A stretch of 63,622 bases of DNA, filler included, from Hyphochytrium catenoides (lineage: Eukaryota > Protista > Hyphochytriomycota): the NCBI GenBank assembly GCA_900088475.1. It is 6 parts of 6 records of this genome, joined end to end, with 100 filler letters (N's around TTAATTAATTAA, not from the genome) between each part and the next. Parts side by side here need not be neighbours in the genome. Positions count along the whole stretch, not along the records: positions 32,070 to 62,505 come from FLMG01001738.1; positions 62,606 to 63,622 come from FLMG01000877.1; 4 more parts are not named here. The stretch is one strand, 5' to 3'. Under the pieces are notes generated by a model, which was not told the DNA's origin, ran no database searches, and saw only the letters and a program-made list of their open reading frames with translations. The translations under genes were made by a program, and so were the position numbers. Shown here piece after piece: positions 1-63,622 of the stretch (its first letter is position 1; every line of letters starts with the position of its first letter).

Positions 1-474
1 AAACACTAACCCATCCACGATGGTGAAGGTCATGGACGTTCTGGGTCCCTTGTGAGTCTCTTCTCTATCTGTCTCACCAGCAGTGCTCTCACCAGCTTCA
101 GCACCGACACCGCTCTCTGCCGATTGACCCAGGGCGTCATCAGCAGTAGCTAGTCTCTTCATAAGCCTTCCTGAGATGTAGCCATGCAAATATATTACCC
201 GGCCAATTCGACCATGGACCATTGGCATGGCAATAGGCCATTCCTCAGGGGTCTCAAGACCATTCAACGAGGCGGGCGCAGTAAATGCGACATGGCAGAC
301 AAGGCTAGCGTCAACAATTGAGTTAACGGTCTCTTCATCGTAGTGGGCGCGATTCTGAAGACGACGTACGTAGTTGATCGCCTTTCGACTTGGCTGCGCT
401 GTGGAAGAGGAGCCGTTCTTTCCAGCCCTCAGCTCCTGCGCATCACTCGTTGTGACGGAGTCCGGCTGGCTCAT
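1..474 (-). CDS. Pyridoxamine 5'-phosphate oxidase-like / NimA-family flavin-nucleotide-binding protein (5' part; runs off window start)
   Basis: Manual translation of the minus strand (not in ORF track because it is open at position 1): MSQPDSVT...INYVRRLQNRAHYDEETVNSIVDASLVCHVAF...WPIAMPMVHGRIGRVIYLHGYISGRLMKRL...TFTIVDGLVF. The RAxYD...CHVAF...YLHGxxSGRLM...VDGLV pattern is characteristic of Pyridox_oxidase_2 (PF12900). ATG at 474-472 follows an in-frame TGA at 489-487. Confidence 0.85.
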   Translation of the reverse strand, partial: MSQPDSVTTSDAQELRAGKNGSSSTAQPSRKAINYVRRLQNRAHYDEETVNSIVDASLVCHVAFTAPASLNGLETPEEWPIAMPMVHGRIGRVIYLHGYISGRLMKRLATADDALGQSAESGVGAEAGESTAGETDREETHKGPRTSMTFTIVDGLVF

Positions 475-799
475 GGTGCCGTGCAGTCACTGCACAGCTT
501 CCGAAAGACGATGTGAGCGGAAGGAGTACCGACGAGGAGTGATGCCAAAGAGTCTTGACTCACTCTTCAGCAGGACCGCGCTCTTCAGCAGGACTGCTGG
601 CCGTTGGAGGCATTGCCCTGCGGCTCTGCTGAGTCATGGGAGAATAGGGAGAAAGCGAGCAGTGTTATACAGAGGGGAAGCGGAGATAGAGGTTCATCTG
701 TTGAGCGCCTGCGCCGCGAGATATTTTCTGATGGCGGCTGGGGTGATAGGAGTAGATAATGACTGAGGATGAAGTCTCCTGGCTGAAGGGACCCGTTCA

Positions 800-1330
800 G
801 TGAAGTTGAAGTGAGAGACAGAGGAGATCCTAAAGAGACAGAGACGGAAGAGATGAAAGGAGAGGAGGGGATAGACTTCAAGATGAGAGCAGACAGAGTA
901 AGTGGGAGACATGCTTAGCCAGAAGGACGGACAAGGAGGAGGAGAGATGAGGAGGAAGATAGGAGAGGCCAAAACTACGAGCAATGAGAGAAGAAAGTGA
1001 CAGAGTAATGAGAGTGAGAACAGAGAGAGAGAGAGAGAAGAAAGAGAGTGAGAGAGACAGACATACCGAGAGAGAGAGAAAGAGAGAGAGAAATACACAC
1101 AGAGAGGGAGGGAGGGAGAGACAGAGATAGACAGAGATACCGAGAGAGAGAAAGAGAGAGAGATACACAGAGAGAGAGGAGGCAGAGAGAGACAGAGAGA
1201 GGAGAGAGAGAACACATCAAGGGAGAAAACAGAGAGAGGAAAAAGGCAGGGTAGATGAGAGACAGAGCTGTCCAAGGTGACCAAAGGTGTAGGTAGAGAA
1301 GACCAATTGACAGAGACAGAGAAAGGAGAG
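800..1330. repeat. (GA)n-rich microsatellite / purine tract
   Basis: Long imperfect GAGA/GAGAC runs; the overlapping RE- and SL-rich ORFs are translation artefacts. Confidence 0.9.
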
Positions 1331-4255
1331 AAACATCAGAATATTATCCTAGTCTGAGAACCGCTCTATCTATAATAAGGGTCACACATGCTTCCTGAAG
1401 CTATTATCGTTCATGGCCACCTTGCCACTAGAGCCACCCTAGCACATGTTAGGTCGCTCTTCTCTTTTCGAGAAAGAGAGAGAAGCCGAGAGAGTGGAGA
1501 ATGAAAGCTGCGTCAATCACAGGTACTCGTACAGTACTGCTTCGTCAGAGTTGTTTTTTTTCAAATTGCTGACGAAGCTCAAGAGCTCGCGCTGCGATGA
1601 TGGCGGTGGCGTAGCAGGTGATTGATGGCGATGGCGTGTGCGCTGGGCGGTGAAGAACACAGTGGACAAAAAGTTAGGCAGAGAGTGCTACTAAGCCCAT
1701 ACTCGTCAAGCAGCACCTCAAGAACTATTGGCTCACGCACTTCTTGACTTTTGACGGCATGCGACGAGGGTTCACCTACTAACCACATGTAGGCGACGTG
1801 GTGCTGGAACTGTCTTTCTGTCAACATAACAACTTTCTTGCCCATGGTTGCCCAGACCACATCGGACATGTATGAAACAGCCCTAGGAAAGGCAGATAAG
1901 CAAAGTAGTATATTTCTACCATTACACTGGATAAGCTGATGACAATTTGATCACTCTGAGAAATGCGGCCTTTCTAGGTGTTGGCTTGATGTGCGCAGTC
2001 ACTATGCAGGTGGCGAAGGGCATTGACTCATGTTATTATAAGGCCAACTGCCGCTTGAGCGACTTCTATCTTCTCACGTAACACTATCCCGTTCGTCCTC
2101 GATAGTACTACCGCGACATACTTTAGTACGGAGCGTACCCCTCTGTGAGATAATGGCTTTGCCCTTCTGCCTTGCGTTCCGTCACGAACGGCCCTGAATC
2201 CGGGTTCAAGCTTTAGTCACCGCGATGTTATGGTAGTGTAACTCTTCTCGGTTCTCTGAGTAACTGCAGGCTCTCGTCCAGAAAGACGATTGTCTGTCTC
2301 TATTACATGGCAGCGCGCTTCACGCTTTTGGCCTAATCATAATGTTAGTACTAGGAGGGGAAGGAGTGTGGCTACAAGCAGTCTATTCGTTCAAGTGGTA
2401 TGATCTAAGGACCTTTCTCTCACGATCCGTTAGCTCGCTCCCTTCCCCTGTATCGGGCAACGAGACTATCGGCATGCCCTACATTGCAGCTTCTACACAA
2501 GCACAATCTCCCACGACGGACAAGAAATATGATTTGGATAACAACATGAGCCCCAGAGAAAGGTAGACCTGTAATATCATGCCTGTAAGCGACTCACAAT
2601 TAGAAGAAGAGCCTTTGCAGCGGACCGGCCACATGGAGCACGGACACATCATTCTCCGTTCCATCAAGAGATTGTACAGCCAGGGGAGCACTGTGGGAAA
2701 GCCAGCAAGTGGCTAGCCGGGTTGCGAAAGAGCCTCTGCCGCTGGTCTATCAAAAAAGTAGGTACTCATGTCACAAGGAGCCGATGATCTGCCTTTGATG
2801 TTGATGGGGAGAGGTAGTCGACCATCAGTCTAGCTAGGGACATCCTATTATTAAGATCAGCGAAGATGGGCCACAGTCGCCCATCCTCTTTCATCATCCA
2901 TTGCTTGCTTAAGACACCCGAGTCTCCAATCCATACAAGAGACACACTTGAGGCACCCGAGTCTCTTGGTAACGGACGAGCAAGAACAGCTTGTACAGCT
3001 TGCCAAGACGACGGTCAAGAGGTGGAACTTCCATTACAAAAGTGGGAATTGTAGGGGTAACCCCAAAATGCCATAGAATCGTCACCCCAGACCTCCTTCA
3101 CTCTTGAACAGGCAGTTCGCTTGCCAAGAAGCGCTAGCATTTGTTAATAATCTTACGTGTTTGGAAGCTACTCTGCTTACTTATCTTGGCGTTATCTTGG
3201 CGTTGCCTCTATCACCTTCCTGGAATCCCCAACAAACCATTGCCTGTACGTCTAGACTACTGGTTCTTTGGCGAGAAGGCTATTGAAATGCGAGGAGTAG
3301 TGCGTGATATCTTTCCCTTCTTCGCCCTCCTTTTCAAGCAGCAAGGCGAGCCTAACTTGGAGATCTCGCATGTGGGGTTAGCTGCCTTCCTCCTCTTCAG
3401 AACAATAAGATAGACTATCGACGGCTGACGAGTATTTGACTGTTTTGAGAGGTAAGAGAATAGTTGCCAGTGCCTGCAGGACAGGAAGGAAGGAGTTGCT
3501 AAAGGCTTGGCTTGCAGAGCAAGAGTATAAAAGGCCTAGAATGTTCGTGTTGCTTCTCTCTGTCTCTCTCCCTCTGTTGGCTGTTCTCTTGCCCCTTTGT
3601 GGACAAGAGAAAGGAGCAAATCCACAGCTTCAACCTGAGGAGTTACGGCATGAGCATAACAACACATATTATTGTAGGGAAGATAGGGTTAGCACAATGT
3701 AAAAGATATTACTACTCCTTAGAAAAGCTCTGGTGTAACGAACCTTTGAAGCGCTGCCTTCTGATTGGCTCCTAAGGTGCACTAGTCAGTCTGCCTAAGA
3801 TCTCAGCCACTCCCTGCGCCCAGGGTCCGCCATGGATCNNTAGATAGAAGGAGCAGTACCCTGTGCCACATTTTTCATCTATTTTTAGAACTACCAATCG
3901 CTTGCAAGGATGTCTTTGCTGCCGTATCTAGGGCGAGAAGCGTGGCAGTGTGACAGAAGAAGGGGAGGGAGACAAGTATCTGTAGGCCAAAGGAGGCAGT
4001 GTAAGACGAAACATCGGAGGTATTTATTGATCGGCTTCCTTCAGCACATCCAGCGCCAGATGAACCAAGCGGCGGTGAAGCAAGTCACTACACATTCTCC
4101 GTCAGACGACACAGTCACTCAGCGCATCAGGCAAGTACTCCACAGCTTGCCGCCCAAGCGCCGCCCAGATTGGCACACCGCACACAGCTCTTGCCCAACA
4201 GCCGTAGCTACCAGCCCCACTGTAGTAAGGACATTAACCCGGAGCAGGAGCAAAA

Positions 4256-5140
4256 ATGACTGCGTTGATCTCGTTCGCTCGTGCGGCTGCCGGTATATTG
4301 GCTGTTATCGCCATCCAAGCCGACGCTCATATGCAGGTGCAAAATCCCCCTCCTCGAGGGTCCAGGTTCAACACTGGATACTCTCCGACCGACTATAACC
4401 TCATGGCTCCTGCGACAGCCATCTGCCAGGGAAAACCAGCGGGCAATGTCGTTAAGACCCTCGTGGCAGGCGAGCAGTCTTCCATCGAATTTGTGCCATC
4501 AGGCTCACCTCACGGCGGAGGTGGATGCCAGATATCTCTTTCCTACGATGATGGAAAGACCTTTACCGCTATCCACACTACAGATAGGTCATGCCCACTG
4601 GAGAATAGCATTACCTTTACGGTGCCAGCTAACGCACCAAGCTGCGAGAAATGCGTTCTGGCATGGACTTGGGTGCCCACCATCAGCGGAGGACCAGAGT
4701 TCTATATGAACTGTATGGACGTCAGCATCAAGGGAACTGCGACAGAGCCTCTCACAGGACCTGCTACAATCTTCGTCAACCTCCCAGGATACCCCACACG
4801 CAAAGGAAGCCTCTTCTTTGACTTCGACCCATACAATCCCGCCAACAACAACGCAGAGGCCCAAAGAGCTATGGCGGCACCAGTGCCTAATGTGACACCG
4901 GCACCTTCCCCCAGCGCCACTACTGCACCCAATCCACCGGCTGCTTCGCCCTCAGTATCAACTGCGAACAAACGCCCATGTATGGCTGGCAGTGATTCCG
5001 ATACGATCCTGCCACCTCCTCATTGTGGCACGTGCAAGGGGTGCCTGTGGACGTATTCGACTGGTACTCAGTGTTTCCCTAACTACCCTCGTGTCAGCTG
5101 TGAAGTGTATAAGGACCACGGGTATACGTGGTGCTCTTAA
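4256..5140 (+). CDS. Secreted lytic polysaccharide monooxygenase, AA11-like (chitin-active family), with Pro/Thr linker and C-terminal Cys-rich module
   Basis: Signal peptide ending ADA directly before His (mature N-terminus HMQV = His1 of the copper histidine brace); second His in SPHGGGGCQISLSYD; AWTW and EFYMNC (axial Tyr) motifs typical of AA11. Single intronless ORF of 294 aa. Confidence 0.85.
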   Translation: MTALISFARAAAGILAVIAIQADAHMQVQNPPPRGSRFNTGYSPTDYNLMAPATAICQGKPAGNVVKTLVAGEQSSIEFVPSGSPHGGGGCQISLSYDDGKTFTAIHTTDRSCPLENSITFTVPANAPSCEKCVLAWTWVPTISGGPEFYMNCMDVSIKGTATEPLTGPATIFVNLPGYPTRKGSLFFDFDPYNPANNNAEAQRAMAAPVPNVTPAPSPSATTAPNPPAASPSVSTANKRPCMAGSDSDTILPPPHCGTCKGCLWTYSTGTQCFPNYPRVSCEVYKDHGYTWCS

Positions 5141-5960
5141 ACGCACTACGGCTGCTCTTTCAACGTCAAAGTGATCCCGTCAGCCCTCTTTGTCTTGAGC
5201 TTGTTTGTACCTAATATGGGGAATAAATGATCTTTTTGCAGTATCATCAACGTCTCTATCTTACATATTGTAAGCCGCTATACAGCCATAGATGCATAGA
5301 GACTTACTGAGTAGCTCCTATTTCTCTCTCATCGTCCTAGTCCCTAACATGATGCCGTCATTACTACGAGATCATCGCTCTTAAAGGCTATTACAATGAA
5401 CATGAAAGAGACTACGAAGGCGATGCGGAGCTGGAGGGAAGTCGCAGCTATAATCAGCAGTGCTCCTTATCATATTGAATGATCTCTTAGGACTGCACTA
5501 ACGCCTAAGGGATAGGAGAGGTTAGAAGGAGATTAATGAAGAAGAGAATGAGCTCGATCAAAAGCTAGATAGATTGATGATCCTCCTTAAAGTACTAAAT
5601 TTGCAAAGCTATAAAGTTGACATCCATGAGAGAAAGCAGAGAGAGAGGAAATACACTCTAATAGATAAATAAGAGAGAGAGCAGAGATCGCTAAGAGAAC
5701 CCATTGAACAGTCATGAAGGGAAAGTCCATCATCTCAAACAAGAGAATCGGCAATGAATTGCCGCTAAGAAGGAAAGGAAGAACCAAAGTTGGAAAGGTG
5801 AAAGTAGGATGAAAAAACACAATGTAGCAGAGAAAGCAAATTCTTCATTGATCTGTTTATAAAAAGCTCTCTAACATTTTGAAAAGGCAAGCGGTCTCCG
5901 TCGTTGACAGCGACTAGAATTCTTGAACCGTGGCTACCAAGGGGAGTAATCCGCGCTAGC

Positions 5961-6968
5961 TCAAGGTAAAGCAGGCAGAGCTCTTACCTCCTCTGGGGAG
6001 CTAACAACCTGCACATCGTCCCGCAGAGGTGGGGCCACAATCGGGAACCTTGGAGCGTTGACCAGAACTGTGAGCCTTGCTACATCCGAGCCGTTGCGAG
6101 AGATGTACTGATCGAAGAAGTCCATCATCTCTGACTTAGTTACGGTCCTGAGGTACTTGGCTTGCTCGTGCTGGAGGTCAAATCGGTAAGTCCCTGATGT
6201 TATCTCGGACAGATATTGCCAGGTGTTATCGCTAAGTGAATCGGCCTTGCGTTCCTTGCGTGCAATAAGACTCTCAAGCGTGCTTTCAAACTGATCGAAG
6301 CCTCCTTCAGCAATGAAGTTGTCAAAGAAAGATTCTATCCTTTGTTCAAGGTACAAAGAATCATTGTTTGAGCCTTCTACGAAACACTGCAACGAGTTGA
6401 TTTTGACCCAGTCCACGCTCCAACAAGAAAGAGCATAACCCAACTGCTCCTTCGTCCGCAGGGTGTCGAAGAAAGGCTGCTCGACGAGAGCTGCAAGGAG
6501 TTCCGCCTTGCTGGAACCGGTCAAGCCACTTCCGAGCTGCAAATAACGAAGAGGAGAGAGCGCCAAAGGAGGCATTGTTTGGTCAGGAAGCAAATATACT
6601 CTTCAACGGCGCTAAATAAATGCAAGAGGAGATTCCTCTACCTGATATTGCACCACTGTAACTGAGTTCAAGTTTTCAGGATCTAAACCTGTTGTCTGAA
6701 AGACGACCTTCTTCCGCTTGGGCAGCTGGGTCAGGGCAACCCTAGTTTGCCGTTGGTCCTCAGGGAGAGCCTTGTAACCAAGAATGTCGTGGACGTCGTC
6801 AGCTGTAGCTAACGCCTGGGCCTCGTTCATGTTGCCATTGACGAGGATATCACAGAAGAGGTTGGACAAGAACTTTTCCAGTCTGGCTTGCACTTGCTCC
6901 AGCTGTAGACTCTCCATTGCTTCTTCCAGATCCTTACCAAAGTATCTCGTCTACATGGCGGTTAGAAA

Positions 6969-6999
<31 letters not shown>

Positions 7000-9976
7000 G
7001 AGCGAGAGAGAGAGCGCGCAAGGGAGAGAGAGAGAGGGAGATACACCAAGTTAGTCACTCACTCGTGGTAGGAGGGACTGGACGACGTACCTTATCGGTC
7101 ATGTACTCATCATACAGAAAACCGAGAATAATCGGATACTTGTTGTTGTTCCTCAGTGAGCGTAAGGCTATATCCAGATTCCTCTTGAACATCTTCTCAC
7201 TGAGCTTAGTGGTTTTCAAGATAGTCAGTATCTGCCTCAGTAGAGCGGGGACGACCTGGTTGTAGCCCTCGACTACCAGGCCCAGAGAGGCGGTTCCTTC
7301 CAATAAGTAGAAATCCAGTCCTGCCGCCCTTGCAGCGCCAAGAGTGCTGGTCAGCCGGTCCGAGAAGATCGCCACGATAAGCTGAATGAATGCGGCATCC
7401 GCAGCCGTCTCATCAGCGCTGCCTCCTCTCATACTGATGACCACACCCGCCAATGGTTTCTTATAGTAGACATCTTGCTGCAAGGTTTGGGACAGTTGAG
7501 GAAAAGGATTGAAGCAGCGGCGGACCAACATTAGAAACAGCACTGGTACAGACCTTTCAGCCAGAACAAAGTCTTTTGGAGAAGCTTACCTTGAGGAACA
7601 CATTCATCACATCGTCCTTTCTAATGGCCTTAGGGACATCCTCTGAAGCGGTCGAAGCCGGAAGAATGCTGAAATCTGTAGCGATGAAGGCCTCGTTCGA
7701 AGGTGGCAGCTGCATTGTGGACGAAGGAGAGGCGAGTGCAGCACCCCAGACGTCGAGTCTGCTGCTGGTGAGAGGGAGGAGAGCGTATTTCACTCCGTAC
7801 CACTTCTCTTGACGGTCGAGAGGGACAGGATGAGTCTTGGCGGACACGGATAGCACCATGTTAGCAGGGGTTAGCATCGAGACTGTACTGCGGAAAGCAT
7901 CCAAAGAGAAGTCGCGAAGGCGAGTGGCATGGCTATAGCTGTATCGAACTGGCATTTGCTGCATGTTGGTGCCGATATCAGCGGTGAAGCTAAATAAGTC
8001 AGAACTCTTCTCCTAGAGATGGAAGAAGTGCATTAGTACGTGTAAGAAGTGCCAATCACCGTCGGCGAATAAAGAGATATTTCAGGGGCAATTGGATGTC
8101 AACAGTAAAGCGGTGAAGTAGGAGAGAGAGAAAGAGAGACAGGGAGGGGAGGAGGAGAGAGGGAGAAGTGCAAATGAGAAAGAGAGCAGCAGCAGAAGTG
8201 TAGGTGGGAGAAAGAGAAATAAGGGAGAACAGAACCTATGTCAAGTGGCAAGAAACCTAAACAAGCGACAGATAGGAGGGGTGAGGCAAGGGATGAGGGC
8301 CATTATACGGGTGATCCCAACAGCGGAGTAGGAGAATCAGGCCGCCTTACCTTGAACCTGAAAGCCGTCGATTGCAGGGCTGCATATTCATTAAACTGCT
8401 TCTGAAGGGAGGCGTCAGATGCTTGGGCGAGGCGACCGATGTATTCAAAGACAGTGCTAACGACCATGTCCTTGTTCTTCAGCCCATCTTCAGTGAGCTG
8501 CAGGACCATAGAGATTAGAAAATATGTGTTAAGCAAGAAGGAGAAAAAAACGTGAGAGAGACTTCTTACGTCAATGGAGATCAGTAGAATAGCGTAATCG
8601 CGGTTATCTAGCTCCAGGGTTGCGGTCAAAGAGTTCTCAGCCAGATTGTTTGACTTCAGCTGGAAAAGGATCGAGCCTTCCCTCATGTCCCCAAGGAAGT
8701 AGTTCAAGAGACGTATAGTTGAGCTTCTTTGATAGTCAACTGTTGGGATTGGCCAGCGAATATCCATCTGACGGAGTTCCAATACAGTTTCAACAAGAAG
8801 TTCTTTGCCCATCTGTTCCTTTCTGATTGGGTCGGTTTCATACACAGGGCGAGTTAGGCCCGAGTTCTTGACCGCGCTGAAAGATGTTTCCACAGCTCTT
8901 TCAAGTTCGTCCAAAGACTCCTTTCCGACGACAACGAGCTTCATCACGTTGGCAGAGTAGTGATTGTTATAGAAAGAACGTAGCTTGTCAAGAATGTCCG
9001 TCTGACTTAGCGTCTCATTACTTCCGACGGTAAATTTGCTTTCGGGATGATCAGGTCGGATAGAGCTGTCATAGAAGGCCTACAATGAGCATACGTTGAC
9101 ACGTAAGATGACGAGCTTCCGATGAAAAGGTTAGGCGACATTGAGCGACAATACTGACCCTCGACATTCTCCAATAGTCGTTCTGGATATTCCGGCGATA
9201 TTCTGAGTCGACTGCGAGCATCTCTCGGCTTACCGAGGAAGCGTTGAAGAGGGGACTGATGAAGAACTGAGCAAAGCGGTCCATTGCATTTACCAGGTGA
9301 TCTCTGCAGTAGAGCGATTGAAGGTCAGAGGGGTCTGAAGCAAGAGTAAGCGACCGAAAAAGCTGTTGCCACTTACGGGTCGACTTCGAAGAAATAGTGG
9401 GTAAACTCATCCGCTGTGTAAGCATTGGAATAGCCGCCGTGAGTAGCAAGGAATTGAGCGTATTCATCCTCATCTGGGTACTTCTCCGTGCCCATGAAGA
9501 GCATGTGCTCGAGAAAGTGAGCCATGCCAGGGACATCAACGGGGTCAGCCATACTTCCTACATGAACGTTCATGCCGGCGCCAGACTTGGACGCCTTGGG
9601 ATCTGATACGAGAACTACCTGGAAGGGGAAGAAGACAAAAAGGAAAGAATCGGGCAAATAAGAAAGAAGCGGGCAAAGCAAAAGAAAAGGTAAGACATTT
9701 TCGCCTGCACGCACACGACACCAGCGTTTCTACCTGCAGCTCGTTTGGTAGCGTGTAAGTGCGGAAAGTGCGGTCATCGGTTGCCGGCACCTCAAGCCCT
9801 CCCGATAAGATATAGCTTCCATCGGACGCTTCAGCAGCCAGAGTGCGCGGCGCTGAACCCTTCAGCAGCTGTGCCGTAGCTTCAGGCGTTTGAGATACCA
9901 AGGCCAACAACGAACATAATCCCAGCGCTGCCGCGCAGACTTTTCTTCTGAGGAAGAAACGCCTATGAAACCCCAT
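5961..9976 (-). CDS. Insulysin / insulin-degrading enzyme family metalloprotease (M16A), multi-exon, with predicted signal peptide
   Basis: Inverted zinc motif in GMAHFLEHMLFMGTEKYPDE (HxxEH), GGYSNAYT, DRFAQFFISPLF, FDTLRTKEQLGY. Exon pieces 9545-9976, 9373-9714, 9069-9539, 8303-8947, 7557-7964, 7055-7543, 6612-6917, 5961-6593 separated by GT-AG introns. Hydrophobic N-terminus ALGLCSLLALVSQTPEATA. Confidence 0.92.
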
Positions 9977-10179
9977 CTTATTGAAAAACGACAGCCTTCT
10001 AAAAAACTGCCTGCACCAGAGTTAGTCGTCCTTAGTTGTTCCTGGTAGGCAAATATATAAATGAGCTGTCTTTGGAGATGTAAGTTCTCAGGTCGCGGAC
10101 GAGACGCTAGGTATATCTGCTATCTCCTCGTTACTGCCTTCATCTCTTCATCCTCAAAAACTTTTTACTTTGACAGGCG

Positions 10180-10860
10180 TGGCGTGTTTCCCCTTGATCA
10201 GTCTCGTAGTTAGATACAACAGTAGGATCTTGACTGATTGATCCTCAGGCTATCTCTTATTCACTTCGTCTACTGATTGGACAACAACGAGAGAAATATA
10301 CAAACTTCAACTGCTAACCGCAGACGAAAACCTCTTGAGTCGACATTATCGGTCATATATAAGGAATACGTGATACAGGGTTTATTCTAAGGTGTTCTGC
10401 AATCAGCGATAGAAATAATGCGAGGAGAAGATGCTTATTACTAGTTCTATGGCAATATTTATTAGCTTCTAATTTTCTCTCTCACCACCTCCTCTCCTGG
10501 CCGTTGGAGAATAAATTCCATATTTGGAGAGCGTTTCTCCTTTCCAGCGGCCCATAAGAACACGGCGAGCAGCCTGGAGCCGCAGAGCAACCTGGAACCG
10601 CAGCCCAACACGCAGCAACAAACAATTCTCCTCACTTCTCAAGTCGTCATTCTTTCCCTCGCGAGGGGTATAAGACAAGTTGCGGTCAAAAATGCATTTT
10701 GCGGAGCTATGACGACGGTAAGTAGTGAGCGAGGAGGGTAAGTAGTAGGGCTTTATGCACCCAACAAAGAGTCGCGCTCATGCAGCTTCGTCGGAGGACA
10801 ACAGATGAATCAATCAGCGAAGTGAAGGGAGTTCTCTGTGGGCTAAGGTTCCACGGTCGC
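10180..10860. repeat. Tandem duplication, copy 1 (~0.7 kb)
   Basis: Colinear with 10936-11940 (shared ggcgtgtttcccc, tacaaacttcaactgctaa, gcgtttctcctttccagcggcccataagaacacggcgagcagcc, gcgaagtgaagggagttctctgtgg). Confidence 0.9.
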
Positions 10861-10935
10861 GCCTGAAATAATGAAGGGGAGAACGGAAGGAATTTTATAA
10901 AAGAACACCAATCTAGGATTCGAAACCTTCACATT

Positions 10936-11940
10936 GGCGTGTTTCCCCGCGGTCAGTCTCATAGATAGATACGGTAGAGTGTCGATTGATCTTCAGGCTA
11001 TCTTTTTATTCACTTCGTCTACTAACTGAACCAGAAGGAGAGAACTATACAAACTTCAACTGCTAAGCGCAGACGAAACCAGTGTTGGCAACTTTTTTTT
11101 TAAGCTTATTAAGTCTAGACTTATTAAGCTTTTTAATAAGTCACCTTAAAAATTGGGCCCCCTTAATTAGTAATCTGTACGCTTAAAAATGATTCCAGAA
11201 TAATGGCTCTTTTGTATGATATAATCAGAATAAAGCATACAGGTAATGGATATACCCATACTGACACACATTGAGTTGGAAGGCATCTCAGAGCCCTTTT
11301 ACCCTAGGTTTACTGGAGTCACCTACTAAGAATTTTTAAGCTTATTAAGTCCTTAAGTAAGCTTAGAAATTCGGCGACTTAATAACTTAAAAAAGATTTG
11401 CCTTAATAAGCTTAAAAATTGCCAACACTGGACGAAACTATCTTGAGTGGACAGAATTGGTTATATATAAAGAATGCCTAGTAATAAAGGGTTTATCCTA
11501 AGGTGAGTTCTGGAATCAGCCATAGAGAATTTATCAAGCGAGGAGAAGCAGCTTCTAATTCTCTCTCTCATCACCTCCTCACCTGGCCGTTGGAGAGTAA
11601 ACTCCTTATTTGGAAAGCGTTTCTCCTTTCCAGCGGCCCATAAGAACACGGCGAGCAGCCTGGAGCCGCAGAGCAACCTGGAAACGCAGCCCAACACGCA
11701 GCAACAAACAATTCTCCTCACTTCTCAAGTCGTCATTCTTTCCCTCGCCAGGGGTATAAGACAATTGCGGTCAAATTTCACGTTGCGGAGCTATGACGAC
11801 GGTATGAAGTGAGCGAGGAGGATAACTAGTAGGGCTTTATGCACCCAAAGAGTCGAGCTCCTGCACATGCGTCAGGAGGATAACGCGTGTACTAATCGGC
11901 GAAGTGAAGGGAGTTCTCTGTGGTCTAAGATTCCATCATG
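10936..11940. repeat. Tandem duplication, copy 2 (interrupted by MITE)
   Basis: Same blocks as copy 1 plus a 351-bp insertion at 11080-11430. Confidence 0.9.
11080..11430. mobile_element. Non-autonomous hAT-type MITE (351 bp)
   Basis: TIRs CAGTGTTGGCAA (11080) / TTGCCAACACTG (11430), extending into TTTTTAAGCTTATTAAG. Perfect 8-bp TSD GACGAAAC at 11072-11079 and 11431-11438. Multiple subterminal CTTATTAAG/TAAGCTTA motifs. An 8-bp TSD with CAG termini is typical of the hAT superfamily. Confidence 0.93.
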
Positions 11941-12719
11941 GTTGCGTCTAAATTAATGCCCGATGGTCTGTCTTCCTCCTCTTTCTCAAGTCTGGGCGTG
12001 TCTGGCTTCCCTTACCGGAGAAGCACAAGGAGACACGGCAGACACGATTACTTCCTCTTCTTATTATAGCCGTGTGTCCGGGTCTGGGGCGTGGCCCAGG
12101 AAGTAATAATGATACTGCCAGTTCTGCTTCACTCATTCCATCCGAATCATTCATCATCCTCATCAGATTCCCAGGCAGTGTCGTGACGAGACATTGTCTT
12201 TCAGTCGTTTATTTATTTGTCAATAGGAAGCGTCACCACTCACCACCATCGCATCGACTCGGAGAACTACAAGTACTACTTCTAATACTTCTACTCCTAG
12301 CTAATAATAAGCTAGGAGTCGCCTGCTCCGCTTACATTCTCGCATTTTACTACCTCGAGTTTTATGTTTATTGGTAGAAAGTAGTTCTTAGAGGAGGAAA
12401 CAAAGAACCAAGATGGCTGGGAAGTCAGACCCGAGTAGTTCTACATGTTCCGTCGGGACCAAGTGATAGCTGGGAATAGGTTAGTCCCACGGGTTCTGAC
12501 CTGTTGACCTAACATACTTCACGATCTACAGGCAGCGGGTGTCAGTAGCTTGGGCAAACGGGTCTATGAGTGGGTGAGCCCATCCGTCTTGGCAACCTCA
12601 CAACCAGGAAGGTGGCAGGAAGTAAGGCTTCCTAGCGTCACCCATCATTGTCCCAAAAGTTCGACGCCCATCTCACCTCCTAGCCCTCATTGTCCTCTTT
12701 CTTCTCTAAAAAGATAGCC

Positions 12720-13090
12720 TTCACTTTCAGCCCTCATTTTCGGCGTCCGTCGACCTTCACTTCCCTCTGTCCTTCAGTTCTCACTTTCCTCTGTCCTTCA
12801 GCCTTCACTTTCCTCTGTTCTTCAACCTTCACTCTCCTTCAGCGTTCAGGTTTTCCTCTCTAAGCTTCAGCCTTCAGGTTTTCCTCTCTAGCCTCCAGGC
12901 TTCAGCTTTTCCTTTCTAACCTTCAGTCTTCACTTTCCCCTGTTCTTTTCTCAGCCTTCAGGTTTTCCTCTGTCCTTTAGCCTTCACCTCCTTCTCTACT
13001 TCAGCCACCTTCACTTTTCTTCAGCGTTCATTAACTTTTTTCTCTGTCCTTCAGCCTTCACTGTCCTTTGTCCTTCCTGTTGCAGTTTCC
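12720..13090. repeat. Degenerate ~24-bp minisatellite (consensus ~CTTCAGCCTTCACTTTCCTCTGTC)
   Basis: Roughly 14-15 imperfect tandem units visible directly. Confidence 0.8.
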
Positions 13091-15616
13091 TCTCTCCTGC
13101 AGGCTCTCTATTTCACCATCTGCTGATCTTCTTTCCATCTTCCTTATCATATCTTGTAATTCTCACCTTCCTGCGTCAGCGGTTTCTCCTCTTTGATGCT
13201 CCACTGTCCTTCTCTCTTTGCGCCTTCGTCAGCCTAGCCATGACCCTCGTCTTCTCATTCGCTCCTCAATCTCTCCTTTAGCATTCGGCTCTGTTCGGGA
13301 CTGAGGTACCATCCTTTCTCTTTCCTGATAACCCCTTCTCGTGGGCCTATCAGTTTGCTTGGTGGCCTGTGGCCTACACTCCAAACGCATGTTCAGCGTC
13401 TTTTCAGTCTTTACTTTGCACTCTCTTTTACGTTACACTAAGCCTTTCTCCACAATCTGCCTGCCTCTCTCAGTAAAAACTGCGTCAAGGTGAGACGCGC
13501 AGTAGACATGACCTATATAACGAATAAGGGACTAGTTAAAGGAAGAAGACAACGCGGTCTATGAGCAACTTGCCATTCTGATGCAGCCAAGGAGGAGGAA
13601 GGCCACTTGACTAACTTTTCAGAGACGTATGTGTTATTAGTTCTCATCGTACGTTGCCAAAAGTTGCAACCAGATAAACAATCCTTCTACTATAAACGCT
13701 CCAACCTGACTATGCCGCACGCAGCATTGGCGCTGATAGGACATACCCACAGTTGGTGCTAGTAGGGCGAGAAACGCTCAACCTCCCGGCGCTGCCGCTT
13801 AGGGCGAGCGTTGAATTAGCATAGGTCACCAGTTATCCCCAGGCCGATAGGGCGGAGGCGAGGGATCAGCACCGCTTTATATTTTTGATAGAGTTAAGCG
13901 GTACAACTAAGCTCAGGTCCGCTGTATCTTGATCTCTGCTTCGCTTTTCAGCGACGACTTCCGTAGGGGTTGAAGACGTGGTTTGTCAGCCATGAATGTG
14001 TACTGTGTCGATTCGCTATTACCTCCGATGGTACGAAGTTCAACTTCTGAGACGACGTCATTAGTTCATTTCTAAGTCCGCCGGCGTTCAGTACAGCAGC
14101 AGTGGTCAAGACTCCCCTGATTTCGACGAGTCATACGGGAGCAATGCTTCCGTTTCCTGGTGGCTACCTGATGAGGCTCGTTACGATTTTTGTAAGGCCC
14201 ATCCGGTTCGAAGGATTGCCCTTCATCCTCTTTGTCCACTTTTTCTATCTATTTCCTTATTGATGTCTTTTTCTGTGCCCCTCCCGGTTTCTCCTGGGTT
14301 TTCTTCCCTTCTTCCGTCTCATTTTCCTCCTTATCATCTTCTTTATAGAGGTCTCTCTCGTCGGTCGCTTTTACTTTCGAGCTTCTTTCCCGACTTCTGC
14401 TTCGCTTCCGTCGTCGTCATTACTACGGTCCTCGGCCAAGACCTTCCTTTAATCAGCAGCTCCCTGGTTGGCCTTTTGTGGCTCCTTGTTAAGGTCGCCT
14501 TCCTTTTGATTCTGAGGAAGCTTAGGACAGGTTCTATCCGTCGCGTCATCCTCAAAAATATTGTCCATATCTTCCTCCGCAACATCCTCTACATCCTCCA
14601 AGTGATCACTGTTATTGCTTTTCTCCTCCTCCTCGTCTTTTGCCCCGTTCTCATTTCTTTCTTCCTCCTCTTTTTCTCGTCGTCATACTATACCATTCTT
14701 CACCATTTGGCTCTTCTTCGTATTTGAGACCCCTTACCTGCTCTCCTCGTCCTCTTCTTCTTCCTCTTCTTCGTCCTCCTATGCTTGGTCCTCCTCATCT
14801 TCGTCCTTCTCTTCTTCGTCGTCCTCGCTTCCGTCGTCCTCCTCTATCACCTCATTGCTTCTCTTTGTTCTATCGACGTTCTCTTTAAAAGCACTCTCTC
14901 TCCCCCACGTCTCGTGTATACGTTTCTCTAACTAGGTAATCTTACTCAGTCCCTCTATTTTGCTTAATGCTGTCTCTCTTTTTGTCTCTTCGTTCAACCT
15001 TCATTGTTGACAGTCATTTTTGATCATTAGCGATATTCTGATAATGATTTAGATGAGGAGGTATTGGGCAGAACTCTGTGCCACGGGAGATTTAGAGAGA
15101 AAAGAACAGACCCAGGAATGGGATGAAACGCTGCTACTACATGTAGGAGCACTTCGCACGCAGAAGAGCAGACGGGCATGGGAGGAGACTTGGAACACAA
15201 GACCACAATTTTTTCTTACTAACACCTATAGGGCCGAAACCCACCTCAACCCTGTTCTCTTCTCCTTCTATGCTTGACTCCATTCTCTTCAGGGGGAACA
15301 AACAAATAGACGGAACGGAGCTATGTGGCTTTGGCATGAGGATGTTCTGTCGGACTAAGCTATAACTGGGGCTAACTTAGTCCAACAGGTTCTAACGTGT
15401 TGGCCTAATTTACTCAGAGATCCACCAGCAGCAGCACTCAGTATCTTGGTCCAACGGGAGTATGGGTGGGTGAGCCCATCCGCCCTTGCAACCTCCCATC
15501 CAGGAATATGGCGGGAAGGATATGTTTTGGCGGGAACGTCTTCTCCCAATCTCTATCTTCTTCAGGGCAACCGCACCACCTATTCAGTCCTTCCTGTCTC
15601 ATCACTCTTCTTCTCG

Positions 15617-15716
15617 NNNNNNNNNNNNNNNNNNNNNNNNNNNNNNNNNNNNNNNNNNNNTTAATTAATTAANNNNNNNNNNNNNNNNNNNNNNNNNNNN
15701 NNNNNNNNNNNNNNNN
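15617..15716. other. Artificial scaffold spacer N44-TTAATTAATTAA-N44
   Basis: 100-nt linker with stops in all six frames; identical spacers at 26640-26739, 28915-29014, 31970-32069 and 62506-62605. Confidence 0.97.
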
Positions 15717-16052
15717 AGGGGGATCTCTCTTTCTGTACAAGGCAACTCAAGAAACAGAACAAAAGAGCGAGGGAGACGAGACAGAGCGCGGGTGGATGAA
15801 GGGAGGGGCTGGAGGGATACTGTGGATGTGTGAGATGTGAGATGTAAAGTCAGACAGAGAGCAGGACACAAGATAGCCGGGCCAGTGGCCAGGATGGGTG
15901 GGGAGGCAGCGGAGAGTGTGAGGGAGAGTAGAGGGGTGTAGGTAAGATAAGGCTAATAATTACTTTGATAAACGAGAATTACAGGTGGGTCTGACTGAGA
16001 AGCACTGTGCGTTTGAGTGGGTGGGGCAGCCTAGAAACAAAACTGGAATCCT

Positions 16053-16100
<48 letters not shown>

Positions 16101-16991
16101 CTCTCTGTCTCTCTCTCTACTTCTCATAACCCTTACTCTTTCTCTGTCTCTCTCATTCTTTCTCTGTATCTCTCACTCTTTCTCTGTGTCTCTGTCTCAC
16201 ATGCTTCCCTTCTCATCTGACTCTGTCCACTGGCTCCCTTGGTGTAACGCTCTCGAGGGTTAGCGAGGAAAGACTGTGGACCAGCGCCAGTTCCTTTGCC
16301 CCTTGACACCAACTGAACAGTGAGTCTTGCTGCTGTTGGAGCGGCGGCTAGGGCGGCTGCTGCTGGTCATCGAGCGGTCGTCTCTTTCTCTTTCAAGAGA
16401 AACATCAAGAGAAAAGGATAAGTTGATGCTCTTCAACTGGGAACGTCTCTTTTGCCCTCTGTTGACTGACTCCTGCCACGCCGAGAGAATTGGACTACTC
16501 TTGCTGCGGGGACTGCGACTCCTTGTCTCTTCTCTCGCTGCTACTTTCGCCGGGAGGAGCAGACACAGGACCAGACAGCGTAGCAAACGCGGCAGGACAG
16601 ATAGAGCAGGCAGGCAAGTGCTGCGCTTATAGAAAGATGAAAGTAGGACGTGCTGAGAGTTGGAGAGAAGGCCTTAAACCAGAAGGAAAGAGTTGTATTG
16701 GACTTGCGAGCTAGTAGACGATTGATGAACCACAAGCATCGCCTCTCCCTAAGCCTCTCTGAAGGCAGCAGTGAGATAGCACAAACACCTCTCTCTTCTC
16801 TTTTCTCTCACCAAGCTCTCCGGTCTGCAACCTTCTTCTCAACTCAGCCTCACTCCTTCGTTTCTCCAAAGACGAAGCTTGCAGGACCGTTGCTCTGGAG
16901 CTTGGTACCTTCTCCCTCTTTACTTTACGCCGCCACTTCTCTAGAGTCAACACTAAATAACAGACGGTTATGACGCCTTCACTGCTTTCTC

Positions 16992-19900
16992 CTAACGCTC
17001 GTCCTTGTCGTCCTCGTCATCCTCTTCATCGTCCCACTTGGCCGGGGGCTTGTCCTTGGCTTTCTGCGCGACAATCTGCTCCATGTGCTGAACGAGCTCG
17101 GGTAGGTTGTCGTGCAGCAGGATCGTCTTTCTTCTCGTCTCCTTCAGATCTTTCGCTGTCCTCTGCATCGATACCCCGAAGCCGACAATAATGTCGTTGT
17201 GATGCGAAGAGGCGAAGATGTCATTGCAATGAACGTCCCCAATGCCCTGCCTGATGATCTGGTGCAAAAGGAGAGATGTAGAGCGACAACGTTGAGAAGC
17301 AGATATGGAGGAAGACAGACACGGAGAGAGAGTGTGCGAAGGACAAGAAAGAGAGAGAGAAAGAGATGAACGAGAGAGAGAAAGAGATGAGAGAGAGAGA
17401 GAAAGAGAGAGCGAGAGAGGGAGAGAGAGAAAGAGCGGGTTTGATGTCAGCTTCTTTAAGTACCGGGTACAAGGGAAGAGCGGCTACAACGAGGTACTCG
17501 CAGCAAAGTTGGCGCCATTAAGCGAGAGAGGGCACGACAGGGCTAGCGCTCACGTTAGCGGCCAACGGAGTAAGAAGAAGATGATGGTCAAAGAGAGACA
17601 GAGCTAGTCCGCACTACCTTCACGTTCGGTAGCTCCCGGACGCCGTCAAAGAGAGTTTGCAGCGCCCCCACCGTGTCCGCCTTTATGATAACAGGTATCA
17701 TTGCGTTGTAACGCCGACGCTCTTCGGCAGGTGACAAGTGCTGATTCTCTTTCCTCGTCTCTCTTCTACCCTTTTCTCCCAATCCCGTTGCTGTCTTTGG
17801 TCTACTCACTGACGCCGTTGGACGAGGGAGCTCTGCAGGCAGCTCAATAGCTCTGGAGCATAGGTCTTCATATTCTATTTGAAGGAGCCTAAGATGAAGA
17901 GGATAAACAATGAGGCGGCTCTGGTATGGCAGGAGTCGCTCTCTCTCTCTTCTATACCTCGACATGGAGGGGCCCTCCTCCATGCCTTTTCGAGTTGAAG
18001 CCTTCTTTCGACCTCTTTCTATATGCTCTCTCTCTTTCTCTCACTCTCTCCTTGTGCCTGTCTGTCTCTCTGTCTCTCTGTCTCTTCTCCGGGGAACACT
18101 ACTATCAAAGACTCTCAACCATAATCTGACAACTATTCGTCGGCGCCAATTTGTCTCTCTCCTTTCTTTCAGCCCCGTACTCACCTTTGCTCCGTGACCT
18201 TCTCTGAGGCCTTAGCATCGCAAGCTATCAGCTTCTGTCCCACTGGCAGATCCCTCGTCTTGGACGCAAAGGATATCGTGACCCTTGCCACCTTTCCAGG
18301 AGGAACGGCATCCACGACTTGTCCACTCTCATCTTGCAAAGTCTTGATGGACCCTCGGATCATGCCAGCCACAATATGATCCTTCTTTTTCAGTGTTCCC
18401 TGCTCTATCAGAACCTCTAGGGTAAGTCCTGAACCCCTTGCCATGTAGACCTCAAGTACTGAACCCACAGCGGGCCCAGAAATGTTTACGGAAAGGTCTA
18501 GACTGGCTGCGGCATTCGCTATCTCCTTCTGCAGCTGTTGAATATGCAACTTCTTCTTGGCTGAGATAGGGACAACGACTGCTTTGTCCAGGTATTCGAA
18601 CTCTCTTACACTCTCTATGGCGGTGTTGATACTCTCCGAGGAGGCTGCGTCTATCTTATTCAGTCCAACAACAGTCGGAATCTTCACGTCCTCAAGCCAG
18701 CCAATGCACTCGCCCGTCTGCTGTCTGCAGCCTTCGTCAGCTGCCACGACCAGAACGCAGAGATCAGCTACTTCACTGCATACAGATCGCATAGCGAAGA
18801 ACTGTTCGTGACCAGGAGTGTCTAACACAATACAGGGGCCCAGAGACGGGATCTGGACGTTGCTGATATTGATTCTCTGTGTGATGCCGTGGGTTTCAGA
18901 CGGAGCGATACGGTCTCTTTCTGGACCTCTAAACACGTCGACCAGCGTGGTCTTACCGTGATCAACGTGGCCCATGACGAGGATGACTGGGGCCTTGATG
19001 CCATCCTTCTCAAGATGTTTGTACCTGAGAAGAGTGTGATATCATGCAAAGCCAAACAAAGAAGAAAATGATGAGCTACTGGCACACACAGAGGCGCAAC
19101 GCAGCGCAAATAGTCAATATCTGAGGTCAAACTGGGAGAGGAGATCGCCGAGATGGAACTGCAAGAAGATGCCAATCATTTGCTAGAAAAGAGTGATACT
19201 CCAGAAGACCATGTAACGCATCGCAGAGCTACGTTTGAAGCTAGTGCATAGTCAGGCAGACTCGTTAGAAAGCAAACAGCGGAGAGAAATATAAGACTGT
19301 TACTGGGCTAACCTTAGAACTAGTTCGTCGGCTGGGTGCAACATAGCAGCCTGCTGGCCTTTCAGAGCCTTGGCCACTCTGCTGCTGTGCTTGAAAGGAA
19401 GGATAATCTCTTTGATTGAGGCGAACACTACGGTCTTTCCGCTCTCATAGTCGTCAAACAGAAACTTTCTCCGCTCTCGCCTACAGTGCTCAAGGACCAC
19501 CGCCTCCACGGGCACTTTCAGGAGCTTCGCAAGGTCTCGAGCTCGGATCAGAGGAGGGATGTAGACGTCGGGTTTGAATATTCCTGGCCGTCGCTGCCTG
19601 GAGCATTCAGAAGGGTAAGAAAGGCCTTGCTGGCGAATAGAGCTCAAGATGGGAATGGAAAGAGAAGGGAGAGTGGCCGCTTGGCAAGGAATAGGGACAA
19701 ACAGCCTGGCTTCAAGGGAGAGATAAGGTCGAGAAGAGAGAAAGAGGCACACATGCTTAAAGAGCCACAGAGAGAAAGAGAGAGAGGAGGGAAGGAGACT
19801 ATAAGGTGGCAGACGGAGACTATAAGGTGGCAGACAGAGACAGGAGAGAGAGAAATGCAACGAAGGGTGGGAAGGCATATCGAGAGGAAGAGTAGAAAGT

Positions 19901-20144
19901 ATCCCCGTCGTAGTTCCAGGCAACATACTGGTCGATTTCTTCTACATCGACCACACGCAGATGAGGCTTCCTTCTGAGTCCTCTGCAGAAAACAGAGCGA
20001 ACCGGGTAAGAACGAGTCAGAGCTAGTAGAGGAACCGACGGCCAACCTTCGTTGGTTTGCCCAGGTACTGGCCCTATCCAACCAAACGTATGTGCTCGCA
20101 TGCTGTCTCCTCCTCCGAAGAGTTGATAATATGGCGGCGTTCAT
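16992..20144 (-). CDS. Organellar (probably mitochondrial) translation initiation factor IF2-like GTPase, multi-exon, apparently lacking the C-terminal C2 domain
   Basis: G1 MGHVDHGKTT, G2 GITQRI, G3 DTPGHE, G4 NKID, G5 SAK (18181-18975); IPVIIKADTVGALQ (17588-17983); IIRQGIGDV...DIIVGFGV (16992-17267); N-terminal IRARDLAKLLKV helix; Arg-rich N-terminus MNAAILSTLRRRRQH. Exact 5' exon structure uncertain. Confidence 0.85.
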
Positions 20145-20602
20145 CTTCTCTCTTGAGAAACGTGGAAAGGTCACCACCCGCTAGCTGCCGGCATTGTCGA
20201 CTTGCACGACTACGAGAACCAGGGGGTAGTGCATCTCCCAGCACTTACTGCACCGGTGGAGCTTCTAGCTTGCTCTTCCCTGCTCTTCATACTCTCTTCA
20301 GAGAAAGACCTTTGCAGGCTGAAGGCAGGCAACAAGAGAGCTTCCATAAGCTGTTCAATGACAGCGCGGCGACAATAGCAAGCAGCGAAGGATGTACCTT
20401 CTACCCATCTGTTGCCCTTCATCCGCAGAGACAACTCACCTCGTCCTCCAGCAATCATCAGAAGCACACACCATTGTCACACTCTAGTCGTTAGCAGCGC
20501 TGCTAATAGCCGCTAACGTCAGAACAGAGGAGCGAAAGGTCAAAAGCATAGACGCAGCTCGATGACCTTGATAAATGAGTGCGAAGGGAAGAGCTTGTGG
20601 CC

Positions 20603-20775
20603 GAGCTTGAAGACAGTGTAAGGAGAGTTGGACTAGAGTGGCTTGAAGACAGTCTAAGGCATGGAGTGGCTTGAAGACAGTCTAAGGCATAGAGCGGCTT
20701 GAAGGCAGTGTAAGGACTAGAGTGGCTTGAAGACAGTATAAGGAATAGAGTGGCTTGAGGACAGTCTAAGGACTA
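20603..20775. repeat. 28-bp minisatellite (TAGAGTGGCTTGAAGACAGTCTAAGGAC), ~6 copies
   Basis: Head-to-tail units without spacers, immediately downstream of the DnaJ stop codon. Confidence 0.9.
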
Positions 20776-20802
20776 GGGTAGGGCTAACTTGTGAGGTTTA
20801 TT

Positions 20803-22086
20803 CTATGGCAGAATGCCCATGATCGCATTTTTCTGGCTCTCCGTGAGCTGGGCAGGGAAGGCAACAAAGAACTTAACATACAGGTCTCCATATTTGCCTC
20901 CTCCGCCTTTAATAGGCATGCCCTCCCCAGGGATCACTACTACTTGGTCGGGGATGGTGACACCATTTCTCTCCACCGCCACCTTGTGGCCGTCAATGTG
21001 CTCTACTTCTGTCCTGAAGCCCACCAGCGCATCTTTTAAAGAGATTGTGACCGTCGTATGGAGATGGTCCCCTTGTCTCACAAATGTCTTATGTGGACCC
21101 TGAACGACTCTGAAGACAAGGTTGCCTGGCGTATGGTCAATCAGCTCGTCTGCTAGCTCCTCTATTGTAATCGTGTCCCCATGGTTGAGCCCCTTCTCAA
21201 TATCAACGACAAATTGTTCTTCCTGCTTCTCGTACATTCCTTTGGGGCACTTCTTGCAGTTGGGCTTCCAGCCCCTGCCCTGAGAGATGCACCTGCTGTC
21301 ATGCTGTTGCATCTGCTGAATAAAGCCTGGTCCGAGTCTGCGGGTTACCACCTTGATGCCAGGACCTGAAAAGATGCGAATCAGTATCGTTACAGAAGTA
21401 TTCAGACGGATAGAAGTCTTGGTAAAGAGAGTTTAGGTCATCGAGAACACTTACAGTCAACATGGAAACGAGTGTGCTCTGTAGTAGCGAAGAGATAACC
21501 GACGTTGCACCAGCGAAAGTATAGAAAGCACCATATCAACAGAAGTCCGGATACCTGCACATTCATCAATGTCCATCTGGCACTCGTCAATTCCTGCACA
21601 GAGAACCTGTCGAGTGAAGCTTCCCTCCACAATCTTGCCCAGGTAAAGGTCTTTGAGAGATAGACGAAGGGGAATATGGAGGTCAGGAGAGCGCTGCTGT
21701 CCGTGGCCACCTCTGCCTCTGCCTCCGCCAAAGCCGAACATGTTGAAGATGTCGAAAGGGTTCATACCCCCTCCTCCATCTTGGCCTTGCTTTTGCAGTC
21801 CCTCTTCGCCATACCTATCGTAGATTTTTCGCTTTTCTTCATCTGAGAGAACTTCATAGGCAGAAGCAATAGCAGCAAACTTCTTTTCTGCTTCTTCCCT
21901 GTTCTCTGGGTTTTTATCTGGATGGTGCTTGATGGACAGTTTCCTATATGCTCGCTTAATCTCACTCTGAGAGGCCGTTTTTGAGACCCCGAGCTCTTTA
22001 TAATAGTCACGACCAGCTAGGATTGGGGAGAGCATCATGCTCAGGAAGAGCAGACACATCACAACGGTAGAGTGTAGGCGACCCAT
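20803..22086 (-). CDS. ER-lumenal DnaJ/Hsp40 co-chaperone (ERdj3/DNAJB11-like), 2 exons
   Basis: Signal peptide then [11 protein letters not shown]...KHHPDKN J-domain, G/F region, [10 protein letters not shown] and CxxC motifs, C-terminal [10 protein letters not shown]...GEGMP...GDLYVKF. Intron at ~21366-21555. Confidence 0.9.
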
Positions 22087-23209
22087 TGCTCCCGATTGGG
22101 AATGGAGGAGATATCCAACAAACAGCCACACGTAGCACTGGAGGCAGTCCGCACTGCGGGTAGCTTTAATCGAACTCAGAACAGAGTCAAACCTACCGCC
22201 TGCGGAGCAGAAAGGGCCTCAGAGGTGACCAGAATGCTACGCCCTTATCGCTAGCAGGTTATATTTCCTGCTTCTGCCGCCACGCTAGTTGAGGTTCGAA
22301 GTGACAGCAGATAGAGGAGATGATCCTTAGAGAGGATCTTGACAGCAGCCGTTTCCTACCTCTCTCTCCGTTTGAACGTCCGCTAAGGTAAGCCAATAGT
22401 GCTCACGAGCTCTATGTTGCTATTCTGGCAGAGTTCATGCGCTTCCTAGGGACGACCTGCCGCGGCAAATACTTCCTCGGCGTAAGCGCAATGAATCTCT
22501 TTCTCTGTGATGATCCATCATCAATCTCTCTTGGGGCCGGAGCCAAGAGACAGCCACGTGGATATTGAAGTATGGTGAATTATCTGGAATTAGCACTCTA
22601 AACACCTCTATATTATGTATATCAGCCCATGTGATCATAAATCGAGAGAGATGTTTTTTGTAAAAGCCTATTTACGCGAAATCGGTAGAGAACAGACAAT
22701 ATAATCCTGGGCCTAGCTGCCAGAGGAGGAAGCAAATGGGTTTCTCTAGAAGGTTAAATTAGTTGAAAGATACACCTGTGGGAATTTTATAAAGGGCGGA
22801 AAATTCGCATTCACAGTGAGTTTCTTGATGTATTGACAGATCTGTCCGGGAACTCCTTGTGTGTCGACTGCAGACTCTGTGAAGACGGATGAGAATTGGA
22901 GAGAGCTTTTTGCTGAGGTTCTAGATGAAGTTTCTAAGAAGGCTAGATCGGAACGGCGCTGTGCTTCTGGACGTGTAGGAAGTAGGGGCAGATTATTGGC
23001 AGAGCGTTGAACTTCGCCGTTATTTGCTACTGGTGCCATCATCGAAATACGGTGCTCTCCGTGGTCGACATCCCCGATCGCTTTGTTTGCTTTGTTGCCA
23101 GCTCTGGCAGCCGTTCTCCAGTCGCTCTAACCAGCTAGTCAGTGTCTTTCGTTGAGGCCACTTGCCTCCTACCTGACCGGCGCGGAAGATCTCGCTCGAC
23201 TTTATCACC

Positions 23210-25007
23210 ATGGCAAGCAAAGGAATGATCTTCCTGGAGCCTGGGAACAAGATCCTAGAGGACATGCTCACTGAACGTCTAGCTCCAGGGTCCGTCACCT
23301 CCTCTTCAATGCATATTGGGCCGTATTGATAGTCTTCTTTCTATCACAATAACTAGGGCTCGAAGACCAATGGAGCCTGTCACAGTAATCCTGGCTGACT
23401 TTGACGGTACGAAGCTGCAGATAGGCACTACGAGTGACCACTTCTAACATGCTAGATTGTCAACGTAGATGTGCAATACCGAGTCTTCGTGAGCCCTGAG
23501 CAGCCAAATATTTTCCAGCTATCCGTGTCCATGAAGGCTATGGCTGAACTGAAAAGGTCAGATAGCACCATCGTTTACAAGGCACATGCCCTCTCTCTGA
23601 TGCTATTTCTGGCTCTTAGATATGGCGGTCAAGCGCTACTGGAGGACCAGTACAAAGGCTTAGTATGCAACCCACCAGTCGCTGGATACGACCTGACCCT
23701 TCAACTAGACGTGGATAAGCTCCCCGACACCATTCGTACGTGCCCTGATTCTTGCCTCGATCTGCGCTCTGCCCCTTGTCCTGACAAACACTTACACAGC
23801 AAATATAATTAAGAAATTCGCACACATTAAGAGGAAGCTCTTTGGAGCTCCCTTTGATCAGTAAGTGCTCGCTAGCGCCATGGTGGGCCGTTTTGCCGTT
23901 GGCGGGGAGATATTGACCTATTGCGCGGTCAGATGCTTCACAGCGCTATGCCGAGGAAATGCAGCCAAACTCCCACCAATTCAGATTCACTTCCGACCAC
24001 ACGAGACCATATACATCGTCCCTCAGGCCGACAGGGTCATTATCATCTTCTCGGTCGATTTCCAAGACAAAGCAGACCAGACGCTGGCCCGTGTCTTTCT
24101 GCAGGTGGGACTAGTGTGCATCTGAGCTCATCGAGGGCCGTGTTCGATAGCTGATGCATCAACACTCTCTTGTAACGTAGGAATTCGTGGAGGCGCGACG
24201 GCATGTTAATAATGCTCCACCCGTCAGCTTCAGCAAGGACCCTCCCCTGGAGCTTCGAGGCCAGCCAGGCCTGTCAAACAGCCCTTATCTTGTTGGATAC
24301 GTTAGCTTTGGTACGTACCTATTCAAAAGGCTTTCGGACCCAAAAGTGGCAGGAAAGCTGCAACCATGAACTCTCCATCGAATTGCTCTGTGAGTCTATT
24401 TTTCCATTTCGGCGCTCTACCGTGCTGTTTTGTTTGGGAGGCCTGTGGCCGAACTTCCCGCTGGTTAACTTCTTCGAGACACTGGGGGTGACTGTGCCGA
24501 ACCTTCCTTGCCAATCCTAGTACTGAGCCTCCTTGATTCTCCCTCTACTCTACTGTGCCATCCTCAGATTGGTCCCTCTCTCTCTCTCTCTCTTGACATC
24601 TCTGTCACCAGCAATCTTTCCGAGCCATGTGGAAGGCGCGAGACTGGAGAATGCGGTCACGATGATCTCTGGCTTTCGTGGGTACCTCCACTATCACATC
24701 AAGACCGCCAGGAGCTACCTTCATACGAGGATGCGGAAGCGCGTTAATCTTATGCTGCAAGGTAACTAGAGAAATTTCTCGTTGAAGCGCACCCTACTAT
24801 GCCAACACCGCTTCCCCCCTTTTCCCTCCCCTTCGTCTCTTTGTCCTGCTTAACCATTTTGTCACAATTGCCAATGGCTCTAATGTTCCTGTCGTTTCCA
24901 CCTAATTCATCTCTCGCGTCCGTCCAGTCTTGAACCGAGCAATTCCCGAGAAGGAGAGTAAGGAGAAGAAGACGGTGACAGGCAAAACATTTAGGCGAGC
25001 GACTTAG
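23210..25007 (+). CDS. ARPC2: Arp2/3 complex 34-kDa subunit
   Basis: Spliced translation MASKGMIFLEPGNKIL...ADFD...ETIYIVPQADRVIIIFSVDFQD...ARVFLQEFVEARR...NAPPVSF...FRGYLHYHIKTARSYLHTRMRKRV...LNRAIPE...KKTVTGKTFRRAT*; canonical GT-AG introns. Confidence 0.93.
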
Positions 25008-25430
25008 AAGTGATAGCTATACCAATGAATTGATTCACTACTAGCTCCATTCCTTTGAGCGTCAGCCCATACCACACCGGAGGGCCTGGGATCCTGACCA
25101 GCTGTCCCTCAAAGTACCAGTCATGCTATCGATCTCACTGCTATTTCATTGCGGGGGCCCGCACTGATGCATGCTGCCTCGTCCATCGGCAAACACATGT
25201 CCCACCGTGCGAGAAAACTCTCCTTCCTTGCTCAGAAGTAGCAAGACTGTACAGGGCATAACACCTGCGATGGCAGTACATCATGTCTGCAGAAGATGAC
25301 TGATGGCTTCTACGATGGTCCTTTGTTGGAGTGCTCGCAGCCCAGGAACAAAGAGCCAGCCAGATCTATTCTACAGAGGACGATGATACAGCTATATCTA
25401 TTGCCTAAAATACTTGTGTATCAACCAAAA

Positions 25431-25503
25431 ACCCGTCTAGCTCAGTCGGTAGAGCGCAAGGCTCTTAACCTTGTGGTCGTGGGTTCGAGCCCCACGGTGG
25501 GTG
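25431..25503 (+). tRNA. tRNA-Lys (anticodon CUU)
   Basis: ACCCGTCTAGCTCAGTCGGTAGAGCGCAAGGCT-CTT-AACCTTGTGGTCGTGGGTTCGAGCCCCACGGTGGGTG: cloverleaf, A and B boxes, followed by a T-run Pol III terminator. Confidence 0.95.
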
Positions 25504-28500
25504 AAATTTTTTGCTTTCCTACTGTAGTTACGCCCCTTGAATACTTTTGACCCTCTAGGAAATAACAGCGGCCGCAATACTGAGGTATCGCATCATGTGT
25601 ATGTCAGTCTTCTGTTGGTAACTTTTGCTCCACTTGCAAATTCGGCAAGCTTCTAAAGGGTAGGGGGCTTAGGTCTGCATTAGGTCGGGAACATCAACAA
25701 TAAATTGCGCTAGTTGCAAATCAGCATGCCTCAGTTTGTGATCTGTATGACCTTAAGTGGTGTTAGGTCATGAACTTTCTGAATGTATACATCATATTAG
25801 ATATCAACACGACAGTTTTAGGAATAATGATGGATTGTAGAGGGACCTAAGCCCATTTTGAGGTCTTTAATTTGCCAGCTTGAAAGCAAGTAAGGGTGAC
25901 AGTCTTCTCATCCAGTTTATTCCGCTCACTATTAAAGCACCAGGTCTGCAGTACTGTATCACTTCTTCGTGCAGCGCGAGCACTACGGACAAACCCTCCC
26001 TGCTGCTGCTCCTGCTGCTGCTGCTTTGATGAACGGTGCTTCCCGCCACCACCACCTCGGTCGGCTCGCTCCTTTCTCCTCGCTCCGTCCTGCCTTGCTC
26101 ATTTCCTCTTCTCTTCTTCTCAATCTTCTTACTCCTCTCGCCGCCGCACTTTCTTCTACTAGTCTTCTTCTAACTAGAAGTCGTTTGTTGATTGTAAGAT
26201 GATACTAGCAGCTTCAATCCACCAGGAGTTCTTCTTATAATAACTGTAGACAAGAAGCAGCACTACTACGACGGACGAGTAGCAATGAAATTGAAGATAA
26301 TAGAGACCGACCACCGACAATACGCCCTTAGGTACATCTTCTTCCTCCGACCCGTCCTGGGTCTGTTTTCTGGACCTCCTTACTACATTCGCTATTGCTC
26401 CTGGCGGCTGGTCCTCCTCTTCCCCTTCTTCTTGTTGCCCGAAGCAGTAGTAGTAGCAGTAGCTAAATATAAAATGAGAACAACAACAAACGCGGCCGCC
26501 CAAACCTTGGCACCAAATTGAAGTGCTCCATCAACTGCAATGACCACATGCAGCTACTACTCATGGCGAATCGACGAGAAGGCAGCAGGAGCTTCAGCGG
26601 CGGCTGCTGTCTCGTTTAGATTTGCTTGGTGGAAAGAAGNNNNNNNNNNNNNNNNNNNNNNNNNNNNNNNNNNNNNNNNNNNNTTAATTAATTAANNNNN
26701 NNNNNNNNNNNNNNNNNNNNNNNNNNNNNNNNNNNNNNNGAAGCCAAATGAGACCGAGGAGGTGATGAGGGGTGGTAAGGTCACACTTAAGCAGTGTCGT
26801 GTCGCCTGACTCTAGGAGGTTTGAGTCTATATTTAAGGGAGACTCATCGAAGCAAGCGCTAGCTGGTCTGGCCCACGGAAACGGATGTAAGAAAGAGCAA
26901 TAATGAAAGATCCTCCTTTCAGCAGATGCGCCGTAGGAGACCCCGGAGAAGATCGCCAAGGAGAGGACACATACCTCTTCTCTCATCATGATTTGATAAT
27001 ATCACTAGTTCCTACTGCTGAGGATGCGCAGTCAGCTCAGTGGCCGCTGCCAGGAAGATCTCAAGCAACAACGCACGTCATTGCCTTCCACACATCGAGC
27101 GTTCCTCTTTTCATTGAAAGTCATTGCGAATTGAGCAGCTGCGAGGCAGCAGAGCGGGAACTCTGTCCGTTTGGATCTCTATCTTTGCTGCCCACTTTAT
27201 TGTGATCATCAGATGGAAGTGTTCTGGTTCTGATGCGTCGAGCGGGAAGCTAAATAATGAGCTGTCTTTTCATTCTTTATAGTTTTTTTTATAGGATTTT
27301 AGTGTCCTTTGGGTAAACTCGATTTCCTCCTTATCATCTGTACAGATTCTTGAAGAACTCGTAGGCTTCTTTTATCCAAAGTGCCAACAAACTAATCTCT
27401 TTATAAACAAAGCTTTTATATTTTTTTCAAACCCATAAATAAATACAGGCATGGCCATGCCGCATGGCACACCTTCCACAAACTGTTGTACAAAATAAGA
27501 ACACAGAGAAAAGGGCTGAAAAGAAGGGAGGAGGAGGAAGCGATCAGGGCCTCCTTGGTTCCCCCCATGTTACGACCTCCTCCCTCCCGTCTATAGTTCC
27601 TGGAAGTCTCCACACCTTAACTTCTTACTTCTTTACTGAGAAGGGCGCTGCTTTGATTACTTCTAATAATAACCAATATATAGAAATGTAGAGTCCTTTG
27701 TATGTATGATAAGGCCTTATCAGGGCCTTATTACATTAATTTAGCCGGTGATGATGGATTTTTGGAAAGAGGGTGGTGTGGTATTTGTGCAAACTCTGTA
27801 TAACGGGGGAGCCTTCACTCACGACACAACGGAGACTCTCCCCGTAGCAGATATGAAGTACAATAGGGAGGTAGGCCAGCGCAAGATGGATTTGTCCCCC
27901 GTGCCTTGAGGTTTCACACAAATTGTGTTAGTGCATTGATGATGGATCTGGCGCGCCCGGCCACGAGCGCACAAGAAGCCAGCAGCAGAAAGGGCATCAC
28001 AAGGATGATCTTAGTCACTAACTGTAGGTCGGCCCTCTCCAATGTGGTCCTACCTTGCACTACTACTGCAGATGGCCATCTTGACTATTGCTAGACGAAG
28101 ACGAGGAGTTCTTACCCTTTTCCCTTGCTTGCCTTTCTTCGCTGTCCAGTTGAGGAGAACAGGAGAGATCAAGGGGTTGATCTTCCTAGCTAGACGAGCC
28201 GCACAATCGTCTCCTTTCAGTCAAACGGTTCACACAAGGATGACTGGCTCTATCATCTTCTTCTTCTTCTCCAAAAAAAGAGGGGAAAAGTGAGCTGGAG
28301 AGCAGAAAGCCAGCTTCAACCTGTCTCTTGCTGGAGCCGCTCACCCCGCTGATGATTCAAGCTGCACCCGTTCTGCTCGTCGGTAGAGGAAGACGATAGA
28401 GCAAAAACCGCGGTTATTGGAGCTTGTGTAATAGACCTACTGCTGCTCGTAAACTTCATGAAAAGCTGTCCGGCTTGTTACCCTCGTCCTGGATTCTTCT

Positions 28501-30279
28501 CAAAAGAGATCATCACTTATCCCTCCTTTATTATCAAGCTTGACATCCGGCCTCATTCTGCAATTTGCCTCTTGTTGCTAATAACGAATAAGGCACATCC
28601 ATACTTATTATCAGCCCAAGCTTAGTGGTAAGGACCGCGGCTGCTGAACCTCGTCTCTTCTTCTTCCTCCTCGACATATACCTTCTCGCTCTCAGGCTTT
28701 AAGCTCTCTTTGTCCACGTTTAGTGGTCAAGGTTCAAATTTAGCCACTCTGTCCGCCTCAGGCAAGCCTCCTCTTTGTTCTACGATCTTGAACTTATAGT
28801 CCGGAATGCAAAGGAGCTTACCAACTAACGGGTCTTCCCTTCCGAACCCCAACCTTTCCCCCTCTTTCTCTCTCTCTCTCTCTTTTCTCTCTCTCTCTCT
28901 CTCTCCCTCTCTCTNNNNNNNNNNNNNNNNNNNNNNNNNNNNNNNNNNNNNNNNNNNNTTAATTAATTAANNNNNNNNNNNNNNNNNNNNNNNNNNNNNN
29001 NNNNNNNNNNNNNNAGCCATGATAATAGACAGAAATGATTGCATCCTACCACGCGGCTTCAGAGTGCTCGTCATCCTTCACCAACTATGATCTTCATTTC
29101 CTCTTTCTCTCTCTCTCTCTCTCTCTCTTCTGAAATTTCTCCAACATCGCTGGGAGACGGCTTCTTGGTTGAAGATGCTTGCACGGCGCTTGAGTGCCTT
29201 CGGCAGACTTATATGGGCTCTTCTTCAGCGGCGGCCAGGAGGAGAAGAGACTACCATCCCTGATTGGGACAGAGAGCTAGCACATAAGAAGAGAATCTTA
29301 TTGCTGCTGTTTGGAGAACAGCAACAATGGAACCAGGCAGGCAATGGTCATCAACAGTATTGGTCGACTAATGGAGCAAGATGTGCATCAAGGACCATCA
29401 ACTTCTAGTTGATGATTAGCATCTTCTGGCAGCAGGAACCATCATCATGAAAGGATGATGAGGAGGAGATACTTCTGCAGGAAAGCGGCTACTATGGTAG
29501 TATAGACATAGTACTAGAGCTAATGAACGGATTTCAGGAAGGAGGCAAAGAGAGAGAAGAAGCGAAGAAGAAGTGTGATATGGGTTAAGCAAAGAAGCAC
29601 AGGGCGAGAGGTAGCAGAGGCTATCATAAGATGTGTGCAGAGCGAGAAGACGAGCTTAGGACTACTCCTTAATTACTAATGATGCCCAGCAGCGGCGGGG
29701 CCAGCGGCGGTGGACCCTTCTAGCAGGTTGATAAGAACAGAAAGCGACATTGTTGACCGGCTGGTGGTGGAAGAAGACGAGAGAAACATCACGCCGGAAG
29801 CCGAAGAGAGGCCGCCCTCCAACATCTATAGTCATCATAATATCAGAGGAGGACGGAGCGAGGAGGGAGGAGGAGTGATGATGCATGGTCTGCTTCATCA
29901 GAGGGCATAAGCAGCGGAAAGTGTCAGGCACAAGTAAGAGGAAGATATCGATGATGATGATGGGCCAGCAGACGACAAAGCATTGTCGAAAGGCTAGTGC
30001 CTCTCAGCAGCAGCAGCAGCAGCGGCGGCAGCAGCAACAAGAGAGAGAGACAGAGAAAGAGGAAGAAGAGAAGAACGAAGATCACCACCCCAGCAGCAGC
30101 AGCGGCAGACCACCTGCGACTGATCAGCAGGACAATAATGGCTCAAAAGAGCTTTTCCAGAAGCAGTAGTCGAATTAGTTGCCCGTCTACGAAATCGGTT
30201 CTACCAGATCACTAAAATACTAAAAAGGTTCCTGTTCTTACATTTAAGTGTCCGAATTTACCAGCTGTATTTACGAGAC

Positions 30280-30524
30280 ACGGGGGGGAGGAGAGAGAAA
30301 AGAAGACAGAGAGAGGGGGAGAGAGAGAGAGGAGAAAGTGAGGAGACAGAGGAAGACGCAAGAGGGGGAGAGAGAGACAGAGAGAGAGAGAGAGAGAAGA
30401 GAGAGGGGTAGAGGGAGAGGGAGAGAAAGCGAGAGAGAGAGAGAGAGACACACAGAGAGGGCGACCGAGAAAGCGAGATGGAGAGAGAGAGAGAGGGAGA
30501 GAGAGAGAGAGGGAGGNNNNNNNN

Positions 30525-30555
<31 letters not shown>

Positions 30556-31460
30556 CGTGTGTGAGAGAGAGAGAGAGTGTGTGAGAGAGAGAGAAAGAAA
30601 GCGAGTGAGGGCAAGAAGCGCGGGTGAAGAAAGAGCACAAGAAGTCAAATGCGGCCAGACAGAGCTCTGCCTCTCCGCCTGCTGTCAGAGCTCCTGCGTC
30701 TCATCTGCCAACCTATCACCTCCTTCCCGCAGCTCTTCCTCTCCCACGGTAGATCAAGGAGAGGCCGGACAAAGCCAGCTGGCCTTAGCAGTACACATTC
30801 ACAAAGAGGAGAGACCGAGAGAGAGACAAAGAGAGACCGAGAGAGAGAAAGAGAACGAGAGAGAGAGAAAAAGAGAGACCGACAAGGAGAGAGACGGTGA
30901 CGGTGCATCATGCTTCCCCTATCCTCCAAACCCTACAGAGCATCTCGGCACGGCCTCCGCCGGACGCGTCAGCGGCCAGTAAAACTTCTGATCGCGCTTG
31001 CTACTGCCTCGATCCTACTCGTCCTGGGTGCGTGCCTGCCTTGAGAGAACCTCTTCTCTAACTTCTAGGAGGCCATGCTGTCCGCCTTGGTTCCTTCTAA
31101 GTCTCTCTCTCTCTTTGTCTCTGTTTGTCTCTCTTCTCTCGGGTACTCGGCATGAGCTGTTATCGGGCTGAAGCCGTCCAAAATTTATATCTCTCTCCGC
31201 TGCATTCTTATTGCCTCTGTTTGTCTGTCTGTCTCTCCCTCTCTCTCTTTCTCTCTTCTTGTCTCCCCACTTCTCGCTCTCTCCCGCTGCTTCTCTCTCA
31301 ATGTTGTCTCTCTCTCTCTCTGCTGTCCCCTCTCTCTCTGCTGTCTCTCCCTCTTTCTGCTGTGTGTGTGTCTCTCTCCCTGTCCCTCTCTTCCGTCGGC
31401 TGCTATGTTGTTCCTCCCCGTTCTCCTCCGTGGCGATCTTTCTCTTTGTGTCCATCACAT
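30280..31460. repeat. (GA)n / (CT)n microsatellite-rich region
   Basis: Extensive dinucleotide runs, including an internal N run. Confidence 0.85.
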
Positions 31461-32069
31461 GCTAACGAAGTTAATGTGGACCTGTTGCAGCTGCGAAGTA
31501 CTTTTATGAGGCTTGTGACACTCGAGCTCCGCTCAGTCAGCTCCTCGTGCAGGTAGAGAGGGAGAGAGAGGACTCCTCACTACTTTTTACTAGGTTCTTC
31601 CCTACGTCATCAGTTCCCTTTTCTTCATCCTCTTACCCTTTGCTGTCTGCTTGTCTCTCTCTTTCCATCAATGTCCTTTCTCTTTCTCTTTCTTTATGTG
31701 TCTCTCCATCGCCCATCAAATAGTCTCAGCATGAGACTTCTCTCCATTCGATCTAACATAATCTATGTACGGGCTACCTCTTGATTCTCTCCGTTCAGTC
31801 TTCCTCCTCTCTTTGTCTCTTCTTTCCTTGGATGGCTCTCTACGTCTAATGAATCGAATCTCTGCTATTGACTTGGTGTGTCTTCCGCTCTATGTGGCTC
31901 TTTATCCTTTCCCGCCTCTTCCCTCTCTAAATCTCTTTCCTCTCTCTCTCTGTCCCTCTCTCTCTCTCTNNNNNNNNNNNNNNNNNNNNNNNNNNNNNNN
32001 NNNNNNNNNNNNNTTAATTAATTAANNNNNNNNNNNNNNNNNNNNNNNNNNNNNNNNNNNNNNNNNNNN

Positions 32070-32680
32070 CCTTAGATCGTCAAAATACTTGTCGTTGTAT
32101 AGAATATCTGCTCCAAAAATGTAGTCAAAGCGCTCTATGGCCGGCGAACGATGGGTCATGCACGCTGGCAAAAGAGCTCCAAGCTCCTTGACACTACCGT
32201 GCTTAGCCCATACCAGCTCATGAAGAGAAACACGGTCCAAAACCATGTTGTCCTCTAGGACTTTTTGCAAAACCGGAAGCTCTGACGCGAGATCAGTGAA
32301 GAGAACTCTGGCTCCCAAACGGGATGCAACTATGCCTGCACATGGTTATCCATTAACAGAGCTAAAGGTATCGTAGGTTAGGTTATGCTAGCCAACACAC
32401 CGGCAAGACCAGTTCCTGCTCCCAGCTCCAGTACGGATTTCCCGGGACCAAGTCCATACTTGCTCTCCACCAAGTCTAAATAATGTGCGAGAACAATAGA
32501 TGCGTCCCACACTGTCCCACTGACACTGGAGATGTCCTGAGATACGCGCACACTTTTGGCATTGCTAAAGAGGAAGGTCCGGCTAGGTGCGTACGTAAGC
32601 TCGCGATGTAAGTTGGAGAGACTTGTAAGAATAGCCTCTGTAGTGCCATCTGGTATAGCATCCCTCTCCTCCTCCATCAT
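32070..32680 (-). CDS. METTL21/EEF1A-type protein-lysine methyltransferase (Methyltransf_16), 3' end lost in gap
   Basis: SGTVWDASIVLAHYL, KSVLELGAGTGLAG (motif I), ARVLFTDL, FDYIFGADILY; short intron at ~32337-32401. Confidence 0.88.
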
Positions 32681-33476
32681 TACCCTTAGCAAGCTCTAAG
32701 CCAATCTTCCTTTATTTAAAGCTTTCTCTCAGTCCTACATTGATCCTTGCCGAGCGCTGCCTTGAAGCCCCATGCTCAGATGTCGGTCTTGATACCTGAC
32801 AAAGGTTAGGACCTCAAGGTACATCCGTCTCCTTCCTCTCTTTGAAGCCTCCTCTCACTTCCGCAGACGGCTCTGTCCTTGCCACAGCCCTCGGCGCCTC
32901 AAGATGCTCCCAGTGCATGCAGCAGCTTAAACTGGAGAAGAGCTTCATACACTGAGATGATCACCGCTGGGCTGCGAGTTGAGAGTTGAGAGATGGTCAA
33001 GACAAGAAGAGTTTTCCTATGGCGATAAATCATAGCCGTTAGCGACCTAAATCTTGGATTATGGATAGTAGAGTAGGGGATTCTGGATTGGAATGATGGT
33101 CATGGTGAATGGCAGTGATCCAATGAGAGCAGATAAAGAGATGAAGGCAGATGAGGAGAGAGACAGAGCCAGAGGGAGACAGACAGAGTGAGCAAGAGAT
33201 GTGAGACGGTGGAGAGAAGAGTCTGAGCTATGAGAGAGACAGATTGTGGTAGAGAGAGTGAGAGAGAGACCGAGGAGGCAGACAGAGCCAGTAGTCGGGA
33301 GGTCGGATGAAGGAGAGATGAACAGAGATCGGAGACGGAGGCGCCGTGAGGTCCTGAGTGACCTTCACCAGATCTTCATCTTCCGGCAGCTGCTCAAGAC
33401 GGCAGCGGAGGATTAGCAGACTTTCACGACAGACAAGAGACCAGGGATTGAAGCTTGCAGTTGGAGAGCACGCAGC

Positions 33477-36400
33477 ATGAGTTCAGAAGGAGGAGCGGCC
33501 CCCGCACCTCCGGCAGATGGTGCGACACCCCCGCCCCCAGCCCCGCCAGCAGCGGCTGGAGAAGGCGGCGAGATCAGCAAGCGCATGCTGAAGAAGATGG
33601 CGAAGGGAAAGTTCAAGGAGAAGAAAGAGAAGGATCCTAATATGTGGGCAAAGAAGGATGGAGGAGAGAAAGAGGTAAGGTATTCTGCGGCTCCCTTCCT
33701 CTCTAGCTAATCAACTGATCACCTCATTGTTCTCAGGACAAGAAGAAGAAGAAGAAGCCCGAAAAGACTGAGGACAAGCCTCAAGTAGTCTTCGTAGATA
33801 ACACGCCAAAAGGCCAGAAGAAAGATCTCTCAGGGCCAATGCTTCCAGGTAAGAGGAGAAGCACTCGAGCCATTGATGTTAGAGGACACAATAGAGGGGA
33901 AGGGCGTGAATGGGAGAAGAGGAGCGCTAAAATTGACTGTAAAACAGAGACAGAGTAAAGTAGAACAGGACGGCTGGTGTCTGAGTGTGCAGAGATATAG
34001 GGGAATCGAGATGCTTTCCATCGATGGAGACTTTCTTTCGGGCAGGGATAATTACCGCGATTGACTGAAGAAGAGAGAGAGATAAAGGAGGAGGGGAGAG
34101 AGACGTCAAAGAAGGCCCAGCGCCGCAATTCACCCTCCTTTGCCACTCTAGCGTACCAGCCGCGCGCTGTAGAGTCGTCTTGGCAAGACTGGTGGGAGGC
34201 CTCAGGGTTCTACCACGCAGATGCGAAGAAGGCCAAGACTTTGAAAGAGGAAGAGAAGTTTGTCATGGTCATTCCTCCTCCTAATGTCACAGGTGAGAGC
34301 TAGACTCGCTATCCTGTCATTGGACTTAGCAGTCTATTACATTATTGTGCTATCATCTTCGTCATGAATTGCTCCGCGTTCCCTGTCTCTTATTTTTGGC
34401 ACATCCGCCAGGATCTCTTCACTGTGGACATGCGCTGAGCTATGCTATCGAGGATGCCATTACACGCTGGCATCGGATGCTTGGGCATGTCTCTCTCTGG
34501 CTTCCAGGGACTGACCATGCAGGCATTGCCACACAGGTAATGGACTATGGAACCCCTGTTCTACCTCTCTTCAGTCTGTCTTTGATGTCTCGAACATAAG
34601 GGGTACTTCTCTTCCGCCTTGCCCAGGATATTGGTTATTCTCCTCTTTAGTTGTTGCAGGCAATGCCGCATGCTTGGTATTCCCTCGAGTTTACTATCAA
34701 CAGTACGTGCTCTCACTCGTCAACACTCTTTCTGGGTTTTAGTCTGTCGTAGAGAAACGCATCATGAAGGATGAGAACAAGACACGGCACGACTATGGAA
34801 GAGAAAAGTTTGTCGAGAAAGTCTGGGACTGGAAGAAGGTTTATCATCAGAACATCTCCATTCAGACCAGAAAGCTAGGACTGTCCTTGGACTGGTCACG
34901 CGAGGCCTTCACCATGGATGAGCAGCGATCGGCTGCCGTTAAGGAGGCATTCATTCGTTTCTATGATGTAAGAGGCTGGGCCAGGGGGGAAAGAGGAAAA
35001 GAGAGAGAGAGAGAGAAAGAGGGGTGAGAGGTAGGGAAGAGAGCGGGAGAGGGTAAGTCTTGTAAGCAAGCTGAAGCTTTTATTTCTATGGTCTGAAAGC
35101 GCAGGTCTCGTCTTAGCTCCTCGTTCGTACTTGCTTTCTCTCTTGCTTCCCTCCGTGCATACTGTGACTGCCCCCCATGTGCGATGGGCTTCTCCGTTAC
35201 TCCTCTTTTTCACTTGCCGCACTTTCTACAAACGCTATCTTCCGTACTTTCTCCCTCATTTTTCCTCTCTTAGGCTGGACTCATATACCGTGCTACGCGC
35301 TTAGTAAACTGGAGCTGCGCACTTCGCACTGCTATCAGCGACCTAGAGGTGGATTATATTGACATAGAAACTCCTACCAAGATGGCTGTTCCTGGGCATG
35401 AATCTTCTAAGACCTACGAGTTCGGAACCTTGACTTCCTTTGCTTATAAAGTTGAGGGCTCAGGTGAGGAGGTAGTCTAAGAAGGTCCAAGAGGGAATGA
35501 GGCTATAGAGACAGCTTTGGAGGGCAGAGATCAGAACGGTTGCTGTAGGGCAGAGTCCCTTTTGGCGACAGGTCCAGGGATGCGTCGCTGTTCGGCTGGC
35601 TCCTACATTTTGATCCTCTGGCTGTTTATCTTACCCGCGGCGCAAGCCAAAGTTCGCAGACTAGCCTGTATCCTATAGCCTGAGGCTCATGCTCTATACC
35701 CTGGTCTCTCTGCAGACGAAGAGATTGTAGTGGCGACCACGCGTCTGGAGACCATGCTAGGCGACACGGCGGTGGCCGTTCACCCTGAAGATCCACGATA
35801 CAAGAAGCTGCACGGGAAGTTCCTCGTCCATCCGTTCAATGACAGAAAGATCCCAGTCGTCACTGATGCAGAAGTGGTTGATATGGAATTTGGTAGGTAG
35901 ACGAGAGAGATGGAGGTGCAAAGGGCTGCGGGACAGGAAATCAGAGAATCGTCCTTGTGACGGGAGAAACGGCAGAATACTAGGAAGAGCTAACTGCCTC
36001 CTTAACCTTACCCGTTGAGTGAATTTCTGACGCCTGTCTTCTACGATCTTTAGGTACCGGAGCCGTTAAAATCACTCCTGCCCACGATCCAAATGATTAT
36101 GGCTGCGGAAAGAGGAACAACCTCGAGTTCATTAACATTTTGTCCCAGGACGGTTCTATCAACCATGAGGGAGGAAAGTTCCAAGGGATGATGAGATATG
36201 ATGCAAGACTTGCAATTGAAGAGGTGAGAGAAGAGAGAACTGGCTAATAGATGAACACTAGCAAAGAGCCTTCCACCATGATAAGCTGAACTTTTGGCGT
36301 CCTCGTGCAGGAGCTGAAACAGTTGGGGCTATATCGCGGAAAAGAAGCAAACAAGATGAGACTGGGTATGGACTAGCAAATGTTCTGGCATCCTCTTACC

Positions 36401-39400
36401 AGTGCTGCATCAGTTAGTTAGTCCCATCTCGTAAAGATTTTCGTGCCGGTTTAACTTGACCTGTCGTACCTTCTGCTTCCTTGCTGCCCAGCTCCTGCGG
36501 AATTAATCACCAAAACCTTTACGTTACTTGTCTAGGTATCTGCTCCCGATCCGGTGATATTATTGAGCCTTACCTTGTACCTCAGTGGTGAGCCTTCTGG
36601 TCGATTCGTGCGTTAAGGAAGCGGTCCATTGTTTCTCTCTTCCCTCTTCTCTTCTCATCTTTTCTGGCTACCCATTATAAGCATTCGTTCTTCCGCGTAG
36701 GTACGTCAACTGTGACGACATGGCGGCAAGAGCTGTGAAGGCAGTCCGGGAGGGTGAGCTGCAGTTGATTCCAGCGAACCACGAAGTGACTTGGTACCGT
36801 TGGCTAGAGAACATCCAGCCTTGGTGCATCTCTCGACAGCTATGGTAAAGTCCGTTCTTGTCATATCTTATCGCCATAGATAGCTACCGCTAATGCAAGC
36901 AACGACCTCCTTCAGCATGTCACTCACTTATGAAGTCATTCACGTATAGCTCATCCCCTTTGCAGCGATCTTTGTCAGAACCCGTCTAGGCTGACTTTCT
37001 TCCTTGCACCGCTCACGATAGGTGGGGCCACAGAATCCCAGCATACTATGTCACTATTAAGGGCCGCACACCGCTTGCCAGGGAGAGTGATGAGGGCTGG
37101 ATCGCAGGCCGAGATGAGGCGGAGGCCAGAAAGAGAGCAGCTGAAAAGTTTGGCGTCGCGCCTTCCGACATCACCTTGGAGCAGGACGAAGACGTTTTGG
37201 ATACCTGGTTCAGCTCTGGGCTGTTCCCTTTCTCTACCATGGGATGGCCTAACGTCTCAGCTGAAGGTATCACACTTGCCTCTTAACTCGTTCCTCTTAC
37301 CCTTAGAACTTTGCTATCTGAGGCACACTTTTGTTTGTCAGTCTGAGTGCCGTGTCTATATTATATGGATCTTTTGGCTGCTTTGAACCCTAGAAATGTC
37401 AGGCGGCTGTCTTCATAAGCCTGCTCTTTTTGCTTCAGTCTGATCGAAAATCTCATATACTCAGGCTCTGATGCTTTCTCACGCCTCCCTGATTCGCCTA
37501 TATATCCATTTAGACTTCGAGGCATTCTATCCAAATACCTTGTTGGAGACAGGACAAGATATCCTCTTCTTCTGGGTGGCTAGAATGGTGATGATGGGCC
37601 TACAACTCACGGATAAGCTGCCTTTCCGCCAGGTAGAAAGGAGTACGAGTGCCTGAGATTGGAAGCAGTCTATGTGATAGGAAACTGAAGTGAGTGGCTC
37701 CCTCCTTTTAGGTGTACCTGCACTCTATGGTTCGGGACAAGTATGGCCGCAAGATGAGCAAGAGTCTGGGCAATGTGGTTGATCCTCTAGAGGTGAGCTG
37801 TGACTCCCTTTCTCAGCTGTCACTTAACGAGTAACCATGTCCATCCTTCCTCACTGTCTCTCGTCAAATTCTGTCCAATCTGCCGGTTCGTTTGTGGCCC
37901 TCGACTCCCACTTCTGTGTTTTGTTACTGTGGCGCTGTGGTTCCTCATTCTCTCAAGCAGCTGATGGTCTGTCCATTTGCAAGGTTATCAATGGCTGCAC
38001 ACTAGAGACGCTCTTCAAAAAGCTGGAACAGGGCAACCTGCCCAAAAAGGAAGTTGAAAAAGCCAAGAAAGGGCAGCAAATGGATTTCCCGAACGGCATC
38101 CCTGAGTGCGGTGCGGACGGTTTCCGAATGGGACTCCTTGCTTATACCTCTCAAGGCCGGGACATCAACCTAGACATCCAGAGGGTTGTAGGCTATAGAA
38201 ACTTCTGCAATAAGTTATGGAACGCTACCCGCTTTGCAATGACTAACCTTGGTGAAGACTACCGCCCTGCCGCTGACTTAGCCCAGACGGTAAAGTTCCC
38301 TTATCCTTCCAGCGGATTTTGAGCTGCCTCTTTTTACGTCCTTCTAATGAAGTCTGTTAGGTATCTCGATCCGTCACCCTTCTTTTCCTCCTTTGATATA
38401 TTTTTTCTTGGCAGATAGTCTAAACTGACAATGCTCGATATCCTAGATTATCAGGAACCCTGATCTTCAGTTGAGAGACCGGTACATCTTGAGCCGCTTG
38501 CATAAGGCAGCTGCCAATGCCAATCAAGCCTTCAAGGAATATCAACTCGGGAACGTGGTGGAAATTCTTTACTCGTTCTGGCTCTATGAGCTGTGCGATG
38601 TCTACCTGGAGCTCATCAAGCCCGTTATTTACGAAGGTAAGGCAATCAATCAGTGACGTTAGGGATGACGAGGGGTGGGGCACAGATCCCTTTCCGACCT
38701 AGCAGTCGCTGCTACTTTCAAAGTGCTTTCATGATGTTTCCTTCGTGGGATCGCTCAGGGTTAGACACGACACACATTGACTTTGAGCCAAACAAGAACT
38801 AAGCATAACACCATCGATGAGAAGGGATAAGAATGAGATAAAGTCATGGTCCTTGCTCTGCTAAGAGGCATAACCTAACAGGGCGTTGTTTTTTTCCTGT
38901 AGCTGAAGGCGTAAGCTCAGATGAGAGTGCCAAAAGGAAACGTGCTGCCCAGGACACGCTGTATCTTTGTCTGGACTGGGGTCTGAAGCTCCTGCATCCT
39001 ATCATGCCTTTCGTTACGGAGGAGCTTTGGCAGCGCCTTCCTGGGGGTCACGATGAGCCTTCCATCATGATTTCATCGTATCCTATAGGAGTGAGTCCTC
39101 GCTTCTTCCCGTGATTTGAATCTTTGGTTTCTTCTGGCGCCACCTTCATTATGGCTTCATTCAACGGCACTATAGTAACCCTCTCTCACTGTCATCTGTA
39201 TTGGCTTTCCCTCTCTTTTACTCTCTCTGTGGCTTCCGCGAAGAACGAGGCATGGCTGGACGAGACCGTGGAGACACATATGGAGGTTATCAAGAGCGTA
39301 AGTGCACCAAGCTCCTTCTCCTCTCTTCTCGCTTACTTTGCTTTCATGGTGTGAGACTGCTGAGTTACCGTTTGACTATTCTTTACACTTTGTTACTCCT

Positions 39401-40139
39401 TCTAGTTCCACTAAGGGCTGCCTTATAGGTGATCAAAGGAACACGGTCTCTGCGTGCTGAGTATGACTTGAAGCCGTCAGCTAGACCTCAAGTCTATGTA
39501 AAGGTGGCCAACAAAGAAGCCTACGATATTGTAAGATTGTCATCCTATACGAGGCCTCAGCCATATACATATATCTACCCTCTGTCCCTGTTTGCCTCTA
39601 ATATCCTTTCCGATTCTGTGGCCAATTGCCGTCATTTACAGGTTTCTAGACAAGCACAAGATATTTGCACTCTAACTAAGTGCGACAAAGCCACTCCTCT
39701 CTTTGAGGAACAACCTCCTGCGGGCTGTGCCATCCATATTATCAACGATGTGTACCAGGTGCAGATCATGCTGAAGGTAAGAGCTTCATTAAGCAAAGAC
39801 TGTCTTGTGTTGAAGCTCTCGACAGTAGGATGACGATATGACTACTCTTAGGGGCTTGTGGACTTTGAATCTGAGATTGCCAAGCTGGAGAAGAAGCTAG
39901 CAAAGCTTTCACCTTCTCTGGACGTTCTAGAGAAGAAGATGCAAGCTGAAGACTATGCAACGAAGGTTCCTGAAGATGTCCAGTCCAAGGACACGGAGAA
40001 GGTGCGAGTCTGCTGGAGTTTGTCTGTGGTCGAGAAAGGATTTCCCTTATTTCTTCTGCTTGTACAGCTGAGTGCGTTGAAGGCGGAACGGAAGCATGCT
40101 GAAGCTGCGATCAAGAACTTCAAGAGCTTAATGTCCTAA
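33477..40139 (+). CDS. VARS: Cytosolic valyl-tRNA synthetase, multi-exon
   Basis: PPPNVTG/SLHCGH (HIGH-like), [84 protein letters not shown] (37751-37765), [38 protein letters not shown]-terminal coiled coil. Confidence 0.97.
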
Positions 40140-40525
40140 GAGGCCAAAGCTGCACCAATTACTAGGACCCAAGATACTGGTGACTGCAGTAAGCGTGTTA
40201 CTCGTGCGCCGTACACGCTCTGTTGCCCCTACTGCCAAGCTAGATTTCCTGCGCTCTTCATCTGTTGAGTGCTGCCGGGGTAATGCCACTAAAAGCATGC
40301 TTATCACCCATTTATCAGCATAATCACACTGCACTTGCGTATCTACATCAGTGCGATCTACTCAGATAGACAAACTCCTTGTACAGAGTGGAGGTTAGGT
40401 CTGCTTGCACCGCTATAGGTTGGAGGTCTGCATTATCTTTGACTTGACCCGTCGGATGGGCATCAAGGAGAAGACGAAGCGATGGCCTCATTATTTTAGT
40501 GAACCATTGCAGGTCACTGTCGTTC

Positions 40526-41240
40526 CTAGTCCACCTGTCCTCTCCGAACAGTACTTCTTGTTGGACTTTTGCTGTTGACTGGTGGAGGCGGCATGCTGAA
40601 CACCACAGATCGTCTACATGCTGCACACCATGCCTCATCAGCATTCAGCTTATAAGCAGGTTCGACCACCGTTTGGGCCATCCCTTTTCCGGCGTGACAT
40701 CTTGACTCCAGTAGGACAGTCTCAAGGACATGAGCATGATTCTGAGATGACGTCTACGAGTGGCAGACGAGAGCTCCGTCGCGGCAACTTCGGATTATTG
40801 CGCATGGAACAGGTACCAGCACTGTTTTGAAGGCGCTCTTGAGGAGATGGCTAGCAGGAAAGAGACCCTAAGAATAGGAATGGCAGTTTCTACCTCAAGA
40901 CTGGCTCGATACCATCTTCAGGAAACAGCTTAGCGAGTCCTATAAAGTCACCTAAACAAACTTAAAAGCGTGAAAGAGGCTGTCTCAGCTGCATCTCTCG
41001 TAAGGGCCAGGGCTTGGCTCACTTGTGGCGCGGATCCATGGACTGCATCCGAAGCCCAGAGGCCACCATCTTCGGAACACTAAGTCAAGGAAGGAACGGC
41101 AACCCTGAATAATAAAGTGAACACGAGGGGGTTCAAAGTGCTGCAGCTACCGTTGTGAACAGCGCTGAATCTCCTGCCAGAGACTAGCCAATGAAGGGCA
41201 TCCGGTTCAAAGATGATATGTGACAGCTCCAGCTTGCAGG
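40526..41240 (-). CDS. Hypothetical multi-exon protein (boundaries uncertain)
   Basis: Short exon-like segments with GT/AG borders (e.g. DFIGLAKLFPEDGIEPVLR; ...EAWCAACRRSVVFSM...VD*); no recognisable family. Confidence 0.3.
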
Positions 41241-42666
41241 ACCACTAAGTTCTTTACAAGGCTAAACAAGCCCATCTCTTCCTTCGTCAGCGATAGAGAC
41301 TACTCATCTTCAACTCCAAGATATATCTGAACTCTGCTAAGGCATACTAGGTAGAAATACGGGCCGACCCTGATGAAGCTCGGGACGATGGCTGTTTTCT
41401 CTCTCCTTGCACCAAGGCTGCCACTCCGGCTACCTCAGCGCTCTTGAAGAACTGGCTCAGCCCAAGGAAGGAAGGAACAATAGAGAGCTACTGAAGCTCG
41501 TGGATCGACCCAAAAGATAGGGAAGAGCTGCAGGATGGCTGCTGATGGCGCTGCTTGGCCCAGGGGCCAGGGCGGGGCGGCTCGGGGGAAGAGAAAGTAG
41601 GGAAGGAAGGAGGAAGGAGGAGGAGGAGACAAGCGGAGATCATCCAAAGGAGGGAGAAAGAAGCCAGATCTTTTCCTGTTCCCCTGTCCAGTCTCCAGCA
41701 AATGTAACGCCCTCTTTCTTATTAGGAACCCTCCCAGTTAGATACCTTTGTTTAGGAATAAATAATGTCATCATTATGAATCTTTTTAGTCATCCGCTCG
41801 GCTGTCGAAAAGAGCCAGAAAGCCAGGTAATGGCAACACCTAAAATAGCAGTGAAACGTTTCTTGAAGCTTTCTTTCATTTATGTCAATCTAGGTTAATA
41901 TCTGGCTCCGTTGTGAAGGATTGCAGAATCTATAGGTTGAAAGCTTCAGGGCAATAGGTGTATCTTCGTGTCCTTTGGCTTGGGGGTGATAGTGCAGTGG
42001 AGTGGAGTGAGTGCCAGAGACCGCGCGGCAGGCTGCTGAAGCAGGCAGCAGACCAGGAGAGGGAAGGAAGGAATCTGGTTGAAGCTCTTGACCTCTTGCA
42101 CTTGGCGCTCCTTTCCTCTTCGCTGCTGTCCGTTGCTTATCGCTTTCTTCTTCCTTCTCTCACGCTGGCTCTTGAGCCTTTCTCTTGCTCTCCTATCTCG
42201 CCACACACCATCGTTCAGGTCTACTTTGTCCTTCTTCGGTCCAATGCTCCTCCCAAGTTCTGAGCCTCACCTGACCGTGTCCTGCTCCTCCTTCTTTCTC
42301 TCTTCTTCCCTTTTGTTGACCACCTTCTTTGGCCCCCTTTGAATCGTCTTTGTTCTTCATTGGCTGTATCACTGCAATGAAGGGAGAGCTGGGGACGTTA
42401 GGTCCCTTCCTGCCTGGAACAGAAGATCCAGGACGCCGGAGAGTGGGCGGCGGGGGGAGAAGCGTAGTTCTTTCCCAAGGACATACACCAATTGGACGCC
42501 TAGGACACAAGTCCTCCCCCACCGCGGCCACACCCCTCAGACAGCAGAGACAAGCCCACGTCGTCTCGCTGCAGCTTGCATCTAATTTCTTATACGCTTT
42601 TCAAGGCGCTGTAATCTAGCTCTACAGATCAACTCTCCTTCAGTCCCATCCTATAGAAGTATAACA

Positions 42667-43232
42667 ATGCAACATCACTCGGACAACCTCTGGACCCTGT
42701 GTGACACCCTGATGGTCTCTGTGGCTAAGAACAGCTTTTCCAATTGCCGCCATTGTCATAAAAGGTACGGCTACCCGTCGCGTGCCCCTTTGCCAATCGC
42801 CGAGAGCTAACATAACATATCCCTTTTCTTCTTCTCGCTCCTGCTTTATCTCTCTTTGTCTCCGGGTACCCTGCCTTTCCTCATCACCTCCTTCTTCTTT
42901 GACTAATTATCCTCGCTACCTGGACACCTCTTCCCCTCATCAGCATCAAACAGACAGAGCTTCGTGTGGGCAAAATTTATCAACACACAGATAGCTTTGT
43001 AGCCATTGAGTGGTTCCACCTCCTGTGCGTTGGCCAGCCTCCCCTTGGCATCGACTATGTGGATATCATCCAGCCCAAAGACTTTGCGCCGCGCCACGTT
43101 AAGGCTCTGCAGCTTTGGCTATCGTCCCCTACGCTGCAGGATCCTGAGCCTTTGTTTGACGGAGTACCTCCTGCTGCCCTAATGAAAGATTGGACCGATG
43201 ACATGGAGCTGAAAGGGACCCGTGTGGCATAA
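42667..43232 (+). CDS. Small protein with a PARP-type zinc finger (zf-PARP); may have further upstream exons
   Basis: Splicing at ...CATAAAAG/gtacgg (~42765) to ...catcag/CATC (~42944) gives VSVAKNSFSNCRHCHKSIKQTELRVGKIYQHTDSFVAIEWFHLLC, matching AKSxRxxCxxC...IxKxELRxG...WxHxxC. Confidence 0.75.
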
Positions 43233-43628
43233 GTGGCTTCGGAAAAGATGACTCCTTCCACATCAAGTTCTCTTAATGTCTGCTATACAGTCTTATGCTC
43301 AACACTGTCTACCTGCAACGTCGGCAGTGGCAGAGCATTCCTCTATTTATACATCCAGTCGCTTCATACCTCAACCTCCTACAACCAGGCTTGTCCTGTT
43401 AGGTTGTTGATGCGACTTTTATTTACAGGTTCCCTTTTGACAAATAGATGTGTTTCTAAATTAACGACAGACATAGTGTTCTCTTCCAATTCAAAGCTTC
43501 CACTTGCGTCCATAGCCTTGTCATTGGCCTCGGAGCGACAACGCGGAGCGTCTCCTCCTAGACTGCTTAAGACTTGTAGCTTCTCATTCTCCCTCTCCAT
43601 CGGTATCATCCCTTGGAAAGACATCTTC

Positions 43629-46103
43629 TTATGCCATCTCAGGGCCATTAGTGCACTCCACCAATTGCTGAAGCTCCAATTTGTCAGCAGTACTCAAAAA
43701 CGGAGAAAGCTTATGTATCTCGCGGGCCAGAGCTCGCTCCTTACCGTCATCTGCCACTCCTCCCCGCTTCTTTTTCTTCTTCTTCTTTGGGTTCTTCGCC
43801 CGCCAAACTGCCCAACAGATGAAGAGTGCTGTGGCTATTCCTCCGACGGTGAGGAGGATCTTGTTCACTGTGGCTAGGTCGTAAAAGTTCTTCAGAGCAA
43901 GTTTCAAGAGAAGGAGGCCAGAGACAAGCCAGATCACAAAGAAAATTGTAGCCGCTGCCCAGCTTCTCTCCAGGTTATCAGCGTCCTTCGCTTTCTCCCT
44001 GGCATCCACCATCACCTCTGGAGGTATGAGGTGCAGTGCAAGCCAAAGAAGACAAGGCAAAATTACTAAGTCATCTAGGTAGCCAAGCACAGGGATGAAG
44101 TCGGGTATAAGGTCGATGGGACTGAGGGCATAGGCGATGGCGACAACTGCAAGAATCTTGGGGCAGAGCCTGGTCCTGGGGTCCTGGGTAGCAAAGTATA
44201 TGGCGGCCACCTCTCTCTTCAGCCCCTTGGCCTGCCTTTTGAGGTAAGCTTTTAACTCCAGGAGAGAGTCTAGGACGAGTTGGCCAGCGCTTTTGGGCCC
44301 TTCTTCTTCTTCCCGTTCCACCTTGCTTTGTCCTCTCTTCACCCCTTGATCAATGCCAATCTCTGTGTATTCTGCCGCAAGCTCTCCCACCAGCGCTGCT
44401 CTTCCAGCATTCATTCCATAATTATGCTTAGCGTCTAGCACCCCTAGAACTAAGGTGGAAAAGGAGCACAGTACCGCAAGACCCAGAAGAGATAACATCC
44501 CTGTCTCATAACTTCCCGTCAGATCCCGTAGATAGCCAATCGTCACATGTCCCAGTACCCCACCCACAGCGCTAAAGACAGTCATTATGCCGTAAGCCAG
44601 CCCATAAAGCGAGCTTGAGACGCTGTAAGGAACCAGGGTCATCACAATCGTTGAGACAAACGTCGAGCTAAGTGAGAGAAGTAACATACTGCTCACAGGA
44701 GAGAGAGAAGAGAAGGTGAGCAAGGTGTAGGCCCCAATGGTGAGCATACCAGCTAGAAAGAGCACATGCAGCCGATGTCCGTACTTATCAATCGCTAGAC
44801 CAACCAGGGGAGCAAATAGAACAAGGACATGGCTCAAACTTGCGATGATAGCTGCTTTGTCAAGCTTGTACCCGTACTTCTCCACAAAAAAGTTTGACCC
44901 AACTGTGTAGAAAAGCCGGAAGACGTTTTCATAACCTAAATGTACCATGACAAGAAGCCAGAAGGCAGCTCCAAGAGAGAGAAAGTTGCTTTTCCCTTCT
45001 ACCTCCCCACATTCCTCATCCTCATCCGCTTCCTCGTGGACGGGGCTTCTCCTATCCCTGTCGACTAGTCGTGGTTCTGTCTCTACTGACAACGATGAAC
45101 CAGAATCACGAAGCCACTGCTCTGCAGCTTTGTCACCCAAGGCAGCAGCGGCAGTGGCCCTCGCAGTCTCTCTCCTCTCTCTTCTCCGCATGGCCAGAAA
45201 GAGCCATCCCGAGACGAGTGATAACCCACAGATGACAGCTGCGTACCATCCTGCGGCCTCATAGCCTCCATAGTGCAGGGCCACGGGAGCCATCGTAGTC
45301 TTGCTGATAATCTTACTGAAGTTTGAGAATGCCATACAGACGCCTACCGCAAATGTGAGCTCCCTACCCGTAAACATGAGCCCCACCATCGCGTGCTGCG
45401 ACGTCACCACTCCTGCCTGTCCAGTCCCAAAGAGAGTCGCTGCTACTAGAGAGAAAGGGAAAGACTTCATTGAGAACGACATGGCCATAAGGACCTGACC
45501 AGCCAATGCTACCAGCAAGAAGAGCGCAACAAATCTCTCCCCTTTATTATCCAACAGGTGGCCAGCCCAGAAAGGGACAATCATGTTTGGCACCGTCATT
45601 GCACTCATGATCATGCCGTACCGAGTATTATCTATAGCAAACTCATCATCCGCCAAGAGCAAGCTTGCAATAACGGACATTCCATTCTTCACAAAGTGGT
45701 CGCCCAGAGCGAAAAGTGCGATGAGCACCAGAAGAAAAAATCTGAAGGAAGTTGCTCGAGGATGCCAGAACTTCCACCAAGGAGCTGGCTCAAGGCGTAG
45801 AAGAAGGAGCCCTGCAACCGTGTCTGCTCCTCGGATTAACTCCTTTTCTTCTGCCTCTGTTGAAGTAGGTAAAAGTGATAGAGCCTCTAGAGACTCATTG
45901 CCTATAGTGGTGACACCCTGAAGCTTTGTCATCGTAGAGTAGAGTTTGTGCTCGTTGATGTCAAAAAGGACGGAGCTGCCGTGTGGTTTGTCGGCGCTCG
46001 TCGCTTTTGAAGGACCCTGCACTCTGACTTTTGAGCTTCTTGCCAAAACAAGAAGACCGCGTAGGCTGCCATCTCTCCCCCGTTCGTCTTCGTCTGGGAA
46101 CAA
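43629..46103 (-). CDS. Major facilitator superfamily transporter (MFSD1-like) fused to a C-terminal DUF1232/YkvA domain; true start probably further upstream
   Basis: 824-aa uninterrupted ORF: ~12 hydrophobic segments with MFS motif-A variants (GHLLDNKGER; GLAIDKYGHR), GYLRDLTGSY, then KREVAAIYFATQDPRT...AYALSPIDLIPDFIPVLGYLDDLVILP (DUF1232 signature) plus two more TM helices and a poly-Lys tail. Confidence 0.88.
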   Translation of the reverse strand: MFPDEDERGRDGSLRGLLVLARSSKVRVQGPSKATSADKPHGSSVLFDINEHKLYSTMTKLQGVTTIGNESLEALSLLPTSTEAEEKELIRGADTVAGLLLLRLEPAPWWKFWHPRATSFRFFLLVLIALFALGDHFVKNGMSVIASLLLADDEFAIDNTRYGMIMSAMTVPNMIVPFWAGHLLDNKGERFVALFLLVALAGQVLMAMSFSMKSFPFSLVAATLFGTGQAGVVTSQHAMVGLMFTGRELTFAVGVCMAFSNFSKIISKTTMAPVALHYGGYEAAGWYAAVICGLSLVSGWLFLAMRRRERRETARATAAAALGDKAAEQWLRDSGSSLSVETEPRLVDRDRRSPVHEEADEDEECGEVEGKSNFLSLGAAFWLLVMVHLGYENVFRLFYTVGSNFFVEKYGYKLDKAAIIASLSHVLVLFAPLVGLAIDKYGHRLHVLFLAGMLTIGAYTLLTFSSLSPVSSMLLLSLSSTFVSTIVMTLVPYSVSSSLYGLAYGIMTVFSAVGGVLGHVTIGYLRDLTGSYETGMLSLLGLAVLCSFSTLVLGVLDAKHNYGMNAGRAALVGELAAEYTEIGIDQGVKRGQSKVEREEEEGPKSAGQLVLDSLLELKAYLKRQAKGLKREVAAIYFATQDPRTRLCPKILAVVAIAYALSPIDLIPDFIPVLGYLDDLVILPCLLWLALHLIPPEVMVDAREKAKDADNLERSWAAATIFFVIWLVSGLLLLKLALKNFYDLATVNKILLTVGGIATALFICWAVWRAKNPKKKKKKKRGGVADDGKERALAREIHKLSPFLSTADKLELQQLVECTNGPEMA

Positions 46104-49100
46104 GACCCCTTGCTCTTCTTCGTATACGATGGTTGCTTTCTGGTGCCCTCTGCAGCGGCCTTTGTAACTTATGGTGCTTCCCTGTTCCCCCTTCTCCTTC
46201 TATGAAACTCTTACACGGAGATCTTGTTTCGAAGAGCCATCTCATAATAAAGGGCTGAGGTAATCCCCCTCGTCTTACGTCCCGCTCCTCAAGGCGACTC
46301 CTTGTCACATGTTTCTCCCCACCATGTGCTTTAGAAGTGCTGCAACCTAGTAGTTTAGTCATCGTACAAGGTCATGTCCATCGGCTACCTTCTTGCCTTG
46401 ATAGTCGCCTTCAGACACTCGTCCTGCACCACCAGGACTACTGGGAGAAGGGGAGCCGGTCTCCTCCTCCTCGTCTGCTGCTCATCAACATCACATCCTC
46501 CTCATCAGCAGCAGGTGTAGCACCAACGCCAGCAGGAGAAATGAAGCAGCAGCAGCAGGCAAAGCATGAGCAGGAGCAGCAGCAATTGAAGAGGGAGAAG
46601 ATCCTTTGCCAGCAGTTCCAGAGCTTGCTCCTTATCTTCATGAGCGTCATCATCATCATCACAACCTGCACCAGAACCATCATCCGACACTCAGTTCCTA
46701 TGTTATTATGTTAGCCGCCCCGCTAGCGGCGAATATTGAGGTCACTGGACTGACGGTTGACTGAGATAGTAGAGTCCATCGGAGAAACAGGCGGCGTAGG
46801 ACTTGGTGATAGTGGTCACTCTGCCTCCTTTTGCTATCTCTTTCACTGCCAGCTTATAACAATAGCAAAGCATTGGCTACGCTCTGTCTCGCTATGTGTT
46901 GATCCCAGCTGTCCCCCAGGTGCTACCATTTGTGGTAACGGTTGATCGGCTGGAGGGCTGACCGATGTAGTTCTATAAAGGGAAAGTGCCGTCAGTGCAT
47001 CGTCAAAGCGACGAGAAGTGCGATCGACATCAGCACCACTACCAGCAAGCAGCAGCTGTGGCACAGGCTCTAGCCTAATTAAGCAGTTCACTCAGCAGCA
47101 CCAGGACCTTGAATGATAGTTGAGCGGCAGTCTGGACGTCAGAGCATTTCTCCGTTTGATCATTCCATCCTTCCTCTCCTCTGATGTCTTCGTGGGTCGT
47201 AGACTAGCTTCTCCTCTGGTGTCAAACAGACGAGGTATTAAAGTACGTCAGTAAGGGGGAGAAAGGCAGAGCATCTCTTCGTATGGCACTACCGCTCGCT
47301 GCTAAACGACGGCCGCGCTGTAGTATCAGATGACGACGGGGGAGAGGATAGTATATATAATCATCATGTGAAAGTACAAATTATGTAGGAGTCGGACTTT
47401 CTTGTTTCGATGCTGCATTCTTGGAGGCAATTTGGGTGAGGAAAAGCACGTTCCTATGGTGAGAACCCTTACTTTACCGCTAGACCGGAGCAGTACCCAT
47501 GGGTTATTACTGTTCTTGATGCTCCCAGCGCGGCGACCCTCTTTGTCGACGAGCCCAATAGGAGCTTTTCTTTTGTGTCACAACCCTGTCTAGATGGAGT
47601 GAGAAGCAAGATAATAAATTGCAAAATCTTAGCCGCGCATTCGATGGAGCTTATTGCTTTATAAAATCGAAGCAGATAAGTGACGTCTAGTAGCTTCTTT
47701 CTCGTACGACTGGCACACACTACTGTGCTCTTCTTCTCTCTGCTAATCCCTGTCATAGATACGTCCAATGATAAGCAACAATAGCTCTATATCTACACAT
47801 CAATAATAAACTTGTCGCCAGCAGTGCCATACCACGCCTACTGATCCTCAAATCGGGGGTCAATGGTGTTAGGTGGAGCTTCATGTTATATATTTTTCGT
47901 AGGACAGGTGCTTGCTGAGGGTTCGTAGGTCAGACAGTAGGATACATGCAGATAGACATGCTCCTCGGAAGGTTAGGATGGGTCGTTCGCCAGATCTCCT
48001 AGTACTGTTATGTTGAGAGCCTTCAAGGCTCAATAGGGTTGCTCTACCTCTCAATAACTCGTCTTCCTGAGAGGCGGAGAATGGATATTGACCGTGAGAA
48101 GAGAGAACAGCTGACAGTGAGGAGTGACCAAGCCCTGTTACATGCTGCCATCATAATAACTCGAAAGCAAGGGGCAAGAACCCGCTCATTTCCTTATACA
48201 TAGAGACTCTCCTGCGGCATACAATCACCAAGCTTCAGGATACTACGAAGAAGATCAACCACTTTAGCTCGGACCTACTAATGCTAGAAGTGGAAGAATC
48301 ATTTATAGACGATCCATATACCTCATTAAGCGAGTTTTGAATAGTAGAGAGCTTGTGGGGCAGCCCCTGACCGCGGGCAGTGGATCTCTTAGCTGATGGA
48401 CATCAGTAAGCCGCAGACTTTGCGCATTCTGAACTAGATAACATCTCCGGCGGAGAGGACGAGTGGCTCTTTTGTTAGCCTAGGAGGAAGGCAATAGGTA
48501 TTCGCCTGATGAAAGGGCTGCGGTGTAAGCGTTAGGTCCTAGATGACCTCTACTCCCTCCCTCCTGATTTGGCAAGAACCTACTTGGCAGCTATCCCCAA
48601 TTGGCAGTCTTCTTTCGTCTCGGGTATCGAACGATTTAATTCAGCATACGTAGAGTGTCTTATCCATCTTAAATGCCGAACCGTGGGCTCTCCTCCTCAG
48701 TCAGGCCCAGCGATTGCATCCTTCGCTGCGCACAGCAGCGGTAATCGTAAAGAGGATTCCTCATCAGTCGGCCCTAATTTGGTCTTTATGCCGATCACTA
48801 GTATGGAAACGTGCCCCTTGCTAGGCGTCCCGCCCCACCCCGCCTTATGTCCATGTCTTATCCCACACCTGTCCTCAAAGAAGTCATTGGGTATCAGGCG
48901 CCTGCTTTCCTTTCGACACAACGAACATAAAGTCCACTGCGCAAGAAGGTGAACCGCTTAATGAGCCATGAGTGCTCCTCCTCCTCCTCCTCCTCCTCAG
49001 TCATCATGCTGCTCGCAACTTGGCCTCAACCCTAGCTCCTCCTTTTCACAGCAGTAGGTGCCCTGTCCTTCCTCAACGGAGCTGCGTGCGTTGCTTTCCC

Positions 49101-50527
49101 TCACCAAGACGAGACTGTGATGCAAGCGTGTAACGGCCCTTCGCTCAATGTAACACCTTAGATGTTGAGCAGNNNNNNNNNNNNNNNNNCAGCCCCCACC
49201 TTCTTGTAGCGTTTCTCTCTCTTCTTTCTTTCTCTCCTGCTCTCACTTCTCCCTCTCAACTCTCTCTCTCTTCTTCCTCTTGACTCTGGCTTTTCACTCT
49301 GGGCTTCCTCTGTAGTGCCTTTCTCTCTCAACTTATGCCCTCTCACTCTTCCTTCCCTCTACTCTCTCTATCATCTCGGTCTTTCTTCTGTTATTCCTCG
49401 CTCTCTCTCTCTTCTCTCTCTCTCCCTCCTCTCTTCTCTCCCTCTCTCTCCCCTCCACAGGCACAGGGCTGGCATAAGATGTGCAATCTGGCCTCTCCAC
49501 CTCCTTTCGGACTTGCTCTTTGCTTGTTTTTGCGTGCGAGAGCGCTTGCTATGCTCTTCTCTCTTTTCCGGTCTGTTGTCTCCCACGCATCGCAGCTCTT
49601 TCTCCTTTTATCTCCTCTCTCTTTCTCTCACTCTCTTCCCATGCCGCGAACCGTAGTCTCTCTATCTTCTTCCTCATCATAACCTGTCAGGCTCTGTCTT
49701 TTCTCTTCTTTTAAGGCTTCTCTATCTCACATAAACTGGGTCAAAGGATGCTGTGCATCTCTCTTTGTGGAGGCCATCAGTGGCATGCTATCAGCAGAGA
49801 AAGTTGACCGTTGTCTCATATTCGAAATCTTTCTACGGTCTCTTCCTCCCTTTTCTCTCTGTCTTCTTCTCTCCTCTGAACCACTTTCGCCCTCTTGCAG
49901 AGAGGCCACCAGTCCAGTGCATCTACGAGAAATGAGAGATACCTCTTGCTTATGTTAACGTTAGCTATGGTACTTGCGATCTCTGTCACAGCGCGGAAAA
50001 CAAGAACCTGGTTGATGATGCTGTGAGGGGAGGAGCAGTCGAGCGCTCTCAGTGGGCTGGATGACTCCAATTTGTCCTGGCAGGGCTGGCTCTCACTCTC
50101 TTACATCCTTTCTCTTCCTGCTATCGACCAAGCCCGTCTTTTGCTTCTCTCAGTAGAAGTTATCTTTGCTCTTTCTCCCGGCAAGACTTCACCATTTCCG
50201 GTGCTTTACTTCTTCGGACCGCGGTGTAGTCTCTTCCTAGGCGTACCACCCCGCGCCAGGAAGTGGAAGGATCCGGAGCGAATGGGTCTCGCCTCTCCTT
50301 AGCATACTCAGCGGCGATAGCATAAGAGGAAACGAAATTTTATAGAAAATGTGAATGCAGCAACAGCGGAGATGAGGAACGCCAGCCAACGAGTGGGAAC
50401 GCCAAAGGCTTCTTAGGGCGTTGGAGAAGAAGAGCAAAAGCGAGAGGAGTCAACGTGCTGTCATGCCAAGCGTCTCAGCAGGAGAAACTTAAGACCCAAA
50501 GCTTTCCCTAGTCTTTATTTACTCAGG

Positions 50528-53500
50528 ATGAGCGAGGCTGGTTCGCCCTCCTCCATGCCTTGTGCTCCATCATCGTCGGTAGCTTCCTCTTCCCCAAGTG
50601 TAAAGGCCAATCTGCTATCACTGCTAGAGGAGAAGCCCAAGAGTCCCATAAAGAAGCTGCTGCACAAATTTCTGGCTGTGACGCCCCTTTCAGGACCTCC
50701 CCGCCGTAAAGTGACAACGGAGGTGCCGGCAATCCCTCTCCCTCCACCCCGTGTACGACGAGATATCTGGGTTAGCATCGAGCCCTCTCGAGACTACTTT
50801 GACTCGTACGATGTGAGAGAGACAGTGGCCAAATGGATCTTTAGTCCGCGGACATTCAAGAACTACCGAAGATATCGTGCCACCACCTTTCGGCGTGTCT
50901 TTGAGAAATGCCTAGGGCTTATCTTCTTCAGCCAGATGGCCTCCCTTTGGCTAATGTTTGAGCTTCATCCCACTACCATACCTCCAACCTTCCTTTGGGT
51001 GGCTGGGACCATAACTCAGCTCGCTCTCTTTGCTCAGGTAATGAAGCCGATGTCCGTAGTCTGCTGCACCCCATCCACCTTTGTCCTGTTCCCTCTTCCA
51101 TGTCTCCCTATCATCCTGTCTCTCTTGCCCTCATTCTGCACAACGATATGTTGGTTTTTCTCTACACCCTTCTTGCTGTCTCCTTTCTCGATCCGACTAC
51201 TCCGTCCCTAAGAAGTACTTCTTCCGCTCGCTTGGTCGCTTGTTGGCCAGCGCTTGTCTTCCTGCCTCTTACTCGTTATTGGTGGGCCTTTGTCTTGCGA
51301 AAGAAACACTTACTAACTTTTGCTTTTCCCGGTGGAGCCCTCCAACCGCCTACACTTCCTCTCGTAGCTTAGCTACTAGTACATATTTTCCTAGGTGCCT
51401 GTCCTCTTCTCTATCCTTGTCGCTAATTAATTTCGTTTTGATCCCTCTCCCCTCCTCCTTTGTCTAACTCAGTACCTCGAGTTCAACGCCCAAACGCTTA
51501 GATTACTGCTGATGGACTTTGAGGTGATATTTTTAGCCTTGCACCTAGCAATGGCCTGCCTAATTTTATGCCAGGTGATGACATCTCTACTGCTACGTCT
51601 TTTTTCTGGTTCCCCGCTTATCGTGGGTCGTGACCCAAGCTTTTTGACGAGCCCTTACCATTCGTTGAGTCTTTCTTCTCACTTAGTCAGAAAATTGCCC
51701 TCCTATAATTAGGTATCTACGTCTTTCCCCAAAAAGCCCGAATGTTCCTTTCTCTCAAAAGTGGCACCTGCTATGATTGTTAGTCGTCAGTCCTGGTTAC
51801 TTCACCACCGTCCATGTTTGGCTTCAATGGCTTATACCTCTTTCTTCGTTGGGTCGACGGTTTCCTCCCTCACTCTCTCTATTGTCGACCACTTGCGTTT
51901 CGGGTTACGTGTTATGATCAGGCCTTTGAGTGGCGGTTGGGCCACTGCTATGGAGTGTTAGGCTTCTTTGGCCTGGTTATGATCACCATTGTGGGTAGGT
52001 TGTTAGCTATTATGGTTGGCTCTAGTTAGTGCGTCTCAACAAAAGTTGAGGTCGTAGTACTACTAGAAGACCTGTTCCTCTCCATGAACCTTACTTCAGT
52101 CGCCATTTGTTCGTTGCTTAGCCCTCCTTCGGCTACTTCCTCCTGTTGTTGGAGTTGAACCATGAACTCCGTGACAAGCTTCAAGCCTCTCTTCTTCGTG
52201 ATCCCTTCACTTTCGCTGGTTACACGCAGCTTGACTGGTCTCCCCTTCCTCCCTACTTTTCTGCTTCTTAGGCGATGCCCACCCTGTGAAGGGAGTGCTG
52301 AAGTATTCTCTCCTTATGGGGTGTTGCGCTCTCTTCAGGTAATGACCGTGCTGTGGCCGACATGCTTTGGCTGATTCTTCTTAGACTTTTATACAGCTAC
52401 GCCTTCTTTAATGGGTGTCGGTTTTGTCGGTCCTTCTTATCATTAGTGGCCCCTTTGGACTACCGAATGCACGCTTTTGATCACCATGGTTGACGTTCAT
52501 TCTATCAAACCAGCCTTTGTTTGTCCTTCCTCCTGCTTCGCTCTTTTGGTCTCTTTCGTCAAGAAGCATCATAGCTTCTCAGTCGTTTCCATACAGCGAT
52601 ATGTTAAGCGTCGTTGACATCTCAGCTGATCCTATAGTGGTTGGCCTCTGACAACTGTTTTTTTTTTCTTTGTGCAATGGGGATACGTTTGCCACTCTTC
52701 ACCGCAGGATATCGTCCCTGCTGCTTTTAAATGCCTACGATGGTCTTGCGCCGATGAAGATTGCTTCAGCCTCAACAGGCATGCAGATGCCAAGAGGGGA
52801 GAAGTTCTCTTTCAAACCTCGGAGCGTGGCCGCATCCTCTCTTCTCACCATCGCTTTTTACTTGATAAAGTACATTGTGATCCTATGGCGAAGCGACAGA
52901 AACTTTCTCCTCCTGAAGAAGCCACTCGTTTACCGATGGGATGTGGCTGCTACGGAAGGAGATCCCCCAAAAGAAGAGACCTCAATATTAGGAAGTGGCA
53001 GAAGAGACGCTAGGATTATTGGGCAGCTGATAGGAGGAGAGAGAAGCCCCGTTCAAAATGTTGTCAGCGGAGAAACTTTGAAGAAGGGCATTGAAGAGTC
53101 TCGGTAAGAGTTACGGTGCTTCTATGTTTACCAGTTTAGACGGTGCCGTGTTCCTAAAAGACGATCCTCTTTAAGGGCATCCTTCTATTCAAACCATGTC
53201 TTTCGCAGTTTGCTCCCAGCCTCATTGCCAGCTGATTGATGCTCATCTTCTCCTTCTTGTGTCCTCGTTCGTATAGATTCATGAGACTCTGTCAAGTCAA
53301 GAAAGCAAAGCAAGTGATACGAAGGGAGGACCTCCTCAGTTCTCTGAACAGAACGGCTGCTATTTTCTCCTTTCTTCTCCCTATCCGCCGTGTTGTGGGC
53401 AGGCACCCTATCTTGTGTACAGCTCTCTACTTCGCCAGCTGTACAACACTCGTCTTCACTGTAGTTTACTCGCTGCCCATTTACATTACTGTCCTTTGCT

Positions 53501-54846
53501 TCGCATTGGCAGCAGTCATTTCCTTCCTCCCCTACTTTTATCTGCAGTCTATTCTTCTTCACCTGCTTTTTCGCACCTTTGACTGCTGGTACCTTGTCTT
53601 GCAAGCGATGCAAGTACTCGGCTCGATGGCATTTATGGTGGACTGGGAACCACGAAGGTAGGGTCGACTCTAACGTGGTTTTTTGTCGTTATTACCCCTT
53701 CTGTTGCACCTCGGTCAACTCGTTCATCTGTTTGCTTTTGGAAAGCGCTATAGCATTAATGGGTTTCTAATCTCTTCTTCCGTTGTTTACTGCTCGCTAT
53801 TTGGGCATGCGATCATTAAAGGCTCTAGTATCCCCCAATTTCCGCTCTACTGCATCTTGAGTTCATTCTTGGTGCCTATGCTTTATGACTTGGGCAATGG
53901 TCCCACACACATCTGCCATCTAACGCTTTTCTCGCATTGTTGTTTTTTGCCTCCATGTACCTTTTTACTCATTCGTAGGGTATTGTGCCTAGTGCTTCTC
54001 CTGATAGGAATGGGACCTGTCTTGCTTGGAGACGCTATCCTCATCCGCCGCAAGGGCATCATCACCTTCTACCTCTTGCTTGCTCTTCTCATACAGACCC
54101 TGTTTGCCCTCTATGTCCTTTTAGCGATGGGGACTGAAACAACCGAGGTTGTCTTCTCCATTGAGTTTGGAGGTGGAGGTGCAGGAGAAGGATCAGAGGT
54201 GATGGCGAACCAAAGAACCTGGTGGACACCCCCATCGATCCATATCTTCACAAGCAACATCTTCCTAGATTCCTTTCTGACACTGACTGCTTTCATGGCA
54301 AAAGTCGCCCTTTACACCTTCCAGAGACCCCAAGAGTTTGTCTGTCTCAGGGCTGATATTTGTGTCAGTAGAGCATCTTCTACGGTGGCTCCTATAGCAA
54401 TCGAAGGCGTGGGGAAGGAAGCCAAAGGACTGGTAAAGCTAGAGCAGCCAGATTTAGCCAACAAAGGCAATGACCCAGAGGTCAGCTCACTAGGTGTTCA
54501 GGATCCTCTTACCGGACCGCCATGTCCTTCACAAAGCCTACTGGTGGAGTTGCCTAGTGGCGGCGTTGGGTCTCTTTCCTCTCCTCCCAATAACCAAGTT
54601 CCTTACTTATCAACTCCCGTGGATACCGGACATAAGGGAGCGCACAAGGGCCACCGGATGGCCAAACGAAGGAGTAAGAAAGCTAGGAAGAGCAGCCAGG
54701 ATAGATTACTAGATCGTGCGGCTTCTCACGCCTCCCTCACTTCACTGAAGACTACCCGCCTCTCCCTGGCGTCAATTGCTCCCCTTTCTCCCTCCTCGGC
54801 CTCTTCTACGCCTAGAGCGGTGGCCGAAAGTAGCGGGCTGTACTAG
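50528..54846 (+). CDS. Multi-exon multipass membrane protein with two homologous TM modules
   Basis: Exon-like ORFs 50528-51040, ~51473-51573, ~51920-52000, ~52690-53105, ~53276-53657, ~53979-54846. Repeated module pattern RLLLMDFEVIFL / HLLFRTFDCWYL, and SSLLTIAFYLIKYIV / DSFLTLTAFMAKVAL. Confidence 0.6.
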
Positions 54847-55686
54847 AGAAGCCAACCGACGAGGCAAGGAGCGAAGGTCCATGCCAGTGTTGCTTGGTGA
54901 TGATGGCAAAGATCTCAAGGAAGTGCAACTGCTATCATCATGTGTTTTGCAGGCTATTGTTGGTAACATTTTCCCCACTTCCAAAACATGTCTACAAACT
55001 CAATAAGTTCTGGGCAAACAGTGATCAAGCAAGTAATCAAAATTGCTACTGTAGCCCACTCTTTCATCTGATCAAGTGAACAAAATTTCCACTGGGTGGG
55101 GAGTTATGGAAACAATGAATGTTACCCTTATTGCCTGCAATGATATTTGACAAATAATGGTGTCAATGGTGGCTGATGTGAGGAATCATGTCATCAATTT
55201 CTGAATGCAATTTTTGTTTACTGATTAGGATGCAGTTGGTGTGAGCTATTCAGAATGCAATTTGTGACCAATATTCAGGATGCAAATTATTTTCTGGATT
55301 TGGTGTGAGCTATTCAGAATGCAATTGTTCGTGTTATTTAGAATGTGAGCAGTTTCTGTTGTCAAAACGGTTCTGGTTACTGCTGCTCGCGAAACAGTTG
55401 TGGGTTTCCGAGTTGTGACCCATTATCCTGAAAGCATGAATGAAGGGTTCAATCAGTTATTGGCGGGTTTATTGGTAGTAATAATAGAAAGAGTGGTGCG
55501 TCACCCAAGCGCTTCATGGCCAACGCGGATGTTGGCTATGAAGTGGTAAAGATTAGAGAAAGAAGAAAATATATAGTCAATTCATATGAAGTTTAGTTTG
55601 TCAATTTCTTAAAACCGCTGATACGGTGAAGGGTATCACTCTTTCGTTGATAGCCGCCCCGCTTGCTGTTCTCTTTGGGGCACAAC

Positions 55687-57056
55687 TACAGTACAGGGTT
55701 GCACATCGGTATCGGTTAACCGATAATATCGGCAAATATCGGGAATATCGGTTCACTACCGAACGGCCAGCCGATAATCCGATATCAATGCCCGATACCG
55801 ATAGAACTATTCCGATACGATATCAACCGATATTAGTACTTCTCTCTTTTTCTATAAGCTCTATTCCATCCCCTTTCACCTAAAATGGAAGGGGAAACGA
55901 AACCACTACTACTAGAGTAATAAAGATCACCGTTCACCAACCATTCAATAAGGTAGAAGATGTATAGATCAATCCATGTACTATTACTACTTCTGAAAAT
56001 GCTTTAATTATCTACCAATGCCAAGAAGCAAAGAGCAGCAGATAGCGGAGACCGAGGAAACATATCTGGCCGCGGAGTAACAGAAGGGGCTAATTATAAG
56101 AAGGCGGACAAGGCTGAGTCCTTGGCACTAGCAAAGAGCATCCTGAAGACCCAAATCCAGAGTGAGATCAAGCTTTACCACAGGATGCCCAGTTTATCAC
56201 CCTCAGGGGATCCTCTGGCATGGTGGGGGGCAAACTCTACTCGTCTTCCCTATCTGGCGGGCCTAGCAAGAAAAGTCCTAGCTGTTCCTGCAACATCTGC
56301 TCCATCGGAGAGAGTATTCTCCTGCGGCAGCGTAGCAACACGGTAGATAAAACGAGAGCTAGACTAGCAGGGCACAAAGTAGCTGTCTTGAAGTACTTGG
56401 GTGCCACCTGGAGATTTGTAGAAGAAGAAGGATTGTTGAAAGACGCATCAACTGTACCACGGGGAGAAGCAGAGAAAATTTATGAGAGCGAGCAGAAGCC
56501 TAAAAAGTGTAGCGAGGATCAGCTGGTCGAAGTTTTAGATTAATAGTAAGAAACCATTTCTACGTCTACAATGAATATGAGGCCTTAGGGGACAGTGTCA
56601 GAGCGACTCTTGAGTAAAAAAATATAAGTCTTTCTTATTCTCCTCCGTCCCATGATGGTGGGCTTGATAATAATCATGATTTTCTTTCTCCAAAAAGAAC
56701 CAATCCAGAAGCTTCCTAACAACGAAAGAGTTCAGCTTGACGATGATGCTACCAGCGGTGAAGAACATAATGATAATAATAATAGAGCCATATCTGCCTC
56801 ACGGTGTTGCGTCTTTCTGCCATCTAGTAGTATCTTGTGGAGATCTGCAACCATCAACGAAGAATGAAGCAGCACACAACGAAGTGAGTGGGAGGGAATA
56901 GTTATTCCACGTCAAATTTGGCGATATCGGTTAGCCGACACAGCCGATATATCGGTATATCGGCACCCTACCGATATTACCGATATCTCCCGATATATCG
57001 GTGCCACTTTTACCGATCTTTCCGCTATCGGTAAATCCAACCGATATACAACCCTA
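55687..57056. mobile_element. Internally deleted hAT DNA transposon (~1.37 kb)
   Basis: Imperfect TIRs CAGGGTTGCACATCGG (55694) / CCGATATACAACCCTA (57056); 8-bp TSD GGCACAAC at 55679-55686 and 57057-57064; dense subterminal CCGATA/TATCGG repeats at both ends. Confidence 0.9.
56122..56543 (+). pseudogene. hAT transposase C-terminal dimerisation-domain remnant (frameshifted)
   Basis: EIKLY...DPLAWW...RLPYLAGLARKVLAVPATSAPSERVFSCG followed, in another frame, by VDKTRARL; this is the Dimer_Tnp_hAT signature. Confidence 0.9.
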
Positions 57057-57564
57057 GGCACAACACCGCGAGATTCTCTACGGATGTGACGTCTCATAAG
57101 AGTCATAAGAGTGTTTGGTTCCCAGAGACTGCTAACCGGTATTTTGTGCTCTAGGTTCAATTTCTTACCGTAATTCATTTCTGAGAATTCGCTGTGGGCG
57201 TCCAGTAGTTGATGGATCTTCTTTTTGAATTCCTCTTTTGGTGTCAATGTCTCGATTTCTTTGATGCTGTAGGCAGTGCCGTGCTCAGCGCATCTTGCTT
57301 GAATACCTGTGCACCAGTTATGCCACATCTTGGTGCGTTGGGAGTCGTCAGAGTACTCGTCAGTCCGGACCAAGCCCTGCCACTTCTCGTCACAATGTTG
57401 ATGTGAACAGATCACTGTCTCCTGTTCTTTGCGAGCGAAATGTTGTAACCTCTTGTGAAGGTGATGGGATTTGTTGAACGTCTGTTGGCAGTAGCCCTGT
57501 TTGTGGATGTGTAAATGGTTGTAGTATCGGTCAAACTTCTCAGGACTGCCGGTGCGAGCACAGA

Positions 57565-60500
57565 TTATGCACGTTGGTGTCTCGAGAGACAATGCTGATA
57601 AGACCAGTATACGATGTCGTCTATGGTATTGCGAACCATGTCTTTCTGAAGTCCACTCCGTGAGCAATGCGCACAGAAAACTAGTCGTTCTGTCGTACAG
57701 CGCAGCTCGTTGTCGCAGTTATGTTTGCAACCGCGGAAGAAACCGTGTGGTTTGCTATGTGTCGGGGTTATCCAATACCTCTTCCGATCACACATTGTCA
57801 GTGTTTTGAACTCGCGCCGAGTCTCCATTGTTACGCCACCACTTGTCTGGTGGTAGCACTTCTTAAAGAGTGTATTGTCAACTGATAACTGTGCGAGCTC
57901 ACGGTATGTTTGCAGGAACTGTTCGTGTGTTGTCTTCAGGTGTGCTTTGTTGACACCTTTGGCCTTCCGACAGTCTGTGCCGCTACAAAGACCATAGATC
58001 GAAGCTTTGGACCCAATGCCACGAATTCGGAATTCTCAGATTCTAGTTTAAACTTGCCAGGAGTGATATCATTCTTGTCCTTGGCAAAGAATTGGTCCCT
58101 TAGAGGATCACTGAACTTGCTCAGGAAGTCTTCGTAGGAGTCTGCCTTGACGTTAATAAAAGCTGAATCGGTATCCGTGTAGAGCAGTTCGAGGTCTTCC
58201 CTTGAGTATGTCTTCCATAGACAATTGTAAATAAAATCATAGAGTAATAGTTTAGCCATCCATAAGATACCGGAGCCCAAGTACCTGGGCGTTTTCAAGG
58301 TCACTGAAGCTCTGCAGCTGACCATGAGTGATGTTGCTGATAACTGTTTAACGCCAACGATAAGCTTTCCATGAGCTCGTTTTTAGAACTCTGTTGCATC
58401 ACTCACGATGAAGTCCGTCGTGTATTTTGACTCGTCATGTAAGCTCTTACCATAGACCGAGTTCTGGATGAGCTTGTAGTCCTCTTTAAGCGTCTGGCCC
58501 TTTTGGATCAAGTCTTCGTTGTGTTCACGTTCTCCTTCGACGATCATGTCTTGGGCCTCACGTCGTTTCTGAGTGTAATAGTCGATGAATTCTTTGTAGA
58601 CGATCTCAAATCGCATGGGGAGAATCTTCTTGACTCTCGAAAGAGTTACCATGTCATTCGCAAGCAGGAACAAGAGCGCATATGCAGGTAAAACATAGTC
58701 TGGTGCCGGTTTTAGACTTAGCATCAATCTGTCTTCTCCGGCATTGGGTTTCTTATTGATTGCTCTTTGGACACGATTGCCGAAAGGGCCAAGATTATCT
58801 GGTGGTCGCTCCTTCCTGGGTAAGACAGGAAATGTCAGCCGTTCTTCCTGTTCCTCAGTGTAGAACAGATCGCACTGGACCATACTTGACATCAAAGTGC
58901 CAGCGTCATTGAGCTCATTGTTGACTTTCCCAGTCGTTTCTTCATACATGAGCTTGCGTAGGAGGTCCTTCGCTCGGGTCGTCTTGCTAATCGGATGATC
59001 TTTTGCTTGTAAGCGCTGCACTGCTTGGGATCCTCTACGAACTCACATACTGCTTGCCCTTTGTCATCGGTTGGAAATACCAAGAGAGGTCTTGCCATTG
59101 CCCAAGGATGCATGGAATTTGCATATAAAGAATAGATCTTGCGGAACTTCGTTGCCTTCGAGTAATGGTTTAGAACAGTAGTTAGCCCTCCGTAGATTGA
59201 TTCGTTTATGAACATTGATGCTTTTCATTTGGGATGGTGTGAACGGTAGTTCTCCTATATGAGCTCTTGAACACGTTGTCTCCAAGTTGTGAAATAGTTA
59301 GATAGTTGAGGACTTCGAGACCCGTGTCTTTGAAGACGGTAGCTCGATAATTGGCGACCGCATCCATAAGTAATTCGACGTCACGGAGACAGTAGTTTTC
59401 GGTGTACGCCTTAAGGTTTGGCTCTGGCAATGAGTTCCACACTTTGAGAGCCTCCGCTTCTCGGTCGCCCCAAATGCCAGTTGGAAATGTGGACTCGTTG
59501 AACTGTACGGGATCCTTAAAGTATTCGTAGTTGAATGGTAGCTTTCCTTTGGAGACAGCATTTCTACGGCCAAACTCTTCCAGGGACCCATCACCGCTCG
59601 TTGAACACGAAAGATATGAATCTCTTGTGCTTCCGACTATAGATTCTCCACCTCAATTCCAGAATTCCTGACGCTTGGTTTACTACTCTTTCAATATTCT
59701 TCATATGGTTCAAGAGAAACGTTAAATCATAACGTGAGGAGTTATAACCCAAAATCGGGACCGTAATCTGCCTGTGAAGCAGCTCCTTTTGGAGCTTCCC
59801 ATAGATGCAATCGTGCGAACAAATGTCTTCATCGTCACACTTACAGAGGTGCTGGTATTGCGCAAGCTTTGTACTTCTTGCTTGTAGTATGTTTGTTAAC
59901 AGAATGTCCGCAACATCGTACCGCAGCCAATTGAGAAGTTCGCACCAACATCATTTTTGTTGGCACCAGAGGGTTAACTTTCGATGTGTTGGTATAGACA
60001 AACTTCTGCTTGTAAGCTCGGTCCAACGCGAGAATAGTATGGGCGTGATGAACCTGGTTGCGATCTATGATCGATTCAATGTCAAAGCAAATGTAGGTCT
60101 CATGTTGAAGTTGCTTGCCGTTGTTCAGCTCTTCGTAGACTTTGTGGACCGGAGAATACTTGAGGAGCCCCTTTGTGTACCTTGGGTTTATTTGAAGACT
60201 CCGACGGTTGTTGCAGATGTTCAAATGCTTCTGGTAGTCCTTTGGGCATTGCTGATACCTCCCAGAGCTCTTACGTTTCCACTTTTTGCCGCAGTAGAAA
60301 CATTTGGTTTGGTCTCCATAATTATGCAATTTATCAATGAATGCGAAGTGACATTCATTGTCATCAACCTGGAAACATCTAGGAAAATGTCCTCTGCCTG
60401 TTCGTGGGAGAAGATACTGCAAATGACTTCCCAGCTCTTGTTCTTTTCTTGATAGCAAATAAAAAGGTTGCAATTCGTTGCCTGGGCAAGACTCTGTAAT

Positions 60501-61746
60501 GCCTCATACTCAAAGGGAACTACTTGCTTCTGACATTGTTCTGTGTGAGAGACTTGACCTCGCTCTTTGACTCGCTTGTCTGCGAAGTCGTGCAGTTTCT
60601 TAGGATCGGATATGATGTCAGTGAATTCTTCCAAACCTAGAACGTCCAGAACAATTGGATTGGCAAGTCGTTTGTCATCTGAGTGTTTTTGCAGCCATAC
60701 AGTCGGCAACAAAAATCCTGGGCGACCAGCCTCTGCAATGGCGACTTGTGCTCTCCAAACGATATGTCCTCGTAGAGCTTCTTGAACTTCCCAATTCCAA
60801 TTGATCTAAAGACACAAAGGGCGTCTGAATTATAGACTTGGATGACACCAGGACGCTTACCCCCTGACTTGTAGCCTTTGTGGCCTATCTGTGGGCATTT
60901 TAGGACTTTGACAGTGAAGTCCTTCAGGTCATGGAGCACACGATTACTCTCATTTAATTCCGTATCCATCCACGCCTCTAACGCATTTTCAAGGGCAGTT
61001 GACACCTCTGCGACCGCCTTGGGAGTGAACACTTGGCGAAAAACTCCATTCGGGAAATAAAAAGATCGTGCACCCAGCTCTCCAGATAACTGGTTGAGTG
61101 TGCTGCAATTGAGCGAGAATTGGAAACGAAACGGCGAAGCAAGCGACCTCGTGAGCACACGTTCGACGATGGGCCTAATTGCTAGGTCAAGATGGTGTTT
61201 CCAGTCCTTGTAATGTACACCTCTCTTAAAAGAGAATGTCATACGAGACAAAACTCCGGCCACAGGCTTGCGGAGTGCATCCGTCAGAGATTGGTCAAGC
61301 TGGTCCAAGAAAGCTTCAGACCATAGATCAATATATGTTGTTGCGTGCAAATGACTCAGTGCCAAGAGGAAGTCTTTGTCGGAGTCTCCCGTACGTTCCA
61401 TTAGACCCTGACCGGTAGCATAGTCAACTACGTCTGCCGGTGACTTTGAGCTCTGGGTTGGCGCATGGCATTGGAGGATTTCGGTTGCTACCTCTTGCCT
61501 GTATTGTTCGGTCGCCTGCTCTTCAGAGATCTTCTTTCGGCGTACAATCTTTTGAACGTCGTCTTTTTGGTTTTGTCTCAAAAGCTCTAAATTTCGCTCA
61601 AAGCCATCAGATCTAACATCATCCGTCGTCGGAGAGAACTCCAGTGTAATCTCTCTCGTTTGTTTCATAAAACCAATAATAGTGTTTACCGCGTAAGCAA
61701 GATCTTCAATGGAGTCCGTAGCCATCTGGAGCTTCTTCTTGTTCAT
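57565..61746 (-). pseudogene. Protein-primed family B DNA polymerase (Polinton-type) with N-terminal OTU-like and zinc-finger region; multiple frameshifts and stops
   Basis: In order: GVIQVYNSDALCVFRSI ... ECHFAFI ... CFYC...KHLNIC; ExoI YICFDIES (~60085); ExoII GYNSSRYDL (~59735); KGKLPFNYEY; ExoIII YCLRDVELL (~59390); FINESIYGG; motif A decayed to SLYANSMHPWAM; motif B KLIQNSVYGK (~58460); motif C YTDTDS (~58175); PGKFKLE...FVALGPKL; C-terminal KTLTMCDRKRY...PHG. Confidence 0.9.
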
Positions 61747-61803
61747 GATGTCTAGCTGGTACTTTGCCGGTCTCGATACTTATGCAGTGTTGATAGTACA
61801 CCT

Positions 61804-62241
61804 TCAGCACAAGTTGTCAACGAACTTGACCGTGAATCCCGTAAGCGTTAACTTCGTCTTGGACATTTTTCGTAAACGGTAGTCAATCACCACGGGGATC
61901 CTCTTGTAGTCTGTCGGTTTCATTGCTTTGTCAACTGTAAAACTGTACTGGTCCTTCTGTGCGAGAAAGAACGCTTCGTTGGGGAGTCTTTTGGTAGTGT
62001 ACATTGGCCGATAACCTTGTTCGAGGGCGACTTTGGTAATGACCTTGTTCGCAATCTTCCGTATTTGTTCTTTCTCATCATCTGTTACTTCTCCTTGGCT
62101 GTTTGAAACTTCATTGATAGCTGCAGCGTCTATTCTAGACAGCTCTATGGAGGCTGACCGTACCTTCTTCAGAGCTAGGACTAGCGTAGAGTCGAGTGCC
62201 AGTGTCTCGCACAACTCTACCAGACGCTTGAACGCCGCCAT
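61804..62241 (-). CDS. Hypothetical 145-aa protein of the virus-like element
   Basis: Intact ATG-to-stop intronless ORF 57 nt upstream of and co-oriented with pPolB; natural-looking composition. Confidence 0.65.
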   Translation of the reverse strand: MAAFKRLVELCETLALDSTLVLALKKVRSASIELSRIDAAAINEVSNSQGEVTDDEKEQIRKIANKVITKVALEQGYRPMYTTKRLPNEAFFLAQKDQYSFTVDKAMKPTDYKRIPVVIDYRLRKMSKTKLTLTGFTVKFVDNLC

Positions 62242-63622
62242 TTGGTTGTTAGGTTTGATGTCACTTTGCTTTTGTCAGCTGAAGGGGGTTGGGTATAGTA
62301 TTACCAGACCTAAAGTCTAAAAGGAAAATTTATTTATACCACTCTGATGCCAGGAATCTGGATGAGCTGATGTCTGTAGAACTTAATTGAGTACCTTGTT
62401 TTTGTTTACTGTAACGGGCATATTATTTGACAGGGTGGGCAATTATTATATTATAAAAAGGGAAGAGGAGTTCGCCGCTTCATCTCCTTTAGTGGTTCTC
62501 CCTCCNNNNNNNNNNNNNNNNNNNNNNNNNNNNNNNNNNNNNNNNNNNNTTAATTAATTAANNNNNNNNNNNNNNNNNNNNNNNNNNNNNNNNNNNNNNN
62601 NNNNNTCTGAGGACCATTCTGTCAGAAACCAGAACTACTAAAGAGGTCTATCCTCCTACTATGTTGTCTTACTGTACAAAATCAGAATAAGTATGTTAAA
62701 ATGCCTCTCCTATTCCAAATCAAGCGTAGATGATGTTTGATGGTCTGGAAAAAAGGGCAAATCCACGTTACAACAAATGATGATGATTTTGTGTTCCTGT
62801 ACAACAAAATACTGTAGCAACTAAATAATCTAGGAAGACGGTACCTACAGCTTGATCTATCTTGCAGCCATAGTCGGCACCTTTATACGGGCAGAAGAAG
62901 CAATAAGAACAACAATAGGATGAGACAATAACATACCGTCTCTGAATTCTTGCTGGACCCCCATTGGATAGGATAATAGCGGCCCGTCCACTTCTTCGGT
63001 TCCTGGTGGTTCCTCCTTTGCACCGCACCTGGTAATATTCAATCTTAACACAGTGATTGTCCTCGGAAGATTTAGCAACTAAAGATGCCGGCTTCGACAA
63101 CGGACCATAAGGTGTGACTTTACAAACTCTTAGAGGCGACAGATTGCGTAGCAGATTGTGTAGGAGGTTATCAACGAGGAGAACTCTGCCTTAATTATAA
63201 GACAACTTTTAGCATAATTGACCTACTAATAATGAAGGGTGGAGACTTCGTTGTGGGCTTGCTAATCCCCTTTCTCTTCACTGCTGCAGAAGCGATGACC
63301 AAGTAGACCCTGAGCATTCCTGCCTTTTGTGTGGCAAAGTTTGCTTTTTCGTAATGGGTGAAAAGACCAAGCCTTCGTACCTGCTGCCTTCTCTTCTTCC
63401 TTCTTCTTAGTAGCTTTGAATACATTTTAATAGCCCATAAGTTGGTGATCTGCTGTCTTCTCCGCCTCCTCTGCGGGTGCCCATTATCGTCCAGGACACA
63501 AGAGATTTGTCAAGGCAGCAAGGGTTCAATTGGGTTGCCTGTTATCGCAATCGTCAGCAGGATAAAGGTCCTTGACGGGGCAACTGCTGGCTTATTTATC
63601 GTGAGCACTGCATCTTCCTCTG

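Follow-up and report, generated by a model that had tools for sequence, protein, structure and literature searches.

In the Polintons of oomycetes and terrestrial nematodes, pPolB2 contains an HNH domain that lies between Exo III and Pol A, going by the labels of a supplement figure (Jeong et al., PMC10748475 / 10.1101/2023.08.22.554363). The Tlr1-like helicases of polinton-like viruses and transpovirons join pPolB to an SF1 helicase and carry HNH or GIY-YIG after the helicase (PMC5499653, PMC11161782, PMC12220804). vOTU is an ordinary component of Polinton pPolBs (PMC11161782), and a minority of Polintons/Mavericks is described as having no capsid, ATPase or protease genes (PMC4028283). The original prediction for the locus analysed here did not recognise an OTU-pPolB-HNH architecture from canonical Polintons. 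That was too broad as regards vOTU and nuclease fusions elsewhere in the protein (PMC10748475), but in the literature we found no report of HNH at the C-terminal position or in this clade, as far as the cited sources go.

The window is a stretch of 63,622 nucleotides of Hyphochytrium catenoides DNA (Table 1). Its protein-primed PolB gene is a decayed Polinton-type polymerase from a clade in which HNH is fused at the C-terminus. It has the Polinton/Maverick pPolB set of vOTU, exonuclease and polymerase motifs, and all motifs lie on the minus strand where they had been predicted. The Cys and His motifs, named vOTU after PMC11161782, are shared by 7 of the 8 relatives scanned, the eighth, a fragment, showing just the His motif. 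For a relative's model the top structural match is phi29 polymerase, and the Foldseek neighbours of a relative's model belong to the adintovirus and bidnavirus types of PolB. The copy in the window itself is dead, with nine frameshifts, one stop and a hAT insertion with its 8-bp duplication, and matters only as a pointer to its family. Contigs from three public runs match window positions 57028-58100 with 0, 0 and 2 differences and zero gaps, so the frame breaks in this interval are real. Counted from the ATG at 61746, the ancestral length is about 1,590 codons. Including the ORF upstream would raise it to about 1,755, an addition that is weak: this ORF aligns locally to P0002 residues 1-175 with a score of 51, which 0 of 1000 shuffles reached, and BLASTP against the whole P0002 protein gave no significant match.

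Table 1. Positions of the polymerase-HNH gene and of the inserted transposon in the window
Feature	Position	Strand	Evidence and details
ORF upstream, candidate frameshifted N-terminus of the same protein	61804..62241	-	weak local alignment to P0002
Dead pPolB gene	57565..61746	-	collinear tblastn to intact P0002 residues 174-1494, eight frame pieces; weak Pfam DNA_pol_B_2 matches
vOTU-like Cys and His motifs	60336..60819	-	motif scan; Cys 60819-60802, His 60353-60336
Exonuclease motifs I, II, III	59377..60089	-	motif positions; collinear with P0002
Polymerase motifs A, B, C	58164..59125	-	YTDTDS 58181-58164; in-frame stop 58385-58383
Usual pPolB end motif CDRKRY...PHG	57742..57792	-	CDRKRY 57792-57775, PHG 57750-57742
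Cys/His-rich insert, putatively zinc-binding	57392..57729	-	motifs read directly; two frames, break near 57590-57573; last polymerase frame: CKHNC 57729-57715, CAHC 57675-57664, stop 57567-57565; overlapping frame 57718-56912: CIIC 57571-57560, HLHIH 57517-57503, CSHQHC 57409-57392
HNH domain, helical linker and first active-site half (NYG...LEHKIP)	57119..57330	-	tail profile E 1e-6; inside 96-aa match to P0002 (35% identity, E 9e-14); same overlapping frame 57718-56912: NYG 57175-57167, LEHKIP 57154-57137
HNH domain, short piece with first Asn, ends in target-site duplication	57057..57093	-	
Deleted hAT transposon (about 55694-57056) with 7 extra bases at left end	55687..57056	+	dimerisation domain 56167-56325 (Pfam PF05699, E 3.5e-12)
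8-bp target-site duplication	left copy 55679..55686, right copy 57057-57064	.	exact direct repeat
HNH domain, final piece with second Asn and stop codon	55593..55685	-	stop codon 55595-55593

The active-site residues of the HNH domain are spread over three pieces in the window. The insert within them has what marks a hAT element, namely an 8-bp duplication, short terminal inverted repeats and a transposase remnant, and further copies are present in the sequencing runs. The excision proposed earlier, 55687-57064, contains the insert, but its right end takes in one copy of the repeat. Removing the insert was expected to complete the HNH site. The flanking pieces (57093-57058 and 55685 to the stop) do share register with each other, but both are parted from the LEHKIP frame by an additional frameshift near 57115-57093. 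When the window is read with X at the breaks, the far-side piece lengthens the alignment to P0002 from residue 1601 to 1639. The score peaks when three X, no more and no fewer, stand at the insert, and it exceeds 1000 of 1000 random replacements, while with too few X the alignment is not extended. Of the 2561 pieces given by six-frame translation of the window, the frame 57718-56915 alone matches a profile of the relatives' tails significantly (E 1e-6). On its own, the window's HNH fragment found no match in Pfam, PHROG, Atlas or viral contigs and no longer homologue in a word-indexed search.

Relatives show what the intact gene looks like. A C-terminal HNH in the same ORF is found in 16 of the 150 best polymerase matches (14 of these 16 tails were in the seed of the tail profile), and 81 of the 150 end without a nuclease tail. 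Among the top 20 matches, all 10 that reach the protein end carry the tail. The intact relatives, of 1,340-1,734 aa, hold polymerase and HNH within one ORF, as had been predicted for an ancestral protein of about 1,600 aa, rather than a stop followed by a separate HNH gene. The fusion is also seen at the DNA level in L001, L003, L006 and L014, and the intact relative P0002 is collinear across both window frames in one ORF. In two sister contigs of H. catenoides, known from short pieces that do not establish freedom from stops, the corresponding lengths are 145 letters against 153 in the window and 15 against 17. These lengths fit the register that joins the polymerase and nuclease frames, so the frames are continuous in the sisters. 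One contig crosses the hAT site and has no insert. Taken together, the ancestral gene was almost certainly a single polymerase-HNH fusion. Viral contigs yielded no relatives with five queries, and cluster look-ups yielded no name of use. When the L003 tail was compared with proteins of near length by word index, none matched, a sign of low sensitivity since such proteins exist.

The stretch between polymerase and HNH was predicted to bind zinc. Its motifs are present, but the stretch is a local insert and not a feature of the family: its only counterpart is a shorter form in P0002. It has no family match in the domain search and is modelled at low confidence. We rejected a derivation of CIIC...HLHIH by duplication from the zinc finger inside the polymerase, since a profile of that finger gave no match.

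The tail resembles endonuclease VII-like HNH proteins, kin to nucleases of giant viruses and phages, and is a predicted nuclease. PHROG endonuclease VII is matched by 7 of 8 relatives (E 1e-5 to 1.4e-3), the Atlas cluster 'HNH endonuclease family protein' is assigned at 0.96, and BFVD structure matches are HNH proteins of giant viruses and phages, all of which bears out the affinity originally proposed. PDB sequence searches and Foldseek on PDB returned nothing significant. Fold comparison with solved His-Me-finger nucleases gave CAD at Z 5.5 (rmsd 4.3, 130 aligned), PacI at Z 4.1 and Cas9 HNH at Z 3.5-3.7, and for the P0002 tail CAD at Z 4.5, scores that agree with one another but are middling, with unrelated helical proteins ranking among them. 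Both models show a strand-loop-strand-helix, the beta-beta-alpha arrangement of His-Me fingers, with pLDDT > 80 over most of the core.

The domain, about 110 aa long, is intact across proteins that are only 22-41% identical. D, H, N and N are invariant in 9 of 9 aligned relatives; a scan of 16 sequences, chosen for having a tail and with the degenerate P0020 excluded, found the His and both Asn in all 16. Before the catalytic His stands Glu in the window and P0002 and Asp in the others. Mean identity is 42% in the HNH core, 44% in the palm and 34% in the thumb. All 13 HNH rows fall on a single branch of a polymerase tree built by a quick method, and in the HNH tree the 19 fused tails separate from 28 free-standing proteins with support 92/89; tree supports carry no star, and the window polymerase served as the search seed, so the clustering is partly built in. 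The window groups with P0002 in both trees. Judged from these alignments and trees, the fused tails form one lineage that is conserved like the polymerase palm. Their nearest free-standing relatives include one intein-borne and one intron-encoded homing endonuclease.

We think it somewhat probable that the tail derives from a homing nuclease that was captured and retained as a nickase, tethered to the polymerase and working on the DNA of its own element. On this view a stand-alone HNH gene of homing type, from the giant-virus/phage family, would have been captured once in frame, and the polymerase would have replaced the N-terminal targeting part found in the free-standing relatives. Nicking or debranching near the moving polymerase may then help to free the integrated copy or to resolve strand-displacement intermediates. 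The HNH domain would be kept for that benefit, and the integrase would afterwards insert the new copy. Were the nuclease a purely selfish homing enzyme, a scattered distribution would be expected, with decay following fixation. Against a helpful role of this kind, most Polinton polymerases do without a nuclease.

A serious possibility, though not the one we would expect, is that the domain works in homing or competition, as an endonuclease riding on the polymerase gene without an intein, perhaps freed by the vOTU protease, which cleaves rival elements or co-infecting giant-virus DNA. The same HNH family occurs inside an intein (P0158) and matches a model of an intron-encoded endonuclease of Bodo saltans virus, a virus in whose introns lie HNH homing nucleases with a suggested part in competition (PMC5871332). 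Tlr1-like helicases are described as having gained HNH and GIY-YIG independently (PMC5499653), and the authors of such reports interpret the fusions as parasitism (PMC5499653, PMC11161782). Against homing, the top 20 matches include no end-reaching close relative without the tail, the fused tails are one lineage tracking the polymerase, and the fused proteins (23 relatives scanned) have no intein family match. Moreover, the genes downstream of the fusion vary between elements, which would leave little flanking homology for homing.

It is very unlikely that the tail lacks catalysis and serves only in DNA binding or processivity. The Asp-to-Glu change in the window and P0002 would suit such a role, but the His and both Asn persist in every tail scanned and the core equals the palm in conservation. 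The original prediction also suggested that the nuclease stands in for an integrase, and the window has no integrase match. This absence means little because an assembly gap and the end of the window cut the element short there, and the suggestion is hardly credible given that 7 of 14 related loci (five distinct elements, both complete ones included) encode a separate RVE integrase. Equally hard to credit is that in the window's lineage two genes, distinct but overlapping, encoded polymerase and HNH, as the stop of the polymerase frame at 57565, a break confirmed by run contigs, might suggest, since the nuclease frame has no start before CIIC (the ORF described as ATG-less does have internal Met codons), P0002 is one collinear ORF and the two sister contigs are frame-continuous.

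The two complete related elements, of 12.1 and 13.2 kb, have terminal inverted repeats, 71 bp in L003/L012 and 222 bp in L014; terminal repeats were not found for the window's element, which is cut by the gap and the window end. The target-site duplication of Polintons/Mavericks is 6 bp; the flanks of L014 share a repeat of at most 4 bp, and L012 is without a right flank. In frames of at least 80 aa, the two complete elements gave no capsid, ATPase or protease match in Pfam, PHROG or NCBIfam and no Walker A, a result of general family profiles on unspliced frames that intron-split genes would escape. The two share one gene of no recognised family. On these features one may speculate, although we rate the whole as rather unlikely, that they represent a family not yet described: self-synthesising transposons of 12-13 kb from microbial eukaryotes, capsid-less and with a core of polymerase-HNH, RVE integrase and the shared gene, in which the nuclease carries out the release or resolution by which an integrated protein-primed element gets out of the chromosome.

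Unrelated nucleases (PacI-like HNH, VSR, GIY-YIG and now endonuclease VII-like HNH) recur on Polinton-type replication proteins, and whether they act as parasites or as tools is a question that this clade is well suited to test, with its domain of about 110 aa, natural intact genes and compact few-gene elements. As a tool, the tail would fill a gap in the release or resolution of integrated protein-primed elements. The complete relatives are also candidate Polintons living purely as transposons.

Like the pPolB2-HNH of Jeong et al. (PMC10748475), the fusion places an HNH in a Polinton polymerase, conserved in a clade with its catalytic residues kept. Whereas that HNH is described as internal and PacI-like with zinc Cys, the window type follows the thumb and is giant-virus/endonuclease VII-like; between Exo III and Pol A the window has only about 90 codons, collinear with P0002, and no HNH insertion. 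With Tlr1-like helicases it shares vOTU and a polymerase palm with an appended nuclease, which is C-terminal in several of the Tlr1 lineages described. In those proteins a helicase stands between palm and nuclease and the full exonuclease is absent, whereas here a complete exonuclease-polymerase runs straight into HNH. Among 23 relatives scanned only P0030 has a helicase Pfam match, a PIF1 placed after HNH. The tail has the helical linker and YG..W..DH..P..N......N core of free-standing giant-virus and phage HNH proteins (PHROG 1035 'endonuclease VII', the Bodo saltans virus intron endonuclease, mimivirus L246). Those are 225-400 aa long and stand-alone or borne by inteins or introns, with CxxC in 20 of 28, while the fused type has the polymerase as its N-terminal part. 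Finally, the elements resemble Polintons/Mavericks as described (PMC4028283) in their pPolB with vOTU, RVE integrase, terminal inverted repeats and integration in eukaryote-like DNA, and differ in that the complete relatives measure 12.1 and 13.2 kb, carry no morphogenetic gene that was recognised, have a gene of their own in common and, at L014, show no 6-bp duplication.

The remnant of the polymerase gene occupies positions 61746 to 55593 on the minus strand of the window and is collinear with residues 174-1601 of P0002, its closest intact relative, in nine frame pieces (tblastn). We placed vOTU-like Cys and His motifs, exonuclease motifs I-III, polymerase motifs A-C and the end motif CDRKRY...PHG in this gene. 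Decay has left it with nine frameshifts (counting the last break), an in-frame stop at 58385-58383 and a hAT element as its single insertion. At 59125, in polymerase motif A, the assembly letter differs from every contig covering the site in two public sequencing runs (X1 and X2), so the defect there may be an assembly error. Tail breaks lie at a short palindrome (57573-57590) and at a 9-bp tandem duplication (57093-57112) and could be scars of transposon visits. Seven additional bases (55687-55693) separate the left duplication from the hAT terminal repeat, a configuration that we take to resemble a Tc1/mariner excision footprint. In two runs a sister copy of the hAT is missing the part matching 56006-56423 and has an 11-base telomere-like (TTAGGG-type) filler there. 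Downstream of the gene, four imperfect 32-nt repeats (55206-55326; spacing 25, 25 and 39) are possibly subterminal repeats of the element.

The frame at 57718-56915 has no match in Pfam, PHROGs or Atlas, and its HNH identity becomes readable via its relatives. A phmmer search with the window polymerase core, carrying an X at its stop, returned 1657 hits; among the best 150, 16 have a tail with YG..W..DH..P..N......N behind the polymerase end motif, 81 come to an end with no such tail, and the remaining 53 are truncated or unclear. The top 20 comprise ten proteins with the tail (one, P0020, with its first part only), ten truncated and none ending without it. A profile of 14 tails, built without P0002 and the window, picks out the window frame as sole significant match among 2561 window pieces (E 1e-6) and matches P0002 weakly (E 0.003). 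The last polymerase frame and the nuclease frame of the window match consecutive parts of P0002 (residues 1407-1494, 34 % identical, and 1507-1601, 35 %) and thus map in order onto one intact ORF. When every break is read as X, the piece on the far side of the hAT lengthens the P0002 match to residue 1639 (optimum with three X; one X gives no extension), and in both control sets it outscores all 1000 controls.

Contigs of three public runs, all from one organism and one study and perhaps those behind the assembly itself, match window positions 57028-58100 with 0, 0 and 2 differences, and the runs also hold diverged sister copies. A 7-kb sister contig has 145 letters across the junction compared to 153 in the window, and a 221-nt contig ends in 15 letters compared to 17; with these lengths the polymerase and nuclease frames are continuous in both. 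One X1 contig crosses the hAT site and has no insert there. For the nuclease frame 5 of 8 differences between sisters and window are synonymous, for the polymerase frame 10 of 14 (22 listed rows, 118 further rows being outside the count), which can serve as a hint. The copies are known in pieces, which do not establish a stop-free gene. With the intact ORF in relatives and the continuous sister frames, the original prediction that pPolB runs into an HNH nuclease is confirmed.

The fusion appears on one branch of each tree. A quick polymerase-core tree retained 100 of 158 rows (58 dropped for coverage, ten of them tail-bearing) and places all 13 tail-bearing rows on one branch of 26 (SH-aLRT 90, unstarred). 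The rest of that branch consists of 11 truncated rows and two in which the tail is not complete, P0022 (whose model is chimeric and includes a DAGAT domain) and P0069 (a weak match to the tail start); none of the other 74 rows has the tail. Among 47 HNH domains, near-duplicates and fragments excluded, one branch divides 19 fused from 28 free-standing rows (92/89). The window groups with P0002 in both trees. Across nine relatives mean identity is 42 % in the HNH core, 44 % in the palm and 34 % in the thumb, and the D, H, N and N residues are invariant.

PHROG 1035 (endonuclease VII) matches seven of eight relatives (E 1e-5 to 1.4e-3), and in Atlas the tail of the L003 element adjoins viral clusters, the first of which is named HNH endonuclease family protein (0.96). 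The model of P0140, a related protein (mean pLDDT 76), matches in BFVD both adintovirus- and bidnavirus-type PolBs and HNH proteins of marseilleviruses, Hyperionvirus, mimivirus L246, phages and a Bodo saltans virus intron endonuclease. Against solved structures its first half matches phi29 polymerase and its tail, at middling scores, CAD, PacI and the Cas9 HNH (Z 3.5-6.2 overall); these neighbours recur, more weakly, for the P0002 tail model. Searching for longer proteins with a profile gave 31 hits: two are fused, and the other 29, among them an HNH inside an intein (P0158), show no polymerase motif. In P0030, a 1026-aa fragment, a PIF1-like helicase follows pPolB-HNH in one ORF (E 1e-29). 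The zinc-binding part predicted between polymerase and nuclease was overstated: its motifs are present, but the Cys/His-rich stretch of the window exceeds its P0002 counterpart by about 110 codons and has no equivalent in the other tails, and since its pLDDT in P0002 is <50 the motifs are all that suggests zinc binding.

We examined 13 metagenome loci together with L014, a contig that had been assigned to a bacterial bin. The tail profile matches nine of the 13, in the polymerase ORF at six loci (three distinct elements) and in broken copies at three. Both complete elements (see table) encode the polymerase-HNH fusion, an RVE integrase and a common protein of unassigned function (24 % identity, E 3e-10). 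The conserved protein of unassigned function listed for four loci has no meaningful family match and is a possible third core gene of the family. The suggestion that the nuclease replaces an integrase is wrong for the family, of which 7 of the 14 loci, both complete elements included, carry a separate RVE integrase. Neither integrase nor the common gene was found in the window, where the element is cut short by the assembly gap at 62506 and by the end of the window. Searches of Pfam, PHROG and NCBIfam recognised no capsid, ATPase or protease gene in either complete element, and no frame of at least 80 aa in them has a Walker A motif. The L012 copy of the first element adjoins a retrotransposon. 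L014, with its eukaryote-like kelch gene and polymerase-HNH element, is likely misbinned. Host genes of the window (M16 peptidase, IF2-like GTPase, DnaJ, the MFS-DUF1232 fusion and a weak LPMO-like match; Pfam) are tightly spaced, which suggests that the host is a microbial eukaryote.

Features of the window and of related element loci
Feature	Position	Strand	Remarks
Protein with secreted look	4238-5140	plus	weak LPMO-type Pfam matches, E 0.02
MFS transporter joined to DUF1232	43629-46199	minus	856-codon frame without introns (Pfam)
Deleted hAT element	55687-57056		inserted in polymerase gene; dimerisation domain E 3.5e-12 (Pfam); 8-bp repeat copy each side
High-depth repeat just ahead of gap, followed by two ORFs (104 and 140 aa)	62229-63622		read depth; no Pfam match for ORFs; possibly part of element
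Complete element	L003:1-12100; same element as L002, L012:6454-18552		12,100 bp; 71-bp terminal repeats
Second complete element	L014:234-13464		13.2 kb; perfect 222-bp repeats; adjoins kelch-repeat gene
Conserved protein	L003:7182-7973, L014:3079-4422, L010:3104-3913, L013:2058-2855		beside integrase or polymerase
Small genes with signal-peptide-like starts	L003:10272-10778, L001:2433-3104	minus	in or beside elements

The analysis shows the fusion, its single lineage, the conserved active-site residues and the separate integrase. CxxC motifs occur in 20 of the 28 free-standing HNH relatives. We hypothesize that a homing-type HNH was captured, the polymerase taking over the place of its N-terminal part, and that the tail would be retained as a tethered nickase helping to free the integrated copy or to clear branched intermediates. 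We lean somewhat toward such a nickase, since the uniform presence and palm-level conservation of the tail count for a tool rather than a passenger. Alternatively the tail may serve a homing or competition role, which we consider possible but less likely; the ties of the family to introns and inteins, and the absence of such a domain from most Polinton polymerases, count for a passenger.

The architecture had been called unfamiliar. We found no description of the C-terminal HNH position or of the clade in literature whose coverage mostly leaves aside subscription papers, figures and preprint supplements, and the clade of compact elements behind the fusion is apparently undescribed. No polymerase with a C-terminal HNH occurs in the accessible parts of PMC12721341, PMC10120064 and PMC4046053 or of preprints 10.64898/2026.07.28.741278, 2026.06.19.733378 and 2026.10.13.758929. 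Nuclease-bearing Polinton polymerases as such are already known, and their unfamiliarity was overstated. The accessible text of other sources describes nine Polintons that lack genes for capsid, ATPase and protease (PMC4028283), BsV intron nucleases (PMC5871332), helicase-HNH fusions (PMC5499653, PMC12220804), and eukaryotic pPolBs with vOTU, Tlr1-like helicases with C-terminal HNH or GIY-YIG, and polinton pPolBs with homing endonuclease domains at different positions (PMC11161782). Oomycete and nematode Polintons are among the closest cases: their pPolB2 carries a PacI-like HNH, and others have a VSR domain (Jeong et al., 10.1101/2023.08.22.554363, PMC10748475). According to the supplement labels available for that study, the pPolB2 HNH lies between Exo III and Pol A, whereas the tail described here follows the polymerase end motif.

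Follow-up and report, generated by a model that had tools for sequence, protein, structure and literature searches.

What kind of element left a broken gene encoding a family B DNA polymerase of the protein-primed type (pPolB) in the genome of Hyphochytrium catenoides: a virus or a self-synthesising transposon? The initial annotation of the locus, in the stretch of 63,622 nucleotides analysed here (six joined parts, hereafter the window), left both possibilities standing and placed a Polinton/Maverick-like relic at 57565..62300. A polymerase gene is certainly present there, on the minus strand, but it is larger than first described, continuing from about 61746 through an HNH-like domain to 55593 (Table 1). 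On balance, the locus is likely the dead remnant of a self-synthesising transposon of Polinton type, one that probably had no capsid.

The gene is interrupted by at least nine frame changes, one stop and a 1.37-kb hAT insertion. Its motifs nevertheless follow one another in the order vOTU Cys, ExoI (DIES), ExoII (GYNSSRYD) and ExoIII (YCLRDV), then, collinear with these, palm motifs A (LYANSMHP), B (KLIQNSVYG) and C (YTDTDS). A profile built from eight intact relatives, the window sequence being excluded, matches ten collinear pieces (61632-57113), nine of them with E-values of 2e-8 to 4e-46 and the remaining one with E 1.5, and elsewhere in the window gives a single stray match (E 4.8); the motif order initially reported across frame fragments is thereby confirmed. 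The proposed check against Pfam PF03175 gave two matching pieces, both weak and under the family cut-off (E 4e-4 and 5e-3). One polymerase piece, used as query in a word-seeded search, gave no matches, whereas an exhaustive search recovered relatives (best palm-piece match 40% identity, E 8e-45); sequence searches against solved structures gave no match. The absence of GA microsatellites also holds, the longest GA/TC run across the gene region being 8 nt, with no tandem repeat called within 55300-62500. No RNA dataset figures among the listed runs containing window sequence.

Table 1. Features of the broken polymerase gene and its surroundings, in window coordinates
Feature	Position	Strand	Evidence or remark
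High-copy repeat bounding the window copy, directly before the assembly linker	62461..62505	.	
145-codon ORF upstream of the N-terminal piece	61804..62241	-	Shared frame, two stops between
N-terminal pPolB piece: helical region, putative terminal-protein domain, vOTU start with Cys	60637..61746	-	Relative's alignment; 28% to P0002 174-501, E 2e-29
vOTU remainder (His kept), zinc finger, ExoI	59841..60805	-	Two overlapping frames
ExoII and ExoIII pieces	59206..59950	-	Two frames; PF03175 E 4e-4
Palm and fingers, with motif A lacking its Asp, motif B, motif C YTDTDS	57936..59224	-	In-frame stop at 58383-58385
Thumb piece	57712..57981	-	34% to P0002 1407-1494, E 4e-9
Cys/His-rich linker and first part of predicted HNH-like domain	57065..57711	-	P0002 1507-1601, E 2e-11; linker exceeds that of P0002 by about 90 codons
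Non-autonomous hAT element within HNH-like domain	55687..57056	+	Dimer_Tnp_hAT E 3.5e-12 (56008-56343), inverted ends
Final 30 codons and stop, clade-terminal ENS-x-x-GG motif	55593..55685	-	
AT-rich non-coding stretch, candidate element end	54975..55592	.	GC 0.40; four repeats with 25-39-bp spacing at 55206-55326

Judged by sequence alignment, the window gene is collinear over its whole length with intact relatives of 1,460-1,730 aa. For one of these (L007, model pLDDT 87), a fold search with an 897-residue model, the HNH-like part lying outside its test, aligned the polymerase core with phi29 polymerase (Z 19.6, rmsd 3.6, 479 aligned), the score for Pol alpha being well below this (Z 11.4). 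The same relative has an OTU domain (Z 9.7, rmsd 3.1, 111 aligned) and a Y-family little-finger fold, the fold of PRD1-like terminal proteins, at Z 7.0-7.5, where values below 8 are merely suggestive taken alone. Window pieces align to this terminal-protein and vOTU N-terminus with Cys and His kept, and the relative's model suggests a terminal-protein domain in the N-terminal piece of the window as well. The top viral matches of the relative are bidnavirus-like, MELD/adintovirus and adenovirus polymerases. With ExoI-III and motifs A-C in the window and a phi29-type fold in the relative, the initial assignment to Polinton-type protein-primed polymerases stands.

The C-terminal domain is predicted, from its motif and weak profile matches, to be an HNH-like nuclease. 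Such a tail occurs in 24 of the 176 polymerase matches retrieved and is absent from all long group-2 proteins. A DH...N...N pattern is kept in the 13 aligned relatives, which are also the 13 of 24 that built the domain profile; this profile detects the first portion of the domain in the window (57409-57113, E 8e-11), its next match among 2561 frame pieces having E 8. Against PHROG 1035 'endonuclease VII' the tail scores weakly (E 7e-4 and 0.012) and a stand-alone homologue in L001 scores E 6e-11; the Atlas score of 0.76 is a lead only. The domain is split by the hAT element, which has the 8-bp sequence GGCACAAC on each side as its target duplication (55679-55686; 57057-57064), and the terminal motif resumes beyond it (the pattern [EA]NSxxG occurs three times among 127,240 six-frame window residues). 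One X2 contig connects 55690 to 57115. No description of a pPolB with a C-terminal HNH-like fusion was found in the literature searched and, within that literature, the lineage is indeed undescribed.

Upstream, the 145-codon ORF belongs to the element, as a possible gene of its own or the polymerase's possible original start: a sibling contig aligns over the region (61832-61913 and 62152-62251). No significant match of this ORF was found to P0002, other relatives or Pfam. The Atlas clusters returned for the N-terminal ORF were all unnamed. As initially reported, no capsid or other virion gene, ATPase or integrase was found in the window, where the copy is truncated; neither were terminal repeats or an element target duplication. 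The suggestion that the missing genes lie beyond the spacer has become less likely, because the N run, of a kind present at five window positions, is an assembly linker and is adjoined by the 45-base high-copy repeat. Five X2 contigs carry different sequence before 62461, where summed depth rises from 188 to 17,454.

Are the breaks real? This host has at least three diverged copies, and the siblings were compared through alignment tables of contigs from runs X1-X3. Several breaks are supported as genuine by matching contigs in the three runs, which come from one study and are therefore not independent; zero-difference contigs span 58641-59372, 60243-60436 and 60563-62490, with several breaks inside. 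The degraded motif A is likewise real, as a zero-difference X3 contig covers the site, but the degradation is confined to this copy: other contigs of all three runs have an aspartate codon at position 59125, and the siblings thus keep the residue that the window copy has lost. Listed sibling differences fall at third codon positions in 12 of 20 and 7 of 9 cases (in one further set, 4 of 9), a mostly third-position pattern that fits copies diverging while active. One sibling contig extends 1.8 kb beyond its match to the window. In X1 and X2, contigs of the window copy have roughly half the depth seen in the flanking host DNA, which may hint at an insertion in a single haplotype, depth not being copy number.

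In phylogenetic analyses, the polymerases with HNH-like tails form a clade (SH-aLRT 99.2/aBayes 1, FastTree 0.976) in which the window gene groups with P0002, its nearest relative, and P0011 (91.5/1, FastTree 0.999). The nearest outside group is that of group-2 Polinton polymerases; the window clade does not fall inside it, the group-2 set being split from the HNH-tail clade plus outgroup (99/1, FastTree 0.981), with one named group-2 member, P0040 from Biomphalaria, in the tree. SH-aLRT and aBayes values are from a fast search. Apart from four shorter ones, the proteins analysed had at least 600 aa; sequences in which the motif-C pattern was missed were dropped (16 of 100 in the first tree, P0168 in the second). 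In this tree, which had no named group-1, adenovirus or plasmid references, the clade is supported and lies near group 2. Sources of the clade are H. catenoides, the amoeba Planoprotostelium, a probable ciliate and many metagenomes, at least those among the first 18 of 64 parts of the metagenome set; scans of viral contigs with clade proteins or patterns returned no clade member (four distant polymerases in one scan), blanks that carry no weight because these scans have low sensitivity.

The sole relative seen whole, L025, probably from a ciliate, lies between perfect terminal inverted repeats of 222 nt, 13.2 kb apart. It encodes an rve integrase (E 4e-15) directly upstream of a polymerase open over 1,734 codons and, the integrase being open too, does not look decayed. 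No recognisable capsid, ATPase or protease and no Walker A motif was found in it, virion genes having been sought in the window, L007 and L025 with Pfam, PHROGs, NCBIfam, tblastn, a Walker A scan and composition. When it was compared with the proteins encoded at 11 pPolB loci of greater distance, polymerase and integrase alone matched. Only two of its unknown ORFs are similar in size to a capsid gene, and both are rich in Lys/Glu (0.27 and 0.23; six ORFs known or presumed to encode capsids have 0.07-0.10), though capsid genes of such elements may evade profile searches (PMC11296320). L025 is flanked by a 4-bp ATAT duplication at most and its ends differ from AG...CT. Polinton ends are AG...CT, and Polintons duplicate a 6-bp target. 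A C4A4 run inside L025, at 13470, makes a chimeric assembly more probable, and no other copies or A32 ATPase were found in its bin (labelled bacterial, incomplete). The capsid-less picture comes from L025, which is not the window's nearest relative.

The locus could instead be what is left of a Polinton or Polinton-like virus of the ordinary kind, with a capsid, its virion genes deleted or unassembled and L025 a reduced derivative, and the kinship with group-2 polymerases, the free swapping of replicases among capsid types (10.64898/2026.10.13.758929), the sibling contig running past its match and the partial state of most relatives' contigs all agree with this. We nonetheless hold it to be rather unlikely, as no virion gene adjoins the polymerase in the window, in L007/L006 or in L025, with its undecayed look; of the two initial proposals, the transposon is thus favoured over the virus. 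Quite improbable is that an episome some 7 kb in size, a linear plasmid or one resembling a transpoviron, used this polymerase, lacked its own integrase and became integrated by accident. At least seven clade contigs do measure 6.3-8.4 kb (P0002, on 8.4 kb, P0003, P0007, P0030, P0168, L007 and the host sibling, on 7.04 kb), cytoplasmic linear plasmids have the same TP-vOTU-Exo-Palm order (PMC11071308), one member (P0013) is expressed, and P0030, alone in the clade in having a helicase, carries PIF1 fused C-terminal to the HNH-like domain (E 1e-29). Against this stand the rve integrase of L025, further clade contigs of 11-61 kb (P0152 is on one of 11.2 kb, P0169 on one of 30 kb), the full exonuclease, which transpoviron polymerases do not retain, and the absence of terminal repeats linking L007 and L006. 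L007 itself has 1.2 kb of ORF-free sequence upstream and an ankyrin gene downstream, and no integrase was seen near L007/L006.

It seems very improbable that the polymerase is instead cellular or that of a mitochondrial plasmid, that the contig is a contaminant, or that assembly errors alone break an otherwise intact gene. All three runs belong to one study and no listed contig covers the whole stretch; yet the relative's phi29-type fold and vOTU domain, the zero-difference contigs over several breaks, the hAT element with its target duplication inside the gene and the host genes on the same contig all argue otherwise.

If the locus is the dead copy of a self-synthesising transposon, the living element would have made a single polyprotein of about 1,600 residues, whose terminal-protein domain would prime copying at linear DNA ends and be released by the vOTU protease, while the proofreading phi29-type core would copy the element (folds as predicted for the relative, steps by analogy with PMC11071308). 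An rve integrase, seen in L025 and not in the window, would insert the copy into a chromosome. The predicted HNH-like tail would most likely be a tethered homing-type nuclease, spreading or defending the polymerase allele among co-resident elements. The window copy then acquired its frameshifts, stop, motif-A aspartate loss and hAT insertion. More tentatively, the family might constitute undescribed, widespread capsid-less Polintons of protists, genuine self-synthesising transposons with an integrase, terminal repeats and one proofreading polymerase whose fused HNH nuclease acts in replication or spread.

Polintons were first named self-synthesising transposons and reread as integrated viruses after capsid genes were found in them. 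An intact clade that lacks a capsid but has terminal repeats, an integrase and the complete polymerase would, if true, represent the original model in its transposon form; surveys starting from capsid genes would have missed such elements. The intact members L025 and L007 make virion-free movement and the role of the tethered nuclease testable; the window copy, being dead, has its value as a lineage marker.

Of the systems already described, group-2 Polintons/Mavericks (pPolB2; Polintoviricetes, with adintovirus/MELD polymerases among them) share with the clade the TP-vOTU-Exo-Palm polyprotein and motif style, and with L025 the rve integrase and terminal inverted repeats. The window clade differs in being separate and supported, in its nuclease C-terminal to the thumb, and in that no capsid, ATPase or protease was seen in it; many group-2 matches carry endonuclease VII, and the published cases are HNH or VSR insertions (PMC10748475). 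Cytoplasmic linear plasmids of pGKL type and fungal pMVRE group-1 elements are capsid-less Polinton derivatives, as the present element likely is. The domain order of pGKL-type polymerases equals that of the clade, but pGKL plasmids carry RNA polymerase and capping genes, which are not seen in L025, itself the carrier of an integrase; the polymerases of pMVRE elements, unlike those of the clade, are related to mavirus. Mitochondrial plasmid polymerases are without a vOTU domain (PMC11071308), and a polymerase of this type is ruled out by the vOTU of the relative's model, aligned in the window. Transpovirons are without a morphogenetic module, and Tlr1-like proteins have an HNH or GIY-YIG domain at their end (PMC11071308). 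The fused last helicase of P0030 is reminiscent of the pPolB-SF1 helicase fusions of transpovirons and Tlr1-like PLVs; their replicases have lost the exonuclease, whereas the clade keeps ExoI-III, usually without a helicase, and a replicase of this type is ruled out in the window by ExoI-III and the absence of a helicase. OmPLV of Oxyrrhis marina, with a fragmented pPolB fusion of about 1,500 aa endogenised in a protist (PMC12721341), differs in its N-terminal helicase, in a polymerase near group 1 and adenoviruses, and in having a capsid and a tyrosine recombinase, but is like the window gene in being a broken, endogenised protist pPolB fusion gene.

The minus strand of the window carries polymerase motifs, their order kept in six-frame translation, as the initial annotation had described across many frame fragments. 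A profile drawn from eight intact relatives, the window sequence being excluded, recovers ten collinear pieces, nine of the ten with E values of 2e-8 to 4e-46. Motif order and profile pieces together therefore make that description real, far beyond chance; Pfam PF03175, proposed as a check, does match, but weakly by itself (E 4e-4 and 5e-3). Reading through the pieces takes eight frame changes and one in-frame stop, and the last domain of the gene holds a ninth frame change. The nearest intact relative is the 1,646 aa polymerase P0002 (40% palm identity, E 8e-45). The gene is longer than the interval first assigned to it (57565-62300), as both the P0002 alignment and the frame itself run on past its lower end. 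Without its insertion it has about 1,590 codons, similar to its relatives, and it retains both the vOTU Cys and His.

That insertion is a 1,370-bp hAT element (Dimer_Tnp_hAT, E 3.5e-12), flanked by an 8-bp target duplication, which splits the C-terminal domain. Directly to its left lies the terminal motif of the clade, a pattern occurring three times in 127,240 six-frame residues, after which the frame stops. One contig of X2, a sequencing run with contigs matching the window, bridges the two sides as expected of an empty site. Where copies of the hAT element elsewhere omit an internal segment, the junction carries a brief telomere-like GGGTTA repeat. A 50-bp match near the left edge of the polymerase-bearing element is probably a host repeat.

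The gene is genuinely broken, and the element is present in several copies. The stretch is present in three sequencing runs, all from one study, with contigs that show zero differences over three intervals and others about 90% and 80% identical. The latter two kinds contain the motif A aspartate codon and differ from the window by single-base indels near several breaks. Third codon positions take 12/20, 7/9 and 4/9 of the differences to siblings in the best-supported subset. A 7.04-kb sibling contig extends 1.8 kb further upstream than its collinear part; the window copy ends in a high-copy repeat. Since the linkers are joins made in assembly, pieces next to each other in the window, and likewise the sequence after the last linker, need not adjoin. 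The host is eukaryotic and carries ordinary genes. A DnaJ piece has its top match in the alveolate Vitrella (54%), other protists and fungi following closely, which supports a protist host and little beyond. Elsewhere in the window, an MFS-DUF1232 frame is either a fusion or two adjacent genes, and an ORF unmatched in Pfam at E 0.01 resembles a secreted, LPMO-like copper monooxygenase.

Positions of features in the window and in records carrying relatives or homologues
Record	Position	Strand	Feature
Window	about 61746-55593	minus	Decayed pPolB gene; frame stops at 55593
Window	61632-57113	minus	Ten profile pieces
Window	61650-57125	minus	P0002 alignment, including C-terminal piece 57409-57125 (E 2e-11)
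Window	58641-59372, 60243-60436, 60563-62490		Zero differences to contigs
Window	57310-62251		Collinear with sibling contig
Window	62461		High-copy repeat
Window	55690-57115		Bridged in X2
Window	56006-56423		Omitted by other hAT copies
Window	54936-54985, 25591-25640		50-bp match, 80% identical
Window	15617, 26640, 28915, 31970, 62506		Identical 100-base linkers (44 N, 12 bases, 44 N)
Window	43629-46199	minus	Intron-free 856-codon frame: MFS transporter (E 4e-30), then DUF1232 (E 3e-14)
Window	4238-5140	plus	300-codon ORF, Pro-rich tail
L025	1-15660		Eukaryotic contig binned as bacterial
L025	1-56, 13470-13493		C4A4 repeats
L008	252-426, 4823-4870		Palindromes
L010	4683-5767		Group-2-type pPolB tail-to-tail with rve integrase

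The protein-primed type and Polinton-like N-terminus originally proposed are supported by models of the intact relative L007, built as a core and an N-terminal part. For the core (pLDDT 87), phi29 polymerase is the better fit, with Z 19.6 vs 11.4 for Pol alpha; the viral models it matches are those of bidnavirus-like, MELD/adintovirus and adenovirus polymerases. In the N-terminal part, modelled with pLDDT 74, a predicted OTU domain (Z 9.7) follows a Y-family little-finger fold (Z 7.0-7.5), a fold equated with the PRD1-like terminal protein in PMC11071308, where its release by vOTU is proposed and vOTU is stated to be absent from mitochondrial plasmid polymerases. A DH...N...N pattern is conserved in the C-terminal domain, which matches PHROG 1035 weakly (E 7e-4, 0.012), a stand-alone homologue doing so at 6e-11; on these sequence matches we call it HNH-like. 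This tail occurs in 24 of 176 fetched polymerase matches, 13 of the 24 having built the tail profile; the long group-2 (Polinton/Maverick) proteins all lack it.

In polymerase-core trees of 84 and 51 sequences, built without named group-1, adenovirus or plasmid references, the window gene groups with P0002 and P0011 (support 91.5/1 and 0.999). All three belong to a clade with 14 members (99.2/1 and 0.976), which the trees set apart from the group-2 set, rich in endonuclease VII (99/1 and 0.981). Eight of the ten clade proteins longer than 1,000 aa have the tail, P0007 and P0155 being the two without it. Planoprotostelium fungivorum carries members as broken genes (PRP79834, PRP76353, PRP73800); others come from one eukaryotic transcriptome and metagenomes. 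In the clade member P0030, on a 6.3-kb contig, a single frame runs from the polymerase through the HNH-like domain to a PIF1 helicase.

This is a real, decayed, multicopy element of the Polinton kind. An artefact or a cellular origin is very improbable, given the genuine breaks and the phi29-like core. Between the virus and the self-synthesising transposon first offered as alternatives, we prefer, by a modest balance of probability, a dead copy of a capsid-less Polinton-type transposon. On contig L025 (CAZARR010000020.1), perfect inverted repeats of 222 nt, spaced 13.2 kb, enclose the relative P0005. Immediately upstream of P0005 is an rve integrase (E 4e-15), and about six other ORFs are small or rich in Lys/Glu; searches of L025 for capsid, ATPase and protease detected none. 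Against a clean reading of L025 stand a target duplication of at most 4 bp, the internal C4A4 run and published cases of capsids overlooked by profile search (PMC11296320). C4A4 repeats, as at its start, form the telomeres of some ciliates, although the record is binned as bacterial.

A capsid-encoding virus seen in part only is a less probable, still serious rival to the capsid-less transposon. As initially noted, capsid, ATPase and integrase genes are not visible: window searches found neither integrase nor virion gene. No integrase was found in records L007/L006 either, where an ankyrin gene lies downstream and 1.2 kb upstream has no ORF. That a linear plasmid or a transpoviron-like episome became integrated here is unlikely. 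The AT-rich 4.9-kb contig L008 has one pPolB, of 1,374 codons, and palindromes close to each end; it is possibly a small linear element of another lineage. On L010 and L011 (6.4-6.5 kb), an rve integrase lies tail-to-tail with a group-2-type pPolB.

For the favoured transposon, whose domain order and decay are observed or model-predicted, copying would be protein-primed from terminal repeats, vOTU cleavage would free the primer domain, rve would mediate insertion, and the tail may act as a tethered homing-type nuclease. That tail is the defining trait, lack of capsid possibly another. In the literature covered, which took in PMC10120064 and left subscription papers mostly outside, we found no description of this clade or of a full pPolB with C-terminal HNH; supplementary pPolB sets of related papers may hold unlabelled members, which would reduce novelty. 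Other papers describe pPolB elements without capsid (PMC13215967; 10.64898/2026.10.13.758929) and a helicase-pPolB fusion (PMC12721341). Related to the tail are the HNH and VSR insertions of group-2 polymerases (PMC10748475) and the C-terminal HNH of Tlr1-like proteins, which are exonuclease-less (PMC11071308).
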